Assembly: GCA_964435855.1 (NCBI GenBank)
Contig: CAYTAU010000006.1
Coordinates: 2,622 to 66,621 of the forward strand
DNA: 64,000 nucleotides
Origin: an uncultured Bacteroidales bacterium
Lineage (GTDB): Bacteria; Bacteroidota; Bacteroidia; Bacteroidales; CAYTAU01
Reading direction: 5' to 3'
The position numbers and the translations under genes were made by a program. Numbering within the stretch: the first letter of the stretch is position 1; the number at the start of each line of letters is the position of its first letter. Positions 1-64,000 of the stretch are shown piece by piece. The notes under the pieces were generated by a model. It made no database searches, was not told where the DNA came from, and saw nothing but the letters and a program-made list of their open reading frames with translations.

Positions 1-1060
1 TGCGATCCTATACGGATTAGTTGTTTCAATTCGTAACAGAATGTTTGATTCAAAAATATTTTCCTCTTACGAGTTTGATATTCCTATTATTACAGTAGGA
101 AATATTAGTGTTGGCGGTACAGGTAAAACACCTCATGTTGAATATTTCGTAAAAACATTAAAAAATGAATTTGATGTTTGTACATTAAGCAGGGGTTATA
201 AAAGAAAATCAAATAAGTTTCAAATAGCTACAAAAAATTCTACTGTAAATGATATTGGTGATGAACCTAAGCAGATAAAACAAAAATTTCCTAAAATTTG
301 TGTTATTGTAGATAAAGACAGAAGAAATGCAATAAACAAGATATTAAACGATGAACAAAACAATGTTAGTGTTGTTATACTTGATGATGCATATCAACAC
401 AGAAAAATAAAACCGGGTCTTTCTGTTTTGCTTATTGATTATAACAGACCTATAACAAAAGATTATTTGTTGCCAGTTGGAAGTTTAAGGGAGCGCTCTT
501 GGAGAAAAAACAGAGCACATTTAATTGTTGTAACTAAAACACCAAAAGATCTTAAGCCAATTGAACGAAGAATAATGGAAACAGAATTGAATATTTTTCC
601 ATATCAATCTTTATTCTTTACTACATTTAAGTATGGAGAAATTATACCTGTATTTAAAAATGATAATATTATTGATATTCCTGTAATTAACAATAATACA
701 ACAATAGTACTTATTACAGGTATTGCAATGCCTGCTACACTTGTTAATTATCTAAAAGCAATTACTGAAAAAATTGAACACATAAAATTTGCAGATCATC
801 ATTATTATAAACAAAAAGATATTAGTATTATTATTGATGCATATGATAAAATTGATGGTAAAAATAAAATAATAATTACTACCGAAAAAGATGCAATGCG
901 AATACAAGATTGTAATTTTATAGATAAATTGAAAAATTTACCTTTATTTTACATTCCAATTGAAGTGGAATTTCTAGATAAATCAAAACAAGAGGATTTT
1001 AATAAAATTGTTAAAAATTATGTTAAAACAAATAAAAGACACGGCAAATTACATATTTAA
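1..1060 (+). CDS. lpxK: tetraacyldisaccharide 4'-kinase LpxK (5' end outside window)
   Basis: The frame is open to the window edge (..AILYGLVVSIRNRMFD..). It has the P-loop GNISVGGTGKTP and the SRGYKRK, GDEP and LDDAYQH motifs typical of LpxK. Confidence 0.8.
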   Translation, partial: AILYGLVVSIRNRMFDSKIFSSYEFDIPIITVGNISVGGTGKTPHVEYFVKTLKNEFDVCTLSRGYKRKSNKFQIATKNSTVNDIGDEPKQIKQKFPKICVIVDKDRRNAINKILNDEQNNVSVVILDDAYQHRKIKPGLSVLLIDYNRPITKDYLLPVGSLRERSWRKNRAHLIVVTKTPKDLKPIERRIMETELNIFPYQSLFFTTFKYGEIIPVFKNDNIIDIPVINNNTTIVLITGIAMPATLVNYLKAITEKIEHIKFADHHYYKQKDISIIIDAYDKIDGKNKIIITTEKDAMRIQDCNFIDKLKNLPLFYIPIEVEFLDKSKQEDFNKIVKNYVKTNKRHGKLHI

Positions 1061-1835
1061 TAAAACCGGTTTTAAACCGGAAATAGGTATTATTTTAGGA
1101 ACAGGACTTGGCGGCCTTGTTAAAGAAATAGCTATTAAACATATATTGCCATACAAAGATATTCCCGATTTTCCTGTTTCAACAGTTGAAGGACATAGCG
1201 GCAAATTAATTTTTGGAGTAATTGGCGATAAAAATGTAGTTGCAATGCAAGGCAGATTCCATTTTTATGAAAGTAATGATATTTTAAAGGTTATATTTCC
1301 TGTTAGGGTAATGAAATATCTTGGCATAAAAAATTTAATTGTTTCAAATGCAAGTGGTGGAGTAAATCCTGATTTTGAAATAGGTGATATAATGATACTA
1401 AATGACCATATTAATTTAATACCAAATCCATTAATTGGAGAACACTATCCTGAATTTGGAGTACGTTTTCCTGACATGAGCGAAACTTACAACAAATTAC
1501 TTATTGCTAAAGCCGAAGAAATAGCTTCTAAACATAATATAAAAATACAAAAAGGAGTTTATACTGCTGTTACAGGACCAACACTTGAAACCCCTTCAGA
1601 ATATAAATATTTCAGAATTATTGGTTCAGATACTGTTGGAATGTCAACAGTGCCTGAAATTATAGCGGCATGGCAAATGGGAATACCTTGTTTTGCTATT
1701 TCAATTATTACCGATTTGGGTGTCCCAGGCAAAATTGTTAAAGTAACCCATGAAGATGTTCAGAAAGTTGCAGAAAAAACAGAACCAAAAATGACCCTTA
1801 TTATAAAAGAACTTATAGCAGGTATTAATAAATAA
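1020..1835 (+). CDS. punA: purine nucleoside phosphorylase (trimeric PNP/PunA family)
   Basis: GIILGTGLG, STVEGHSGKL and VGMSTVPE motifs. I chose the start at MLKQIKD, which overlaps the lpxK 3' end by about 40 nt. Confidence 0.75.
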   Translation: MLKQIKDTANYIFNKTGFKPEIGIILGTGLGGLVKEIAIKHILPYKDIPDFPVSTVEGHSGKLIFGVIGDKNVVAMQGRFHFYESNDILKVIFPVRVMKYLGIKNLIVSNASGGVNPDFEIGDIMILNDHINLIPNPLIGEHYPEFGVRFPDMSETYNKLLIAKAEEIASKHNIKIQKGVYTAVTGPTLETPSEYKYFRIIGSDTVGMSTVPEIIAAWQMGIPCFAISIITDLGVPGKIVKVTHEDVQKVAEKTEPKMTLIIKELIAGINK

Positions 1836-1858
1836 ACTTCCAATATATATCATTGACA

Positions 1859-2569
1859 TTATATCCTATAAACAATATCAGGTTCAACAATGGGAGAGGA
1901 GTTGTTAAGCTGAAACTTTATATAATGTATATTTTGCCCTTTTTCCAAATACTGTAATTCGTAAAATGTTTTTATTGATAGTATTTCATTAAAAATACTT
2001 GACTTATATAAATCGTTAGTGTTTTCTAAAATATTCAATCTGTTTTTTTTAATTATTGCAAGAGTATATTCATACAAAAGTTTATTATCTGTTTTAAGAT
2101 GAATTATACCATTATTTTTAATGATACTCTTATAGGAGTTTAAAAACCTCGAAGATGTTAGTCGCTTTTTTGTTCTATATTTTTTCAATTGAGGGTCGGG
2201 AAATGTTATCCAAATTTCATCAACCTCGTTTTCTGATAAAAACGAATTAATAAACTCAATGCGAGTTCGAATAAATACAAGGTTATTTATATTTTTTTCA
2301 TTAGCTGTTTTAGCTCCCTTCCACATTCTTGCTCCTTTAATATCAATGCCAATAAAATTTTTATCAGAAGACATTTGTGCCAGACCAACAGTATATTCCC
2401 CTTTACCACAACCAAGTTCAAGTATAATTGGATTATTATTTTTGAAGTGTAATGAATTCCATTTACCCTTTAATTTGAAATTCTTATTTAATATTTCATC
2501 ATACTTGGGTTGAAAAACATTATTGAAAGTTTCTACTTCTTTAAATCGTTTAAGCTTTTTTTTCCCCAT
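1859..2569 (-). CDS. trmB: tRNA (guanine46-N7)-methyltransferase
   Basis: SAM-binding motif ILELGCGKGEY and the FPDPQLKK motif; 236 aa. Confidence 0.8.
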   Translation of the reverse strand: MGKKKLKRFKEVETFNNVFQPKYDEILNKNFKLKGKWNSLHFKNNNPIILELGCGKGEYTVGLAQMSSDKNFIGIDIKGARMWKGAKTANEKNINNLVFIRTRIEFINSFLSENEVDEIWITFPDPQLKKYRTKKRLTSSRFLNSYKSIIKNNGIIHLKTDNKLLYEYTLAIIKKNRLNILENTNDLYKSSIFNEILSIKTFYELQYLEKGQNIHYIKFQLNNSSPIVEPDIVYRI

Positions 2570-2617
2570 TATTTGTTATTATTCAGCGAAATACCTCGTG
2601 TGTTTTAAAAGATCAAA

Positions 2618-3088
2618 TCAATTTGCAGTTTCAATTCGTATTCCAATATCGCTTATGTGTTCCAATTCTTCGGTTCGCATAGCTTGTTCAAGCTCAAAAG
2701 TATAAATTCCTGTGTCGGGAAAGTAAATAAAATTTTTATATAATATCTGATGACTAAAAATATCCCCAATACCACTTCCATACCATTTACCATGTTCATC
2801 AGCTAAAAAAAGTTCAACAGTATCTTTTACAGAATTACCATTTGGTGATGATATAGTTACAAACAAGTAAAGATTACTGCTTTTGTAATTCCCCTCGTTG
2901 CGTACATTTATAATAACATTATGTGGAGACTTTGTATCTGTTATTCTAACATCAAATTTTGCATTATCAAACCTGCTCCATGTACTCTTTTTTAATGACT
3001 TATATTCCTCAAATACTCTGTTTGTATCACAAGAATTCAGAAAAAATATAATAATTAGAAAAAAAAGAATTTTTAAAAATGATTTCAT
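2618..3088 (-). CDS. gldH: GldH-like gliding/T9SS-associated lipoprotein
   Basis: 156-aa protein with a signal peptide and lipobox (FLNSC). Its size and sequence pattern (NLYLFV...ELFLADEHGKWYGSG) match my memory of GldH. It lies directly downstream of the PSP1 gene. Confidence 0.6.
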   Translation of the reverse strand: MKSFLKILFFLIIIFFLNSCDTNRVFEEYKSLKKSTWSRFDNAKFDVRITDTKSPHNVIINVRNEGNYKSSNLYLFVTISSPNGNSVKDTVELFLADEHGKWYGSGIGDIFSHQILYKNFIYFPDTGIYTFELEQAMRTEELEHISDIGIRIETAN

Positions 3089-3091
3089 TTA

Positions 3092-4222
3092 TTATCTCCT
3101 TCTGTTTTTGTTTTTTCTCTTTTTAGATTTATACTTATCGTCAAATCGAGTAAGACTATCTTGACCAATAACACTATTATAATCTAGTGTTTTACCTTCG
3201 GTTACTTCAATAATATCATTAAGTTCTTCAATTTTAACACCTGTTTTGTTAAGATTAATTATTTCTTCAACTCTTTCAATTGGTACAGGGATTAAACCTG
3301 TAGATGACTCGTTATCGAAAGAATACCACATTATACCTTTATAAACATCTGTTTTAACATGGTATGCTCTTCCTTTTTCAGTTTCTAATTTTATATCTTT
3401 ATCAGGAAAATCTTTTTGTGCATCAATGTAACTATCAAGTTCGTAATTCAAACAACATTTTAATTTACTGCACTGTCCCGCTAATTTCAGAGGATTTAAA
3501 GAAAGCTCCTGATGCCTTGCCGAGTTTGTAACAACCGAAACAAAATTAGTCATCCATGTAGCACAACAAAGTTCCCTGCCACAACTACCAATTCCGCCTA
3601 TTCGCCCCGCTTCCTGTCTGGCTCCAATTTGTTTCATTTCAATTCTTACCTTAAATTCTTCGGCAAGTAATTTTATTAATTCTCTAAAGTCAACCCTTTC
3701 ATTAGCAATGTAATAAAAAATAGCCTTGGTTTTATCTCCTTGATATTCAACATCACCAATTTTCATTTCTAAATTAAGATCTTGAGTAATTTGTCTTGAC
3801 CTTAACATTGTTTTATTTTCAAGATCCATTGCCTGAACCCATTTTTCAATATCGTTTTGTTTTGCTTTTCTATATATTTTTTTTAGTTCATCTAAATTAA
3901 CATTGTTATTATTTTTTCGTATTTGCTCTAAAACAAGTTCGCCTGTTAATGAAACAATACCAATATCATGTCCTGGAGAAGCTTCAACAGCAACAATATC
4001 GCCAGGTTTAAGTTTAATGCTATTTACGTTTCTGAAAAATAATTTTCTTGTATTTTTAAATCTTATTTCAATAATATCTGTTGCATTTATTGATGCAGGA
4101 GCATCATGCAACCAATTATGTACATTAAGCTTATTCCAACTATTAGAAACAGTTTGTGAATTATTATTTTCTTCAATCTGAGGTGAAGGACAGCCTCTTG
4201 TCGTACAACTGCTACGGTCCAT
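3092..4222 (-). CDS. PSP1 C-terminal domain protein (RicT/YaaT-like)
   Basis: Cys-rich core GSCGRELCCATWM...GQCSKLKCCLNYE, typical of the PSP1/YaaT family. The exact start is uncertain. Confidence 0.75.
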   Translation of the reverse strand: MDRSSCTTRGCPSPQIEENNNSQTVSNSWNKLNVHNWLHDAPASINATDIIEIRFKNTRKLFFRNVNSIKLKPGDIVAVEASPGHDIGIVSLTGELVLEQIRKNNNNVNLDELKKIYRKAKQNDIEKWVQAMDLENKTMLRSRQITQDLNLEMKIGDVEYQGDKTKAIFYYIANERVDFRELIKLLAEEFKVRIEMKQIGARQEAGRIGGIGSCGRELCCATWMTNFVSVVTNSARHQELSLNPLKLAGQCSKLKCCLNYELDSYIDAQKDFPDKDIKLETEKGRAYHVKTDVYKGIMWYSFDNESSTGLIPVPIERVEEIINLNKTGVKIEELNDIIEVTEGKTLDYNSVIGQDSLTRFDDKYKSKKRKNKNRRR

Positions 4223-4341
4223 TATATATTGTTTTTATTATTTTCGAATTACAAATTTAATTATTTTACTGATGTTTTTTCATATTTACTACTTTCATTT
4301 TTTTAATTGTTTTAATTTTGCTTGAATTTAAATTTATAGAT

Positions 4342-5154
4342 ATGAGTAAAAAAGTTGTTATAATTACAGGTGCATCCTCTGGAATTGGATTAGCATTGGC
4401 AAGAGAATACGCAGAAAGAAATTTTAATATAGTTGCTGCTGCAAGAAGAATTGATAAACTAAATAATTTAAAAGAAGAACTTGCTCAAAAAAATATTGAA
4501 GTGTTAACGGTTCAAACTGATGTTTCAAAAGAAGATGATTGTAAAAATCTCATAATCAAAAGTAAAGAACATTTTGGCAAAATTGATGTATTGATAAACA
4601 ATGCAGGAATTTCTATGAGAGCGTTATTTGACCAAGTTGATATTGATGTTCTTAAAAGATTAATGGATGTGAATTTTTGGGGAACTGTATATTGTTCAAA
4701 GTATGCATTACCGCACCTATTAGAAGCAAAAGGCTCATTGGTTGGTGTAATTTCAATTGTTGGTCATGTCGGATTACCGGGCAGAACAGGTTATGCTGCT
4801 TCAAAATTTGCAATTAGAGGTTTCTTGGATACTATTCGTATCGAAAATCTTAAAAAAGGATTGCATGTTTTGGTTGCTGCACCGGGATTTACTGCTTCTG
4901 AAGTTCGCGAAGTTGCATTAACAGAAGATGGCTCACAACAAGGAAAAACACCTCGTGCCGAAGAAAAAATGATGACAGCAGAAGTATGTGCTCTTAAAAT
5001 TGCAAAAGCTGTTGAAAAACGAAAAGGACAATTAATACTTACTTTTATGGAAGGGAAATTAGTAGTGTTTCTAAATAAATGGTTTCCGCGATTTATGGAT
5101 AAAATGATATATAACAGTATGGCAAAAGAGGATGATTCGCCTTTAAAAAAGTAA
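4342..5154 (+). CDS. short-chain dehydrogenase/reductase (SDR)
   Basis: TGASSGIG cofactor motif, NNAG, and a Y..ASK catalytic motif (YAASK). Start chosen at MSKKVVIITG. Confidence 0.8.
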   Translation: MSKKVVIITGASSGIGLALAREYAERNFNIVAAARRIDKLNNLKEELAQKNIEVLTVQTDVSKEDDCKNLIIKSKEHFGKIDVLINNAGISMRALFDQVDIDVLKRLMDVNFWGTVYCSKYALPHLLEAKGSLVGVISIVGHVGLPGRTGYAASKFAIRGFLDTIRIENLKKGLHVLVAAPGFTASEVREVALTEDGSQQGKTPRAEEKMMTAEVCALKIAKAVEKRKGQLILTFMEGKLVVFLNKWFPRFMDKMIYNSMAKEDDSPLKK

Positions 5155-5157
5155 AAA

Positions 5158-5565
5158 ATGATGATATCAGACCAATCAAAGATAAGGATCACATATGGTG
5201 ATACAGATAAAATGGGAGTAGTTTATTATGGAAATTATCCAAAATACTATGAAATTGGCAGAACAGAATTGATGCGAAAAATTGGATTTTCGTACGATAG
5301 AATTGAAAAAGAAGGTGTAATAATGCCGGTTGTAAAGTTAGAAGCTGAATATTTTAAATCCGCTTATTATGATGATTTAATTACAGTGAATACTATTGTA
5401 AAAGAAATGCCAAAAGCTATAATAAGATTTTATTACGAAATCTATAATGATAAAAATGAGCTGATTAATAAAGGTTATACCGACTTGAGTTTTGTTAAAA
5501 AAGAAAATCTTAAACCTTGCAGACCTCCAGCTAACTTATACAATGCTTTAAAAGAATATTTTTAA
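5158..5565 (+). CDS. acyl-CoA thioesterase, YbgC/4HBT hot-dog family
   Basis: 135 aa with YGDTDKMGVVYYGNY near the N-terminus, typical of 4HBT/YbgC thioesterases. Confidence 0.7.
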   Translation: MMISDQSKIRITYGDTDKMGVVYYGNYPKYYEIGRTELMRKIGFSYDRIEKEGVIMPVVKLEAEYFKSAYYDDLITVNTIVKEMPKAIIRFYYEIYNDKNELINKGYTDLSFVKKENLKPCRPPANLYNALKEYF

Positions 5566-5614
5566 TAATACAATATCTTAATTTTTTACGTTTAGCTTCG
5601 TATACTTGAAATTG

Positions 5615-7981
5615 ATGAAAAGATATTTTTTACATATTATTTTAATTTTTTCTTGCTTAAGTGTTTTTTCACAAAAATACACAATAAGTGGCTATGTAGA
5701 AGATTTTGAAACAGGAGAAAAACTCATTAGTGCCGGAGTCTTCGACGCAAATACCTTAAAAGGAACAATTACAAATAATTATGGTTTTTTTAGTATAACA
5801 TTACCCAAAGGGGAAATAAAGTTTACTGTCTCTTATGTAGGTTATTCAAGTTTTAGTAAAACAATAGATTTAAATAAAGATATTGAATTAAATATTGCCA
5901 TTGAACCTTCTATTACTTTAGCAGAGGTTGTTGTTACCGATTCAAAATCGAAAAATAAAGTAGAAAGCACACAGATTAGCGCAATTGAAATTCCAATAAA
6001 GGATATTCAGAAACTACCTGTTCTATTGGGAGAAGTTGATATCTTAAAAACAATTCAGTTGCTTCCCGGAGTTCAGTCAGGTAGTGAGGGAACAAGTGGT
6101 TTGTATGTTAGGGGTGGAGGACCAGACCAAAATTTAATACTGTTAGATGGTGTTCCTGTTTACAATGCCGACCATCTTTTTGGTTTCTTTTCAGTTTTCA
6201 ATGCTGATGCAATATCTAATGTCAAACTTATAAAAGGTGGTTTTCCCGCAAGGTATGGAGGTAGACTTTCTTCTGTAATTGATATTAGAATGAAAGAAGG
6301 CAGCAATAAAAAATTTAAAGCTGATGGCTCAATTGGCTTAATTTCCTCAAAACTTAGTATTGAAGGCCCAATTCAAAAAGATAAAACTTCATTTATTGTA
6401 TCCGGCAGAAGAACCTATATTGATGTACTTACACAACCTTTTATAAGAATGGCTGCACGAGGAGAAAAGATAAATGCAGGATATTACTTCTACGACCTTA
6501 ATGCTAAAATTAATCACAAATTTTCTGATAAAAGCAGATTGTTTTTGTCGGCATATATGGGAAATGACAGGGCATATACTAAAATGAAGTACGACTATAT
6601 TTATAATAATATAAAATACGAAGAAAGTACCGTGGCAGATCTTGAGTGGGGAAATATCACAACAGCACTTCGTTGGAACTATAAGCTAAATAAAAAGCTT
6701 TTCAGTAATACAACTTTAACTTATAGCAAGTATCGATTTGGTGTTGGTCAAGAACTTGAAGAAAAAAGAACCGGACCAAACATTGATGAGATAACAAACT
6801 TTGCTTTTGTTTACAATTCGGGAATTGAAGATTTCACAGCTCGAATTGACTATGATTATATTCCAAACACAAATCATTTTGTACGTTTCGGCGTAAGCAA
6901 TATTTATCACATATTTAATCCGGGTATAACCACATTTGAGTTTTCTACTACTGCTGATGCAAATATAGACACCTCATATGGAAATACTAAAATCTATGCA
7001 AATGAAGCAAGTGCCTATATTGAAGATGACATAAGAATTGGTGCAAACTTTAAAACTAATATAGGTTTACATTTTTCCAACTTTTTTGTAAAAGATAAAA
7101 ATTACCCTTCAATACAACCTCGCATTTCTGCCAGATATATGATAAACGAATTCTTTTCTGTAAAAGCAGCATACTCGCAAATGAATCAATACATACATTT
7201 GCTTACAACATCGCGCATAGGTTTGCCGACAGATTTATGGTTGCCGGTAACTGATAGTATTGAGCCAATGCGTTCCGACCAGTTTGCAATAGGCGGAGTT
7301 TATGCATTAAGTACAAATACCGATATCAGCATAGAAGGTTTTTACAAAACAATGGACAATCTTATTGAATATAAAGAAGGTGCTAGTTTTTTTAAAAACA
7401 ATACTGAATGGGAGAATAAAGTGGAAATGGGTAAGGGATGGTCTTACGGTGTGGAAGTGCTTTTACAAAAGAGTGTTGGCAAAACCAGCGGATGGATAGG
7501 ATATACACTTTCTTGGTCGAAACGCCAATTCGAAAATATCAATTTTGGCGAGATTTATCCTTATAAGTACGACAGGCGTCACGATATATCAATAGCCATT
7601 ACTCATAAAATTAATGATGAAATAGATATTTCGGGTGTTTGGGTTTATGGCACAGGTAATGCAGTTACGCTTGGATTGGAAAAGTATATAACCGTTAATG
7701 ATATTTCTAATTTGAATTTGAATTCGTATCAAACTGTTGAACATCTCGAGAGCAGAAATAATTATCGTATGCCGGCATATCACAGACTGGATATTGGTGT
7801 AAATTTCCATAAAGAAAAGAAATGGGGAAAGAGAACATGGAGTGTAGGAGTTTATAATCTGTATAACAGAAAAAATCCTTTCTATCTTTATTTTGGCTAT
7901 GATGATGGTGGAAATATGGGGCTTTACCAAATAAGTTTATTCCCAATAATACCATCAATAAAATATAGCTTTAAATTCTAA
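5615..7981 (+). CDS. TonB-dependent receptor with N-terminal carboxypeptidase-regulatory-like domain
   Basis: Signal peptide, a CarbopepD_reg-like ISGYVEDFETGEKL segment, a plug region (GGPDQNLILLDGVPVYN), a long beta-barrel and a terminal aromatic residue (..KYSFKF). Confidence 0.8.
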   Translation: MKRYFLHIILIFSCLSVFSQKYTISGYVEDFETGEKLISAGVFDANTLKGTITNNYGFFSITLPKGEIKFTVSYVGYSSFSKTIDLNKDIELNIAIEPSITLAEVVVTDSKSKNKVESTQISAIEIPIKDIQKLPVLLGEVDILKTIQLLPGVQSGSEGTSGLYVRGGGPDQNLILLDGVPVYNADHLFGFFSVFNADAISNVKLIKGGFPARYGGRLSSVIDIRMKEGSNKKFKADGSIGLISSKLSIEGPIQKDKTSFIVSGRRTYIDVLTQPFIRMAARGEKINAGYYFYDLNAKINHKFSDKSRLFLSAYMGNDRAYTKMKYDYIYNNIKYEESTVADLEWGNITTALRWNYKLNKKLFSNTTLTYSKYRFGVGQELEEKRTGPNIDEITNFAFVYNSGIEDFTARIDYDYIPNTNHFVRFGVSNIYHIFNPGITTFEFSTTADANIDTSYGNTKIYANEASAYIEDDIRIGANFKTNIGLHFSNFFVKDKNYPSIQPRISARYMINEFFSVKAAYSQMNQYIHLLTTSRIGLPTDLWLPVTDSIEPMRSDQFAIGGVYALSTNTDISIEGFYKTMDNLIEYKEGASFFKNNTEWENKVEMGKGWSYGVEVLLQKSVGKTSGWIGYTLSWSKRQFENINFGEIYPYKYDRRHDISIAITHKINDEIDISGVWVYGTGNAVTLGLEKYITVNDISNLNLNSYQTVEHLESRNNYRMPAYHRLDIGVNFHKEKKWGKRTWSVGVYNLYNRKNPFYLYFGYDDGGNMGLYQISLFPIIPSIKYSFKF

Positions 7982-7986
7982 GTATT

Positions 7987-8910
7987 ATGAATTTTAAAAA
8001 TAAAATATCGCTGGTGCTAATTCTTTTTGTAATAATAGTTTCATCATGTATAAAGGAAATTGATGTAAATCTAGAAGACAGTTACAGAAAAATAGTAGTA
8101 AATTCTATGTTCTCTGCCGATAGTATCTTAACTGTAAATATCAGCAAAAGTCTTAATGTTTTAGATAATGCAGATGTAATATTTATAAAAAATGCTGTTG
8201 TTAAGATATATGAAAATGATGAGTATGTTGAAACATTAGTTTATCAGGCTAATGGCAATTATACTACAGTTTCGTTTGTACCGGTTTACGGAAAAAACTA
8301 TAAACTTACGGTAAGTGCTCCCGACCTTGATGATGTTGAAAGTACAAACCAGTTGCCTACACCTGTTGCTATAAGCGGAATAGATACAATGCTTATAAAT
8401 AAAGAAGGAAAAGAACTAATAAAATGTATAATATCTATTGACGATCCCGCCAATGTACAAAACTATTATTATTTACAGGTTTTTTCTAATAAACAGGACT
8501 ATGACTACTTTTACGATATGGAATCAAGTATCCAAAATTCGGCATTATATATTGATAGCGACGATCCTGTTATTGAAGAATGGGTAAACTGGGACCAAGG
8601 TGCAATTTTCTCAGACAATATCTTTAACGGTACAAATTACAAGTTAAATATAGAAATCAATAAATGGGATGTTACAAGTTATGATTCTACTGCTACAATT
8701 TTATATTATCATTTAAACTCTATAAGTTACGAATATTATCTGTACACTCTTTCATTGGCAAAATATCAACGTACTAATGGCGACCCTTTTGCCGAACCTG
8801 TAAGAGTTTATTCTAATATTACTAATGGACTTGGCATTTTTGCAGGCTACTCTTCGTATGTTTATCCTATTGATTTTATTGGATATATAGATTATTATTA
8901 TGAATGGTAA
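7987..8910 (+). CDS. DUF4249-like lipoprotein (partner of TonB receptor)
   Basis: Lipobox VSSC and the C-terminal ITNGLGIFAGYS motif that I associate with DUF4249. It starts 5 nt after the receptor gene. Confidence 0.55.
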   Translation: MNFKNKISLVLILFVIIVSSCIKEIDVNLEDSYRKIVVNSMFSADSILTVNISKSLNVLDNADVIFIKNAVVKIYENDEYVETLVYQANGNYTTVSFVPVYGKNYKLTVSAPDLDDVESTNQLPTPVAISGIDTMLINKEGKELIKCIISIDDPANVQNYYYLQVFSNKQDYDYFYDMESSIQNSALYIDSDDPVIEEWVNWDQGAIFSDNIFNGTNYKLNIEINKWDVTSYDSTATILYYHLNSISYEYYLYTLSLAKYQRTNGDPFAEPVRVYSNITNGLGIFAGYSSYVYPIDFIGYIDYYYEW

Positions 8911-8916
8911 ACTTCC

Positions 8917-10485
8917 ATGAATAAGATTAAAGAAATAACAAAAAACACTATTACAAAAAGAGCCATTCAGATATTATTGGTATTGATCTCAATTTATATT
9001 CTGTTAATTGTTAGAGGTGGCTATGAATATGGACGTAATGACAGTATGCAGTTATCTTATTCGGTATTTTTGCACGATAATACTTTATACCCAAACGACC
9101 TTTATATTCAGGAAATAAGCAAAACCATTCCAAACGAAAGATATTTTTTTAGTTCACTGCTAAGTTTTTTCGGCAACTTAAAATACATAACACTAATTGG
9201 GCATTTTATTATGTCATTACTTTTATTTTTTGCAGTAGATAAAATTACATCTTTATATATAAAAAAGATAGAAGGCTTTAAATGGCTTGTACAAATATTT
9301 CTGTTTATTATTTTGTATGATATCAATATGGGGGGGAATGAATTATATTACAACAACTTTTTTGTAAGTCTAATATCTAAAACAATAGGCTTGTGGGCAG
9401 TTTACTATATTTTAAAAAACAAATATTTATTAGCATTTGTTCTGATATCGCTTTCTACATTTTTTCATCCAATAGTAGGAGTACAGTTGTTTATTATTTT
9501 TTCTGTAATAATATTAGTCGATATACTTGTAAAGCAAAATTATAAGTCTGTCAAACAATTTGTATTTCCTGTTTTGTTTTATCTCTTAACTGCCGGAGTT
9601 TGGCTTGTATGGCTAAAGTTTAATTTTGCCGATAAACAATTAAATAACAATGAGGAATTTTTTAATATATTTTTCAAATTTCGAAATTCGCATCATTATA
9701 TGCCATCCTATTTTCCTTTAAAAAGTTATTTGATCCTTATACCATTAAACATTTTCGGACTTATATATTTTTACAAAAAAGAAATAAAACTTTTCATATT
9801 TTATATAACAGTTATCATAATCTCATTAATTTTTACAATTGGCGTAGAAGTTTTTCATTCTGTTGAAATAGCCTCATTTCAATGGTTTAAATCAACAATA
9901 TGGTTGAAACTATTTAGCATAATTGCTGTTTTTGCATTTGTTGAAAAATATTTTTTATTTCTTACAAAAAGAATTTTCGTTAATATTTACAAAGGTTTAT
10001 TCTTTGCATTATCAGCTATTTGTTTGTCATTGATTTTATTCAATACAGAGATGTTACCTTTTAATGTATGTTTTGATTTTGGTAAGCAATTGCAAAACGA
10101 CAAAGCTGTTGCTATTTCATTAGATGCAAAAAAGCTTACCAATAAAGATGCTCTTTTTGTTCAGCCATTAAGATTTACGGAACTAAAATTTTATGCACAA
10201 CGCAGTTCTTTTGTAGATTATAAAACACCGGTACACCGAAAAGCTGCTTTAAACAAATGGTACAACAGAGTAGAACTGCTCTACAATTTAGATTATAAGG
10301 CGTACAACAAAACATATAATATTGATTCTATTGCAAACAAATATTATATTTCCTTAAATGAAGAATTTTTTAAGGATTTAGCTAAGAAAAACCAAATAAG
10401 CCACATTCTGACTTTCAAAGAACATAAGCTGGATTTCAAAATTATTTCCGAAAATGAATTGTATAGGATTTATGAGATTGATTAA
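8917..10485 (+). CDS. polytopic integral membrane protein, unknown function
   Basis: 522 aa with about 10-12 hydrophobic segments and a soluble C-terminal third. It is tightly coupled to the upstream genes. I recognised no diagnostic motif. Confidence 0.5.
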   Translation: MNKIKEITKNTITKRAIQILLVLISIYILLIVRGGYEYGRNDSMQLSYSVFLHDNTLYPNDLYIQEISKTIPNERYFFSSLLSFFGNLKYITLIGHFIMSLLLFFAVDKITSLYIKKIEGFKWLVQIFLFIILYDINMGGNELYYNNFFVSLISKTIGLWAVYYILKNKYLLAFVLISLSTFFHPIVGVQLFIIFSVIILVDILVKQNYKSVKQFVFPVLFYLLTAGVWLVWLKFNFADKQLNNNEEFFNIFFKFRNSHHYMPSYFPLKSYLILIPLNIFGLIYFYKKEIKLFIFYITVIIISLIFTIGVEVFHSVEIASFQWFKSTIWLKLFSIIAVFAFVEKYFLFLTKRIFVNIYKGLFFALSAICLSLILFNTEMLPFNVCFDFGKQLQNDKAVAISLDAKKLTNKDALFVQPLRFTELKFYAQRSSFVDYKTPVHRKAALNKWYNRVELLYNLDYKAYNKTYNIDSIANKYYISLNEEFFKDLAKKNQISHILTFKEHKLDFKIISENELYRIYEID

Positions 10486-10768
10486 AAGCAAAAGTCCATC
10501 TTCTTCTGACTATTAATACATTAAAACAAAAATGTTATTAAGAATCTATTGTGAATAAACATTCTTAGGTTTAAGCACATGCGATTTCTCGGGAGGAGAT
10601 TAAAGAAGGGTCAATACAAGAAATACCTTAATATAATAATTTGTCCTTATTACCCCATTTTCTTAAAAAAACTACCAAGGTTTTACAAAGGTTTCACAAT
10701 TTAAAACATTGGAATTTATTTGTAATTTGTGATTTTTTATAATACTTAAATTTTTAGATTAGCACTTG

Positions 10769-10825
10769 AAATAAACCGTTTTAGTTACTGAACTTGTCGA
10801 AGCATAAAGCGGTTTATTTTTTTTT
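10769..10825 (+). terminator. orphan intrinsic-terminator-like hairpin followed by a T9 run
   Basis: aaataaaccg(tttta)...(cataaag)cggtttattt forms a stem of about 15 bp including one G-U pair, followed by ttttttttt. It lies 285 nt after the nearest upstream stop codon. Confidence 0.45.
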
Positions 10826-10932
10826 GTCGTTTGTATATATTTTAAGAAAAATTTATTATAGATTTGTCCGATAATTAAATATAATATTATCTGTATACTT
10901 AAACATTTAATATACGTTTACTGTCGGCTCTG

Positions 10933-10946
10933 TTGACCATTATCAA
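10933..10946. promoter_or_regulatory. CRP/FNR-type box candidate upstream of the GRE gene
   Basis: TTGAC-cattATCAA matches the TTGAT-N4-ATCAA consensus at 9 of 10 positions. It is centred about 67 nt upstream of the ATG at 11007. Confidence 0.3.
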
Positions 10947-11006
10947 TCCCGGGTACTCGGGATAAAAAATTAACTGATAGATATATAAATTTAAATTTAA
11001 TATTTT

Positions 11007-13451
11007 ATGGAAGAAATTATTACTGAAGAAAAGATTGATGCGCAACAATATGAAATTGGCGTTACACAACGTACCAAACAATTAAAAAAAGACCTTATAA
11101 CAAAGGCTTGTTATGTTGGCAAATATGCTGATGGTATTTTTGTTGATGTTATCAGAGCAAAGTTGTATATGGAAAGTTATAAAGCAACCGAAGCAGATGC
11201 TCCTGTAATGAAAAGGGCAAAGGCATTAAAATATGTTTTGGGCAACCTGCCTATATCAATACTTAATAATGAAATTATTGTGGGGAATCCACATGCTGAC
11301 CCTCATGCACTTCCGATTTTTCCTGAGATAAATACAGGACTTCTAACCGAAGCTATTGACGATGGCTATGTAAGAAAGGAAGACCTGGATGATGCTAATA
11401 AATTATTAGAATACTGGGATGGAAAAACTATTGCCAGTAAAGTAGCAGAAAACATGAGCGACTGGATTAAAGATGTGGTAAATACATCCTCTTCTTTTAT
11501 CAGCACCACATGGAAAGACGGAATTCAACATTGTGTTCCAAACTGGGATTACTTGTTTGAAAATGGCACTACTGAACTTAAAAAGAAAATTCAGACAAAA
11601 TTAGATGAGGTTTTCAATGAAATTGACAGAGGTAATTCAACAAAACTATCAGAGCTTATTGAAAAACGTTACCAATATCAGGCAATGATTATTTCCCTTG
11701 AAGCTGTAGAATTATTTACAGGCAGATATGAGAAATTAGCCATTGAAATGGCAGAAAAGGAATCTGACAGTAAAAGGGCACAGGAATTATGCGATATGGC
11801 AACTATGTTGTCGAAAGTATTAAAAGAGAGACCATCAAGCCTGTATGAAGCATGTCAGTCGTTTTTCTTTTTGCACCTTATTTTAAATTGTATTGATAGC
11901 GCTGCTTTTGGCTCACTTGTACGTATAGACCAGATATTTTGGACAACATATAAGAAAAATGTTATTGACGAAAAAACAATTACCCAAAAGGATGCTCAGG
12001 AAATAATAGAGACTCTTATATTAAAGATTCAGGTACTGGGAGGTTTTTTCTCAAGAAAACGCAGACTTCATTTTGAAGGTAACGGAGCATTGCCAATCTG
12101 GAGCATTGGTGGTGTAAAGCCTGATGGAACTGATGCATGTAACGAAATGACCGATACTATTTTGATGGCAGCTCGCAGCATACGTTGCAATCAACCTACT
12201 ATTTCAATTATGTATCATAAAAATATGCGTGACTCTTCACTTACCGAAGCAATAAAAACAATTCGTGATGGATTAGGTTATCCGTCAATAACCAATACAG
12301 ATTGGATGATTCGCAGCCTGCAAAGACAGGGAATTGCAAAAGAGATTGCAAGAAATTCTGGCGTTGTAGGATGTGTTTCTGTTTGTCCTGTTGATTCGTG
12401 CAACACAACCAAAAGACTCGCTTTAACCATCATTGCTGTAAAAGCATTGGAACTTGCCTTGAATGAAGGGAAATGTCTTGTTTCCGGAAAATTGATGGGA
12501 CCTGAAGAAATTAAGGCAGATAAATTTACTACTTACGAAGAGGTGGTCGCTGCATTTGAAAAACAGTTGAAATTTTCCATCCGTACTGCTGTTAATGTAC
12601 GAAATCTTTCCAGACATTATGAAAAAACTTACAGACCAAATCCATTGGCTTCTGCTTTACATCGTTCACCACTTATAACAGGTATTGACGCAGTAAGCTA
12701 TGAAGATGAGCCAAATAATTACTGGTTGAATATGGTAGGTATGATAAACATAGTTAACTCATTAGCCGTAATAAAGAAACTTGTTTTTGAAGACAAGAAA
12801 TATAGCATGGAAAACTTTATTACTGCCATGCGTACTAATTGGGAAGGTCTTGAAGTAATGAGACAAGAAGTTATTAATAAAGTTTCAAAATTTGGTAACG
12901 ATGACCCTTATACCAATGAGATTGCAGAAGAAGTGTTCAGGATTTCTTCAAAAGTGGCTGAAGGTACTTATGATATAAATGGCGGTTATTGGTCAATATT
13001 AGCACAAAGCGTTTCGATTTATCAGGCAACTGCTGCTATGACAGGAGCTATGCCTGACGGGAAATTGTCGGGTAAACCTGTTGCTGATGGTGGTATTTCT
13101 CCCGATCATGGAACAGATAATAATGGAATTTTTTCTGTTCTTAACTCTGCCGGAAAAATCGACCATGATATTACTAAGGGATTACTTTTAAATCAATGGA
13201 TATCACCGGAAATGCTTGCAGGTGAAGAAGGAATAGAATGGATGAAGTCCATCCTTGAATTATGGCATGAGAATAATCTTTCTCAGTTACAGGTAAATGT
13301 TGTTGACCCAGAAGTTCTGAGAGATGCTCAGAAATATCCCGAAAAATATCCTCATTTAACTATCAGAATTTCAGGATATACTGCCAACTGGGTGAAACTA
13401 ACCCCTGAACTGCAGGAAATGATACTTGAAAGAACCTGTCAAAACAAATAG
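11007..13451 (+). CDS. glycyl radical enzyme (PFL2/dehydratase-like family), substrate unknown
   Basis: 814 aa. The glycyl-radical fingerprint TIRISGYTA lies 24 aa from the C-terminus. The N-terminal region is GRE-like (..ESYKATE..MKRAKALKYVL..EIIVGN). The putative thiyl loop is VVGCVSVCP (Cys456). Confidence 0.85.
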   Translation: MEEIITEEKIDAQQYEIGVTQRTKQLKKDLITKACYVGKYADGIFVDVIRAKLYMESYKATEADAPVMKRAKALKYVLGNLPISILNNEIIVGNPHADPHALPIFPEINTGLLTEAIDDGYVRKEDLDDANKLLEYWDGKTIASKVAENMSDWIKDVVNTSSSFISTTWKDGIQHCVPNWDYLFENGTTELKKKIQTKLDEVFNEIDRGNSTKLSELIEKRYQYQAMIISLEAVELFTGRYEKLAIEMAEKESDSKRAQELCDMATMLSKVLKERPSSLYEACQSFFFLHLILNCIDSAAFGSLVRIDQIFWTTYKKNVIDEKTITQKDAQEIIETLILKIQVLGGFFSRKRRLHFEGNGALPIWSIGGVKPDGTDACNEMTDTILMAARSIRCNQPTISIMYHKNMRDSSLTEAIKTIRDGLGYPSITNTDWMIRSLQRQGIAKEIARNSGVVGCVSVCPVDSCNTTKRLALTIIAVKALELALNEGKCLVSGKLMGPEEIKADKFTTYEEVVAAFEKQLKFSIRTAVNVRNLSRHYEKTYRPNPLASALHRSPLITGIDAVSYEDEPNNYWLNMVGMINIVNSLAVIKKLVFEDKKYSMENFITAMRTNWEGLEVMRQEVINKVSKFGNDDPYTNEIAEEVFRISSKVAEGTYDINGGYWSILAQSVSIYQATAAMTGAMPDGKLSGKPVADGGISPDHGTDNNGIFSVLNSAGKIDHDITKGLLLNQWISPEMLAGEEGIEWMKSILELWHENNLSQLQVNVVDPEVLRDAQKYPEKYPHLTIRISGYTANWVKLTPELQEMILERTCQNK

Positions 13452-13454
13452 TTC

Positions 13455-14366
13455 ATGGAAAAATGTTTAATTACTAGAATCGTCAGAGATTCTATACTTG
13501 ATGGCCCCGGATGCAGATATACCATATTTGTAAAAGGTTGCCATTTGCGGTGTGAGTGGTGTCATAACCCCGAAACACAATCGCTTAAACAAGAAATATT
13601 ACGATATCCTAAATTCTGTATTAAATGTGGAAATTGTGTTAAAGCAATTGGAGGCAACCCTGAAAAGGATGTTATGCCGATAATAATTGATAATACCAAA
13701 GCAGAAATGTATTATTCCTGCGTTGATAATTGTCCTACAAATGCCCTTGAATATGCGGGGAAAGAATTCTCTGTTTCACAACTTCTTGACGATATGCAAA
13801 AATACCGTACTGTTTACAATCGTACAAAAGGTGGGCTAACCATTTCAGGAGGAGAACCATTGCTTCATGAAAATTTTTCCTACAATCTGTTTGCCAAAGC
13901 AAAATCTGCGGGCTTTCATACTGCCGTAGATACCACTGCAGCATTTGAATGGGAATTGCTTGAGAAATTTTTGCCTGTAATTGATTTATGGATGATTGAC
14001 ATAAAACACTTGTATGACAGTAAACTTAAATCTGTTTTAGTTTTAGAGAACCTGTTAAAGCTTTCTTCTATTAAGGATATCAATATATGGATTAGAGTGC
14101 CTTTGATACCTGGTTATAATGATTTGGATAACTTATTAAAAGAAATGGCAGAAGTGATTAAAAAGGCAGGAAAAGCAATAAAACAGGTTTCCATTCTTCC
14201 GTTTCATCCATTGGGAGATGCAAAATACAATGCTTTATGTAGAAATTATCAATTTGCAAAACACGATGAGCTAAATACGGAAATATTAAACAAAACACGT
14301 AATAAATTTGCTGAAATACTTAAACCTGTTGAAGTAATAACAGGAATACGAATGATACACGGTTAA
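13455..14366 (+). CDS. glycyl-radical enzyme activating protein (radical SAM)
   Basis: CX3CX2C motif (CHLRCEWC), a ferredoxin-like insert (CIKCGNC...CVDNCP) and a GGEPLL motif. It starts 3 nt after the GRE stop. Confidence 0.85.
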   Translation: MEKCLITRIVRDSILDGPGCRYTIFVKGCHLRCEWCHNPETQSLKQEILRYPKFCIKCGNCVKAIGGNPEKDVMPIIIDNTKAEMYYSCVDNCPTNALEYAGKEFSVSQLLDDMQKYRTVYNRTKGGLTISGGEPLLHENFSYNLFAKAKSAGFHTAVDTTAAFEWELLEKFLPVIDLWMIDIKHLYDSKLKSVLVLENLLKLSSIKDINIWIRVPLIPGYNDLDNLLKEMAEVIKKAGKAIKQVSILPFHPLGDAKYNALCRNYQFAKHDELNTEILNKTRNKFAEILKPVEVITGIRMIHG

Positions 14367-14483
14367 TGAATATTTTAAAACAATAATAAAATGTAACAAC
14401 CATGATTGGTTTCAAACACACAAACTGATGGTTCGTATAACTTTTTATAAACATTCGCGCATTCGCTGCTAAAATAAAAATAG

Positions 14484-15761
14484 ATGAAAAAAGAAGAATT
14501 AATTTATGACTGGAACGTTCAGGGTATCTTTCCGGAAAAGCCAAAAAAAATAATTGAATTCGACGATGAAACTTTACGCGATGGCATTCAAAGTCCAACT
14601 ATTAAGGAACCGTCAATAGCAGATAAAGTGAAAATCCTTAATCTGATGGAAGAGATTGGCATTAACTCTGCTGACCTTGGTTTACCCGGTGCCGGCATCA
14701 ATGTTGTTAACGATGTTACCGTTCTTGCAAAGGAAATTGTTGACAACAAACTAAATATCACAGGTAGTTGTGCAGCAAGAACTATTAAAGATGATATTGT
14801 CCCGATAATTGATATCTCCCAAAAAACAGGACTCCCCTTGTGTGTAGATATGTTCATTGGTTCAAGCACAATCAGAAGATATGCAGAAGATTGGTCTATT
14901 GAGAGAATGTTAGCTAACACTAAAGGTGCAGTTGATTTTGCGATAAAAGAAGGTTTACCTGTAATGTATGTTACAGAAGATACAACAAGAGCACACCCTG
15001 AAACACTTAGTATTTTGTACAAAACAGCTATTGAGCATGGTGCAAAACGAATATGTGTATGTGATACAGTAGGACATGCAACTCCATACGGTATATGTAA
15101 TCTGATTAAATTTGTACAAGAAATTGTGAAAGAAACAGGTGTTGAAAATATAAAAATTGATTTTCATGGTCATAGAGACAGGGGTTTGTCATTAGCAAAT
15201 ACTATTGCAGCTATAATTGCCGGTGTTGACAGGGTACATGGTTGCGGACTGGGAATTGGTGAACGATGTGGAAACACACCAATGGATCAGCTTCTTGTAA
15301 ACTTACAATTAATGGGATGGATTGAAAAAGATTTAACAAAAATTACTCCGTATTGCAAGGTTGTTTCTGAAGCTTGTGATATTCCAATGCCATATAATTA
15401 CCCTATTTTTGGTGAAGATGCTTTCAGAACAGCAACTGGCGTTCATGCAACAGCAGTTATTAAAGCAATGAAAAAGGAAGGGGAAGCATGGTTAGCCGAT
15501 GCAGTTTATTCAGGTGTTCCTGCCAGCATGATTGGTAAAAAACAATTGATAGAGGTTGGTCCTATGAGCGGAAAATCAAATATCATATTCTGGCTGGAGC
15601 AAAGAAACATAAAAGCTGAAGAAGAGCTTATTAAAGCTATCTTTGATCATGCAAAGAAATCGAAAAAGATATTGAAGAATGAGAAGATTACCGAGATAGT
15701 AAATAATCATAATACAAATGATATAAAAAGCGAATGTTTGAAAAATCTTTCTGAAAATTAA
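14484..15761 (+). CDS. LeuA/homocitrate-synthase-like DRE-TIM metallolyase (catalytic domain only)
   Basis: DETLRDGIQ, HGHRDRGLSLAN and GIGERCGN motifs, resembling type-II 2-isopropylmalate synthase cores. At 425 aa it has no LeuA regulatory C-terminal domain. Confidence 0.7.
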   Translation: MKKEELIYDWNVQGIFPEKPKKIIEFDDETLRDGIQSPTIKEPSIADKVKILNLMEEIGINSADLGLPGAGINVVNDVTVLAKEIVDNKLNITGSCAARTIKDDIVPIIDISQKTGLPLCVDMFIGSSTIRRYAEDWSIERMLANTKGAVDFAIKEGLPVMYVTEDTTRAHPETLSILYKTAIEHGAKRICVCDTVGHATPYGICNLIKFVQEIVKETGVENIKIDFHGHRDRGLSLANTIAAIIAGVDRVHGCGLGIGERCGNTPMDQLLVNLQLMGWIEKDLTKITPYCKVVSEACDIPMPYNYPIFGEDAFRTATGVHATAVIKAMKKEGEAWLADAVYSGVPASMIGKKQLIEVGPMSGKSNIIFWLEQRNIKAEEELIKAIFDHAKKSKKILKNEKITEIVNNHNTNDIKSECLKNLSEN

Positions 15762-15869
15762 TTGCCTTTGGTAACATTGGTAAGAGTCATCCGATGACTA
15801 TATTGCTGGTTTTATTTTGCAAATTAGCTTTTAATTAGTATTTTTATGGAAAATATAAAATAATAAACC

Positions 15870-17201
15870 ATGAAAAACCTCATACTACTATCAGCAACAC
15901 TATTATTAATGCTATTTGCCAATGCACAAATAGTAAATATACCGGATGCAAATTTTAAATATAGATTGGTTAATCACATTCCTGTTATTGATACCAATGG
16001 TGATGGAGAAATTCAGGTAAGTGAGGCAGTTAATTTTACTGATTCTATAGATGTTGGAGATGGAAATATTTCTGACCTTATAGGAATAGAAGCTTTTACT
16101 CAAATTACTGGCTTGTATTGTTGGATTAATCAATTAACAAGCATAGATGTAAGTAACAATACTGCCCTTAAAGTATTACGGTGCGGTGAAAATCAATTAA
16201 TCAATATAGATATAAGCAATAATACTGATCTCATTGAGTTAGGGTGTGGTGACAATTTATCAAGCCTAGATATTAGCAACAATACTGCTCTTGAATCGTT
16301 ATGGTGTGGTGGAAATCAATTAACTACTTTGGATGTAAGCAATAATCCTTCTCTTAAATATTTACACTGTTCATACAATCCCTTAGGCAATATCAACGTA
16401 AGCAATAATACTGCTCTCATTCAGTTATATTGCGATTCTAACCTATTAACAACATTGGATATAAGCAATAATATCAATCTTACAAATTTAAGTTGTAATA
16501 AAAACCAACTATCGGTTCTTAACGTAAACAATAATACAAATCTTGAATATTTAGCATGTATATCAAATCAATTAACAAATATTGATTTTAGTAATAATGA
16601 TTCTCTCGAAACCCTGGTTTGCTCATACAATCCATTAACAACATTGGATTTAAGTTATAATAATAAACTTAGAGTAATAGCTTGTCTTTATACACAATTA
16701 CCATTAATAAATTTAAGTAATAATCCAAACCTTTATGAAGTACATCTTTACTATAATCCATTATTAAGCAGTTTAAGTATAAAAAACGGAACTAACACAA
16801 CAAATCTTGGTTTATTTATAGCCAATCATAATCCTAATTTAACCTGTATTGAAGTTGATGATTCCACATGGTCAACAGCAAACTGGACGGATATAGACCC
16901 TCAATCTTATTTTAGTGAAATTTGTATGGTAAGCACCCCAAACCAATTAAAAACACAAGAACTAAAGATAGCCCCCAACCCATTTAAAGAAAAGCTTAGT
17001 GTTTTATTGCCTGATAATACCAATGCAGATAATATTGAAATTGTACTCTACAATGTTTTAGGTAAGCAAATTAAAGTTTCAACAGAGAAAGCTAATAATG
17101 AGATTATAATTAATGGAGCTAATCTACATTCTGGGATTTACTTTGTTGAGTTAAGAGAGCAAAACAGATTAATTGGTAATGCAAAACTTATAAAACAATA
17201 A
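15870..17201 (+). CDS. leucine-rich-repeat protein with T9SS type-A C-terminal sorting domain (paralogue 1)
   Basis: Signal peptide MKNLILLSATLLLMLFANAQ, about 11 repeats of about 21-23 aa (L..L.C..NQL..LDVSNNT) and a CTD (APNPFKEKLSV...GIYFVELRE). Confidence 0.8.
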   Translation: MKNLILLSATLLLMLFANAQIVNIPDANFKYRLVNHIPVIDTNGDGEIQVSEAVNFTDSIDVGDGNISDLIGIEAFTQITGLYCWINQLTSIDVSNNTALKVLRCGENQLINIDISNNTDLIELGCGDNLSSLDISNNTALESLWCGGNQLTTLDVSNNPSLKYLHCSYNPLGNINVSNNTALIQLYCDSNLLTTLDISNNINLTNLSCNKNQLSVLNVNNNTNLEYLACISNQLTNIDFSNNDSLETLVCSYNPLTTLDLSYNNKLRVIACLYTQLPLINLSNNPNLYEVHLYYNPLLSSLSIKNGTNTTNLGLFIANHNPNLTCIEVDDSTWSTANWTDIDPQSYFSEICMVSTPNQLKTQELKIAPNPFKEKLSVLLPDNTNADNIEIVLYNVLGKQIKVSTEKANNEIIINGANLHSGIYFVELREQNRLIGNAKLIKQ

Positions 17202-17204
17202 ACT

Positions 17205-18290
17205 ATGAAAAACTTTATACTACTATCAGCAACATTATTATTAATGCTATTTGCCAATGCACAAATAGTAAATATACCTGATGCTAACTTTAAGGCAGCA
17301 TTAGTTAATCATAGTCCTGTAATTGATACTAGTGGAGATGGTGAAATTCAAATAGCAGAAGCACAAGCTACTTTGTTAATGTATCTTTCTTACAAGAACA
17401 TATCAGATTTAACTGGAATAGAGGCTTTCACCTCTCTTGATTATTTACAATGTGATGAAAATTCATTAGCTACATTAGATATAAGCAACAATACTGTTCT
17501 TACTAACTTAAATTGCGACAATAATCAATTAAGCTCATTAGATGTCAGCAACAACACAGCTCTCACTCGATTATATTGTGAAAATAATCAGTTAAGCTCT
17601 TTAGATGTTGGCAGTAATATTGCTCTTACTCATTTATGGTGTGGTGGAAATTCATTAACTACATTAGATGTTAGTAATAATACTGCTCTTACAGAATTAG
17701 ATTGTTGGGACAATAATTTAACAACAATAGATATAAGTAATAACAGTGTGCTAGAGAGACTTTGTTGTTGGGATAATCAATTAAGCACATTAGATGTTAG
17801 CAATAATACTGCTCTAACATCGCTGTTTTGTGAGAATAATCACTTAATCTCCTTAAATGTAAGAAATGGGAATAATGTTAATTTTATTGGATTTTATTCA
17901 TATGATAATCCAAACCTATATTGCATAGAGGTAGATGATTCTACATGGTCTACAGCCAACTGGACAAGTATTGATTCTTGGGCTTCTTTTAGTAATGATT
18001 GTAGTAATTTTGTTGGCACCCCAAACCAATTAAAAACACAAGAACTAAAGTTAGCACCCAACCCATTTAATGAAAAGCTTAGTGTATTGTTGCCTGATAA
18101 TACAAATGCAGATAATATTGAAATTGCACTTTACAATGTTTTAGGTAAGCAAATTAAAGTTTCAACAGAGAAAGCTAATAATGAGATTATAATTAATGGA
18201 GCTAATCTACATTCTGGGATTTACTTTGTTGAGTTAAGAGAGGGAAATAGATTAATTGGAAAGATTAAAATTGTTAAAGAATTATATTAA
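17205..18290 (+). CDS. leucine-rich-repeat protein with T9SS type-A CTD (paralogue 2)
   Basis: Its signal peptide and CTD are nearly identical to paralogue 1. It has about 7 LRR units and starts 3 nt after the preceding stop. Confidence 0.8.
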   Translation: MKNFILLSATLLLMLFANAQIVNIPDANFKAALVNHSPVIDTSGDGEIQIAEAQATLLMYLSYKNISDLTGIEAFTSLDYLQCDENSLATLDISNNTVLTNLNCDNNQLSSLDVSNNTALTRLYCENNQLSSLDVGSNIALTHLWCGGNSLTTLDVSNNTALTELDCWDNNLTTIDISNNSVLERLCCWDNQLSTLDVSNNTALTSLFCENNHLISLNVRNGNNVNFIGFYSYDNPNLYCIEVDDSTWSTANWTSIDSWASFSNDCSNFVGTPNQLKTQELKLAPNPFNEKLSVLLPDNTNADNIEIALYNVLGKQIKVSTEKANNEIIINGANLHSGIYFVELREGNRLIGKIKIVKELY

Positions 18291-18305
18291 TTTAAATTAT
18301 TTATT

Positions 18306-18506
18306 ATGAGAAAAATATGTTTTGCAATAGTTGTATTGGCGGTATGTACTGCTCTGTTATCATCTTGTAAAAAATGTCAAGAATGTACTATAACTTTTTT
18401 TGGTGTGGAAATAAGTGAGGAAGTATGTAAAGATGATTTTGATTCGAATGCTGATTATAGAGATGCAATTAAGGAAATTGAAGATGCTGGTGGCAAATGT
18501 AAATAA
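18306..18506 (+). CDS. small Cys-rich putative lipoprotein
   Basis: 66 aa with a signal peptide and LSSC lipobox. The mature part has 4 further Cys (CKKCQEC...C...C). It lies between LRR paralogues and I recognise no homology. Confidence 0.4.
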   Translation: MRKICFAIVVLAVCTALLSSCKKCQECTITFFGVEISEEVCKDDFDSNADYRDAIKEIEDAGGKCK

Positions 18507-18579
18507 TTATTACAGAGTATAAATATCACTCTTGGATGCAGTTTCTAATACAGTTTAAAAATTGTTAAAGAATAAAAGC

Positions 18580-20043
18580 ATGAAAAACCTTATACTACTA
18601 TTAGCAGTAATATTATTAATGCTATTTGCCAATGCACAAATAGTGAATATACCTGATGCTAACTTTAAAGCGGCATTAGTTAATCATTATTACCCAGATA
18701 CAATTGACACTAATGGAGATGGGGAAATACAAGTTAGTGAAGCATTGGCTACAGATACAATTGAAGTTCCTTATCAAAATATTTCTGACTTAACAGGGAT
18801 TGAAGCCTTTACTGCACTAACTTATTTAAATTGCGAGAATAATCAATTAAGCTCATTAGATATCAGCAATAATACTGCTTTAACTTCTTTATGGTGCGGT
18901 AATAATCAATTAAGCAGTTTAGATGTCAGTAATAATACTGCTCTTGAAGATTTAGATTGCTATAATAATCAATTAAGCAGTTTAGATGTCAGTAATAATT
19001 CTGTTCTAACTTATTTAGCTTGCTCTTATAATCAATTAAGCAGTTTGGATGTCAGTAATAATACTGCTCTAACTTATTTACGTTGCTATGATAATCAATT
19101 AAGCAGTTTAGATGTTAGTAATAATACTTCTCTAACTTATTTATATTGCTTTTATAATCAATTAAGTAGTTTAGATGTCAGTAATAATGATGATCTAATT
19201 AATTTACACTGCTATAATAATCAATTAAGTAGTTTAGATGTCAGTAATAATATTGCTCTTACTGTACTATACTGCTATAATAATCAAATAAGCAGTTTAG
19301 ATGTCAGTAATAATATTGCTCTTGAAGGTTTAGCTTGCTATTCAAATCAATTAAGCACTTTAGATGTCAGTAATAATATTGCTCTTGAAGGTTTAGCTTG
19401 CAATTATAATCAATTAACTTCTTTGGATGTCAGTAATAATACTGCACTTACTGGTTTAGGTTGCGATAATAATCAATTAAGCTCTTTAGATGTCAGCAAT
19501 AATACTGTGCTTGAAGGTTTAGATTGCTATAATAATCAATTAAGTAGTTTAGATGTCAGTAATAATACTGCACTAACTGATTTATATTGCTTTGGTAATC
19601 AATTAAGCAGTTTAAATGTTAAAAATGGGAATAATACGGCTATAACAGATTTTTATTTTAAAGTTTTTAATAATCCAAATTTATATTGTATAGAAGTAGA
19701 CGATTCTGCTTATTCAGCAAATAACTGGTTTAACATTGACCCTCAATCATATTTTAGTAATGATTGTCCTACAAGTATCCCAAACCAATTAAAAACACAA
19801 GAACTAAAGATAGCACCAAACCCATTCAAAGAAAAGCTTAGTGTATTATTACCTGATAACACAAATGCAGATAATATTGAAATTGCACTTTACAATGTTT
19901 TAGGTAAGCAAATTAAAGCTTCAACAGAGAAAGCTAATAATGAGATTATAATTAATGGAGCAAATCTAAAGCCCGGGATATACTTTGTTGAGTTAAGAGA
20001 TAAATACAAATTAATTGGTAATGCTAAAATTGTTAAAGAATAA
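18580..20043 (+). CDS. leucine-rich-repeat protein with T9SS type-A CTD (paralogue 3)
   Basis: Same signal peptide and CTD as paralogues 1 and 2, with 13 near-identical 21-aa units. Start taken at the ATG of MKNLILLLAV. Confidence 0.8.
   Translation: MKNLILLLAVILLMLFANAQIVNIPDANFKAALVNHYYPDTIDTNGDGEIQVSEALATDTIEVPYQNISDLTGIEAFTALTYLNCENNQLSSLDISNNTALTSLWCGNNQLSSLDVSNNTALEDLDCYNNQLSSLDVSNNSVLTYLACSYNQLSSLDVSNNTALTYLRCYDNQLSSLDVSNNTSLTYLYCFYNQLSSLDVSNNDDLINLHCYNNQLSSLDVSNNIALTVLYCYNNQISSLDVSNNIALEGLACYSNQLSTLDVSNNIALEGLACNYNQLTSLDVSNNTALTGLGCDNNQLSSLDVSNNTVLEGLDCYNNQLSSLDVSNNTALTDLYCFGNQLSSLNVKNGNNTAITDFYFKVFNNPNLYCIEVDDSAYSANNWFNIDPQSYFSNDCPTSIPNQLKTQELKIAPNPFKEKLSVLLPDNTNADNIEIALYNVLGKQIKASTEKANNEIIINGANLKPGIYFVELRDKYKLIGNAKIVKE
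18841..19620 (+). repeat. tandem 63-bp (21-aa) LRR coding repeats, about 13 units
   Basis: aatcaattaagc..ttagatgtcagtaataatactgctct.. recurs every 63 bp with high nucleotide identity. Confidence 0.85.
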
Positions 20044-20046
20044 ATT

Positions 20047-20541
20047 ATGAAAAGAATATCACTTTTATTACTTGTTGTTTCAATATCATTATTGACATTA
20101 ACAAACTGTAAAAAGAGTACTTTAAATCGTATGCCTTTACCATATTCTGGCACTTATTTTTATTTACCATCAGGATTTTCTCCAAATTATGATGGTATTA
20201 ACGATGCTTTTAAAGCTATTGGTGTAAGCTCATTTATAAAAAACTTTAAAATGAAGATATACAGAAACAAACTCTGTATTTTTGATGGAACCGGTACTAT
20301 TGATAATCTAAGTTGGGACGGAACAAACTCGAAAGGAAAAATGCATAATGATGGAAAGTATAAAGTAAAAATCAGCTATACCGATGGTCATGGCGAAAGT
20401 CATGAAGGAGAATCATATGTATATCTTTTTAATACGAAAAAATATACTGATGAAGAATTATCTAATTGTGTATTTCCCGATATGTTAGATCCTATATATG
20501 GGACTATTTATGCAACAAATGAAATTATGTTCAATAATTAA
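20047..20541 (+). CDS. small lipoprotein consisting mainly of a T9SS type-B (CHU_C/gliding-motility-associated) sorting-domain-like module
   Basis: Lipobox LTNC, then SGFSPNYDGINDAFKA...IYRNKLCIF...WDGTNSKGKMHNDGKYKVKISY, which matches the FTPNGDGINDxF type-B CTD pattern. A tail of about 40 aa follows. Confidence 0.55.
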   Translation: MKRISLLLLVVSISLLTLTNCKKSTLNRMPLPYSGTYFYLPSGFSPNYDGINDAFKAIGVSSFIKNFKMKIYRNKLCIFDGTGTIDNLSWDGTNSKGKMHNDGKYKVKISYTDGHGESHEGESYVYLFNTKKYTDEELSNCVFPDMLDPIYGTIYATNEIMFNN

Positions 20542-20553
20542 AAATAAAGAATA

Positions 20554-21423
20554 ATGAAAGCAATTATTATACTTGTAATTTTATCAATGTTATTTATTAG
20601 TGCTTGTAATAAAGTAAAAATAAATAATCCTACCGCAGACGAAAATAATTTTATGAATATACCACAGGCTAATTTTTCATATCATATTGAATATGGAGAA
20701 ACACCAAAGTTATTACTTATTAATACCAGCACAGAGTATGAATCTGTAGAATGGTATTTTATAGATGGTATGAAATCGAATGAAAGAATAATTGAAAGGA
20801 CTTTGTATCCTACCAATGAATATTCTGTTAAACTTACTGCAACAAATTCATTAGGTTCGCATGAAGTAACTAAGCTTATTTCACTTCAACAAGGATCCAC
20901 ACCTTCAACTGTCAATATACTAGATAATGTTGCTTGGTATTATTATGGAAATAAATGTACTCCATTTACTTTAAATATTTATCTTGATGATGCATATAAA
21001 GGATATGATAATTACTTATGGAATTTTGATGATATAAGTTCTGGTAGTAATATTTCAACTTTACCGGAACCATCACATACATACTCAAATTCGGGGATAT
21101 ACCATGTAGAATTAACAATAACAGATTCTCTTGGTGCTCAAGTTTACATTGGAACTGAAGATATCATGATTAATGAAGTGCCAGAAGCTGAATTTTATGC
21201 TACACCTGAAGTTTCAAGTATTTTAGATGCAAACATTGAATTCTATGATCAATCAACTCCTGTTAGTTCATGGGATTGGTATTTTGGTGATGGAACAAGT
21301 TCTCAAGAACAAAATCCAAATCACACATATTTATCTGTTGATACTTTTCAAGTTGTTTTAGTATCTACAACAAGTAGTGGGTGTTTTGATTATGTAGGAC
21401 ATACTATAGAAATAAAGTATTAG
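20554..21423 (+). CDS. lipoprotein with two PKD-like domains
   Basis: Lipobox ISAC and two PKD signatures (WNFDD...PSHTYSNSGIYHVELTITDSLG; WDWYFGDGTSSQEQNPNHTY). It has no C-terminal sorting domain. Confidence 0.7.
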   Translation: MKAIIILVILSMLFISACNKVKINNPTADENNFMNIPQANFSYHIEYGETPKLLLINTSTEYESVEWYFIDGMKSNERIIERTLYPTNEYSVKLTATNSLGSHEVTKLISLQQGSTPSTVNILDNVAWYYYGNKCTPFTLNIYLDDAYKGYDNYLWNFDDISSGSNISTLPEPSHTYSNSGIYHVELTITDSLGAQVYIGTEDIMINEVPEAEFYATPEVSSILDANIEFYDQSTPVSSWDWYFGDGTSSQEQNPNHTYLSVDTFQVVLVSTTSSGCFDYVGHTIEIKY

Positions 21424-21443
21424 AAAAATTATTCCAGCACTAC

Positions 21444-21518
21444 CTAAAGCCCGGGATATACTTTGTTGAGATAACTACCAACAAACGCACAATAACTAAG
21501 AGGATAATTAAACAGTAG
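21444..21518 (+). pseudogene. orphan fragment of a T9SS type-A CTD tail
   Basis: It translates as LKPGIYFVEITTNKRTITKRIIKQ*, matching the last strands of the LRR CTDs (NLKPGIYFVELRD..). It is out of frame with the PKD ORF and 20 nt downstream of it. Confidence 0.6.
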
Positions 21519-21676
21519 ATTATTATGACCTCCTAAATCCTTCCCGAGAAATCGGGACAGGCTCTAAGAGGAGGACTTTCTCCCCTGACAGAGGAGAATT
21601 AAAGAGGGGTCATAACTACAATTAGGAAAACAAACCAAAATAATGTATATTTGCTAAATATTTAAAACAGTATTGT

Positions 21677-21710
21677 CCAACAATAAACGTTTATTGTCGG
21701 TTGTTTCTTT
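21677..21710 (+). terminator. perfect 18-bp palindrome followed by a T-rich tract (terminator or operator candidate)
   Basis: acaataaacgtttattgt (21680-21697), flanked by cc/gg and followed by ttgtttcttt. Confidence 0.3.
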
Positions 21711-22144
21711 CGTCCGCCTGAGACGGATTAGGAGGGGCTTTTATAAATAAATTAACAAGGTGTAGATACAAGCGAAATAAAAAACACTACTGCATTTTAG
21801 CGGATGTTAAAACTCCCAAAACACCACCGCTACTTACTCACATATCATATATTATTAAAATTATGCCCTATGCGAGTAACTTACATACCCAAGTTTAGTC
21901 CAATTACAGGAAAACACTTTTTCAAATCGCCATATTATTGCAGTTTCAATGAGACTAATCTTTTAAATTAATGATTTGAAAAATTATAGTCGAATTAATC
22001 CCGATAGCATTAGCGTATTGTGAACAAACTCACCATTACAATGTTTGATTTTCAAAAAAAATAACATTCTTTAACATTTTCAACAATAATAATTTCTTAT
22101 TTTGTATGTTTGTTTGATTAATATAATATTAAAATAAGAAAAAA

Positions 22145-23644
22145 TTGGGAATAATTCAAAAACAGGCTATTAAAGGAACTGTCTATACTTATATAGGCGC
22201 TTTTTTGGGTTTAATAAATGTTGTAATTCTATTTCCCCGTATTTTAAGTACTGATGAAATAGGCTTAATCAATATTTTGCTTGCTTACGCCATGGTATTA
22301 TCTCAATTTGGTAGCTTGGGTTTCAATAGTGCCACTACCAGAATGTTTACATATTTCAAAACCGACGATAATAAACATAATGGTTTTTTATTCCTTAATC
22401 TAATTGTTTCTCTTGTAGGGTTTTTATTGGTTCTTGGTGTATTTATGCTTTTAAAACCAATACTGCTTTCAAATAATGATAATGCAGATAGTTCCCAGTT
22501 ACTTTTTAAATACTTTTTCTATATTGTTCCTTTACTGTTTTTCACTTTATTCTTTAATGCTTTCGATCATTACAATAAAGTGCTTTTTAATGCTGTTAGG
22601 GGAACTTTTTTAAGAGAGTTTGTTCCCAAGGTGTTGATATTGATTGTAATAATTCTTTATGTTTTTGATTTTTTAAATTTTAGCCAGTTTGTTTTTTCTT
22701 ATGTATGTGCATTTTGTTCTCCTTCAGTTATTATAATGATTTTACTAATAAAAGACAAACAATTTAATTTACGCCCTAATTTTAAATTCCTTACAAAAGA
22801 TATGAAAAAAACACTATTAAGTGTGAGTTTGTTTGGAATAATTACGAGTGCAATAGGAATTGTAATATTGAATATTGACCGTATTATGATTGAAAGAATG
22901 CTTGGTTTGAGCAGTGCAGGGATTTATGCCACATCTTTTTTCTTTGGCACTTTTATAATTTTACCTGCAAGGTCTTTAAATAAAATATCATCGGCTGTAA
23001 TTTCAGATTCGTGGAAAAATAATGATATTGAAAATATTAATAAAATATATTATAAAAGTACTTTAACTCAGCTAATAATAGGTTCTTTTTTACTTATAGG
23101 TATTTGGGGAAATATTGATAATATTATTATACTTATGACAGAAAAATTTGAAGCCGGTCGTTATGTAATATTATTTGTTTCATTAGCTTTCTTTACAGAT
23201 ATGGCATCTGGTGTTAGTAGTGCTATTTTGACAAATTCCAAAAAATATAGAATTCAAGCCGTATTTCTAATAATAATGATATTGTTACTGATTTCAGCAA
23301 ATTTCATTCTTATTCAAAAATATCATATTGTTGGAGCAGCGATTGCTTTGTTTATTTCAAAATTTATTTTTAATCTTATTAAATATTTTTATTTGTGGTA
23401 CAGGTTTAAACTACAGCCTTTTGATTATAGAAGTTTATTAGTGATCATTATTGCAATATCAGTTTATGGCATTACATATTTAATACCTGAATTTGAGTTA
23501 TTTTATATTGATATTATAGTTAGAAGCAGTGCTATAACATTGCTTTTTGGTGTTTTAATCTTTTCTTTTAAAATATCGGAAGATATTAACAATGGGTTTA
23601 TTGAGTATTTGCACAAACTCATGTCAATTTTTAATAAAAAATAA
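22145..23644 (+). CDS. polysaccharide biosynthesis flippase (Wzx/MOP-family-like)
   Basis: 499 aa with about 12-14 TM segments. The N-terminus ..IQKQAIKGTVYTYIGAFLG resembles Bacteroidota oligosaccharide flippases. It has a TTG start. Confidence 0.65.
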   Translation: MGIIQKQAIKGTVYTYIGAFLGLINVVILFPRILSTDEIGLINILLAYAMVLSQFGSLGFNSATTRMFTYFKTDDNKHNGFLFLNLIVSLVGFLLVLGVFMLLKPILLSNNDNADSSQLLFKYFFYIVPLLFFTLFFNAFDHYNKVLFNAVRGTFLREFVPKVLILIVIILYVFDFLNFSQFVFSYVCAFCSPSVIIMILLIKDKQFNLRPNFKFLTKDMKKTLLSVSLFGIITSAIGIVILNIDRIMIERMLGLSSAGIYATSFFFGTFIILPARSLNKISSAVISDSWKNNDIENINKIYYKSTLTQLIIGSFLLIGIWGNIDNIIILMTEKFEAGRYVILFVSLAFFTDMASGVSSAILTNSKKYRIQAVFLIIMILLLISANFILIQKYHIVGAAIALFISKFIFNLIKYFYLWYRFKLQPFDYRSLLVIIIAISVYGITYLIPEFELFYIDIIVRSSAITLLFGVLIFSFKISEDINNGFIEYLHKLMSIFNKK

Positions 23645-23762
23645 GTGAATAAGAAAATATTAGTGGTTTTACCCTAATATACAAAATTCACGTTTAGCAT
23701 AAGTTTTCAACATTTTTTTCTTACAAAATTATTTATCATACCTTTGTGAAAAAATATATAAT

Positions 23763-24524
23763 ATGAAAAAGATTTTATTGGCACCAATTATAATATTATT
23801 CTCTATTGCAGCAATACTTTTAGAAAACTGTAAAAAACAGGATGATATTTCTTACATTGAACCGGAAAAAGTTGATTCATTAGCATTTACTGATGCAGAA
23901 ATAAACTTAATTATGGAAGGCGATTCTGCCGATTTAATGAGAGTTTTAACAATACATACAATTACAGGAACTGATACTATAACAAATTATGAAGATTCTC
24001 TTATTTTAAGAAAAATATCAATGGATGTCAGAGCAGATTCTACAGATACTGTTTTATTAAGGTTAATTGATAGATTATATACAACAGTAAGAGACCCGAA
24101 CCACCCCGGCGTTGGTATTGCTGCACCACAAGTTGGAATTAGCAGAAATGTTATTTGGGTGCAAAGAATGGATTTGTTAGGGGATCCTTATGAACTTTAT
24201 TTAAATGCAAAGCTTGCTGTTTATTCTACCAAAGAAGTTGTTTTTAATTATGACGGATGCTTATCTATTCCTGGCATTAGCGGCAGAACAGATAGACATT
24301 CTGCTGTTTGTGTAGAATACGACAAAATTGACGGTAGTCACCATGTTGAAATAGTTGAAGGATGGGGTTATTCAAATTTTACTTCAATAATATTTCAACA
24401 TGAAATTGATCATTTAAATGGAATTTTATTTATTGATAGAATCCATGAAAATACCAAGTTAATGAATACTAAAGAGTATGAAAAATTCTGCAAATTACTT
24501 GGTGAACCAGTTATTGAAATATAA
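23763..24524 (+). CDS. def: peptide deformylase homologue with N-terminal signal/lipoprotein-like extension
   Basis: All three PDF motifs are present: GVGIAAPQVG, DGCLSIPG and QHEIDHLNG. They are preceded by MKKILLAPIIILFSIAAILLENC and about 70 extra residues. Confidence 0.7.
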   Translation: MKKILLAPIIILFSIAAILLENCKKQDDISYIEPEKVDSLAFTDAEINLIMEGDSADLMRVLTIHTITGTDTITNYEDSLILRKISMDVRADSTDTVLLRLIDRLYTTVRDPNHPGVGIAAPQVGISRNVIWVQRMDLLGDPYELYLNAKLAVYSTKEVVFNYDGCLSIPGISGRTDRHSAVCVEYDKIDGSHHVEIVEGWGYSNFTSIIFQHEIDHLNGILFIDRIHENTKLMNTKEYEKFCKLLGEPVIEI

Positions 24525-24853
24525 TCTATATAGCACATTATCCACAAGTTGACAACAAACAGTTAACAATAGACAAAGAAATAAATTTTGTCAGTTGCAT
24601 ACTTTTATTGTTTAACATAAAAATTAGTCATGTTTTCAACACAGAAACACCTTAACAAAGTTCAATTATAATGTATTTGTTTTTGACTGAAGACGAATGT
24701 AAAGTGCGTTTGCCCTGCAAAATTGCGAGCCATGCGATGGCGTGAATAAAGAAAACAGCTAAATTTTCTTGTCAAGAGGTAGTCCTTGTTGTTAGGAAAT
24801 TCTGTTTTCATTAGAGCGGGTTGAAGCATAATTTCGCATTGATTTTTTTGTTT

Positions 24854-24881
24854 CCCTGCATGCCGGTAGGCAGGGTTTTTT
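24854..24881 (+). terminator. intrinsic terminator-like hairpin
   Basis: ccctgc-atgccggtag-gcaggg followed by tttttt. It lies 330 nt after the def stop, in a locally GC-richer non-coding stretch. Confidence 0.5.
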
Positions 24882-25089
24882 ATCAAGAAAAAAATGATAA
24901 AAAGTTATATTATATTCATTATTAATGTATTTCAAGTCAAGTTATACCAAATGATTTTGTTTGCATCCTTGTATTTCAGCGGGAATAAATTGGGATAAGT
25001 TTATTAACACTCTTTTATTAATATTTATTTTCTTTCTCTGGTTTTTGCGTTCCTATTGCTTTTACTTTTGTTACAAAGTTTAAAGTATT

Positions 25090-26094
25090 ATGCAAAAAAT
25101 TTTATTGCTGTTAATATTATTATCGTTTTTAAAAATTTCAGCACAGGATAATAAAATGTCAAGATTTGAGTATATTGAAAAATATAGCGGATGGGCTGTT
25201 AAAGAGATGAAAAGCAGTGGTATTCCTGCAAGTATTACATTAGCGCAGGGAATACTGGAATCGAATAATGGAAACAGCAGGTTAGCTGTAAAGGCAAACA
25301 ATCATTTTGGAATTAAATGTCATTCATCGTGGACAGGCAAAAAAATATATAAAGACGATGATGAAAATCATGAATGTTTCAGGAAGTATAAATCGGCACA
25401 CGAATCATATAAAGACCATTCCGATTTTTTAAAAAACGGTAAAAGATATGCATTTCTTTTTGACCTTAAACCAACCGATTACAAAGGCTGGGCTAAAGGT
25501 TTGAAAAAAGCGGGATATGCTACTAATCCAAAATATCCTGTGTTACTGATAAAAATAATTGAGGATAATGAGCTTTATAAATTCGATAAAGGAGGTAAAG
25601 TTATTAAACACGATAATGACAATACCAATTTAATTACCGATAGCAAAAACCCTAAAACCAAACGAGATAAAAGACATAAAAAGCGCAAAACACATCATCT
25701 TGGTGATGTTGACAATTATACAGTTAACTTATTTCAAAGAGAAGTAAAACTCAACAATAGAATTAAGTACATTAAAGTAAAAAAAGGTGATACATTTCTT
25801 AAAATAGCTCAGGAATTTGAAATGATGGCCGGACAATTATATCGTTACAACGAACTTGATAAAAATGCCAGTCTTAAAGAAGGACAAATTCTATATATAC
25901 AACCAAAGAGGAGTAAAGCTGATTTTGGAAAAGAATATCATGTAGTAACAGAAAGCGAAACAATATACACTATATCGCAGAAGTACGGAATAAAATTAAA
26001 CAAACTATATTTTAAAAATAATATTCCTGCAGGCTCTAAAGTAAAAGTTGGAGATAAGTTATGGTTACGCAAGCGTAGACCTCCTGAAAATTAA
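25090..26094 (+). CDS. N-acetylglucosaminidase (glucosaminidase/FlgJ-like domain) with two LysM domains
   Basis: Signal peptide, the ASITLAQGILESNNGNSRLAVKANNHFGIKC motif, and two C-terminal LysM-like repeats (YIKVKKGDTFLKIAQ.. and HVVTESETIYTISQKYG..). Confidence 0.8.
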   Translation: MQKILLLLILLSFLKISAQDNKMSRFEYIEKYSGWAVKEMKSSGIPASITLAQGILESNNGNSRLAVKANNHFGIKCHSSWTGKKIYKDDDENHECFRKYKSAHESYKDHSDFLKNGKRYAFLFDLKPTDYKGWAKGLKKAGYATNPKYPVLLIKIIEDNELYKFDKGGKVIKHDNDNTNLITDSKNPKTKRDKRHKKRKTHHLGDVDNYTVNLFQREVKLNNRIKYIKVKKGDTFLKIAQEFEMMAGQLYRYNELDKNASLKEGQILYIQPKRSKADFGKEYHVVTESETIYTISQKYGIKLNKLYFKNNIPAGSKVKVGDKLWLRKRRPPEN

Positions 26095-26332
26095 AAAACA
26101 GGTTTAATGGTCAAAAATACAAATTATTTATTTACTTATGAATGTGCCTTCCGAACAATAAATGTAAAATCTTCAATGTAGTCTCGAATTCTCGGAATTT
26201 ACTTTTACATTGGATATTCATTATTCTACATTTTATATTTTTTTAGTAATCAAAATATAAATTTTTAGGCATCAAAAATGTTGGATAATCTTAGTTACTA
26301 TCATAGATAGCAAAATTTATGAATTTTTTTGG

Positions 26333-28849
26333 TTAACTCTTCTTTACAACATTTTTAATATCAACTTTAATATCATCAGTTTTTTTATTGTAGTTGATAT
26401 GGATAACATCACCTTCTTTAACAGTAGACTGAATAATAATTTCTGCCATTTTATCTTCCAAATACTTTTGTATGGCACGTTTTAGTGGTCTGGCACCAAA
26501 TTTAGGATCAAAACCTTTTTCGCAAATAAAATCTTTTGCAGCAGTCGATATCTTTAACTTATAACCTAAGTCTTCAACTCTTTGATATAAGCCTTTTAAT
26601 TCAACATCAATAATTTCGTGAATATTTTCCCTGCTTAATGAATTAAAAATAACCACATCATCAATTCTGTTAAGAAACTCCGGTGCAAATGTTTTTTTCA
26701 AAGCATTATGTATAACACTACTTGTGTAAGAGCTTGATTCTTTTTGCTTGGCAGAAGTGTCAAATCCTATACCTTGTCCAAATTCAGATAACTGACGAGT
26801 TCCAATATTTGAAGTCATAATTAGAATGATATTCTTAAAATCAACTTTACGTCCAAGGCTATCTGTTAATCTGCCTTCGTCAAGCACCTGTAATAAAATA
26901 TTAAATACATCAGGGTGTGCTTTTTCAATTTCATCTAATAAGACAACTGCATAGGGTTTTCTTCTAACTTTTTCTGATAATTGCCCACCTTCTTCATATC
27001 CTATATATCCTGGAGGAGCTCCAACTAATCGCGACACAGAAAATTTTTCCATATACTCACTCATATCAACGCGTATAAGGGCTTCTCTATTATCAAAAAG
27101 ATATTCTGCCAATATTTTAGCCAATTGGGTTTTTCCAACTCCGGTAGGTCCAAGAAAAACAAATGTACCAATAGGTTTATTAGGGTCTTTCAATCCTGCT
27201 CTATTCCGCTGAATAGCTTTAACAATTTTGCGAATAGCATCATCCTGACCAACTATACCTCTTCTTATCTCATCATACATTTTAAGTAATCGGGAGCCTT
27301 CTTCTTGAGCTATACGCTTAACAGGCACACCTGTCATCATAGCAACTACTTCTGCAACATTATCTTCAGAAACAACTTCTCTATTCTTGTTTAGTTCTTT
27401 TTCCCACGTAATCTTCTCTTCTTCAACTAATTGCTCTAATTCTGTTTGCTTATCTCTCATATTCGCAGCAAATTCAAATTTTTGTTCTTTTACTGCTTTT
27501 ATTTTATCCTCTTTTATTTTTTCGATCTGCACTTCAATATCTAAAATCTTTTGAGGAACATGAATATTCGAGATATGAACTCTTGAACCGGATTCATCAA
27601 GTGCATCAATTGCTTTATCAGGCAAATGTCTGTCGCTAATATATCGCATTGTGAGTTTTACACATGCATCCAAAGCATCATCAGTATATACAACATTATG
27701 GTGGTCTTCGTAGCGATCTTTAATTTTTTTAAGTATTTCAATGGTTTCTTCAGGAGTAGTAGGATCAACCATTATTTTTTGAAAGCGTCTTTCTAAAGCT
27801 CCGTCTTTTTCAATGTGCTGTCTGTATTCATCTAATGTGGTTGCTCCAATACATTGAATTTCACCTCTTGCCAAAGACGGCTTAAGCATATTTGCTGCAT
27901 CTAAAGAACCTGAAGCTCCTCCTGCACCAACTATTGTATGAATTTCATCAATAAATAATATTACATTATTTGTTTTAGAAAGTTCATTTATAATAGCTTT
28001 CATTCTTTCTTCAAATTGTCCTCTGTATTTTGTCCCGGCTACAATAGAAGCAAGGTCGAGAGTAACAACTCTTTTGCCAAATAATACTCTAGATACTTTT
28101 TTCTGAACTATTCTTAATGCCAATCCCTCTGCAATAGCAGATTTCCCGACACCGGGTTCTCCAATTAAAACAGGATTGTTCTTTTTTCTTCTGCTTAATA
28201 TTTGAGCTAATCTTTCTATCTCAATGTTTCTGCCAACAATAGGGTCAAGTTTGTCTTCTTCAACAGCTTTTGTAAGATCAATTCCAAAATTATCTAAAAC
28301 AGGAGTATCTGACGAAGATTTTGTTGAAAAAGCACTTCCCCCTTTTCCTTTAATATCGGATGATTTGTCATCATCATCGTCATCATCAAATTGAGAATCA
28401 GATTTAGCAATAGGTTGTATTTTCTTTATTTGGTCCTTTACTGATTCATAATTAATATCATTTTCAGATAATAATTGACTTATATAATTATTATCAACTT
28501 TTATAATTGCTAATAACAAATGAGCTGTCCCAACAGTTGAACTTTTAAAAGCTTGCGCTTCAAGATAAATAAGCTTGAGAATTCTTTCAGATGTTTTTAA
28601 TAGAGGTAAATTGCTTATATTTTGTTCACTTAAAGGCTTATTTTCTCTAATTTTTTCTTCAATATCTTTTTTAATTTCATGAAGATCCAATCCCAGAGAG
28701 ATCAAAATTTCTACTGCTATACATTCGCCTTCACGCAATATTCCCAAAAACAAATGTTCGGGACTTAAATAATTATTACCTAATCGAATTGCTTCTTCTC
28801 TGCTATAAGTTAAAACTTCTTTAATTTTTTGTGAAAATTTAGCGTCCAT
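26333..28849 (-). CDS. clpC: ATP-dependent Clp protease ATP-binding subunit ClpC
   Basis: Clp_N repeats, two AAA+ modules (GEPGVGKSA and GPTGVGKT) and a short UVR-like linker ([11 protein letters not shown]). Confidence 0.85.
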
Positions 28850-29069
28850 TTTGTTTTTATATAATGACTTTTATAAATTATCAAATTTAAAAATACAAAG
28901 TTAAATAACAATTTTGAAAAACCTTCAATTATAAACATAAAACTGTTAATAAGTATAACATTTATTTTATCATAAAAATATGAAAATTTTCTAATTTAGA
29001 TTTTTATTTTTTAAAAGAAATTGAAGCATATAATTGCAAGCAAATCATTAAATTAATACATTATTTTAA

Positions 29070-31658
29070 ATGACGGAAGTAGAAGAAAAAATTATCAAAA
29101 TTAATATTGAGGATGAAATGAAATCGGCATACATAGATTATTCTATGTCGGTTATTGTGTCAAGAGCTTTGCCTGATGTTAGAGATGGCTTGAAACCTGT
29201 ACACAGACGTGTTTTATTTGGAATGCGTGATTTAGGGGTTTTTTCAAATAAACCATATAAGAAATCTGCAAGAATTGTAGGAGAGGTATTAGGAAAGTAT
29301 CATCCACACGGAGATTCTTCTGTATATGATGCAATGGTTAGAATGGCACAGGAATGGTCTTTACGATATCCTTTGGTAGATGGACAAGGTAACTTTGGTT
29401 CAGTTGATGGAGATCCTCCTGCTGCAATGCGTTATACAGAAGCGCGTTTGAAAAAAATTGCTGAAGATTCACTTGTTGATATTGAAAAAGAAACAGTTGA
29501 TTTTCAATTAAATTTTGATGATTCTTTGCAAGAGCCTACTGTATTGCCAACAAGAATACCCACCTTGCTTGTTAATGGAGCATCAGGTATAGCTGTTGGT
29601 ATGGCTACAAACATGCCTCCGCATAATATTACTGAAATTATAAATGCAACTATTGCATATATCAATAATCCGGAAATTGAAATAGATGAAATTACCAAAT
29701 ATGTAATTGCTCCCGATTTTCCTACAGGAGGCATTATTTATGGTTACCAGGGAGTAAAAGATGCTTTTACAACAGGCAGAGGCAGAATAGTTATCAGATC
29801 AAAAACCGATATTGAAATAACAGATACAGGAAAAGAGAAAATAGTAATAACAGAAATTCCTTATATGGTTAACAAAGCCGATATGATAAAGAAAATCGGT
29901 GACATGGTTAATGAAAAGAAAATTGAGGGCATTTCATACATAAATGATGAATCTGACAGAGACGGAATGAGGATAGTAATTATTCTTAAAAGAGATGCTC
30001 CTGCAAACGTTGTGTTAAATACATTATTTAAGCATTCGCAGTTACAGTCCTCATTTAGTGTGAACAACATTGCCCTAGTAAAAGGAAGGCCTCAAATGCT
30101 CAACATAAGAGATATGATTAAATATTTTGTTGAGTTCAGACATGAAGTTGTTGTTAGAAGAACAGAATACGAACTAAAACAAGCCGAAAAACGTGCTCAT
30201 ATATTAGAAGGTTTAATTATTGCAAGTGATAATATTGATGAAGTAATTAAAATTATCAGAGCATCTAAGAGCCCTGATATTGCAAGAGAATCTCTTATGG
30301 AACGATTTAACTTGTCTGATATACAGTCAAGAGCAATTGTTGATATGAGATTAAGGCAATTAACCGGACTTGAACAAGATAAACTTAGAGCAGAATACGA
30401 AGAACTATTAAAAACTATAGAGCATCTTAATAATATTCTTAGTAACAAAGATTTAAGAATGGAGATTATTACGAAAGAATTAATTGAAGTAAAAGAAAAA
30501 TACGGTGACGAAAGAAGAACTGAAATTGAACATGCCGCTGAAGAATTTAACCCTGAAGATTTTTATTCTGATGATGAAATGCTTATAACTATTTCCCATT
30601 TAGGGTATATTAAGCGTACTCCGTTAACCGAGTACAGACAACAACATAGGGGAGGAATTGGTTCTAAGGGAAGTACTGCCAGAGATGAGGATTTTCTCGA
30701 ACACATGTTTATTGCAACAATGCACAACTACATTTTACTTTTTACTGAAAAAGGAAAATGTTATTGGTTAAAAGTGTATAAAATACCTGAAGGCTCTAAA
30801 ACATCAAAAGGAAGAGCAATTCAAAATATTCTGAATATTGAACAGGGAGATGAAGTAAAAGCATATATCAATGTTAAAAATCTTAAAGATGAAGAATATA
30901 TAAATAACAATTTTATAGTGCTTTGTACAAAAAGAGGAATTATTAAAAAAACTAAGTTGGAAGCTTATTCAAGACCTCGTCAAAATGGTGTTAACGCTAT
31001 AACTGTGAGAGATGGAGATACATTATTAGAAGCAAAATTGACTAATGGCGAAAATGAAGTTCTTATAGCAATAAAGACAGGCAGGGCAATTCGTTTTCCT
31101 GAAGAGAAAGTTAGACCTATGGGCAGAACTGCCTCCGGTGTCAGGGGAATTAAATTGGATAACGATAAAGATGAAGTAATAGGAATGATATGTATTGAAA
31201 ATAAGGAAGATAATGTTCTTGTTGTTTCAGAAAAAGGATATGGGAAACGTTCTGCACTTGAAAATTATAGAATTACAAACAGAGGAGGAAAAGGAGTAAA
31301 AACAATTAATGTTACAGAAAAAACGGGCAGCCTTATAGCTATTAAGAATGTAACAGATGATGATGATCTTATGATAATTAATAAGTCAGGTATCACTATT
31401 CGTATGGCTGTTGTCTCAATGAGAGTTATGGGAAGAGCTACGCAAGGAGTTAAATTGATAAACCTTAGAAATGGAGATTCAATAGCTGCTGTTACAAAGG
31501 TACAGGCAGGCGATGATGAAGATATTGTTGTTGAAGAAGGAACAGAAAATAATGCCGGAGAAATTATTTCTGACGAAAATGTTGTAGATATCAATAACTC
31601 GAATGAAAATACAGAGGAAGACAACAAATCTGAAGGAAACACTGAAAGTTCTGAATAA
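29070..31658 (+). CDS. gyrA: DNA gyrase subunit A
   Basis: [27 protein letters not shown], active-site region [10 protein letters not shown], a GyrA-box/beta-pinwheel CTD and an acidic C-terminal tail. Confidence 0.95.
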
Positions 31659-31776
31659 TTTATGAATTATTTATATTTTTGACATCTATTTAATAAATAA
31701 TGGCAAATTATTTGATAGTAATACTGATAACTTCAGTAATAAAAGTAGTTTAGTAGAAATTTAAAATTATTTAATT

Positions 31777-33042
31777 ATGAAAAATTTAATTGTTATTAGT
31801 TTATTAATGCTCTTTACATATTTTGGAGCCTATGCTCAACCTTCATGTAGAGCTACTGCACAGAATTATTTAAAATATGGTGAATTAGATAATGCGAAAA
31901 AAACTATTGATAGATGCATTTTACACACCAAAACTATAAAAGACGCAAGAACATGGTGGTACAGAGGTCAAATCTATCAAGCAATAAATGCATCTGACAA
32001 TGAAAAATACAAAAATTTAGACCTTGATGCTGCTGATGTTGCTTTTTTAGCTTATAAAAAAGCTTTACTTTATAATGTTAAATTAGAAGGTTATTCAGAA
32101 CTTGATATTGAAAATAATTATGAAGACCAAATAAAGTTTATGAAATTATTTGCTGATATTAATATTGAGAAAAACTTAGTGGAAACAGAAATTTTAACAG
32201 ATATTTTAACTATCAGGTATCCTGCATTGGCAAATATTATGGTAAATAGGGGTGTTGTGCAATTTCAAAATAAAGATTTTAGTAAAGCATCCAAATCTTT
32301 TGAAGGTTCTTTATTTGTTTCAGGCATGATAGGTAAAGTTGATACTGCAATTATATATTACTCTGCTTTATCAGCAGAAAAAGCTAAAAATTACAAATTA
32401 GCTAAAGAACATTTCAGACAATTAATAAAATTAGAATACGGAGCAGATGATAAAGAAAAAGCTACAATGTATTATTTTATTGCAAATATTTTCTTATCAG
32501 AAAAAGATACCGTAAGATATATTAGAAATCTTGAAAAAGGTATTGAAAAATATCCAAATGAATCATTATTACTGGTTCAGTTAATAAACTTTAAAATTGA
32601 AGCAGGAAAAGCAGAAGAAGCTGAAGATATGATAATTAAAGCAATAGGAAGTGATCCTAACAATGCTTTATTACATTTCAATCTGGGTACTATTTATGAA
32701 GGAAAAAATGATATTGAAAATGCTATAAAATGCTATACTAAGGCAATAGAGAGTGACCCTAATCATTTATCGGCAAACTATAACCTTGGTGCTTTACATA
32801 ATAATGTTGCTGCAGAAATCCATGAAGTTGCACAAGAAGAAAAAGATAATAAAAAGTATGATGCATTAATTCTTAAATATGAAGAAACATTAAAAAAAGC
32901 TAAACCATACCTCGAAAAAGCTCATGAATTAGATCCTAATGATCTTGCCACTATGCAATCATTAAAAATTATATATTATAAGACCGGTGAAATGGAAAAA
33001 TATGAAGCTCTTGATAAGCTATTAAAAGAAAAAACGCAATGA
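31777..33042 (+). CDS. secreted TPR-repeat protein (paralogue 1 of 5)
   Basis: Signal peptide, the W.YRGQIYQAI motif and TPR-like helices (..NLGTIYEGKND..AIKCYTKAIE.DPN..). Confidence 0.7.
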   Translation: MKNLIVISLLMLFTYFGAYAQPSCRATAQNYLKYGELDNAKKTIDRCILHTKTIKDARTWWYRGQIYQAINASDNEKYKNLDLDAADVAFLAYKKALLYNVKLEGYSELDIENNYEDQIKFMKLFADINIEKNLVETEILTDILTIRYPALANIMVNRGVVQFQNKDFSKASKSFEGSLFVSGMIGKVDTAIIYYSALSAEKAKNYKLAKEHFRQLIKLEYGADDKEKATMYYFIANIFLSEKDTVRYIRNLEKGIEKYPNESLLLVQLINFKIEAGKAEEAEDMIIKAIGSDPNNALLHFNLGTIYEGKNDIENAIKCYTKAIESDPNHLSANYNLGALHNNVAAEIHEVAQEEKDNKKYDALILKYEETLKKAKPYLEKAHELDPNDLATMQSLKIIYYKTGEMEKYEALDKLLKEKTQ

Positions 33043-33069
33043 TATTATATAATAATGTAATTTATAAAA

Positions 33070-33100
33070 GGAGAAATTAAATTTTGATTTCTCCTTTTTT
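33070..33100 (+). terminator. intrinsic terminator after TPR paralogue 1
   Basis: ggagaaat-taaattttg-atttctcc (8-bp stem) followed by tttttt. Confidence 0.65.
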
Positions 33101-33145
33101 GTATGTTTTTTGTCTATAATTAAATTTTATAAAATAAAACACATT

Positions 33146-34264
33146 ATGAAAAAAATAAAAATATTTCTTATTTTCAGTATGTTATCCTCAATACTTTTTT
33201 CACAGGATTTAAATTCAGTGCTTGAAAATATTAAGAATGGGGAATTAAAAGAGGCTCAAATATCAATTGAAAAAATTGTTGCCGAAAAACCGGGAATTGA
33301 ATCTGCAAAAGCATGGTTATTTAAAGGCGCTGTATACCAATCAATATTTGAAAGCGAAGTAACAATACCAAATATTAATGATGACCCTTTAAACATAGCT
33401 TATAAAAGCTATATGCACTCAATTGAATTAGATAGCAGTAAGGAATATATGCAAGCAGCATTGAATAGCCTTGGTATTTTGGCAAATCTTTTTGTTAGAA
33501 AAGGAATTGATGAATTTAATACAGGAGAATATTCAAAATCATTACAAAGTTTTGAAAACACTATTTCAATAAACAACATGCCTGCAATAATGTATTTAGA
33601 TACAATGATAATTTACAATGCTGCAATTGCTGCCGAAAAAGCAAACGAAATAGACAAATCTAAACAGTATTATAAAGAATTAATTATTCTGGGTTTTGAA
33701 AAACCAAGAATGTATAATGAGCTCGCATTATTATTAAAAAAAGAAGGTGATATTGAGAACTATATAAAAATATTAAAAGAAGGTGTTGATATTTGTTCTA
33801 AAGATAATAATGCTTTAATAATTGAATTAGTTAATTATTATTTGTCGGTAAACGACAATGAAAATACTGTAAAGTATCTTGAAAGTGCGATGCTGCAAGA
33901 ACCCGACAATGCTAATAATTACTATGTTAGAGGCAGCTTGTTTAATCAGATTAAAGAAGCAGATAAAGCTGAAAAGTTTTATAATAAGGCTTTAAAATAT
34001 AATCCTAATCATACTGATGCACTATACAATCTTGGTGCTATGTATTATAATCAAGGAATTGATATAAGAAATGATGCCAAAACTAAAACGGAAAGAGCTG
34101 TTGCAGATGAAAAATTCGAAAAAGCTTTGCCATACTTTGAAAAAGTTCACAAATTACAGCAAACTGATATTCCAACAATGAAACTATTAATTAGTTTATA
34201 CAAGATTACCAAGCAAGAAGATAAACAAAAAGAAATAGAATTGAAACTTGAAAAACAAGAGTAA
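33146..34264 (+). CDS. secreted TPR-repeat protein (paralogue 2 of 5)
   Basis: Signal peptide MKKIKIFLIFSMLSSILFSQ, the AWLFKGAVYQSI motif and TPR helices. It has the same architecture as paralogue 1. Confidence 0.7.
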   Translation: MKKIKIFLIFSMLSSILFSQDLNSVLENIKNGELKEAQISIEKIVAEKPGIESAKAWLFKGAVYQSIFESEVTIPNINDDPLNIAYKSYMHSIELDSSKEYMQAALNSLGILANLFVRKGIDEFNTGEYSKSLQSFENTISINNMPAIMYLDTMIIYNAAIAAEKANEIDKSKQYYKELIILGFEKPRMYNELALLLKKEGDIENYIKILKEGVDICSKDNNALIIELVNYYLSVNDNENTVKYLESAMLQEPDNANNYYVRGSLFNQIKEADKAEKFYNKALKYNPNHTDALYNLGAMYYNQGIDIRNDAKTKTERAVADEKFEKALPYFEKVHKLQQTDIPTMKLLISLYKITKQEDKQKEIELKLEKQE

Positions 34265-34484
34265 GCTTGTAATACAAAGTTGTATTCATAGAGGAAATAT
34301 CCGAAAATGAATGCTTATTTGGAATTATGCCGATGCTGTTTATTATAATTTCAAAAACAACTTGCTCTGTACCTTCCTCTGAAGTTGCATTGAAATTATA
34401 TCAATGAACGCAACTCGGTATAATAATTTTTATTTTAAGTATTTATATCTATTTTTGTTTTCATAATTAAACACTTCAATTATT

Positions 34485-35759
34485 ATGAAAAAATTATTAA
34501 TTCTGATTTTAATCACAATTGTTCATTTTTCTTCCAATGCTCAAAATGAAAAAAGAAGTAAAGCTTATGAACTTTTTAAAGCAGGTGACCTTGAAAATGC
34601 AAAACGATTAATTGATGAAACCTGTTATCAATCAGAGACTAAGAATCATCCTAAGACATGGTATTTCAAAGCTATAATTTATAAAGAAATTGCAAAAAAT
34701 GATAAAGAAAACAAACTTACATATTATCCTTCTGAAGTTGCCTATAAAGCAATTATACAAAGTCAAAAATTAGATGAAAAAGACTTGTTCGTTAATGAAA
34801 ATCTTAATGAATTATTGAATTTAAGTACAATGTTTCTTAACAAAGGCTCTGTTTACTATAATGATGCAATAAAAAATGACAATGTTGCCAGTCATAAAAA
34901 AGCATTAAGAGAATTCGATAATTTTTTTATTACACTTACCAGCCTGGGACCTGATAGTGTACAGGTAATTGATTTTTTGAAAATAAACAATATGCCATAT
35001 ACTGATATTCTTGTATATGCAGGCTATGCGGCATATAAATCAAGTAATATTGAAAAATCTAAAAAATACTATGCACAATTAACTTCAATGGATAAAAACG
35101 AGTTAAGCCATGATTTAGAAGGAATTTCGTATGCATTTATTCTCTATTCAAATATTTTATCTGGAGAAGGTAAACATGAAAAAGCTATAGATTTAATTGA
35201 TAAGGCTTTAAATATATGGCCACAACATAAAAAACTTGCTATTTCGGAATTGAAAATATATCAAAATGCAAATAAAGTAGATATTTTAACTGAAAAATAT
35301 GAAAAAGCTATAGTAAATGATCCTGAAAATATTAAATTAATGATAGCTCTTGCTGAAAAATTTGATCGTTTGTATCAGGGCTACACAGAGACAAATGACG
35401 TAGTTAATGCCAATAAATATAGAGAAGAGGCTATAGAAACATACAAGAGAGCAATAAAGCTAAACCCTGCAGATAAGAATGTTTTATACAATTTACATTA
35501 TAATCTTGGTATTTTATATTACAACCCTGCAGTTGACCTTTATAAGCAATATATAAAAATTAAGGACGAAAGTGGGAGAGAGGCTATGGAAAAAAGATAT
35601 ACCCCGCTTTTTAAAGAAGCTGTTTCGGCATTTGAAGATGCTAATAAAGTTATTGATAACAATAAGGAACTGATAGATATGATGACAAGAATTTATTTAA
35701 TTCTTGGAGATATGGATAAAGCTTCTGAAATGAAAGAAAAATACAAAAGCCTTGAATAA
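34485..35759 (+). CDS. secreted TPR-repeat protein (paralogue 3 of 5)
   Basis: Signal peptide, the TWYFKAIIYKEI motif and C-terminal ..YKRAIKLNP.D..YNL.YNLGILYYN. Confidence 0.7.
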   Translation: MKKLLILILITIVHFSSNAQNEKRSKAYELFKAGDLENAKRLIDETCYQSETKNHPKTWYFKAIIYKEIAKNDKENKLTYYPSEVAYKAIIQSQKLDEKDLFVNENLNELLNLSTMFLNKGSVYYNDAIKNDNVASHKKALREFDNFFITLTSLGPDSVQVIDFLKINNMPYTDILVYAGYAAYKSSNIEKSKKYYAQLTSMDKNELSHDLEGISYAFILYSNILSGEGKHEKAIDLIDKALNIWPQHKKLAISELKIYQNANKVDILTEKYEKAIVNDPENIKLMIALAEKFDRLYQGYTETNDVVNANKYREEAIETYKRAIKLNPADKNVLYNLHYNLGILYYNPAVDLYKQYIKIKDESGREAMEKRYTPLFKEAVSAFEDANKVIDNNKELIDMMTRIYLILGDMDKASEMKEKYKSLE

Positions 35760-35768
35760 TATAATGTT

Positions 35769-37016
35769 ATGAAAAAGTTTATTATTTTTAATATACTGAT
35801 ATTTTTTGTTTTACAATTAAGTTTTTCACAATCAAAAAGTAATATAGCTGATAATTATATTAGTCAGATAGCCGGCAAATTAGATAAAGCAAAAGAAGCT
35901 ATTGACAAAGATTGTATAGATATTAAAAAAAAAGCTGAAGCTGAAACATGGTATTTAAAAGGATATATATATACCGAAATTGCTAAAACCGAAGTATATA
36001 AATCTCTGTGTAATAATCCATCATTCGATGCTTTAGATGCAATTAAGAAATGTAAACAATTAGATTCTGAAAACATATTATATTCAGAATGCCTTAATGT
36101 TCTATTTGATATAAGTACAATATTTTATGATAAAGGAATCAAGCTGTATAATTCAGGAATTAATAACAAAAACATTGAGCATTTTAAAGAAGCTTTAGCT
36201 GAATTTCAAATGTTTTTTGAAACATTAGAAACACTGGGTAATGATGAGAAAATAATTAAACATTTACTTGAATTCAACGATATAAATTCCAATTCTGTAA
36301 TAATTTATGCAGGATATTCAGCCCAATCTATTGGTGATTATAATAAAGCAAAAGAATATTATCTAAAACTTATTGATTTAAAATCGGATATTAGTACAGC
36401 AAGAAAAAAAGGACTGGCTCTTGCATATATTTATTACTCTGATATTCTGATAGCAGAAGGCAAGAGTTCGGAGGCAATTATCATTGTTGAAAGAGGAACT
36501 GAATTGTTCCTTGATAATACAGACCTAATTATTTCGTGCATTAATTTATTATTTCAGGAAAACAGGACAGATGAACTGTCAGATATCCTTGAACTTGCTA
36601 TCAAAAACAAGCCTAGAGACATAAAATTGCTTACAGTACTTGCAGGGACTTATAATAAAATATCAAAACAATATATTAAACGCGGATATCATGAAACTGC
36701 TGATAAATACAGAGCTAAATCAATAGAAACATATAATAAAGCTATTGCACTGAATCCAAGCGATAATGATTTGTTATTTAAAATAAATTATAATTGTGGT
36801 CTTTTATATTACAATAGAGGAGTACGTTTATATATTAAACACGATGAGAGCAATACTGAAGAATGGACTAAATTATTTAACTCATCACTACCATATTTAA
36901 CTAAGGCTCATAAATATCAAACATCAAATAAAAAACTTATTAACATATTAATGAAAATATATCAGTGTCTAAATGAGACTGATAAGGCAAAAGAAATGGA
37001 AGAGAAATTGTATTAA
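35769..37016 (+). CDS. secreted TPR-repeat protein (paralogue 4 of 5)
   Basis: Signal peptide and the TWYLKGYIYTEI motif. It is closest to paralogue 3 and starts 9 nt after it. Confidence 0.7.
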   Translation: MKKFIIFNILIFFVLQLSFSQSKSNIADNYISQIAGKLDKAKEAIDKDCIDIKKKAEAETWYLKGYIYTEIAKTEVYKSLCNNPSFDALDAIKKCKQLDSENILYSECLNVLFDISTIFYDKGIKLYNSGINNKNIEHFKEALAEFQMFFETLETLGNDEKIIKHLLEFNDINSNSVIIYAGYSAQSIGDYNKAKEYYLKLIDLKSDISTARKKGLALAYIYYSDILIAEGKSSEAIIIVERGTELFLDNTDLIISCINLLFQENRTDELSDILELAIKNKPRDIKLLTVLAGTYNKISKQYIKRGYHETADKYRAKSIETYNKAIALNPSDNDLLFKINYNCGLLYYNRGVRLYIKHDESNTEEWTKLFNSSLPYLTKAHKYQTSNKKLINILMKIYQCLNETDKAKEMEEKLY

Positions 37017-37091
37017 TTAAAAAAAACTTGTTTAATTTACATCATAAATTTAATTAAATATGTAATATTATAGCATAAATTAGCGGAAGGA

Positions 37092-38246
37092 ATGTTTATA
37101 TGTTTTAAAAATTTTATAGTTATTGTTTTAATTATTATTCCTGTTGTTTTGTTATCTCAGATAAACAAAATAGAAAACAGTTTTAATTTATATGAAAAAG
37201 GGAATTTTGAACAGGCAGTTAAGGAAATTAATTTTGCTGCAAACAACTCATATTCAAAAGATCTTGCAATAACATGGTACTACAGAGGACAAATATATCA
37301 GGCATTATATCAGGAAAATGAGAATAAGGTATATGGTTTAGATTCTGCCTATGTATCACTTGTAAAAGCTTTAAAGTTTGACAAAGACAAAAAATATTTA
37401 AAAAATATAATAATTCAGTTTAAGTTATTATCATCTAATTATTATAGGAGAGGAGCAATTGATTTTAACAATGAAAAGTATTTTTTGGCATACAAATCAT
37501 TTGAAAAAGCTCTGGATATAAATAAAACACCATTGGTTGCCAAGGCAGATACAATGCTGATTTTTTATTCAGCTAAGGCTGCACAATTTTCTAATAAACT
37601 TTCTAAAGCAAAAAAACATTACAATAAACTGGTCTATTTAAAATATTCAAATTCTGATGTTTATATTAATCTTGGTGATATATATAAAAACGAGAATAAT
37701 AGCACTAAAGCTGCAGAAATATATTCAAAAGGATTTTCATACGGAAATCAGAAAAATATGGAATTAATTAACAGATTAATAAATATTTATTTAACTCATG
37801 GAAAAACAAGTGAAGCTCTTAAATATATAACTGCAGGTAAAATTGTGGAACCGGATAATGCAGGCCTTTATTTTTATGAAGCGGATTTATACAACACACA
37901 AAAGCAAGAGAATAAAGCCAGAAATTCTTATATCAATGGATTAAAATATGAGTCCAATAATTATAATGCAAATCATAACTTGGGATTAATCCTGTATAAT
38001 AGCGCCATAAAACACAAAATAGAAGCTGATAAATATAAAAACTCCGATTTAAATAAATATAAAACAGAAATTAATAAATACAATAAAGAAATAATGCAAG
38101 CATTAAAATATTTGGAAATTGCATATAAAATGAACCAAAAAGACAGAAAATTAAATTATTGTTTAATTGAGGTGTATAAACTATTAAATAGGGATGATGA
38201 TTACAAGAGAATTATAGTATTAATGAAAGCTAATGGGATAGATTAA
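37092..38246 (+). CDS. secreted/membrane-anchored TPR-repeat protein (paralogue 5 of 5)
   Basis: Hydrophobic N-terminus and the TWYYRGQIYQAL motif. Its architecture matches paralogues 1 and 2. Confidence 0.65.
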   Translation: MFICFKNFIVIVLIIIPVVLLSQINKIENSFNLYEKGNFEQAVKEINFAANNSYSKDLAITWYYRGQIYQALYQENENKVYGLDSAYVSLVKALKFDKDKKYLKNIIIQFKLLSSNYYRRGAIDFNNEKYFLAYKSFEKALDINKTPLVAKADTMLIFYSAKAAQFSNKLSKAKKHYNKLVYLKYSNSDVYINLGDIYKNENNSTKAAEIYSKGFSYGNQKNMELINRLINIYLTHGKTSEALKYITAGKIVEPDNAGLYFYEADLYNTQKQENKARNSYINGLKYESNNYNANHNLGLILYNSAIKHKIEADKYKNSDLNKYKTEINKYNKEIMQALKYLEIAYKMNQKDRKLNYCLIEVYKLLNRDDDYKRIIVLMKANGID

Positions 38247-38308
38247 TATTTTTTAAAAACCTATTTAACATAATATAAATTATAGGGCATTAGTATTGGG
38301 AAAAGAAA

Positions 38309-38782
38309 TTATGGATTATCTTCCCTAAGTGCCTTTCTAGAAGCCTTATCAACAAGTGTAAATAACTTATCGATATCACCTTTTTGATTAGATTTTAAAT
38401 GTCCTCGTACTTTATAAAATTCACAATCCAACTTATCTGTTAATTTGTAAAACTCCTGATATAATTTATAATTATTGAGAAGCCTGTTTTTTTTTGAACG
38501 ATAATTATTTTTCTCAAGTTTATCTCTCCTGCCTTTTAGCCTCACAATATTTTGAGAATCTGTGTATACTATTATTTTGCTATCCAAGACTTGAATTTCA
38601 TTTAAGGCCCATAATAATGTTTGTAGTTCTAATTTTGTTGAAGACGTATTTTCAAAACGCTTTACCTTAACAATAGACGAATTCGTTACAAACTCCTGTT
38701 CTGTAATAGATAAATAAGCTCCAAATCCGATTTTGGTTTGTGTATTAACACTTCCATCTGTAAATAACATTACTTTTTTCAT
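38309..38782 (-). CDS. ribonuclease H-like protein (RNase HI/RVT_3-type)
   Basis: DEDD-type pattern: FTDGS, E in ELQTLLWAL, YTDSQ and GH....D. 157 aa. Confidence 0.65.
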   Translation of the reverse strand: MKKVMLFTDGSVNTQTKIGFGAYLSITEQEFVTNSSIVKVKRFENTSSTKLELQTLLWALNEIQVLDSKIIVYTDSQNIVRLKGRRDKLEKNNYRSKKNRLLNNYKLYQEFYKLTDKLDCEFYKVRGHLKSNQKGDIDKLFTLVDKASRKALREDNP

Positions 38783-38968
38783 TTATTTGGATTTTAATTT
38801 CACAAATTTAGAAAAAATCTATCTCTTATACTATGCCATGCTTAACATCCAGTCGGTAAAGCAGTTTGCTTTATTTTCAGGAAAGAACCTGATTTTTTGA
38901 CGTTTACCGCTAATCTTGATGTAATAACTAAAATACTAAAGAATAGTCATTATCTTTATCGCCATATA

Positions 38969-40219
38969 ATGCAAAAATTCGACACAATAGTTATAGGCGG
39001 TGGTGCAGCAGGTTTGATGGCTGCCGGGAAAAGTGCTGAACTTGGAAACAAAGTACTCCTACTGGAAAAAATGAATTATACTGGCAGGAAACTTGGAATT
39101 ACCGGCAAAGGCAGATGTAATATTACAAACACTGCTTCTTTAGAAGATTTTATAAGCAAAGTAGAGCCTGATGGCAAATTTTTACAAGCTGCTTTTTCTG
39201 AGTTTTTCTCAACAGAACTTATTAGTTTCTTTAACAGAATTGGTGTTGACACAGTAATTGAACGTGGCAAAAGAGTTTTTCCAAAAAACGGAAGCGCTGT
39301 TGAACTTGCCAAAAGCCTTAAAAAATGGTGTGTTAAGAATAATGTCCAGGTAAAGAATAAGTTTAAAGTTGAAGAGCTAATTGTGCAGAAAAACAAAGTA
39401 ATAGGCCTTAAAGGTTTTGGGTATAATAAAGAAAAAAATCAACCCCTCTCCTATTATTCCGATAAAATAATTATTGCTACCGGTGGTAAATCATACCCTG
39501 CAACAGGTTCTACAGGCGATGGATACAAATTAGCTGAATCTGTTGGGCATAAGATATCTCCCACTTTTCCTGCTTTGGTTCCTCTTGAAACTCTTGAGGA
39601 TATCGCAAAAAATTTAAATGGTCTTGATTTGCGAAATGTAAGAGCTAGTATTATTGTTGATGGCAACAAAATTGCAGAAAGCTTTGGTGAAATGAGTTTT
39701 ACTGGTTTTGGTATAACAGGACCTATTATACTTGGTTTAAGCAGAAAAGTTGTTTTTGCATTACAACAAAATAAAAAAGTATTTATTAGCATTAACCTTA
39801 AACCTGCCCTTAGCGATACTAAGTTAGACAACAGACTTATAAGAGAATTTGATAAGCAAAGACTTAATAATTTCAGAACAGTATTAAATAAGCTATTACC
39901 AAAAAAATTAATTCCTGTGTGCATTAAAGAAACAAGAATATCTAATAAAATGGCATATAAAATAAGCCCTGAGGAAAGAATGATACTTAGAAACTGGCTT
40001 AAAAACTTCAATTTTCAAATAACTGGACACAGACCATATTCCGAAGCAATTATAACTGCCGGAGGTATTGATACAAATGAAGTAAATTCTGAAACAATGG
40101 AATCGAAATTAGTTAAAGGCTTGTATTTTGCAGGTGAAGTATTAAACCTTGATGCTCCTACCGGTGGCTATAATCTGCAAATTGCTTTTTCTACAGGGTG
40201 GATTGCCGGAAACAAATGA
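38969..40219 (+). CDS. NAD(P)/FAD-dependent oxidoreductase, HI0933/YhiN/BaiN family
   Basis: Dinucleotide-binding motif DTIVIGGGAAGLMAAG, GRKLGITGKGRCNITN and C-terminal GGYNLQIAFSTGWIAG. Start taken at MQKFDT. Confidence 0.8.
   Translation: MQKFDTIVIGGGAAGLMAAGKSAELGNKVLLLEKMNYTGRKLGITGKGRCNITNTASLEDFISKVEPDGKFLQAAFSEFFSTELISFFNRIGVDTVIERGKRVFPKNGSAVELAKSLKKWCVKNNVQVKNKFKVEELIVQKNKVIGLKGFGYNKEKNQPLSYYSDKIIIATGGKSYPATGSTGDGYKLAESVGHKISPTFPALVPLETLEDIAKNLNGLDLRNVRASIIVDGNKIAESFGEMSFTGFGITGPIILGLSRKVVFALQQNKKVFISINLKPALSDTKLDNRLIREFDKQRLNNFRTVLNKLLPKKLIPVCIKETRISNKMAYKISPEERMILRNWLKNFNFQITGHRPYSEAIITAGGIDTNEVNSETMESKLVKGLYFAGEVLNLDAPTGGYNLQIAFSTGWIAGNK
40176..40217 (+). repeat. direct repeat copy A (functional 3' end of the oxidoreductase gene)
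   Basis: tgcaaattgctttttctacagggtggattgccggaaacaaat. A second copy is at 40987-41028 with 39 of 42 positions identical. Confidence 0.85.
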
Positions 40220-40246
40220 CTCGTTATAAAAAATCAAAATGAATGT

Positions 40247-40813
40247 TTAGAATTTTAATGAAAAACCTGCTGCTGCCCAAAGTTGACCAACTCCTACAAA
40301 AGAATAAAAACTGAATTTATTGTTAAAGTTGTATCTGCCTCCCACGTATAGTCCTGTAGATACAGTAACTCTATGCGAATTATAATCGCTCTGATATAAT
40401 TTTAATCCTGCACTTGCTTTCGCAAAAAGATCGTATTTGTCAGGCATAGCTTCAAATAACCAATCGAAATAATAATGTGCATTTGCTGTAATATGTATAT
40501 CTGTTCCACTCATTGTTTTAAAGACTCCATTTACTTTATCCGAATAAGTTCCTGTTGATAAAATTATTTCCGGACCAAGAGTTAAATTGTCTGTAAACAT
40601 TGGTATCTCAAAATTGACTCCCCCACATAAAGCAGCGGTATTATAACTTTTGTTTAAGCCAAATGTTCCCAATCCTGCGTAAAAATTAAATGTCGAAGTT
40701 ACTTCTTCACTATCAGTATTTTTTGTTGTCTTATTATCGTCGCCATCGTTTCCGGCAATTAAAACATTTGAAAAAATGCACCCAAGCAATATAATAATCC
40801 AAATAGATTTCAT
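40247..40813 (-). CDS. small outer-membrane beta-barrel protein (OmpW/porin-family-like)
   Basis: Signal peptide, alternating beta-strand pattern, Gly/aromatic-rich composition and terminal ..AAAGFSLKF. 188 aa. Confidence 0.6.
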   Translation of the reverse strand: MKSIWIIILLGCIFSNVLIAGNDGDDNKTTKNTDSEEVTSTFNFYAGLGTFGLNKSYNTAALCGGVNFEIPMFTDNLTLGPEIILSTGTYSDKVNGVFKTMSGTDIHITANAHYYFDWLFEAMPDKYDLFAKASAGLKLYQSDYNSHRVTVSTGLYVGGRYNFNNKFSFYSFVGVGQLWAAAGFSLKF

Positions 40814-40986
40814 TTTAGTAAAAAATTAAATTTTAAATACTATTTCTGTGTGCAACAAAAATATATACTATTACCAAATACACAAAACTAATTAACAATA
40901 TTTTATTAATAATTATAATATGTAAAATATAAGCCCTTTATGTTTATTCTTGTAATTTCACTTTTAGAAAATATATTATTTCAATT

Positions 40987-41028
40987 TGCAAATTGCTTTT
41001 TCTACAGTATGGATTGCGGGAAACAAAT
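40987..41028 (+). repeat. direct repeat copy B (relic gene 3' end, still in frame: LQIAFSTVWIAGNKL*)
   Basis: tgcaaattgctttttctacagtatggattgcgggaaacaaat. It lies in intergenic DNA 811 bp downstream of copy A. Confidence 0.85.
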
Positions 41029-41064
41029 TGTAATTCCTACACATACCTTTAATCCCTAAAGGGC

Positions 41065-41280
41065 AAAGTCATTAAATTAAGCTATAAGTATAAGTTTATC
41101 AGTTGCCCCGCCTTTTAAGGCGGGGATGTAAGTATTATAAAAACAGGGCTTTAGCCCAAAAGTCTTTTAAATCCGTACTTAATTAATAAATTCTTTATAT
41201 TCGTTTTGGGCTGAAGCCCATTTAATTTTCGTACTTCAACCCCCGACCTAAAGGTCGGGGCAACTGAACTTAATGACATT
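41065..41280. mobile_element. MITE-like nested palindromic element (copy 1)
   Basis: Terminal inverted repeats gtcattaa..cagttgccccgcc and ggtcggggcaactgaacttaatgac enclose the hairpins ccccgccttttaaggcgggg, gggctttagccc, gggctgaagccc and ccccgacctaaaggtcgggg. It has no coding capacity. Confidence 0.45.
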
Positions 41281-41309
41281 TCCATAAAAGAAAACCAACA
41301 CGCACAACA

Positions 41310-42932
41310 TCATTCCTTCACAAACTTCTTTGTATGCTTACCAATTTTTACAAAATAAACTCCATTTGGCAAGTCGGAAATATCGACAGATTGCCGCACA
41401 ACTTCGTTGCTCGCAATGACGGTATGTTTTAATGACGTTGACAAAACAACTTTTCCTTTAACATCAATAATTTGTAAGTTCTTGTTTTTTAAGTCCCCTT
41501 TAGGGGATTTAGGGGTCATTTCAACAAACAGTGTGTTTGTTGTAGGATTTGGATACAACTTAAAACCAATTTCCTCTGTATTTATTTCACTCATTCCTGT
41601 ACCTAAAACAACAACAATATCTTTACATGCAGTTTTCACACAACCAGTATCATTTACTGTTACACATACATTATAAATTCCTGTATCTGTGTAAATGTGG
41701 CTTGGGTCTTTTACATTATCTGTTGTTGTATCTCCAAAATCCCAAGACCATGTTTGTACATAAGCATTGTTATTGTAAAACTGTACTTCTGCTTCTCCGC
41801 TTACCATGTAAAAAGTATCAGTATATGTTTGTACACGTGGTTTTAGATATTTGCATGTAGTATCGGGTGGCATATACCACTTTGCCAGTACTCCTCTTGT
41901 TTCATCGTATGGTTCGTAAGCAACAGTTCCTCCTACATATAATGTATCTCTATAAATTACCATATCATGTACAGCCCAGCCAACACTATCACCAACCATA
42001 TGCCAATCTGTTCCATCCCAACGGGCAAGATGCCCTGTAAAAACTCCGCCTATTTGGTCTGTCCATAATCCAGCATAAACATCTCCCCTGTATAATTCTA
42101 TTGAATATGCTACTGATGGATTACCATTTCCATAACCTACCTTACTCCATTTAAATCCATCCCATATTGCCACATTGTCTGTATGAATTGTATCATCAAC
42201 TATAGTAAATCCTCCAGAAACATAAAGAAAATTATTAAATGTATCTACTTTCATATCATCTGGATAATCATTTACATATCCTCCAACCATTTCCCAAGAA
42301 TTTAAGCTGTCATTATATTTTTCAATTGATGGCCATAAACCTATTGCATATAATTCTCCATCATATACTTCTACCTTAAAGCCGGTATCGGGTAATCCTC
42401 CTAACTGAAAATAATTTGATTCATTGTATCCAACAATATCATTAAAAAATGTTGACCCAATTAAACCAACAAAGCCAGTAAAAACTAAATTATTATTATA
42501 AGATACCATTGATCTGGGGTCTCCGCTTAATTCTCCATAAGAATTATTTAAACCACTCCAATTTGTACCATCCCATTTAGCAATATACTTTGTATTAGGG
42601 ACGTAATTAACATGAAAGAAATTTCCTCCAATATATATATTATTGTTAAACTTATATACACTCTTTACAATATCAGTATGAAATAAACCTAAATAAAGCG
42701 GATCCCAATTATCTCCATTCCATGCACCAATACAATACAAAAGAGTTGAACCTCCATGTTTAAAAAAACCTCCTACATATAATATACTATCACCATCAGG
42801 ATACATACAACTTACACTAACATTTCCTCCATCATAATGTAGTGTGTCTTCATTTTCAAAAACATACCAATATTGAGAGAATAGATTTGCAGTTAACAAC
42901 AATAAAGCAATATTTAATATTAACTTTCTCAT
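41310..42932 (-). CDS. T9SS cargo: beta-propeller-repeat + PKD domain protein with type-A CTD
   Basis: Signal peptide, repeated ..LYVGG.F....IA.WDG..W.. units, a PKD domain (WSWDFGDTTTDNVKDPSHIYTDTGIYNV) and a CTD (LYPNPTTNTLFVE...GVYFVKIG). It is the intact paralogue of 61829-63489. Confidence 0.8.
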   Translation of the reverse strand: MRKLILNIALLLLTANLFSQYWYVFENEDTLHYDGGNVSVSCMYPDGDSILYVGGFFKHGGSTLLYCIGAWNGDNWDPLYLGLFHTDIVKSVYKFNNNIYIGGNFFHVNYVPNTKYIAKWDGTNWSGLNNSYGELSGDPRSMVSYNNNLVFTGFVGLIGSTFFNDIVGYNESNYFQLGGLPDTGFKVEVYDGELYAIGLWPSIEKYNDSLNSWEMVGGYVNDYPDDMKVDTFNNFLYVSGGFTIVDDTIHTDNVAIWDGFKWSKVGYGNGNPSVAYSIELYRGDVYAGLWTDQIGGVFTGHLARWDGTDWHMVGDSVGWAVHDMVIYRDTLYVGGTVAYEPYDETRGVLAKWYMPPDTTCKYLKPRVQTYTDTFYMVSGEAEVQFYNNNAYVQTWSWDFGDTTTDNVKDPSHIYTDTGIYNVCVTVNDTGCVKTACKDIVVVLGTGMSEINTEEIGFKLYPNPTTNTLFVEMTPKSPKGDLKNKNLQIIDVKGKVVLSTSLKHTVIASNEVVRQSVDISDLPNGVYFVKIGKHTKKFVKE

Positions 42933-43021
42933 ATTATTTGGTTTCTTATAAGACTCAAAATCTTTAATAAAGCTTGCATAAAGATAATAAAAATAATTAG
43001 AAAAGCAAGTTTTTGTGCAAA

Positions 43022-43077
43022 CAAAAAGACCGCTAATACCAATTAAACATTATTGCAATTGGTATAGATAGCGGTCT
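43022..43077 (-). terminator. strong intrinsic terminator for the 118-aa gene
   Basis: agaccgcta-ataccaatt...aattggtat-aga-tagcggtct forms about 18 bp of stem, followed on the minus strand by ttttt. Confidence 0.7.
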
Positions 43078-43087
43078 GTAATTTGTT

Positions 43088-43444
43088 TTACGAACTTTGT
43101 TCTTTCTTTTTCTGAGGTGAGCTATCTACTTCAAAACCCCATTTTCCAAGTTCGTGAGGATTTTTAACATACATAGCTTTTAAAAACTGTGCAATGTTTC
43201 TGATAACTGTAACAGCACCATCCCACTCTTTATCTCTCAATTCGGTTTCGTTTTCGGCAAGCTTTTCAAGCTCGTCCTTTTTTTTGTTGTGGTCATCAGA
43301 ATCTGTTTTTGCACTTTCTAAGTTTTTCATATCAAAAACTTTGGTTAGCGGACTTTTGTCGCCCAGCTCTTTGTGTCTTTTTAAGACTTCTCCTCCAAGA
43401 ATACTTTGCAACTCGAAATTTCTTGGAATTACAATTCTAGACAT
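43088..43444 (-). CDS. hypothetical protein (118 aa, charged/helical centre)
   Basis: Clean ORF with its own terminator. I recognise no motif. It lies adjacent to the 21-bp-phased repeat array. Confidence 0.5.
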   Translation of the reverse strand: MSRIVIPRNFELQSILGGEVLKRHKELGDKSPLTKVFDMKNLESAKTDSDDHNKKKDELEKLAENETELRDKEWDGAVTVIRNIAQFLKAMYVKNPHELGKWGFEVDSSPQKKKEQSS

Positions 43445-43511
43445 ATTTTTAAATATTTTAAATACAAGTGCATTCTTGTATTATATATATTGATACGCAA
43501 TATTTTATAAA

Positions 43512-43830
43512 ATGTTATACGGGGAATTAAAAATGTTCTTTAGTAAAAGTCATTTTTACTATCGTACAAAGGCGATGTTCTGTAGTCCGATTGACCCGCA
43601 CCGTAGTACAAGTCTCATGTTCTATCGTACAAGTGCTTCGTATTGGTGTGCAAGCCCCATGTCCTATCGTACAAAGGCTCTGTACTGGTGTACGAGCCCT
43701 ATGTTCTGTCGTGCAGGGGTGATGTTCTTTAGTGAGATTCGTTTTCGCTATCGTACAAGGCTAATGTTCTTTAGTGAAAATCGTTTTCACTGTCGTACAT
43801 ATCGAAAATACTATCGTTTTATACTAAAAA
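43512..43830. repeat. degenerate 21-bp-phased (21/42-bp unit) tandem array, about 15 phases
   Basis: ATGTTCT restarts at 43533, 43575, 43617, 43659, 43701, 43722 and 43764. CTATCGTACAAG-like cores are at 43559, 43601, 43622, 43643, 43664, 43685 and 43706. Spacings are exactly 21 or 42 bp. Confidence 0.85.
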
Positions 43831-43914
43831 ACTATTGTGAAAATGAATTGTTACCTAGTACTAGGGACAGGTTTACGATTACAATTAGCGCTGTGTAATA
43901 ATTCAATATCAGCA

Positions 43915-44988
43915 CTATAAGTCTTTTTCTGTTTTTAATTTTTTAACATTAAATCGCCTGCCATAGAAAAACCTTACATTGCCAAACTCATAGTTTAGTC
44001 TTGAAATATCCTTATTATCGTTTTTGTTGTTAAATGCATAATTATCGTTAATGGCAGATATTCCCAAAAACCATTTGTCTTTGTTAATACCAAAAGCAAG
44101 TCTGGCTTGGGTTCTTCCCGAAATGGCATTTTTATCTACATTATATTCAGGATTAACGGTGTATGTGTTAATCTTTTGCATTGAAATACCAAGAATTAAA
44201 GACATTGTAACAAAATAATGTTTATGAATTATAAAAGTCTGTATATATCCAAATGCCGGTCCGTAATTGAATGCAACAGAGGCTACAATATCGTTTTTGG
44301 GATTAATATTATTTTTTACTTCTATAGGTATTAGACTTGAATCTCCCGCTATTGCCAAAAGCGAAAAATATCCGCCAAGCAAAAATGAGCCGGCACTTTT
44401 CTTTTGCCGTTCATTTAAGATAAAAGAAGCTTTATATGATAATTTATTATATTTTAAAGTATATACTCCACTAAAGCCCAAAGCCAGAGTTCCAATATCC
44501 GGTCTTTGAGGAAAAGGTAAAGTGTCTGTCCATATACTATTATATTTTTGTGGATCTAATAAGTAATAGCCTGTATAGTTCTGCAAATAAGTGTCAAATG
44601 TAAATTTTCGGGAATATGCATTTATTTGCATATCAAACTGCTTGGTTTCACCATAAATATCATTATCGTTGTTTTTTGAGCCTCCTAAATTAAACGCAAA
44701 TCCAAATCCTATCAATTTATAGATCACACCAATTCCCAAATTTACTTTTTGATTAGGACTATATTGAATAGTGCTGTTCAATAATGGGTCGAACAATGAA
44801 ATTTTATTCGACTTTGTTATTGTAAATAATTTTAATGTTAGTTGATCTGGATATCGTTTTATATAATTTGTATCTATTTCTATTTTTACAGTATCGCGAA
44901 CTTCAATCTCTGATTGAGAATAAACAATATTTGCTGATATAAAAAACAGAAATATTATTAAAATATATTTCAGATAGCATGTAATCAT
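43915..44988 (-). CDS. hypothetical secreted protein, probable outer-membrane beta-barrel
   Basis: Signal peptide and an alternating aromatic/Gly-rich strand pattern. 357 aa. I am not confident of any family assignment. Confidence 0.5.
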   Translation of the reverse strand: MITCYLKYILIIFLFFISANIVYSQSEIEVRDTVKIEIDTNYIKRYPDQLTLKLFTITKSNKISLFDPLLNSTIQYSPNQKVNLGIGVIYKLIGFGFAFNLGGSKNNDNDIYGETKQFDMQINAYSRKFTFDTYLQNYTGYYLLDPQKYNSIWTDTLPFPQRPDIGTLALGFSGVYTLKYNKLSYKASFILNERQKKSAGSFLLGGYFSLLAIAGDSSLIPIEVKNNINPKNDIVASVAFNYGPAFGYIQTFIIHKHYFVTMSLILGISMQKINTYTVNPEYNVDKNAISGRTQARLAFGINKDKWFLGISAINDNYAFNNKNDNKDISRLNYEFGNVRFFYGRRFNVKKLKTEKDL

Positions 44989-45058
44989 TATATTGCTTAG
45001 CTATAAAGATAAATTTGTTAAAATTTGACTGACAAAAATATACAAAAAAATAAGTAAA

Positions 45059-45291
45059 TTCAAACTGATTTCAGAAATTTAAGCAATATTAAATCAGTAG
45101 CCCCGTCCTTTAGGTCGGGGACAAGAATAAGAGCATAATGCCCTCTGCAAAATTTTGTTCATTTTATAGAATAGGGAAATAAAATGAACAAAATTTTGCA
45201 GAGGTGGGTGTTGTCTAAATTTATACCCCGCCTTAAAAGACGGGGCTATTAAATAGACACGACTATTGATTTTCTATGAAATCAGTTTGAA
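45059..45291. mobile_element. MITE-like nested palindromic element (copy 2)
   Basis: Outer inverted repeat ttcaaactgatttca..agaaa / tttct..tgaaatcagtttgaa. Terminal-module hairpins are cagtagccccgtcctttaggtcgggg and ccccgccttaaaagacggggctatt. At the centre is a perfect 26-bp stem (45142-45167 / 45179-45204) with an 11-nt loop. Confidence 0.5.
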
Positions 45292-45306
45292 CTCACAAAA
45301 ATAATA

Positions 45307-46305
45307 TTACATATTAGCTTCTTTTTCTTCCTCTTTTTCTTTTGTAAAACTAATATCTCTTGTAAGATTAATAAGGAAAGAATAATTTATTCCAAGCTGT
45401 GTTTCATTATAATATTGATATATGGGGTAATCGAACATAAAGGAAACATTCCATTTTTTATGTATTGTTACATTAAGCTGCGGAGCTACATAAAAAAGGC
45501 AAGCACCTGAGGCAGGAACAATTTCATTATTCTGAATTCGCTTTGCCTTTATTTCGTTTCTAAGTTGAAAAATAACAGTCCATATTCCATCGCCTGTTGT
45601 CCATGGCAGCCATAAATGTTTTGAAACAAAAAATGAAGTGTAATATACGCTCCCGAATTTATATTGAACATTATTCATAAAATAATCTTCTTTATTTTTA
45701 AAATTATATTCAAATCGATTTATTAAAAAATAGCGTAATCCTTTAAAGGAATTTTCTTTTATTAGGAATAACTGAGCAACTATTCCATACGAACCCATTG
45801 TTGGCTGTACATCAATAGACAAATCGTTATTGTTTTGTTGTATTGCAAAAGATTGCAGTGGTATTCTGCCTCCAATACCTGCTGTTATCTCAAATCTCTT
45901 TTCTTTATTACTATATAAATTAAATTTTCCCGATATTACCGCATTTGATAATCCTCTACCTGTATCGGGATCAATACTGAACATAGGATATTCTTGTATT
46001 TTATTAACAAAGTATCCTAATTCGGCTTCAATAGTTATTTTATCGCTTAATCCGTATCCTAACAGTGTTCCAATATAATTGTATCTTGCCTTTTTTAAAT
46101 TATAATCGGTTCTTTCATCACCACTAAAATATTTATCGGCACAGGCATGTTTATAAAAAGATGATATTCTTATTGTTTTTTTGTTTACTGTTCCCATATT
46201 CGCAGTTCCGCCTATAGGATTACCTGAAGAAGAAAAACATTGCGAATATAAATCAATATAAAAAAAGGACAATAATATCAGAAAAAATATAAGTTTATTG
46301 AACAT
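45307..46305 (-). CDS. hypothetical secreted protein, probable outer-membrane beta-barrel
   Basis: Signal peptide and a beta-strand-rich, aromatic-rich sequence. It overlaps the upstream lipoprotein gene by 11 nt, suggesting an operon. Confidence 0.5.
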   Translation of the reverse strand: MFNKLIFFLILLSFFYIDLYSQCFSSSGNPIGGTANMGTVNKKTIRISSFYKHACADKYFSGDERTDYNLKKARYNYIGTLLGYGLSDKITIEAELGYFVNKIQEYPMFSIDPDTGRGLSNAVISGKFNLYSNKEKRFEITAGIGGRIPLQSFAIQQNNNDLSIDVQPTMGSYGIVAQLFLIKENSFKGLRYFLINRFEYNFKNKEDYFMNNVQYKFGSVYYTSFFVSKHLWLPWTTGDGIWTVIFQLRNEIKAKRIQNNEIVPASGACLFYVAPQLNVTIHKKWNVSFMFDYPIYQYYNETQLGINYSFLINLTRDISFTKEKEEEKEANM

Positions 46306-46663
46306 ATACAGTTATCTCTTTTGTTGCGGAATTGTTTTCATTACTAACTTTACATGTAATAGTAGTGTTTAACACTGTACAGGCAGATGGAGCATAATAA
46401 ACTGTATTTCCATCTCCAATAATATCGCCTTGTTCCGGTATCCACACATATAATAATTCTTCTCCTGTTGCAAGCGCAGTAAGTTTTGTAGTTTCAGGGA
46501 AAGATAATGTGTCATCTTCTGTTGTGAGACTGGTAAAAGAAAATGGAGTTGGAATTGGCTCGGGCTCGGGCTCCGGTTCCGGTTCTTTTTCACATTTGCA
46601 AAAAACAAATATATAAAACACTAATATTGCTATTATTGACAGATATTTTTTGATATTTTTCAT
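46295..46663 (-). CDS. small lipoprotein with (EP)5 linker
   Basis: Signal peptide with Cys (FVFCKC), then EPEPEPEPEPIPTP, then an Ig-like beta domain of about 80 aa. Confidence 0.5.
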   Translation of the reverse strand: MKNIKKYLSIIAILVFYIFVFCKCEKEPEPEPEPEPIPTPFSFTSLTTEDDTLSFPETTKLTALATGEELLYVWIPEQGDIIGDGNTVYYAPSACTVLNTTITCKVSNENNSATKEITVYVQ

Positions 46664-46700
46664 ATTACGGTTTATAATTTATATTGTTTATCGTTTGTTT

Positions 46701-46728
46701 GACCCCTAAATCCCCTAAAAGGGGACTT
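46701..46728 (+). repeat. intergenic copy of the CCCCTAAA hairpin element
   Basis: gacccctaaatcccctaaaaggggactt. The same element occurs on the opposite strand inside CDSs at 41491-41517 and 61992-62018. Confidence 0.8.
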
Positions 46729-46835
46729 TTGATTTTTGTTTTTTAATGGTCATTAAATCATATTTTGTTTCAAGTTTTCAAATAATGTTTTGCCTCTAAT
46801 TCCTCCCCTTTGGGGAGGCTAGGAGGGGCTTTTAT

Positions 46836-48611
46836 TTAATCTTTTACGCATCTAACAGACATTCCGTATGTTTTTGGGAAAGTGTTATATCTTCCAATTG
46901 TTGATGCTGCAGAAGATAAACATCTTCGGTAATTCATGCTTCCACTCTCTGTTGATGTATGAAGATAGCCATAACTACCGGCTAAACTAAATGAATTTCC
47001 ATTATTACATCTTCCTCCCATAAGAAAATCAAATCCTGAAGTTCCACCTGGTTTTATTTTTGTGCCTTCATCTGTTCCTCTCCATATATTATTTGTGTTT
47101 GCAGTTGCAGTATCCATTCCCACAGCCATTTCAAGTATTATTATTTCCCAATCGCTTGGAATATGCCAGCCAACAGGACAAATACCCTGTGCACTTGGGC
47201 TTATAGAATATTGCATTAATTCGTTCCACTGATATAAGCCACCATAGGTATCACAATATGTAGTATCGTTACCATAACAATATTTTTCATAAACACCATT
47301 ATCCGATTGAACAGAATCGCCATCTAAGCGAACACCAATATTCATATTTTTTGTCATCCAGCATTGTGAGCCTATCTGAACTGTAGGATATTTTTTTCCA
47401 TCTCTTATATCTGTTAAAGTGTCTCCGCAAACAAAAACAAACGGAGCAAATCCAATAATAACAATATCGGATGAAACACCACAAAAATTTGATATTTCCC
47501 ATACAAGTTCATATGAATTATCTGGTTGTCCTGTAAATGTACTTGCAGGATTATTAATATCATTTATATTTCCCCCTGTTCCTGAAAATATTGACCATGT
47601 TCCTGTTCCAATTACAGGAGTGTTTCCATTTAAACTTGTAGAATTTCCTGCCAATCCTGTTTGGTCAGTGCCTGCATTTGCAATTGTGGGTTGATTATCA
47701 ACAATAAGGCTTGTTGATGTTGAAGGACTGTTACCACATGAATTTGAAGCATAAACAGAGTAAGTTCCCGCATGTGAAGAATTAATACTGTAAATTATAG
47801 GATTCTGATTATTTGAAGTAAATCCATTTGGTCCGCTCCATGTATATCCTGTTGCACCTGCCGATGTTGTTGCATATAAATACAGATCAAAGCCATCACA
47901 AACAGTATCATTGCTACTAGCAATGGGTGTAGGTGGAGTAATACAGTTCCCACACAATTCCCACCAGCCATTAGATTTAAATATATTTATGCAATCTGAA
48001 TCAAGATTATAAATCATTAAACCTACAGCGGGAGTTGATATCAAATCTCTCTGAGCTTCAGTCATTACGGGTGGTAAAAATCCTTTACTGGTTGAGTTAA
48101 GTTCAAGTATTGCTGAATTATCAGCAGAATTTGTACCTATTGCAACATTACCTGTATTATAATAAATTCCGTTTCCTGAAGTAAACCATTGACTTGTTCC
48201 GTTTGCTGATTCCAAAGAATAAAACGCAAAAGGAACAGTTAATAATTGTGAAGTGCCAATAAGTGTGAAATTAGTTCCTCCTATAACATCCATTTCTACT
48301 TTAAGCCACTTTGTATTACCATTTGACCAAGGAATTAAAGAAAAATTGTTGACTGTACTTCCTTCGCTAATAGAAACAGAAAACAAACCCAGTTCGTTTG
48401 TTGTAAGATAATGTATTTCAGAATAAACAGATGTACCTGTTTCAGAACCATCTAAAATACTTAATTGCAAACTAATATCTTGGTTTGGCATTGCCTGCCC
48501 TAAGATATCTCTTGCAACACCCTGATAATTCATTCCCTGTGGTACTTGTGAAAATACATTGATAAACAGGAAAATAAAAAATACTATAAAGCTATACTTA
48601 AAATGTTTCAT
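46836..48611 (-). CDS. secreted protein with C-terminal FISUMP (Fibrobacter succinogenes major paralogous) domain
   Basis: DIRDGKKYPTVQIGSQCWMTKNMN...GGLYQWNE...CPVGWHIPSDWE...RCVKD matches the TIGR02145-type pattern. The N-terminal part is signal peptide plus Ig-like regions. Confidence 0.75.
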   Translation of the reverse strand: MKHFKYSFIVFFIFLFINVFSQVPQGMNYQGVARDILGQAMPNQDISLQLSILDGSETGTSVYSEIHYLTTNELGLFSVSISEGSTVNNFSLIPWSNGNTKWLKVEMDVIGGTNFTLIGTSQLLTVPFAFYSLESANGTSQWFTSGNGIYYNTGNVAIGTNSADNSAILELNSTSKGFLPPVMTEAQRDLISTPAVGLMIYNLDSDCINIFKSNGWWELCGNCITPPTPIASSNDTVCDGFDLYLYATTSAGATGYTWSGPNGFTSNNQNPIIYSINSSHAGTYSVYASNSCGNSPSTSTSLIVDNQPTIANAGTDQTGLAGNSTSLNGNTPVIGTGTWSIFSGTGGNINDINNPASTFTGQPDNSYELVWEISNFCGVSSDIVIIGFAPFVFVCGDTLTDIRDGKKYPTVQIGSQCWMTKNMNIGVRLDGDSVQSDNGVYEKYCYGNDTTYCDTYGGLYQWNELMQYSISPSAQGICPVGWHIPSDWEIIILEMAVGMDTATANTNNIWRGTDEGTKIKPGGTSGFDFLMGGRCNNGNSFSLAGSYGYLHTSTESGSMNYRRCLSSAASTIGRYNTFPKTYGMSVRCVKD

Positions 48612-48615
48612 GTTT

Positions 48616-49125
48616 TTATATTTTAATTATTCTAAATGATTCTCTTTTCTGCTTGCTAGTGGGTACGGAATCATTATTTACAGTAATTTTCACAACATAT
48701 ATTCCTTTTGACAAATCGCTCATGTTAATTTTATAATAATCTGTACTATATGTCATTATAGCATTGATCTTATTTCCAACAATATTTATAATTTCAATAT
48801 TAAGGTCTAATTTTTTTTCACTTTCAACATAGATATATAAGTTATCTTTAACAGGATTAGGAAATAATGTAAAGTCAACATTATCAATAACTTTTTTAAT
48901 AAAATTTCCATTGTTGTAATCAGGTTGCTGAAAGCCTTGTGAAATAGTATTATTGCCGGAATTTATTGTTTTAACTGCAAGTTCACCTAATGTCCATGAT
49001 AATTTATTATTGCTATCGTAAAAATTATTTCCGCTTGGTGAAACAACTGAAGGGTAAATTGATTGACCATATACATAGAATAATGATGAAACAATTATAA
49101 TAAATGTGATAAAAATATTCTTCAT
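48616..49125 (-). CDS. small T9SS type-A CTD protein
   Basis: Signal peptide, the LSWTLGE...SQGFQQP motif and a CTD (LFPNPVKDNLYIYV...GIYVVKITV). Confidence 0.65.
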   Translation of the reverse strand: MKNIFITFIIIVSSLFYVYGQSIYPSVVSPSGNNFYDSNNKLSWTLGELAVKTINSGNNTISQGFQQPDYNNGNFIKKVIDNVDFTLFPNPVKDNLYIYVESEKKLDLNIEIINIVGNKINAIMTYSTDYYKINMSDLSKGIYVVKITVNNDSVPTSKQKRESFRIIKI

Positions 49126-49481
49126 AATACGCTGTTATTCTTGATTAAATAATCACTACAAGCTTGTATAAAAATCAATAATTAAATATATAAAATTAAC
49201 AAATATATTCATGAAACACAAGACATATAAATATTTTTTTCAAAATAATCTATTTGACTAATCGTTATCAGCTTAATAAATAATAGATATAATCGACAAT
49301 CTTTATGTCAAATTGAAGATTTAAAATGGAAAATGTCAAATTTTATCTTGAGAATTCCTGATAGATAATTATGAAAAAAAAACTTATTGTCCAACTTAGT
49401 TATATTAAAAATTGAAAATGGCTTGCATGCACTAAATAATACATTTTCCATTTAACATTTACAATTATAAATTTGACATTT

Positions 49482-51104
49482 CTATTTGGTATACGGTTCC
49501 CAGTCGCCAAAATACTCAATTACCACATTTGTTTTGGGGTCGCATGTCCAAAACTCATTTGAATTATAAGTCCATTTCATTGTCTTTGAACCTCCACCGC
49601 TTTGTGTTGTAATGCAATAATTATTTGATAATGATCCAAAATAATTAGCTTGTTCACCAGGCATGCTCCTATCACCACCACTTGGGTCAACAGGTATCCA
49701 ACCATAATTAGGCAAATAGATCTCTGTCCAACGATGAAAAACATCATCCATACTTTTATCATCACCTCGCAGAGAAACAGAACCAACGTATCTGGCAGGA
49801 ATACCGGCAGCTCTGCACATTGATATAAATACAAATGCATACTCAGAACAAGAGCCATTGCCACGTTCCAATACAGTTGGTGCTGTGTTCCAACCTCCAA
49901 GCATTTCATAATACATATTGTCTATCAGGTAATTAAATATTTTACGAGCTGTCCAATAAGGATTATCTTCCTTATCAATAATTTTGCTTAAAGCATTCTT
50001 GATAACCGGATCATCATACTGATACTTTTCATTATTTTCTAAATAAATAGATTTTACCTTTTCGGGAATATCTTCAAAACTGCCAACATTCTCAGGGTAA
50101 ATAAAATATCTGATATTCCACGATGTAACATCAACTTTCATACTTGCTTCAAAAGAATTTCCACTTTTAATATCATTTTTATGAAAATGAGCTGTTTTCT
50201 GCCCCCATTTGTCGGTAACTTTATCTGTTAAATTTGATGAAAATGAAATATTATTTATCTTCTGATTAGGTCTGTCAACCGGTATTGCCAAATGAGCATC
50301 AAGGGTTTTTACGCTGCCGGGTCCAAAATTTGTGGTTAAGTGAGAATAATTAAGAATAGCTCTTCTTTCGTTGTACAACTGATGTGTTTCTTTATCGCGA
50401 ATTTTGAGTTTATATATTTTATTATCCTCATAATCTACATTCCAAATGGCTTCACCGTCATAACATAGTCCTCTGCTGTAATTACCTGGAGCATCAGCAA
50501 CTATTATAACACAACCTGATTTTGGGTCAATCATATAAATCTTATTTGATGACCTGTCTGAAACCCATAAATATTTACCATCAAATGTCAATCCCTGTGG
50601 ATTGTATGATGGAGACTTAATTGTTTTTATAGTAGTACCATCACTAGGATCAAATTGTATTATCTCATAGCTTCGACTATCTGTACACCACAAATATTTA
50701 CCATCCCAGGTTAAGCCAATTGGTTTATTTGTAGGAGCCTGAATTGTATGCAGTATTCTTCCGTTTTTCGGGTCAATCTTATATATTTTACCATTATAAT
50801 TTTCTGCCAAAGGAATTCCTCCTTTTACATCAATATTCCACAATGATGTACCATCCCAGGTTAAACCCATTGGCCAATAAGCAGGAGAAGATATTGCCCT
50901 GACAACTCTCCCTGTCTCTTTATTAATACAATACAAAGAATCTGTTTTCCTGTCTGCAAGCCATAAATTTTCTCCATCAAAAGTTAAACCTGTTGAAAAC
51001 AAGCCTGGAGTATTTATAGATTTTTCAATTTCACCTGTATAGGCGCTAATTTTAATACTTGAAAACAATAAAACAATACTGAATAATATTAAAGTCTTTT
51101 TCAT
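49482..51104 (-). CDS. secreted beta-propeller / transglutaminase-like fusion protein
   Basis: Five units of about 45 aa with the pattern P.GLTWDGK.LW..D....IY.IDP..G. The C-terminal transglutaminase core has Cys-His-Asp: GNGSCSEYAFVFISMCRAAGIPARYVG, HRWTEIY and GWIPVDPS. Confidence 0.75.
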   Translation of the reverse strand: MKKTLILFSIVLLFSSIKISAYTGEIEKSINTPGLFSTGLTFDGENLWLADRKTDSLYCINKETGRVVRAISSPAYWPMGLTWDGTSLWNIDVKGGIPLAENYNGKIYKIDPKNGRILHTIQAPTNKPIGLTWDGKYLWCTDSRSYEIIQFDPSDGTTIKTIKSPSYNPQGLTFDGKYLWVSDRSSNKIYMIDPKSGCVIIVADAPGNYSRGLCYDGEAIWNVDYEDNKIYKLKIRDKETHQLYNERRAILNYSHLTTNFGPGSVKTLDAHLAIPVDRPNQKINNISFSSNLTDKVTDKWGQKTAHFHKNDIKSGNSFEASMKVDVTSWNIRYFIYPENVGSFEDIPEKVKSIYLENNEKYQYDDPVIKNALSKIIDKEDNPYWTARKIFNYLIDNMYYEMLGGWNTAPTVLERGNGSCSEYAFVFISMCRAAGIPARYVGSVSLRGDDKSMDDVFHRWTEIYLPNYGWIPVDPSGGDRSMPGEQANYFGSLSNNYCITTQSGGGSKTMKWTYNSNEFWTCDPKTNVVIEYFGDWEPYTK

Positions 51105-51114
51105 TTTTGTTGAT

Positions 51115-51957
51115 TTACTTATTAGTTTTTAAAATCTGATGATACTTTACCAATTCATCAATTGGAGAGTTAAGTACCATATCAATGTTAACATTATACT
51201 TATTTGCAGCTTGTTTAAGCTGCTTTTCAAAATAATATGCTATTGAGCCTGTTAATCTTAAATTTAAGGTCTGATAATCTTTAATTTTAACAATATGTTT
51301 ATCGAAAAATACTGTAAAGCTTTTTATCACTAAATCTTCAATAAAATTATTATGAATATTATCATTAATAAATTTGCTGAAACCTGCAAGATATCTGTTT
51401 GGAAATGGTTTCTTATAAACCGTTTCAAGAATTTCGTTCTTTTCAATTTTATATTCATTCTTAAATTTAGCGTGTATTTCTTCAGGTAGATCATTATATA
51501 AATATGCTTTTATCAATTCTTTTCCCAAATATGCCCCACTGCCTTCATCGCCTAGTATATATCCCAATGGAACACCTCTTTGTGTAATTTCATTTCCATT
51601 GTAATAACAAACATTCATACCTGTTCCCAGTATTGCTGCAATACCTTTATCATTTTTAAACAAAGCTCTTGCTGCTCCTGTCATATCATCATCAACAAAT
51701 ATTTTAGAATTTTGGAAAACCTTTAAAAGACCTTGTTTAATTTCCGATTTTTTATCTTTGTTAACACATCCTGCTCCATAAAAATAAACAGTATCTACAT
51801 TCGCCTTATTCTTAAAACCTTGTAATTCTTTTTCAATTTTATTTTTGCTTATGAAAAATGGGTTTAGCCCAATTGTAGATGTTTTTATAATCTCACCGGT
51901 CTCCTTAATTAATCTCCAGTCTGTTTTTGTTGAGCCACTATCAGCAATTAAAAGCAT
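51115..51957 (-). CDS. BadF/BadG/BcrA/BcrD-type ATPase, N-acetylglucosamine-kinase-like
   Basis: N-terminal LIADSGSTKTDW phosphate-1 motif and GTG/GDEGSG motifs. 280 aa. Confidence 0.6.
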   Translation of the reverse strand: MLLIADSGSTKTDWRLIKETGEIIKTSTIGLNPFFISKNKIEKELQGFKNKANVDTVYFYGAGCVNKDKKSEIKQGLLKVFQNSKIFVDDDMTGAARALFKNDKGIAAILGTGMNVCYYNGNEITQRGVPLGYILGDEGSGAYLGKELIKAYLYNDLPEEIHAKFKNEYKIEKNEILETVYKKPFPNRYLAGFSKFINDNIHNNFIEDLVIKSFTVFFDKHIVKIKDYQTLNLRLTGSIAYYFEKQLKQAANKYNVNIDMVLNSPIDELVKYHQILKTNK

Positions 51958-52185
51958 AATAAATATTTTTGGTTTTTTGGCAATCCAAAAATATACAAAA
52001 ATGGTTAATTTATATAATATTTGGTGATTTAAATATCAGAATTTGGGAATGCAATTTTAAATTAATTCTATCTGAATACAAATTTTCCTGAATACCTGTT
52101 TATATTGTATAAATTAAAATAAATTTTATTATTTTTGTAGAATTAAATGAAAAATTCTTAGTGATTTATAGAAATTTTAATTAAA

Positions 52186-52485
52186 ATGTATTTAGACGAT
52201 TATATAAATCAAATTAGAAAACTTTGTAGAAAATATAAGGTTAAACATCTTTTTGCTTTCGGTTCTGTTTTAACAGATAGGTTTTCTGATGAAAGCGACA
52301 TAGATTTACTGGTTGATATAAACTCTGACGATCCAATTGAATATGCAGAGAATTATTTTGATTTGAAATTTGAACTGCAAAAAATGTTAAAAAGGCAGAT
52401 TGACTTACTGGAAGAACGAGCTCTTAAAAATTCTTTTTTGAAACAAAATATCAACAATTCTAAAATTATAATTTATGAACATTGA
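52186..52485 (+). CDS. MNT-type nucleotidyltransferase antitoxin (MntA-like)
   Basis: FGSVLTDRFSDESDIDLLVD minimal nucleotidyltransferase motif. 99 aa. It overlaps the next ORF by 11 nt. Confidence 0.75.
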   Translation: MYLDDYINQIRKLCRKYKVKHLFAFGSVLTDRFSDESDIDLLVDINSDDPIEYAENYFDLKFELQKMLKRQIDLLEERALKNSFLKQNINNSKIIIYEH

Positions 52486-52819
52486 AATTAAAAGTTGGTT
52501 TGAAGATATTGAGCGTTCTATTCAAGAAATTTATGATTTCTTACCTGAAAAAAGAAATTATATTGAATTTGAATCAGATTTAAAAACACGAAAAGCTGTT
52601 GAAAGAAATATAGAAATAATTGGAGAAGCTATTAATAGAATTTTAAAAATAAATCCCGATATAGAAATCTCAGATTCACGTAAAATTGTTGATGCAAGAA
52701 ATCGGATTATTCACGGTTATGATAGTGTGTCAGCTGATATTTTATGGTTGATAATAAGTAAATACCTGCCAATACTTGAAAAAGATGTGAGTAAAATATT
52801 GAAAAAACAAAATATGTAG
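52475..52819 (+). CDS. HepT-like (DUF86) RNase toxin
   Basis: The RX4HXY motif is present as RNRIIHGY. 114 aa. It is paired with the MNT gene. Confidence 0.75.
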   Translation: MNIEIKSWFEDIERSIQEIYDFLPEKRNYIEFESDLKTRKAVERNIEIIGEAINRILKINPDIEISDSRKIVDARNRIIHGYDSVSADILWLIISKYLPILEKDVSKILKKQNM

Positions 52820-52847
52820 TGGTTTAATTATTAAGCAGAATAAGGTA

Positions 52848-53321
52848 TTGGTAATTTGTAAAATATCAATTATTTTTGTTTTAATTATTACTAAAAATCT
52901 ATTTTTGAAAACATTACTTACCATATTCTTTATTATTGTAATGCTCTTTTTATTAGGATGCAAAGATGACAATATTGATGCAGGAGCTAAAGGAACAATT
53001 AAAATTGGAGAAGGTAGTTGTGCACCGCCAATAGATTATTCTGCCAGATATTATTTTGATTACGACGGTATAGCTTATTTTGTTGATAAAACTTCATTAG
53101 ATTCATTGGGTGGTAGCAGTTACGACCAATTATTAAAGAACAGCGACAGTACAAATGTTGAAAACGGAAATTATATTGCTTCTCTTAGTGCAGGAACTTT
53201 TTATGTAATTCTAAAAGACAGGACATATACTAATGCTGACAATTACAACAGAGTTATAAACGTTTATTTTGAAAAAGTTACTGAACAAGATTTCGAATTT
53301 TGGAAATGTACTTCATATTAA
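52848..53321 (+). CDS. hypothetical lipoprotein
   Basis: Hydrophobic N-terminus with LLGCKDD lipobox. I recognise no motif and the start codon is uncertain. Confidence 0.4.
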   Translation: MVICKISIIFVLIITKNLFLKTLLTIFFIIVMLFLLGCKDDNIDAGAKGTIKIGEGSCAPPIDYSARYYFDYDGIAYFVDKTSLDSLGGSSYDQLLKNSDSTNVENGNYIASLSAGTFYVILKDRTYTNADNYNRVINVYFEKVTEQDFEFWKCTSY

Positions 53322-53516
53322 CTCTTGTTAGCGTTCACAAGGGATAATAAATTAAAATGACTAAAATACTTAAAATAAATCATAAACGAGAATATGAAAA
53401 ATTTAAAAATTGGCATCAAACAATTTAAACCCTTTGAACAGTACTAATTCTTCAATTATTTTTCTTATAGTTAAATCTTCTATATTTTTGCAAAGCTGAA
53501 AATAAATTTTAATAAA

Positions 53517-54653
53517 TTGAAAATTGCAGTAAATACAAGGCTTTTATTAAAAAACAAACTTGAAGGAATTGGATGGTTCACATTTGAGACTTTAAAACGA
53601 ATAACTCAACAACACCCTGAACATGAGTTTATTTTTATATTTGATCGCCCATATTCCGATGAATTTATTTTTTCCGATAACATTACCCCTGTTGTAACAG
53701 GTCCACAAGCACGTCATCCATTTTTGTTTTATTTATGGTTTGAGTTTTCTGTTACTAAAATATTGAAGAAATATAATATTGATATTTTCTTATCTCCCGA
53801 CGGATATATATCTCTTCGCACAAAAGTGCCAACTATTAATGTGATCCATGATATAAATTTTGAGCATTACCCACAATATCTGCCGTCTATAATGCGTAAA
53901 TATTACAGATACTATTTTCCGCGATTTGCAAAAAAAGCTAAAAGGATTGCAACAGTTTCTGAATATTCAAAACAAGATATTGCAAAACAATATTGTATTG
54001 ATACTAATAAAATAGATGTTACATATAATGGAGCAAACGAGAATTTCAAGCCTGTTGATGAAAACATTAAAAATGCTATAAAAAAACAATATAGTTCTAA
54101 CTGTTCATACTTCCTATTTGTTGGTTCATTGCACCCACGTAAAAATATTGAAAATCTGTTTAAAGCCTTTGACTTGTTTAAACAAAAAACGGACAATAAT
54201 TTTAAGTTATTGATAGTTGGCGAAAAATATTGGTGGAACGGTAAAATGCAGAACACATATAACAACTTGAAATTTAAAGATGAAATAATATTTACGGGGA
54301 GAATGAATTCCGATGAACTAAAAAACATCTACGCATCGGCGTTTGCTTTAACTTATGTTTCGATTTTCGAGGGTTTTGGAATTCCAATTCTTGAAGCAAT
54401 GTATTGCGATGTTCCTGTAATTACTTCAAATACTACCTCAATGCCTGAAGTTGGTGGTGATGCAGTACTTTATGCTGACCCATTTTCTATTCAGTCTATT
54501 TGTGATGCTATGGAAAAACTTTTTTCCGATAATGAGATAAGAATACAATTAATTGAAAAAGGAAAAGAAAGACGCAATATGTTTAACTGGCAAAAAACAG
54601 CTGATAAACTTTGGAATAGTGTTGAAAAATTGATTAAAGAAGTTAATCCTTAA
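53517..54653 (+). CDS. glycosyltransferase family 4 (GT-B fold)
   Basis: MKIAVNTRLL N-terminus and the EX7E region EGFGIPILEAM. It has a TTG start. Confidence 0.8.
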   Translation: MKIAVNTRLLLKNKLEGIGWFTFETLKRITQQHPEHEFIFIFDRPYSDEFIFSDNITPVVTGPQARHPFLFYLWFEFSVTKILKKYNIDIFLSPDGYISLRTKVPTINVIHDINFEHYPQYLPSIMRKYYRYYFPRFAKKAKRIATVSEYSKQDIAKQYCIDTNKIDVTYNGANENFKPVDENIKNAIKKQYSSNCSYFLFVGSLHPRKNIENLFKAFDLFKQKTDNNFKLLIVGEKYWWNGKMQNTYNNLKFKDEIIFTGRMNSDELKNIYASAFALTYVSIFEGFGIPILEAMYCDVPVITSNTTSMPEVGGDAVLYADPFSIQSICDAMEKLFSDNEIRIQLIEKGKERRNMFNWQKTADKLWNSVEKLIKEVNP

Positions 54654-55365
54654 TAGCTCTTGTAACAACTCTTTTGCCTTCCGGACCCGGTAATTCTTCG
54701 ATTTTAAAACCTGCTGCTTTCATAGCCCTCTTTACACTTCCTTTAGCAGAGTAGGTTGTTAATACTCCTTCAATATTCATTGCATTATAAATTTTTGCAA
54801 ACACTTCTTCTGTCCATAATTTTGCTTGTATATTAGGGGCAAATGCATCAAAATAAACAATATCAAAAGTTTCGACAGGTTTGTACTCTATAAGGTCTGT
54901 CTGAATTTTGGTTAAACTGAAATTGGGTAAAATATTAATGCCTCTCTCCCATTCTGCATTATGTAATTGCATATAAACATTGTAATAATCAGACTTTAAC
55001 TTATTGCAATAATTTAACTTTTCGTAAATACTTTTTTCAAGAGGATACTTTTCAATAGTTGTATACTTGATACGCTTGTTTAGATTTTCATTCTCAACAA
55101 TTGTAAGAAGGGCATTTAATCCTGTACCAAAACCAATATCAAGAATACTTATATTCTGGTTTTTTATAAATTTTAATCCGTAATTGATAAAAATATGCTG
55201 AGACTCTTGTATTGCACCGTAAACAGAATGATAATGTTCGTCTAATACAGGAACATAAATAGAATGTGAACCATCTTTAGTTATTATTATTTCGTTTTTC
55301 AAACCTTTTGTATTTCTGTTAAAACAAAAATACTTAATTTTATGACAAATAAAATTTAACAGCAT
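54643..55365 (-). CDS. MnmC-like SAM-dependent tRNA methyltransferase domain protein (DUF752)
   Basis: TKDGSHSIY..DEHYHS..GAIQESQHIFI, IGFGTGLNALL and YFDAFAPNIQAKLW motifs. The start is uncertain; the ORF is open to 55401. Confidence 0.65.
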   Translation of the reverse strand: MLLNFICHKIKYFCFNRNTKGLKNEIIITKDGSHSIYVPVLDEHYHSVYGAIQESQHIFINYGLKFIKNQNISILDIGFGTGLNALLTIVENENLNKRIKYTTIEKYPLEKSIYEKLNYCNKLKSDYYNVYMQLHNAEWERGINILPNFSLTKIQTDLIEYKPVETFDIVYFDAFAPNIQAKLWTEEVFAKIYNAMNIEGVLTTYSAKGSVKRAMKAAGFKIEELPGPEGKRVVTRAIKD

Positions 55366-56176
55366 GGCTTTTTGGAAAGATTTTGGTTTAGGCTTTAACA
55401 CCTACGGTAAAGCAATTAGTTTAATATTTAAAAAAGGACTTTGGTGGTTTTTCTTTTTCCCCATTGTTGTAAATATATTGCTGTTTTGGGGAGGATTAGA
55501 AGGAATTGGAGTTTTAATTGATTGGTTTAATGCAAAAGTTTTAGGCTGGACAAGTTTGGAAAGTGCAGATTTTTGGGGTTCGGGAGTTTTAAGCTACATA
55601 TTAACCTTTTTAATTGGCGGGATATTAAGGTTCTTGTTTTTTGCCTTTTTTACTTTTATTGGCGGATACATTGTTTTAATAATTATGTCGCCTATACTTG
55701 CCTATTTATCGGAGAAAACCGAAAAAATAATTACCGGAAACGATTATCCTTTTAGTGCATCACAGCTAATGCGGGATGTTGTACGTGGAGTATTAATTGC
55801 CATAAGGAACATGACAATTGAATTAGGCTGGATGCTTATATTTTTAATTATTGGGATTATTCCTCTTATTGGTTGGATCATTAGCTTATTTAGCCCTGTT
55901 CTTATGTTTTTTATTTCCTCATATTTCTATGGATTTTCCTTTATGGATTACAGTATTGAACGCCAAAAGTTAAACGTTAGAAAAAGCGTTCACCTTATTA
56001 GAAAACGAAAAGGTGTGGCAATTGCCAATGGTATGATATTTTCAATTTTTCTTATAATTCCGTTTTGTGGAGTATCGCTTGCAGGGTTTACTGCTATTAT
56101 TTCTACTGTAGCAGCATCAATTGCAATGACAGAAATTGTAAAACAGGAACAAATTAATGTTATTGTTAAAACTTAA
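55364..56176 (+). CDS. EI24/CysZ-family membrane protein
   Basis: MAFWKDFGLGFNTYGKAISLIFKKGLWWF N-terminus and about 5-6 TM segments, as I recall for EI24-domain proteins. Confidence 0.55.
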   Translation: MAFWKDFGLGFNTYGKAISLIFKKGLWWFFFFPIVVNILLFWGGLEGIGVLIDWFNAKVLGWTSLESADFWGSGVLSYILTFLIGGILRFLFFAFFTFIGGYIVLIIMSPILAYLSEKTEKIITGNDYPFSASQLMRDVVRGVLIAIRNMTIELGWMLIFLIIGIIPLIGWIISLFSPVLMFFISSYFYGFSFMDYSIERQKLNVRKSVHLIRKRKGVAIANGMIFSIFLIIPFCGVSLAGFTAIISTVAASIAMTEIVKQEQINVIVKT

Positions 56177-56201
56177 GTTGACAGTAGATAATTAACAATT
56201 G

Positions 56202-56936
56202 ATGAAGAAAGTAAAAATATCAATAGTTTCGTATTCTAATACAATTCCATTTGTGCATGGTCTTGAGAATTCCAATTGCTTAAGTCTTGACAGTTTTGAA
56301 CTTTCAAAAGATACTCCTGCCATTTGTTACGAAAAAATTAAAAACAATGAAGCTGATATTGGACTTATACCTGTTGCCACAATACCTACACTTAATAACG
56401 TTAAAATTATTTCTGACTACTGTATAGGAGCCGAAGGCAAAGTAAAATCGGTAATACTGGCAAGTCATGTCCCTTTAAAAGAAATTAAGCAAGTGTATCT
56501 CGATTATCAGTCTAAAACCTCAAATCAATTGGTGCAAACACTTGCCAGATTGCACTGGAAACAAAGCTTTGATTTCGTTTTTTCAAAACCCGGATACGAA
56601 AACTCTATTAATGGCAATAAAGCAGGCGTTATTATTGGTAACAGGGCTTTAGAAATGAGAGATAAATTCCCACATGTTTACGACCTTGCCGGCGAATGGT
56701 ACGATTTTACAGGCTTGCCTTTTGTGTTTGCCTGCTGGGTGCAAAACAAAGAAATCCCAACAGAATTTATCAATAATTTTAACAAAGCCTTGCAATTTGG
56801 TATTAGTAAAATTAATATGCTTACAGCTGATAATCCCACTCTAAACTCATATCTTACCAAAAACATTAACTACTTTCTTGATGAAAGAAAAAAAGAAGCA
56901 ATAAAATTGTTTTGGATGTTAAGTAAGAATACATAA
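56202..56936 (+). CDS. mqnA: MqnA-like menaquinone (futalosine pathway) biosynthesis protein
   Basis: N-terminal VKISIVSYSNTIPF motif, length of about 245 aa and ..LPFVFACW.., resembling chorismate dehydratase MqnA/DUF178. Confidence 0.55.
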   Translation: MKKVKISIVSYSNTIPFVHGLENSNCLSLDSFELSKDTPAICYEKIKNNEADIGLIPVATIPTLNNVKIISDYCIGAEGKVKSVILASHVPLKEIKQVYLDYQSKTSNQLVQTLARLHWKQSFDFVFSKPGYENSINGNKAGVIIGNRALEMRDKFPHVYDLAGEWYDFTGLPFVFACWVQNKEIPTEFINNFNKALQFGISKINMLTADNPTLNSYLTKNINYFLDERKKEAIKLFWMLSKNT

Positions 56937-56995
56937 ATCGGAATTTAAGTATTTACAAGCTTCAAATATTTCAGAATATACTTTTTACTATATTT

Positions 56996-59900
56996 TTATT
57001 GTTTTACGATCTTTTTAATTCCAATACCATTTTCAGATATTACCTGCAATAAATATGTGCCACTTGGCAAAGCAGAAGTAGAAAGAGAATGTCTTGTACC
57101 TGTTACATTTGTTTTAAATACTTCTTTTCCCAATAGGTCAATTATTCTTATTTCGTAAATCGCATGTTTTTCAAATACAAGCTCAATTTTTTCAGAGAAC
57201 GGATTAGGAAAAACCTTTAGTCCTATTTGATTTTCAATTTCATGAATTACTAATGGATAACCATGAATTATAGTATCAGAAATTGTAACAAATGTTGTAT
57301 TGGTAACTATCGGCAAATTATAGTCGAAATAAATATGTGCAGTATTTTCAATTGCTGTACCCATTGGAATTGAGTCGTAAGGTGCAATTTTAAACTTAAT
57401 AAAACCATGACTATTTGGCTCATTAGAGGTACTATCTTCCAAATTGATATTATTAAAAGTAAAAGTCAATATTGGGCTTCCTTGTCCTTTTACATCTAAA
57501 GTATAAGGATGAGAGCAAATTCCTTGTTGAAAAGTTGAAACATCAAGATGTGCAGAAAGTGTATCAATTACGACAACCGTGAATGCTGTATCGGAACCGG
57601 TATTCTGAAAACGAATTACATAATCGAGAACTGTTCCGGGCATTAAATAATTGTTAGCAGTTATTCCTTGCGGACTTACACTTTTATCGTTAGGGTCATA
57701 ACTATCAATTATTTCCATACAATCTATTTCAATTTCTGCATCTGCATCGTCCATCGGGAAAATATTAACAAATCCTGTACTATTATATGGATTACCACAA
57801 TTTTCAATAGTTTCGTTTGGATGACTATTGCCCGGATGCATAGGATGCTGGTCTGCTTCTAATCTATATGTTGCTCCGTCTGCTGGAATATCAATAATCA
57901 ATACTTCTTGTCCTAATAGCTGAAATGTATTTGTCAATACAAGAAGAGTATTCCTGTAGACTCTATATTCACTTGCTATTTGCATATCACCATTTCCTAA
58001 ATCTCCTGTGTTGGTTATTGTGAAACGAATAATAGTATCTCCAATACATTCGCCCTCTACCATTACCGAAGATTTATCCCAAGCATTATAAGCTGCGGTA
58101 TCCAGACTATTTACACAATCATTTGGAGGTGTTATCCATGCTTCTGTACATTGAGTTAAGCCTGTAATTCCGTTTATACATGCAACAGAGTCAATAATAT
58201 GAATATCCCCACAATCGCCATGTGCCAAAGTGCCTATATCAAATACGTAATTACCAAGGGTATCTATTGTATAAGGATAATTTGCACTTACAAAAATTAC
58301 ATAATCAGGAAATTGTACATATACCTCTACTCCACTTGCATCAGCATAACCATCATTACAATAATGGACATAAGTATTGTTTGTAAAACACCTTCTACGT
58401 CTGTTGCTGTTTATATCTATAGTTAAATATGGACAAGCAATAGCTTCATTATGAAAATCAATACCGGTAGTATCCATTCCTAAAGAATCGAAATGAACTG
58501 TATGATAATTTGGAATTGGACATAATGGATTTATAAATAATGAATTTGTTACAGGAATCACCTGTTCTACTTGGTATGTTCCGGTATCGGTTAAAATAGT
58601 AAAAGCTCCTGAGCTATCAGTTATGCCATAAAAATTATTTGGAACTGTTTTAACAATAAAGCCTTCCATTGCTTGTTCTGTTCCATCCATTATACAATTA
58701 TCATCTATCACTACTTTACCTGAAATAATATTTGGATTAGCAATAATAACAAATGTTTCGGGATCAAAATTCAAACGGATCATAGGAGTTGATGAATAAT
58801 TTCCGTACGAATAAAATTCTGATTCGGTTGCCATATACCACAATGTTGCCAAACTTACCTGCTTTGTAGTTATATCTTCACCAATATAAAAATCACCGCC
58901 ATTATAGTTCAAAACTTCAATCGCAACTATAAAATCTCCTTTCATTAAAAATTCTGAAAAACCATCTTTAACAAATGGTAATGTTAACCATGTACTGGTA
59001 TCCGTTTGTGTAATAGTATAAAAATCAGTAGTAAGTATTTCGCTGTATGAAAACCCATCATACATCCATATACTACCCCTGATTGTAGGAGCATTAGCAT
59101 TAACGCTGGTAGAAGGCTTAATGTACATAGATATTGAATTTGCTTCTGAATATAATCCGGTAGGATCCATTACTTCGTATCTTACACCAAAAAAATCACC
59201 ATCATTTCCTCCATTAACCCATGTTTGAGGACCAACACTTCCACTACCGGCAATTATACCATTATCACGTGCATAAACCGAGTCATTCACCGTAAAACTT
59301 GTATTAACAATATTATTTAATGGGTTTTCATCTGTTTCATCCATTTCTGCAATCCAGGTTACATCGTAAGTACCAAGATAACATGCAGCAAATGATGAAT
59401 CCAAACCTAAAGATGGAATATAAAAATCATCATTTAATAAATTAATAGTATCACGTGAAAGGCTATCTTCAATACCAATTGCTAATGCAGGCAGTAAAGA
59501 TACTGGAGATTCTGCATTACTACTTGCATTGAAAACAGGGACCCCATTTAATAGAACTTCAGTATTAAGAACAACATTATTGAGATCTTGTGCTCCATTG
59601 TTAAATACAGCTGCTTTCCAACCTATATATCCGTTCATTGCTTGAGCTTGAGGAATCTGGCTATATGAACCACTATTTAGTGTAAAAAAATTATTATAAT
59701 AATCTTCAATTACAAGATCAAATTGAGCTCCCTCAGTAATAGCAACATCATCAATCATCCAATAATAATGACTTAAACCTCTAATATGAAACCTAATATA
59801 TACCGTTGATTGATTTGCAGCAGCATTACTAATATTTAACGAAACATCTGTTACATCATTAGGCTGACTAGAGTTATTATTGATTTCTGCATAAGGTGAA

Positions 59901-60475
59901 CCTACTTCATAATCTGTCCATGTTGTACCATCATTACTTACACTAACATATAAGTCTGAAGTAGAGCTAAAAATACAACATACTCTAAATCTTTGTTGAA
60001 AATTTAAGATTACGGAATTAATTCCTGAAAAATCTAAAACTTCTGTTTGAATATAAGAATCATGATTAACAGGAGTCGCAACCGATGCTCCTGTACCCTG
60101 ATCGGTATTATAATTATCTGCCTGAAATAACATAAAGCCATTTCCACCTGTACTTGATGCTAATGGAGGTATTGGCGTATCCCAAGTTGGAGTTCCTGTA
60201 TAAGCACCTATTGCTCCTATATCAGACCATGTCCATACAAAGTTATTAGAAGTGTTGTCAACTATAGTCCATGCTGCAGGTAAAGCACCGTTGAAATCCC
60301 AATACATACCAGGAAGAGTATCAGGATATGCTTTATTACCACGATCGTTTAAATTTAAAGGTAATTTATTAGATGTAATCTGTTCATGTGAAAGCTGAGC
60401 TTCCATTTGTATAGATTGAGCAAAAGTGATGTTAAATGTGAATAGTAAAGCGAGTAAGAAGTAAAGTTTTTTCAT
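56996..60475 (-). CDS. large T9SS cargo protein (1159 aa) with type-A CTD
   Basis: Signal peptide, a conserved-repeat segment (DPNDKSVSP...VLDYVIRFQNTGSDTA) and a CTD (VFPNPFSEKIELVF...GTYLLQV). Confidence 0.75.
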   Translation of the reverse strand: MKKLYFLLALLFTFNITFAQSIQMEAQLSHEQITSNKLPLNLNDRGNKAYPDTLPGMYWDFNGALPAAWTIVDNTSNNFVWTWSDIGAIGAYTGTPTWDTPIPPLASSTGGNGFMLFQADNYNTDQGTGASVATPVNHDSYIQTEVLDFSGINSVILNFQQRFRVCCIFSSTSDLYVSVSNDGTTWTDYEVGSPYAEINNNSSQPNDVTDVSLNISNAAANQSTVYIRFHIRGLSHYYWMIDDVAITEGAQFDLVIEDYYNNFFTLNSGSYSQIPQAQAMNGYIGWKAAVFNNGAQDLNNVVLNTEVLLNGVPVFNASSNAESPVSLLPALAIGIEDSLSRDTINLLNDDFYIPSLGLDSSFAACYLGTYDVTWIAEMDETDENPLNNIVNTSFTVNDSVYARDNGIIAGSGSVGPQTWVNGGNDGDFFGVRYEVMDPTGLYSEANSISMYIKPSTSVNANAPTIRGSIWMYDGFSYSEILTTDFYTITQTDTSTWLTLPFVKDGFSEFLMKGDFIVAIEVLNYNGGDFYIGEDITTKQVSLATLWYMATESEFYSYGNYSSTPMIRLNFDPETFVIIANPNIISGKVVIDDNCIMDGTEQAMEGFIVKTVPNNFYGITDSSGAFTILTDTGTYQVEQVIPVTNSLFINPLCPIPNYHTVHFDSLGMDTTGIDFHNEAIACPYLTIDINSNRRRRCFTNNTYVHYCNDGYADASGVEVYVQFPDYVIFVSANYPYTIDTLGNYVFDIGTLAHGDCGDIHIIDSVACINGITGLTQCTEAWITPPNDCVNSLDTAAYNAWDKSSVMVEGECIGDTIIRFTITNTGDLGNGDMQIASEYRVYRNTLLVLTNTFQLLGQEVLIIDIPADGATYRLEADQHPMHPGNSHPNETIENCGNPYNSTGFVNIFPMDDADAEIEIDCMEIIDSYDPNDKSVSPQGITANNYLMPGTVLDYVIRFQNTGSDTAFTVVVIDTLSAHLDVSTFQQGICSHPYTLDVKGQGSPILTFTFNNINLEDSTSNEPNSHGFIKFKIAPYDSIPMGTAIENTAHIYFDYNLPIVTNTTFVTISDTIIHGYPLVIHEIENQIGLKVFPNPFSEKIELVFEKHAIYEIRIIDLLGKEVFKTNVTGTRHSLSTSALPSGTYLLQVISENGIGIKKIVKQ

Positions 60476-60552
60476 AGTTCATAAAGTTTAAGAGTTAATA
60501 TATATATAAGACACAAATATTTGCAAAAAGGTTGCCTGACAATTTTAAAATT

Positions 60553-61782
60553 TTAGTTAGTAAAATAAATTAATTTATTTGTATACCTATATTTATCAGT
60601 TGATATATTTAAAAAGTAAACACCATTTTGCAGTTTACTTTTGGGCTTAATTTCAATATTGTTATTATTCTCGATTATTGTTATGGAGTAATTTTTCCCA
60701 AGCATATCCGTTAGTTTAATATTTTGAACATTAATTGCATTATTGGTTATTTCAATTATTATTTTATCGGAAAAGGGATTTGGTGAAATGCTGATTTGTT
60801 TTGAATAATTGAATTCATTAATGTTATTATCTTTTTTAACGATAATATAATTTGTTTTTGTTATGGTATCGCCACAACCATTACTATTATATGCTATTAA
60901 ATTTACATCAAACTGTCCTGTGTCAGGATAAAATACAATTGGATTTATTAAGTTTGAACTTGCAGGATTACCACCTTCAAAATTCCATTCAAAGTAATCA
61001 TAATCAACAACTGTATTTATGTTATAGTTAACACAATTTCCTTGATTTATTATATTAGTATCTGAACTGAAATCAATAATTTCATTTGTTATATCAGCAC
61101 AGGTTAAAGAATCTTCAGAAACACAGACATTATCTACATAGTAATATGCATTACATGAAGAACCACTTAGTAAAGTTATATTAGTGGATAAATCATCATA
61201 CATATTACCTATATAAATAAAACAATATGCAGAATCAGCAATAAACGAACTATTAATTGTAACCCAATTATTATTATCGTCAATGACATTTGAAAAATAA
61301 TGAGAGTAATTATTTATCAAACTCACTGATGTATCTAAGTAGGTTGTAAATAAAACACATAAGTTATTAGAAATACAGTTCGCCATATCTGCAAAACTAA
61401 AATTACAAGTAAAATAATATTTCTTTCCAATATCCAATGTATCAATTAACTCGCTATATAAAATTTCTCTGTAAGGAGGAGTTAAAGAAGTTTGAAAAGA
61501 GTATATCCCAACATATCCTACACCGGAAAACGGACATTGATAACCAAAAATATTATCTGGAATAGAAACTCCTGTTGAATTATTGGCACAAATATTAAAA
61601 TAATCAGGTGTTTTATAAAAAGTTTTCCATTCAATTAAAGAATCAACTTGAGAAAGATTATCATGGCAACTACTATACTCCTCAAAACTCGGATTAGGAA
61701 CAAGATTCTGCGAATTAATTATGAATGATGAATTAAGAATTATAAGTGAAATAAAAAGTAGTATTTTGTTTAGAGTTTTCAT
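60553..61782 (-). CDS. T9SS cargo protein with PKD-like domain and type-A CTD
   Basis: Signal peptide, an N-terminal NLVPNPSFEEY..C jelly-roll-like module and a CTD (ISPNPFSDKIIIEI...GVYFLNIS). Confidence 0.7.
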   Translation of the reverse strand: MKTLNKILLFISLIILNSSFIINSQNLVPNPSFEEYSSCHDNLSQVDSLIEWKTFYKTPDYFNICANNSTGVSIPDNIFGYQCPFSGVGYVGIYSFQTSLTPPYREILYSELIDTLDIGKKYYFTCNFSFADMANCISNNLCVLFTTYLDTSVSLINNYSHYFSNVIDDNNNWVTINSSFIADSAYCFIYIGNMYDDLSTNITLLSGSSCNAYYYVDNVCVSEDSLTCADITNEIIDFSSDTNIINQGNCVNYNINTVVDYDYFEWNFEGGNPASSNLINPIVFYPDTGQFDVNLIAYNSNGCGDTITKTNYIIVKKDNNINEFNYSKQISISPNPFSDKIIIEITNNAINVQNIKLTDMLGKNYSITIIENNNNIEIKPKSKLQNGVYFLNISTDKYRYTNKLIYFTN

Positions 61783-61828
61783 AGTTATTCATTAATAAAA
61801 AATAAAAATGGAGAACCTACTAACATCA

Positions 61829-63489
61829 CTATTCCTTAACAAACCTCTCTGTCTGTTTACCAATCTTCACAAAATAAACACCATTAGGCAAGTCGGAAAT
61901 ATCAACAGATTGCTTTGGGCTTTGCCCTCGCAATGACGTTGACAAAACAACTTTCCCTTTAATATCAATAATTTGTAAGTTCTTGTTTTTTAAGTCCCCT
62001 TTAGGGGATTTAGGGGTCATTTCAACAAACAAAGTGTTTGTTGTAGGGTTAGGATATAGCTTAAAACCTATTTCTTTTATTTCATTATTTCCCATTCCTG
62101 TACCAAGCAATACCGTTAGAGTTGTATTTGCAGTATCAACACAAGAGCCATGCGTAACAATAAGTTCTACATTATAAATACCTGTATCTGTATAAATATG
62201 GTTTGGGTCTTTTGTGTTTGCAGTTCCTAAATCTCCAAAATTCCAGCTCCAGCTATCTACATAGGCATTATTGTTATAAAACTGAACTGTTACTGTATCA
62301 TTAATAATGTAAAAAGTGTCTTGCAATGCTCCATTTTCTAATGAATGAACAATAGGTTGTAGATAATTACATGTTGTATCCGGAGGCATGTACCAACGTC
62401 CAAGATAAAAGGTATCTGTTGTTTGCGTATTAACAAATAAACCTCCAACATATAATTCATCATCAAAAACTTCCATAGGATATGCTTCTCCTGTAACATT
62501 TGTATCTAATGGGAACCATTCATTACCAATCCAACGAGCTATTCCACTACATGATTTACCTCCTGCTAATGTAAACCCACCTGCTGCATATAATTCACCT
62601 CTGTACATTTTTAAGCCACCTATTCCATCATTTGTTCCTCCAAGTAAATTATACCACTTGTATCCATCCCACTTAGCTATTTTATATAGATTGTTGGGAC
62701 ATGATGGCACGTTTGCAACAAAATCGCCTGCTACATATAAAAAATTATTAAATGTATCAACTGTCATTGTTCTAACTGTTAGCATATTTGCCTGCCCAAC
62801 ATCATAACAATCTGTTTCATCATATTTGTATATTCCGGCATAATCTATTGTATCACCTCCAAATTTTACTATTCCAAGAGTATGTCCTCCAAAATACAAT
62901 TCATTATTAAAAACTTCCATTGCCATTATTGTATAACCCCAAAACGATCTTTCAAAAATTCTTTCATAACTATTCCCATCCCAACATGTAACGCTATATA
63001 TTTCGGGTATTAATTGACTAAAAGGTCCTCCAAAATATAGTTTACTATTGTAGGTCTTCATACACCATACGGTACTACTTGGCACAACATTATTTATTAA
63101 CCATGTCCAGTTACTACCATTAAATCTTGCAATTTTATTAAGTCCACTTACACCTCCTACATTTCCTAAACCACCTCCAATATATAGTTCATTATTATAT
63201 AAACCAAGACAATTTGCCCCCCCCCTGTGCCATTATTGCCTACAGATGACCAGCTTACCTTGTTCCATTTTGCAATATTATCAAACGGGATAGTATTTAT
63301 ATTATTAAAAGAACCTGCTACAACAATAGCTGTATCCCCCCAATTTTTTAGTGTTATAATCTGTCCAATAGAGACACCATGCTTAAATGATGTTATTATT
63401 TGAGGTTGTATCCATTCCTGAGAAAATAGATTATAAGAAATAAACGAAAATATTATGTATAAATATTTTTTCATACTGCAAATATACAA
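61829..63489 (-). pseudogene. T9SS beta-propeller/PKD cargo gene split by a frameshift at a G9 tract (OFF state or sequencing error)
   Basis: ORF 63489-63166 carries the signal peptide and stops 49 nt after the G9 run. Adding one G gives ..GGGANCLGLYNNELYIGGGLGNVGGVSGLNKIARFNGSNWTWLINNVVPSSTVWCMK.., which joins ORF 63085-61829 in frame. Confidence 0.8.
63217..63225 (-). repeat. homopolymeric G9 (C9 on plus strand) tract
   Basis: aatttgCCCCCCCCCtgtgcc. This is the only long G/C homopolymer I saw besides a G7 at 9330-9336. Confidence 0.95.
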
Positions 63490-63634
63490 TGATTTGAACT
63501 AAAATCCAATTAATTAGCAACACCCTCCCAAATAATGATTTCTTGGAGCCGGAAAATGATTTTTTTTGGGCATCTAAAATAGAATTCTGTTCTACAATGT
63601 CCAATGCTTTTGGATATCAATGACTATCTAATGA

Positions 63635-64000
63635 CTACTGAATAAAAGAATACTCAATATTAGTTAAAAACAAGCCTTTCGCCTTTGCTGATGTACCGGC
63701 AGCAGAACGGTCTTTCTTTTCAATAATGTTTTTAAATTGCTCAATGGTAATTTTTTCTCTTCCCACATCAAGCATTGTTCCTACAATTGCTCTAACCATA
63801 TTTCTTAAAAACCTATCGGCAGTAATTTCAAAAATAAGAGTATTGTTTTTCTTATACCATTTTGCCTCTACAATTTTGCAAATACTTGTTTTGTTATCGG
63901 AATGTAATTTGCAAAAACTTTCAAAATCGGTATATTCTAATAATGCCTTAGAGGCAAGGTTCATATTTTCAACATTCAGTTTTTCCTTTATCAATACCGA
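63635..64000 (-). CDS. truA: tRNA pseudouridine(38-40) synthase TruA (5' end outside window)
   Basis: FCK(L)HSD.., the RFLRNMVRAIVGTM motif and A.GL.L near the C-terminus. The frame is open to the window edge. Confidence 0.75.
   Translation of the reverse strand, partial: SVLIKEKLNVENMNLASKALLEYTDFESFCKLHSDNKTSICKIVEAKWYKKNNTLIFEITADRFLRNMVRAIVGTMLDVGREKITIEQFKNIIEKKDRSAAGTSAKAKGLFLTNIEYSFIQ

Follow-up and report, generated by a model that had tools for sequence, protein, structure and literature searches.

A rare glycyl-radical enzyme related to X-succinate synthases and linked to a LeuA-type synthase: a candidate for radical C-C chemistry on organic acids

What reaction might a glycyl-radical enzyme (GRE) with the Cys-loop motif GCVS catalyze, when it is encoded together with an activase and a LeuA-like condensing enzyme? 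This question is raised by a 64,000-nucleotide stretch of DNA (the window) from an uncultured Bacteroidales bacterium. The initial annotation had proposed that GCVS fits no known GRE class, being PFL-like minus the first Cys, and that the neighboring enzyme points to acyl-CoA or 2-oxoacid chemistry. All features that it had described for the GRE, the activase and the LeuA-like enzyme were recovered at the positions listed below.

A three-gene cassette

The window contains a self-contained cassette of three genes, encoding a GRE, a radical-SAM activase and a short LeuA/CimA-type synthase, with the following features.

10486..11006, no strand: AT-rich intergenic region of 521 nt upstream of the GRE gene, no ORF with homologues
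11007..13451, + strand: GRE catalytic subunit, 814 aa, X-succinate synthase-like, "GCVS" family (Pfam, PDB matches, AlphaFold2, Foldseek)
11529..11531, + strand: His175, invariant, at the position of BSS Ser199 and MASS Tyr194 (alignment)
12060..12071, + strand: Arg352-Arg353-Leu354-His355; Arg352 at BSS Tyr381 and His355 at Ile384, both invariant (alignment)
12363..12416, + strand: Cys loop VVGCVSVCPVDSCNTTKR with Gly455, Cys456 (12372-12374) and Arg470 (12414-12416) (TutD/MasD alignment)
12723..12731, + strand: Trp573-x-Asn575, equivalents of BSS Trp613 and Asn615 (alignment)
13005..13007, + strand: Gln667, equivalent of BSS Gln707 (alignment)
13359..13388, + strand: Gly loop TIRISGYTAN with the radical-bearing Gly790 (13374-13376), aligned with BSS Gly829
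13455..14366, + strand: radical-SAM GRE-activating enzyme, 303 aa (TIGR02494, Pfam); CX3CX2C motif CHLRCEWC at 13539-13562, Cys-rich ferredoxin-like (auxiliary Fe-S) insert at 13611-13751
14484..15761, + strand: short LeuA-type 2-alkylmalate synthase, DRE-TIM, 425 aa (Pfam, NCBIfam, PDB matches); motifs DDETLRDG 14562-14585, HGHRDRG 15165-15185, GIGERCGN 15252-15275 and DAFRTATGVHA 15417-15449

The first protein matches the Pfam domains PFL-like (E 1.7e-139) and Gly_radical (E 9.1e-27); together with the Gly790 loop and with Ser458 in place of the C-x-E Glu, this bears out its description as a genuine GRE that lacks C-x-E. It falls under the curated cut-off of each NCBIfam model that it matches: the top match, TIGR01774 (PFL2-3), scores 465 bits against a cut-off of 678, and TIGR01255 scores 109 bits against 994. 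Public databases name the family "PFL/glycerol dehydratase family". Its identity to any solved or characterized GRE is at most about 31-32%, leaving none in the range above 45-50% that would have spoken against the initial annotation. Relatives with 63-72% identity come from at least five phyla, but the family is very rare (2 clusters among 1.84 billion representatives), its hosts including Bacteroidota, Acetothermia, Victivallales and Thermotogae MAGs. A single subunit appears to suffice for function: small Cys-rich ORFs of the beta/gamma type are absent next to the GRE gene in the window and were not found among the called genes at the other loci. The region upstream presumably holds the cassette promoter and leader; it had no Rfam match, even at E<=1, and no more sigma-70-like matches than shuffled sequence would give.

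The activase gene starts 3 nt past the GRE stop codon. Its product scores 263 bits with TIGR02494 (GRE-activating protein; cut-off 174), contains the Pfam domains Fer4_12, Radical_SAM and Fer4, and thus has the features of an enzyme that would install the radical on Gly790. The synthase gene begins 117 nt past the activase. Among Pfam models its product matches HMGL-like only (E 2e-39), with no LeuA_dimer regulatory domain; the best NCBIfam matches are IPMS and homocitrate synthase (HCS), all under the cut-off, and the best PDB matches are also IPMS and HCS.

Placement and predicted active site

In searches against PDB sequences, the best matches of the GRE were MasD (E 4e-119) and TutD (E 1.6e-115), with glycerol dehydratase behind (E 6.5e-98), whereas PFL matched at E 1e-21 over the C-terminal ~190 residues only. 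The AlphaFold2 model (pLDDT 90.8, pTM 0.91) gave a similar picture: the top four Foldseek matches of the predicted structure were alpha subunits of BSS and MASS (TM 0.92-0.94, rmsd 2.0-2.4 A), the single best being BSSα (TM 0.94, 31% identity). In a neighbor-joining tree the GCVS family is sister to a clade with X-succinate synthase (XSS)-like LCMSP sequences, and all C-x-E enzymes are elsewhere. Because sequence, fold and tree agree, we assign the GRE with the XSS, and we regard it, by its sequence relationships, as a rare, uncharacterized and unnamed sister lineage of these enzymes. The proposal that GCVS fits no class and is a PFL-like loop minus one Cys has therefore to be abandoned, also in view of an XSS-like C-x-S loop (C-M-S in BSS and MASS) and of conserved fumarate-binding Arg, Trp, Asn and Gln residues. 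The initial annotation had mentioned XSS only as "lacking the Glu".

To map the pocket, we combined pairwise HMMER alignments with the AlphaFold2 model; all 22 BSS residues in the map matched their literature identities. Cys493 of BSS corresponds to Cys456 and Gly829 to Gly790, both invariant in 16 family sequences, as is the entire Cys loop. The model puts each of the two residues in a hairpin turn between two beta-strands (451-454 and 458-461 for Cys456, 785-787 and 792-794 for Gly790). Cys456 is thus the predicted catalytic cysteine, which would bear the thiyl radical, in keeping with the initial annotation, which a catalytic Cys elsewhere, within a normal C-x-E motif, would have contradicted. 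The fumarate-site residues Arg508 (MASS Arg492), Trp613, Asn615 and Gln707 correspond to Arg470, Trp573, Asn575 and Gln667, again invariant in the 16 sequences; Arg470 matches the MASS Arg exactly and is offset by one residue, beside an indel, in the TutD alignment. Other pocket positions have changed, every one to an invariant residue: Tyr381, which we take to be a hydrocarbon-pocket residue in BSS, to Arg352, Ile384 to His355, Ser199 to His175, and Leu492 to Gly455. The Cys loop that forms the oxyanion hole of XSS is of the C-x-S type. In BSS, Trp613, Asn615 and Gln707 form hydrogen bonds to fumarate and Ser199 (Tyr194 in MASS) contacts it (PMC4848970, PMC12358834); Ile384 contacts toluene or the benzyl group (PMC4848970).

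As judged from these alignments, the C4-dicarboxylate clamp of XSS (C-x-S loop, Arg470, Trp573, Asn575, Gln667) is retained, and His175, Arg352, His355 and Gly455 now line the region where XSS accommodate toluene or alkane. The combination of the fumarate-site signature with His175, Arg352 and His355 is found in the GCVS family only. The pocket therefore looks built for organic acids, not hydrocarbons. In a relative of XSS, such a pocket makes it probable that the GRE carries out a radical C-C reaction not yet described. Conservation of the fumarate site fits fumarate as a co-substrate equally well.

Gene linkage and candidate reactions

A short LeuA-type synthase gene adjoins the GRE gene at nine of nine loci with readable flanks (the window, L002, L004, L005, L006, L009, L013, L029 and L034) and, by accession numbering, in two MAGs; the activase gene adjoins the GRE wherever the locus reaches beyond the latter. 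Conservation of the LeuA-like neighbor, a point on which the initial annotation had hinged its proposal, is thus seen at every informative locus. The cassette exists in both gene orders, some loci (L009, L034) have overlapping start and stop codons, and the flanks are otherwise unrelated housekeeping genes. Linkage to the LeuA-like gene is kept at 41-45% GRE identity and absent at 36% or less. Synthase relatives with 58-64% identity that are not linked to a GRE lie next to LeuB, LeuC and LeuD in both contexts scanned (n=2; LeuB 414 and 445 bits, cut-off 393; LeuC 611.6, cut-off 610.65). Position 95 is Ser, Ala or Gly in GRE-linked synthases and Asn in these leu-operon relatives; position 122 is His, Asp or Gln as opposed to Cys. 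Because of these pocket differences, the product of the linked synthases may not be a simple alkylmalate.

Our preferred reading, to which we assign a probability of about one half, is that the GRE is a single-subunit, XSS-like enzyme for radical C-C scission or rearrangement of a 2-substituted malate made by the adjacent synthase. Its substrate would be an organic acid rather than a hydrocarbon, and we infer the order of the enzymes (synthase, then GRE) together with the reaction and the substrate. The synthase would condense acetyl-CoA with a 2-oxoacid to a 2-substituted malate (2-hydroxy-2-alkylsuccinate), the most likely GRE substrate; since a 2-alkylmalate differs from an XSS product by its 2-hydroxy group, it would bind as benzylsuccinate does in BSS. 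The thiyl radical would take a hydrogen atom from C3 or from the carbon on C2, and the substrate radical would undergo beta-scission, that is, the XSS addition step in reverse, leaving fragments that either separate or re-add elsewhere. Among the possible outcomes, we would favor a carbon-skeleton rearrangement (for example, citramalate to 2-hydroxyglutarate, or a shift of the malate substituent from position 2 to position 3, as from citrate to isocitrate), then formation of formate and a 3-oxoacid with a PFL-like departure of the CO2 radical anion, and then formation of R-H and oxaloacetate. Against this reading, beta-scission to an unstabilized alkyl radical is kinetically demanding, and a rearrangement product would need a 2-hydroxyglutarate, isocitrate or isopropylmalate dehydrogenase, which the cassettes never encode. 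None of the seven GRE classes of a June 2026 review (PMC13450708) matched, as judged from its class overview, its sections on XSS and on isomerases, and searches for terms in it; literature searches turned up no described equivalent either.

The order of the two enzymes could also be reversed, a possibility that we consider clearly less probable. Here the GRE would be a fumarate hydroalkylase with a polar C-H donor (acetate, or a 2-oxoacid such as pyruvate reacting at its C3) instead of a hydrocarbon, and the LeuA-like enzyme would add acetyl-CoA to the resulting oxo-polycarboxylate, yielding an unusual tri- or tetracarboxylic acid, for example a cofactor or metallophore precursor. The fumarate site is fully of the BSS type, better kept than in MASS, which has Glu for Gln707 and Thr for Asn615, and the cationic or polar Arg352, His355 and His175 could grip an alpha-keto-carboxylate donor. 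Residues of the linked synthases that are smaller at position 95 and polar at 122, which we take to be the HCS distal-carboxylate sites by homology with TtHCS, fit a larger anionic 2-oxoacid. On the other hand, the leu-context relatives presumably use small hydrophobic 2-oxoacids, tailoring, export and regulatory genes are not conserved around the cassette, and we know of no such polycarboxylate pathway. It is unlikely that the two enzymes do not act in consecutive steps at all, the LeuA-like one being an ordinary leucine/isoleucine synthase and the GRE having an unrelated or loosely related role (anaerobic precursor supply, co-regulation). The synthase does have all catalytic motifs of its leu-operon family members, an unrooted neighbor-joining tree does not demonstrate monophyly of the GRE-linked copies, and a third pathway gene is never conserved; but the adjacency spans at least four named phyla, both gene orders and GRE identities down to 41-45%, includes start/stop overlaps while the remaining neighbors all change, and never involves LeuB or LeuCD, and the two pocket positions differ consistently between linked and leu-operon copies.

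The remaining alternatives follow known GRE chemistries. The acyl-CoA/2-oxoacid idea of the initial annotation holds as far as the neighbor is a LeuA-type Claisen enzyme, but a formate-lyase of the PFL/TdcE kind (2-oxoacid + CoA <-> acyl-CoA + formate) feeding that enzyme is very unlikely. The neighbor does consume acyl-CoA and 2-oxoacids, C-V-S recalls the C-C-V-S of PFL, and in E. coli reverse PFL/TdcE can reportedly yield 2-oxobutyrate. However, an invariant Gly455 stands where PFL has the first of its two Cys, the PFL match and the TIGR01255 score are poor, and in the relevant parts of the review the two-Cys motif is present in, and needed by, PFL and TdcE only (PMC13450708). It is more improbable still that the GRE is a canonical XSS joining fumarate with an alkane or alkylarene. 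Its nearest relatives and its fumarate site would suit this role; the low identity to XSS, Arg and His in the hydrocarbon pocket, and housekeeping flanks with no bbs/ass-type beta-oxidation genes do not, nor does the lack of beta/gamma (or delta) Fe-S subunits, which the XSS section of the review ascribes to all characterized XSS (PMC13450708). The generic names and the top NCBIfam match suggest a 1,2-eliminase (dehydratase/lyase) or C-x-E isomerase from the PFL2/glycerol-dehydratase family; we give this reading just as little credence, with a score below the cut-off, a position outside the C-x-E clade and an invariant Ser458 for the Glu that, in the portions of the review consulted, all eliminases and isomerases keep (PMC13450708).

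Comparison with known systems

The synthase shares with the LeuA superfamily (2-isopropylmalate, citramalate, homocitrate and Re-citrate synthases) the DRE-TIM barrel and C-terminal subdomains, the Arg-Asp and HxH metal/substrate motifs and the GERxGN motif, and it has close relatives in leuBCD operons. Apart from the missing LeuA_dimer domain, the below-cut-off NCBIfam scores and positions 95 and 122, it differs in a family Thr at the His of AFxHxSGIH in solved IPMS and HCS. With PFL2/glycerol dehydratase (TIGR01774) and the C-x-E isomerases (HplG, YbiW, PflD), the GRE has in common the ten-stranded barrel (TM about 0.87-0.90), an activase of the same type and its database name, but it belongs to a separate clade. 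Similarity to PFL/TdcE is remote, with Gly455-Cys456 instead of Cys-Cys; common to both are the glycyl-radical domain, V-S after the catalytic Cys and, if the GRE cleaves C1-C2 of an alkylmalate, possibly the departure of a formate radical. Glutamate mutase and 2-methyleneglutarate mutase, which are B12-dependent and related to the GRE in neither sequence nor cofactor, may serve as functional analogies: the split that we propose here, into a carbon radical and an acrylate/fumarate-type alkene with subsequent re-addition, follows their chemical logic. GREs mirror B12 enzymes in diol dehydration and ribonucleotide reduction; a GRE mutase of this kind would, to our knowledge, be the first one described.

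The closest characterized systems are the XSS (BssA/TutD, MasD), which the GRE resembles in sequence, fold, a single catalytic Cys in a C-x-S loop, the dicarboxylate clamp and the auxiliary Fe-S insert of its dedicated activase. It differs from them in its identity of just 30-32%, in being ~45-65 residues shorter than BssA/TutD (878 aa) and MasD (858 aa), in the absence of adjacent beta, gamma and delta subunits, in its relined pocket and its SGYTANW Gly loop, and in its partner, which is a LeuA-type synthase instead of succinyl-CoA transferase or beta-oxidation genes; the cassette lies among housekeeping genes, and we know of no hydrocarbon degraders among its hosts. Uncharacterized non-hydrocarbon C-x-S GREs (P0025-P0028, P0231 and P0232) belong to the same superclade, with a single large subunit and the Arg/Trp/Asn/Gln signature, but they are 33-36% identical to the GRE, are devoid of His175, Arg352 and His355, and are found at catabolic-looking loci with transporters and regulators, unlinked to a LeuA-like gene. 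Their contexts (TRAP or Tct transporters, PrpF, an enolase-superfamily enzyme) suggest di- or tricarboxylate metabolism. One nearest outgroup locus encodes PrpF, a TRAP dicarboxylate transporter and PrpR, and another encodes a TctABC tricarboxylate transporter, an enolase-superfamily enzyme and a 2-hydroxyacid dehydrogenase; the shared theme of these loci is organic acids.

Class of the glycyl-radical enzyme

All three open reading frames of the cassette were re-found exactly as in the initial annotation, including coordinates, motifs and the 3-nt and 117-nt gaps between genes. The features of the region are:

10486-11006: very AT-rich non-coding region 5' of the glycyl-radical enzyme (GRE) gene, unusually long (521 nt)
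11007-13451, + strand: GRE, 814 aa; Pfam PFL-like (PF02901, E = 1.7e-139) and Gly_radical (PF01228, E = 9.1e-27)
12372-12374, + strand: codon of C456 in the catalytic-Cys loop VVGCVSVCPVDSCNTTKR of the GRE
13374-13376, + strand: codon of G790 in the Gly loop TIRISGYTAN of the GRE, the radical-site motif
13455-14366: radical-SAM activase, 303 aa, 3 nt past the GRE; CHLRCEWC (CX3CX2C) and a Cys-rich insert
14484-15761: DRE-TIM synthase, 425 aa, after a 117-nt spacer; DDETLRDG, HGHRDRG and GIGERCGN motifs

Because the E-values are so low, the family assignments of the GRE, activase and synthase are far beyond chance. The glycyl-radical fingerprint RVxG[FWY] is represented by RISGY around G790, and the cognate activase encoded 3 nt downstream scores 263 bits with TIGR02494 (NCBIfam cut-off 174). 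C456 is kept across an alignment of 43 diverse GREs; it pairs with Cys493 of benzylsuccinate synthase (BSS) and with the Cys of (1-methylalkyl)succinate synthase (MASS), which bears out its earlier nomination as the thiyl-Cys candidate. In an AlphaFold2 model built from the 43-sequence alignment (pLDDT 90.8, pTM 0.91), C456 and G790 each occupy a beta-hairpin turn, and C456 is predicted to form the tip of the Cys finger loop, facing the Gly loop.

None of the NCBIfam models matched by the window GRE reached its curated cut-off, the top one being TIGR01774 (465 versus 678 bits). Searches of PDB ranked the X-succinate synthases (XSS) highest, with MasD of MASS (E = 4e-119) and TutD/BssA of BSS (E = 1.6e-115) followed by glycerol dehydratase (E = 6.5e-98); PFL matched only the C-terminal ~190 residues (E = 1e-21). 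Foldseek placed BSS alpha first (TM 0.94, rmsd 2.0 A) and MasD fourth (TM 0.92), with eliminases ranking after XSS (TM 0.87-0.90). Even this top fold match is just 31% identical. A neighbor-joining tree of 43 sequences shows the GCVS family, i.e. the window GRE and its relatives named for the loop G455-C456-V-S458, as sister to a clade of XSS-like "LCMSP" and other C-x-S proteins and well apart from all C-x-E enzymes. The PDB ranking, the Foldseek results and the tree therefore identify the GCVS loop as an XSS-type C-x-S loop, with a single Cys and no Glu (G-C-V-S in the family versus L-C-M-S in XSS), and not as a degenerate PFL loop.

These results replace the initial description of the loop as PFL-like minus its first Cys. 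A PFL- or TdcE-like enzyme was considered and rejected, since Gly455 stands in the place of the first Cys and the protein resembles PFL only distantly (TIGR01255, 109 bits versus a cut-off of 994); in a June 2026 review, which recognizes seven GRE classes, two Cys residues on the loop are described for PFL and TdcE only (PMC13450708). The review assigns the C-x-E motif to all GRE isomerases and eliminases, and notes that whole clades remain untested (PMC13450708). An eliminase or isomerase of the C-x-E type was likewise rejected, given an invariant Ser458 and a separate clade; the earlier reading of the loop as lacking C-x-E (C456-V-S458) was correct.

Residues of the active site

Residues were mapped by a HMMER alignment to TutD, in which adding 1 to the sequence index gives all 22 literature-numbered BSS identities. 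Sixteen aligned family sequences invariantly retain the counterparts of Cys493 (C456), Gly829 (G790), Trp613 (W573), Asn615 (N575) and Gln707 (Q667). Invariant too is R470, the counterpart of the Arg that binds fumarate (BSS Arg508, MASS Arg492); it matches the MasD Arg exactly and, when aligned with TutD, is offset by one residue next to an indel. In BSS and MASS, fumarate is held by an Arg salt bridge, by an oxyanion hole in the Cys loop and by hydrogen bonds to Tyr197, Ser199, Trp613, Asn615 and Gln707 (PMC4848970, PMC12358834). From the shared loop, we infer a comparable oxyanion hole in the GCVS family.

The toluene- or benzyl-contacting positions Ile384 and Leu492 are changed invariantly, to His355 and Gly455, respectively. 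Equally invariant are His175 in place of Ser199 (Tyr194 in MASS) and Arg352 in place of Tyr381, which we take to be a hydrocarbon-pocket residue. Further changes at the pocket convert Glu189 to Ile165 and Tyr197 to Ile173, and the positions of Leu391, Val709 and Leu711 are still hydrophobic. According to the alignment, the GCVS family thus appears to lack the hydrophobic hydrocarbon pocket of XSS. All eight full cassettes share the same pocket residues, and in a library of 1.84 billion proteins the combination of R...W-N...Q with H175/R352/H355 is, among the top-scoring relatives, confined to the GCVS family. Judged from sequence, an XSS-type C4-dicarboxylate clamp with a putative polar, cationic second sub-site is established for the GRE. 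Co-variation between the GRE and synthase pockets gave no signal because the GRE pocket is invariant.

The catalytic Cys is followed by additional Cys positions (459, 460 and 465; window 12381-12401). Of the 16 family members, 15 have Cys460 and 11 have Cys465, and some have Cys459-Cys460; these positions are not kept in the relatives at 41-45% identity.

The LeuA-type partner and the spread of the cassette

Wherever flanks are readable, a LeuA-like gene adjoins the GRE and activase genes, namely in the window and the related loci L013, L002, L004, L005, L006 (=L007/8/20), L009, L029 and L034, and accession numbering indicates the same neighbor in two further Bacteroidota MAGs. The proposal that this gene is a conserved neighbor is therefore upheld. 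Most loci are arranged synthase-GRE-activase, and Bacteroidota copies GRE-activase-synthase; the stop of the synthase and the start of the GRE overlap in L009 and L034. Linkage reaches the 41-45% identity tier, and no relative at 36% identity or below shows it. Some public contigs seem to have no synthase because assemblies break at a spacer repeat of the kind seen in L029, where an AT-rich repeat (GTATTTGTTTAGGATTT...GGATTTGCCCTT) is duplicated within the LeuA-like-to-GRE spacer (2502-2748). Three independent assemblies from the same lineage (contig ends L030, L031 and L032) break at the repeat, ~108 nt upstream of the GRE. In L013, the closest Bacteroidales relative, a PDDEXK_3 nuclease-family gene (13411-13791) lies between the activase and LeuA-like genes; its counterpart in the window is the 117-nt spacer only.

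The synthase matches Pfam HMGL-like alone (PF00682, E = 2e-39) and has no LeuA_dimer domain. Its barrel carries the Arg-Asp, HxH and GERxGN motifs of LeuA-type enzymes, and it belongs to the "LeuA family proteins" of roughly 400-420 aa, with more than 8000 matches, hundreds of them at 58-64% identity. No named equivalog (IPMS, citramalate or homocitrate synthase) was reached, all NCBIfam models listed being under cut-off (best NF002085, 203 versus 517 bits). In the two contexts examined, relatives at 58-64% identity without a GRE lie beside 3-isopropylmalate dehydrogenase (LeuB; NF002898, 414 and 445 bits versus a cut-off of 393), LeuC (TIGR02083, 611.6 versus 610.65) and LeuD. With such neighbors of the non-linked copies, the synthase appears to be a genuine 2-oxoacid chain-elongation enzyme of the IPMS or citramalate-synthase type, without a regulatory domain. 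A literature search on Re-citrate synthase, another candidate identity of the LeuA-like enzyme, yielded physiological papers only. The LeuCD/LeuB context is absent from every GRE-linked copy.

All catalytic motifs are common to GRE-linked and non-linked synthases. The motif DAFRTATGVHA (15417-15449), found family-wide (P0102-P0220), has Thr for the His of AFxHxSGIH in solved IPMS and HCS, a proposed catalytic residue, and in HGHRDRG of the window copy Arg replaces the usual Asn of HxHNDxG. Since the motif deviations also occur in leuBCD-operon members, catalysis in the short-LeuA family may rely on a modified arrangement. Linked copies are set apart consistently from non-linked ones at two positions lining the pocket, 95 (Ser/Ala/Gly versus Asn in 94% of non-linked) and 122 (His/Asp/Gln versus Cys), which align with His72 and Asp92 of TtHCS, presumably substrate-binding residues. 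An unrooted neighbor-joining tree of the synthases, built without an outgroup, is compatible with either one origin or several for the GRE-linked copies.

No conserved fourth gene (dehydrogenase, formate transporter, CoA-transferase or LeuB/LeuCD) was found in the loci examined, nor were transporters or regulators found with the cassette. No small Cys-rich ORF that could encode HiPIP-like [4Fe-4S] beta, gamma or delta subunits lies next to the GRE in the window, and the called genes of related loci include no candidate for a small Cys-rich Fe-S subunit. Two short ORFs were rejected as XSS small subunits: a 61-aa ORF after a tier-3 GRE has no Cys, and a 62-aa ORF before the related protein P0026 is a C-terminal activase fragment. 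In the non-coding region 10486-11006, promoter and terminator scans were uninformative, giving no convincing signal, and a search for a riboswitch or leader RNA upstream of the GRE returned no Rfam match, either with the gathering threshold or with E<=1.

A word-indexed search with the window GRE identified ~20 clusters at 63-72% identity, from MAGs of Bacteroidales/Bacteroidota, Candidatus Acetothermia, Victivallales, Oligoflexales and Thermotogae, a second tier at 41-45%, and all others at 36% or below. An exhaustive profile search recovered only two 50%-identity representatives of the family (1450 and 1197 bits), beyond which scores plunge to 809 bits or less. Public names of the family proteins are all generic ("hypothetical" or "PFL family"). 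Carriers of the cassette include the MAGs GCA_964422625.1, GCA_002998485.1 and GCA_036011305.1, the Acetothermia NSHQ14 bins, and Bacteroidota MAGs encoding MBU0489627.1 or MFA6924122.1. A metagenome-wide locus scan added a single family locus, a duplicate of L006; its remaining matches, GREs at 28-30% identity, had no LeuA-like gene. Flanks of the related loci are unrelated housekeeping genes (UvrAB, Mfd, RecX, S2/EF-Ts, ACC, CysRS, RNase Y), and those of the window include LpxK, GyrA, ClpB and T9SS cargo. High identity across phyla together with differing flanks suggests horizontal transfer of the cassette. Its GC and GC3 are mildly above those of host genes, which is not decisive as a transfer signal.

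Elsewhere in the window, three tandem paralogous leucine-rich-repeat genes (15870-20043; 443, 361 and 493 aa), whose products have near-identical signal peptides and T9SS C-terminal sorting domains, look like a recent tandem duplication of surface or secreted proteins. Five consecutive TPR-repeat paralogs (384-424 aa) directly follow gyrA (31777-38246, + strand).

The nearest outgroups of the GCVS family are found in apparent di- and tricarboxylate utilization loci. P0025 (L010/L011/L012), 34% identical to the window GRE, is a C-x-S GRE without a LeuA partner. Its neighbors are an activase gene transcribed divergently and genes for a PrpF-family isomerase, a PNPOx-like protein, a DUF4125 protein, the TRAP transporter DctPQM and a sigma-54 activator of PrpR type, together with a 69-aa zinc-ribbon ORF rich in Cys; the locus looks like a dicarboxylate catabolic one, and its PrpF/mutase-like pairing is reminiscent of nicotinate fermentation. 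The nearest outgroup, P0231 (L035, 36% identical), is an uncharacterized XSS-like GRE in the order RpiR-type regulator, GRE, activase, enolase-superfamily (MR/MLE) enzyme, TctCBA tricarboxylate transporter and 2-hydroxyacid dehydrogenase, and apparently acts on an imported polycarboxylate.

Proposed chemistry and comparison with known systems

GREs perform some of the hardest anaerobic chemistry. The GCVS clade is a well-defined target, in which the XSS apparatus for forming C-C bonds by radical addition to an acceptor of the fumarate type seems to be kept, the accessory subunits and hydrocarbon pocket lost, and the enzyme coupled with a Claisen enzyme of central metabolism as a portable module of two enzymes. 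It is established that the GRE has no accessory subunits encoded beside it and is paired with the synthase wherever flanks are readable; the expected synthase products, 2-hydroxy-2-alkylsuccinates, are 2-hydroxy analogs of XSS products.

In the scheme we propose, the GRE would bind the synthase product as BSS binds benzylsuccinate, and the Cys456 thiyl would abstract hydrogen from C3 or from the carbon bonded to C2. Beta-scission of the substrate radical would then reverse the XSS addition step, with three conceivable outcomes. The fragment could re-add elsewhere, giving a carbon-skeleton rearrangement, such as citramalate to 2-hydroxyglutarate via enolpyruvate and a carboxymethyl radical, or a 2- to a 3-substituted malate via hydroxyfumarate. 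Alternatively, a CO2 radical anion could be lost and quenched to formate, leaving a 3-oxoacid, for which PFL is the precedent, or R-H and oxaloacetate could be released. Rough free-energy estimates put the latter two outcomes near zero for citramalate, and thioester hydrolysis in the preceding step would drive both. The lack of a conserved dehydrogenase is a mild argument against rearrangement. The reverse order of the two enzymes, in which the GRE would add a polar C-H donor to fumarate and the synthase would act afterwards, accounts for the conserved fumarate site equally well.

That GCVS enzymes are the first carbon-skeleton mutases or C-C lyases of the glycyl-radical type to act on organic acids is a long shot, to which we give a probability of a little under one in five. 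Should the proposed chemistry hold, XSS-type catalysis would reach beyond hydrocarbon degradation to organic-acid or central metabolism, the missing GRE analog of B12-dependent mutases could be supplied, and a single-subunit, potentially engineerable radical enzyme that makes or breaks C-C bonds would become available. Citramalate to 2-hydroxyglutarate would be a two-enzyme, CO2-neutral route from pyruvate and acetyl-CoA towards 2-oxoglutarate; citrate to isocitrate without aconitase would be another example. The wilder variant releasing R-H and oxaloacetate would, if true, be a biological source of small alkanes. Even with a mundane reaction, the cassette offers a concrete substrate hypothesis, the synthase product, and the function of the GRE is therefore directly testable.

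Our search of the literature on GREs with citramalate, isopropylmalate, itaconate, mutase, alkylmalate or LeuA links found no relevant equivalent. As a mutase, a GCVS enzyme would be a B12-independent counterpart of glutamate mutase and 2-methyleneglutarate mutase, splitting a 2-substituted malate into a carbon radical and enol-pyruvate or hydroxyfumarate before re-addition. In the GRE review's passages on XSS and small subunits, the XSS of known subunit make-up (BSS and MASS) are multisubunit and all XSS listed act on hydrocarbons (PMC13450708). The GCVS family misses a defining feature of each class compared: unlike XSS, it has no accessory subunits encoded beside it and apparently no hydrophobic pocket; unlike eliminases and isomerases, no C-x-E; and unlike PFL, no Cys-Cys pair. 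It would work most like XSS, and is an uncharacterized XSS-like subfamily with a distinctive conserved partner.
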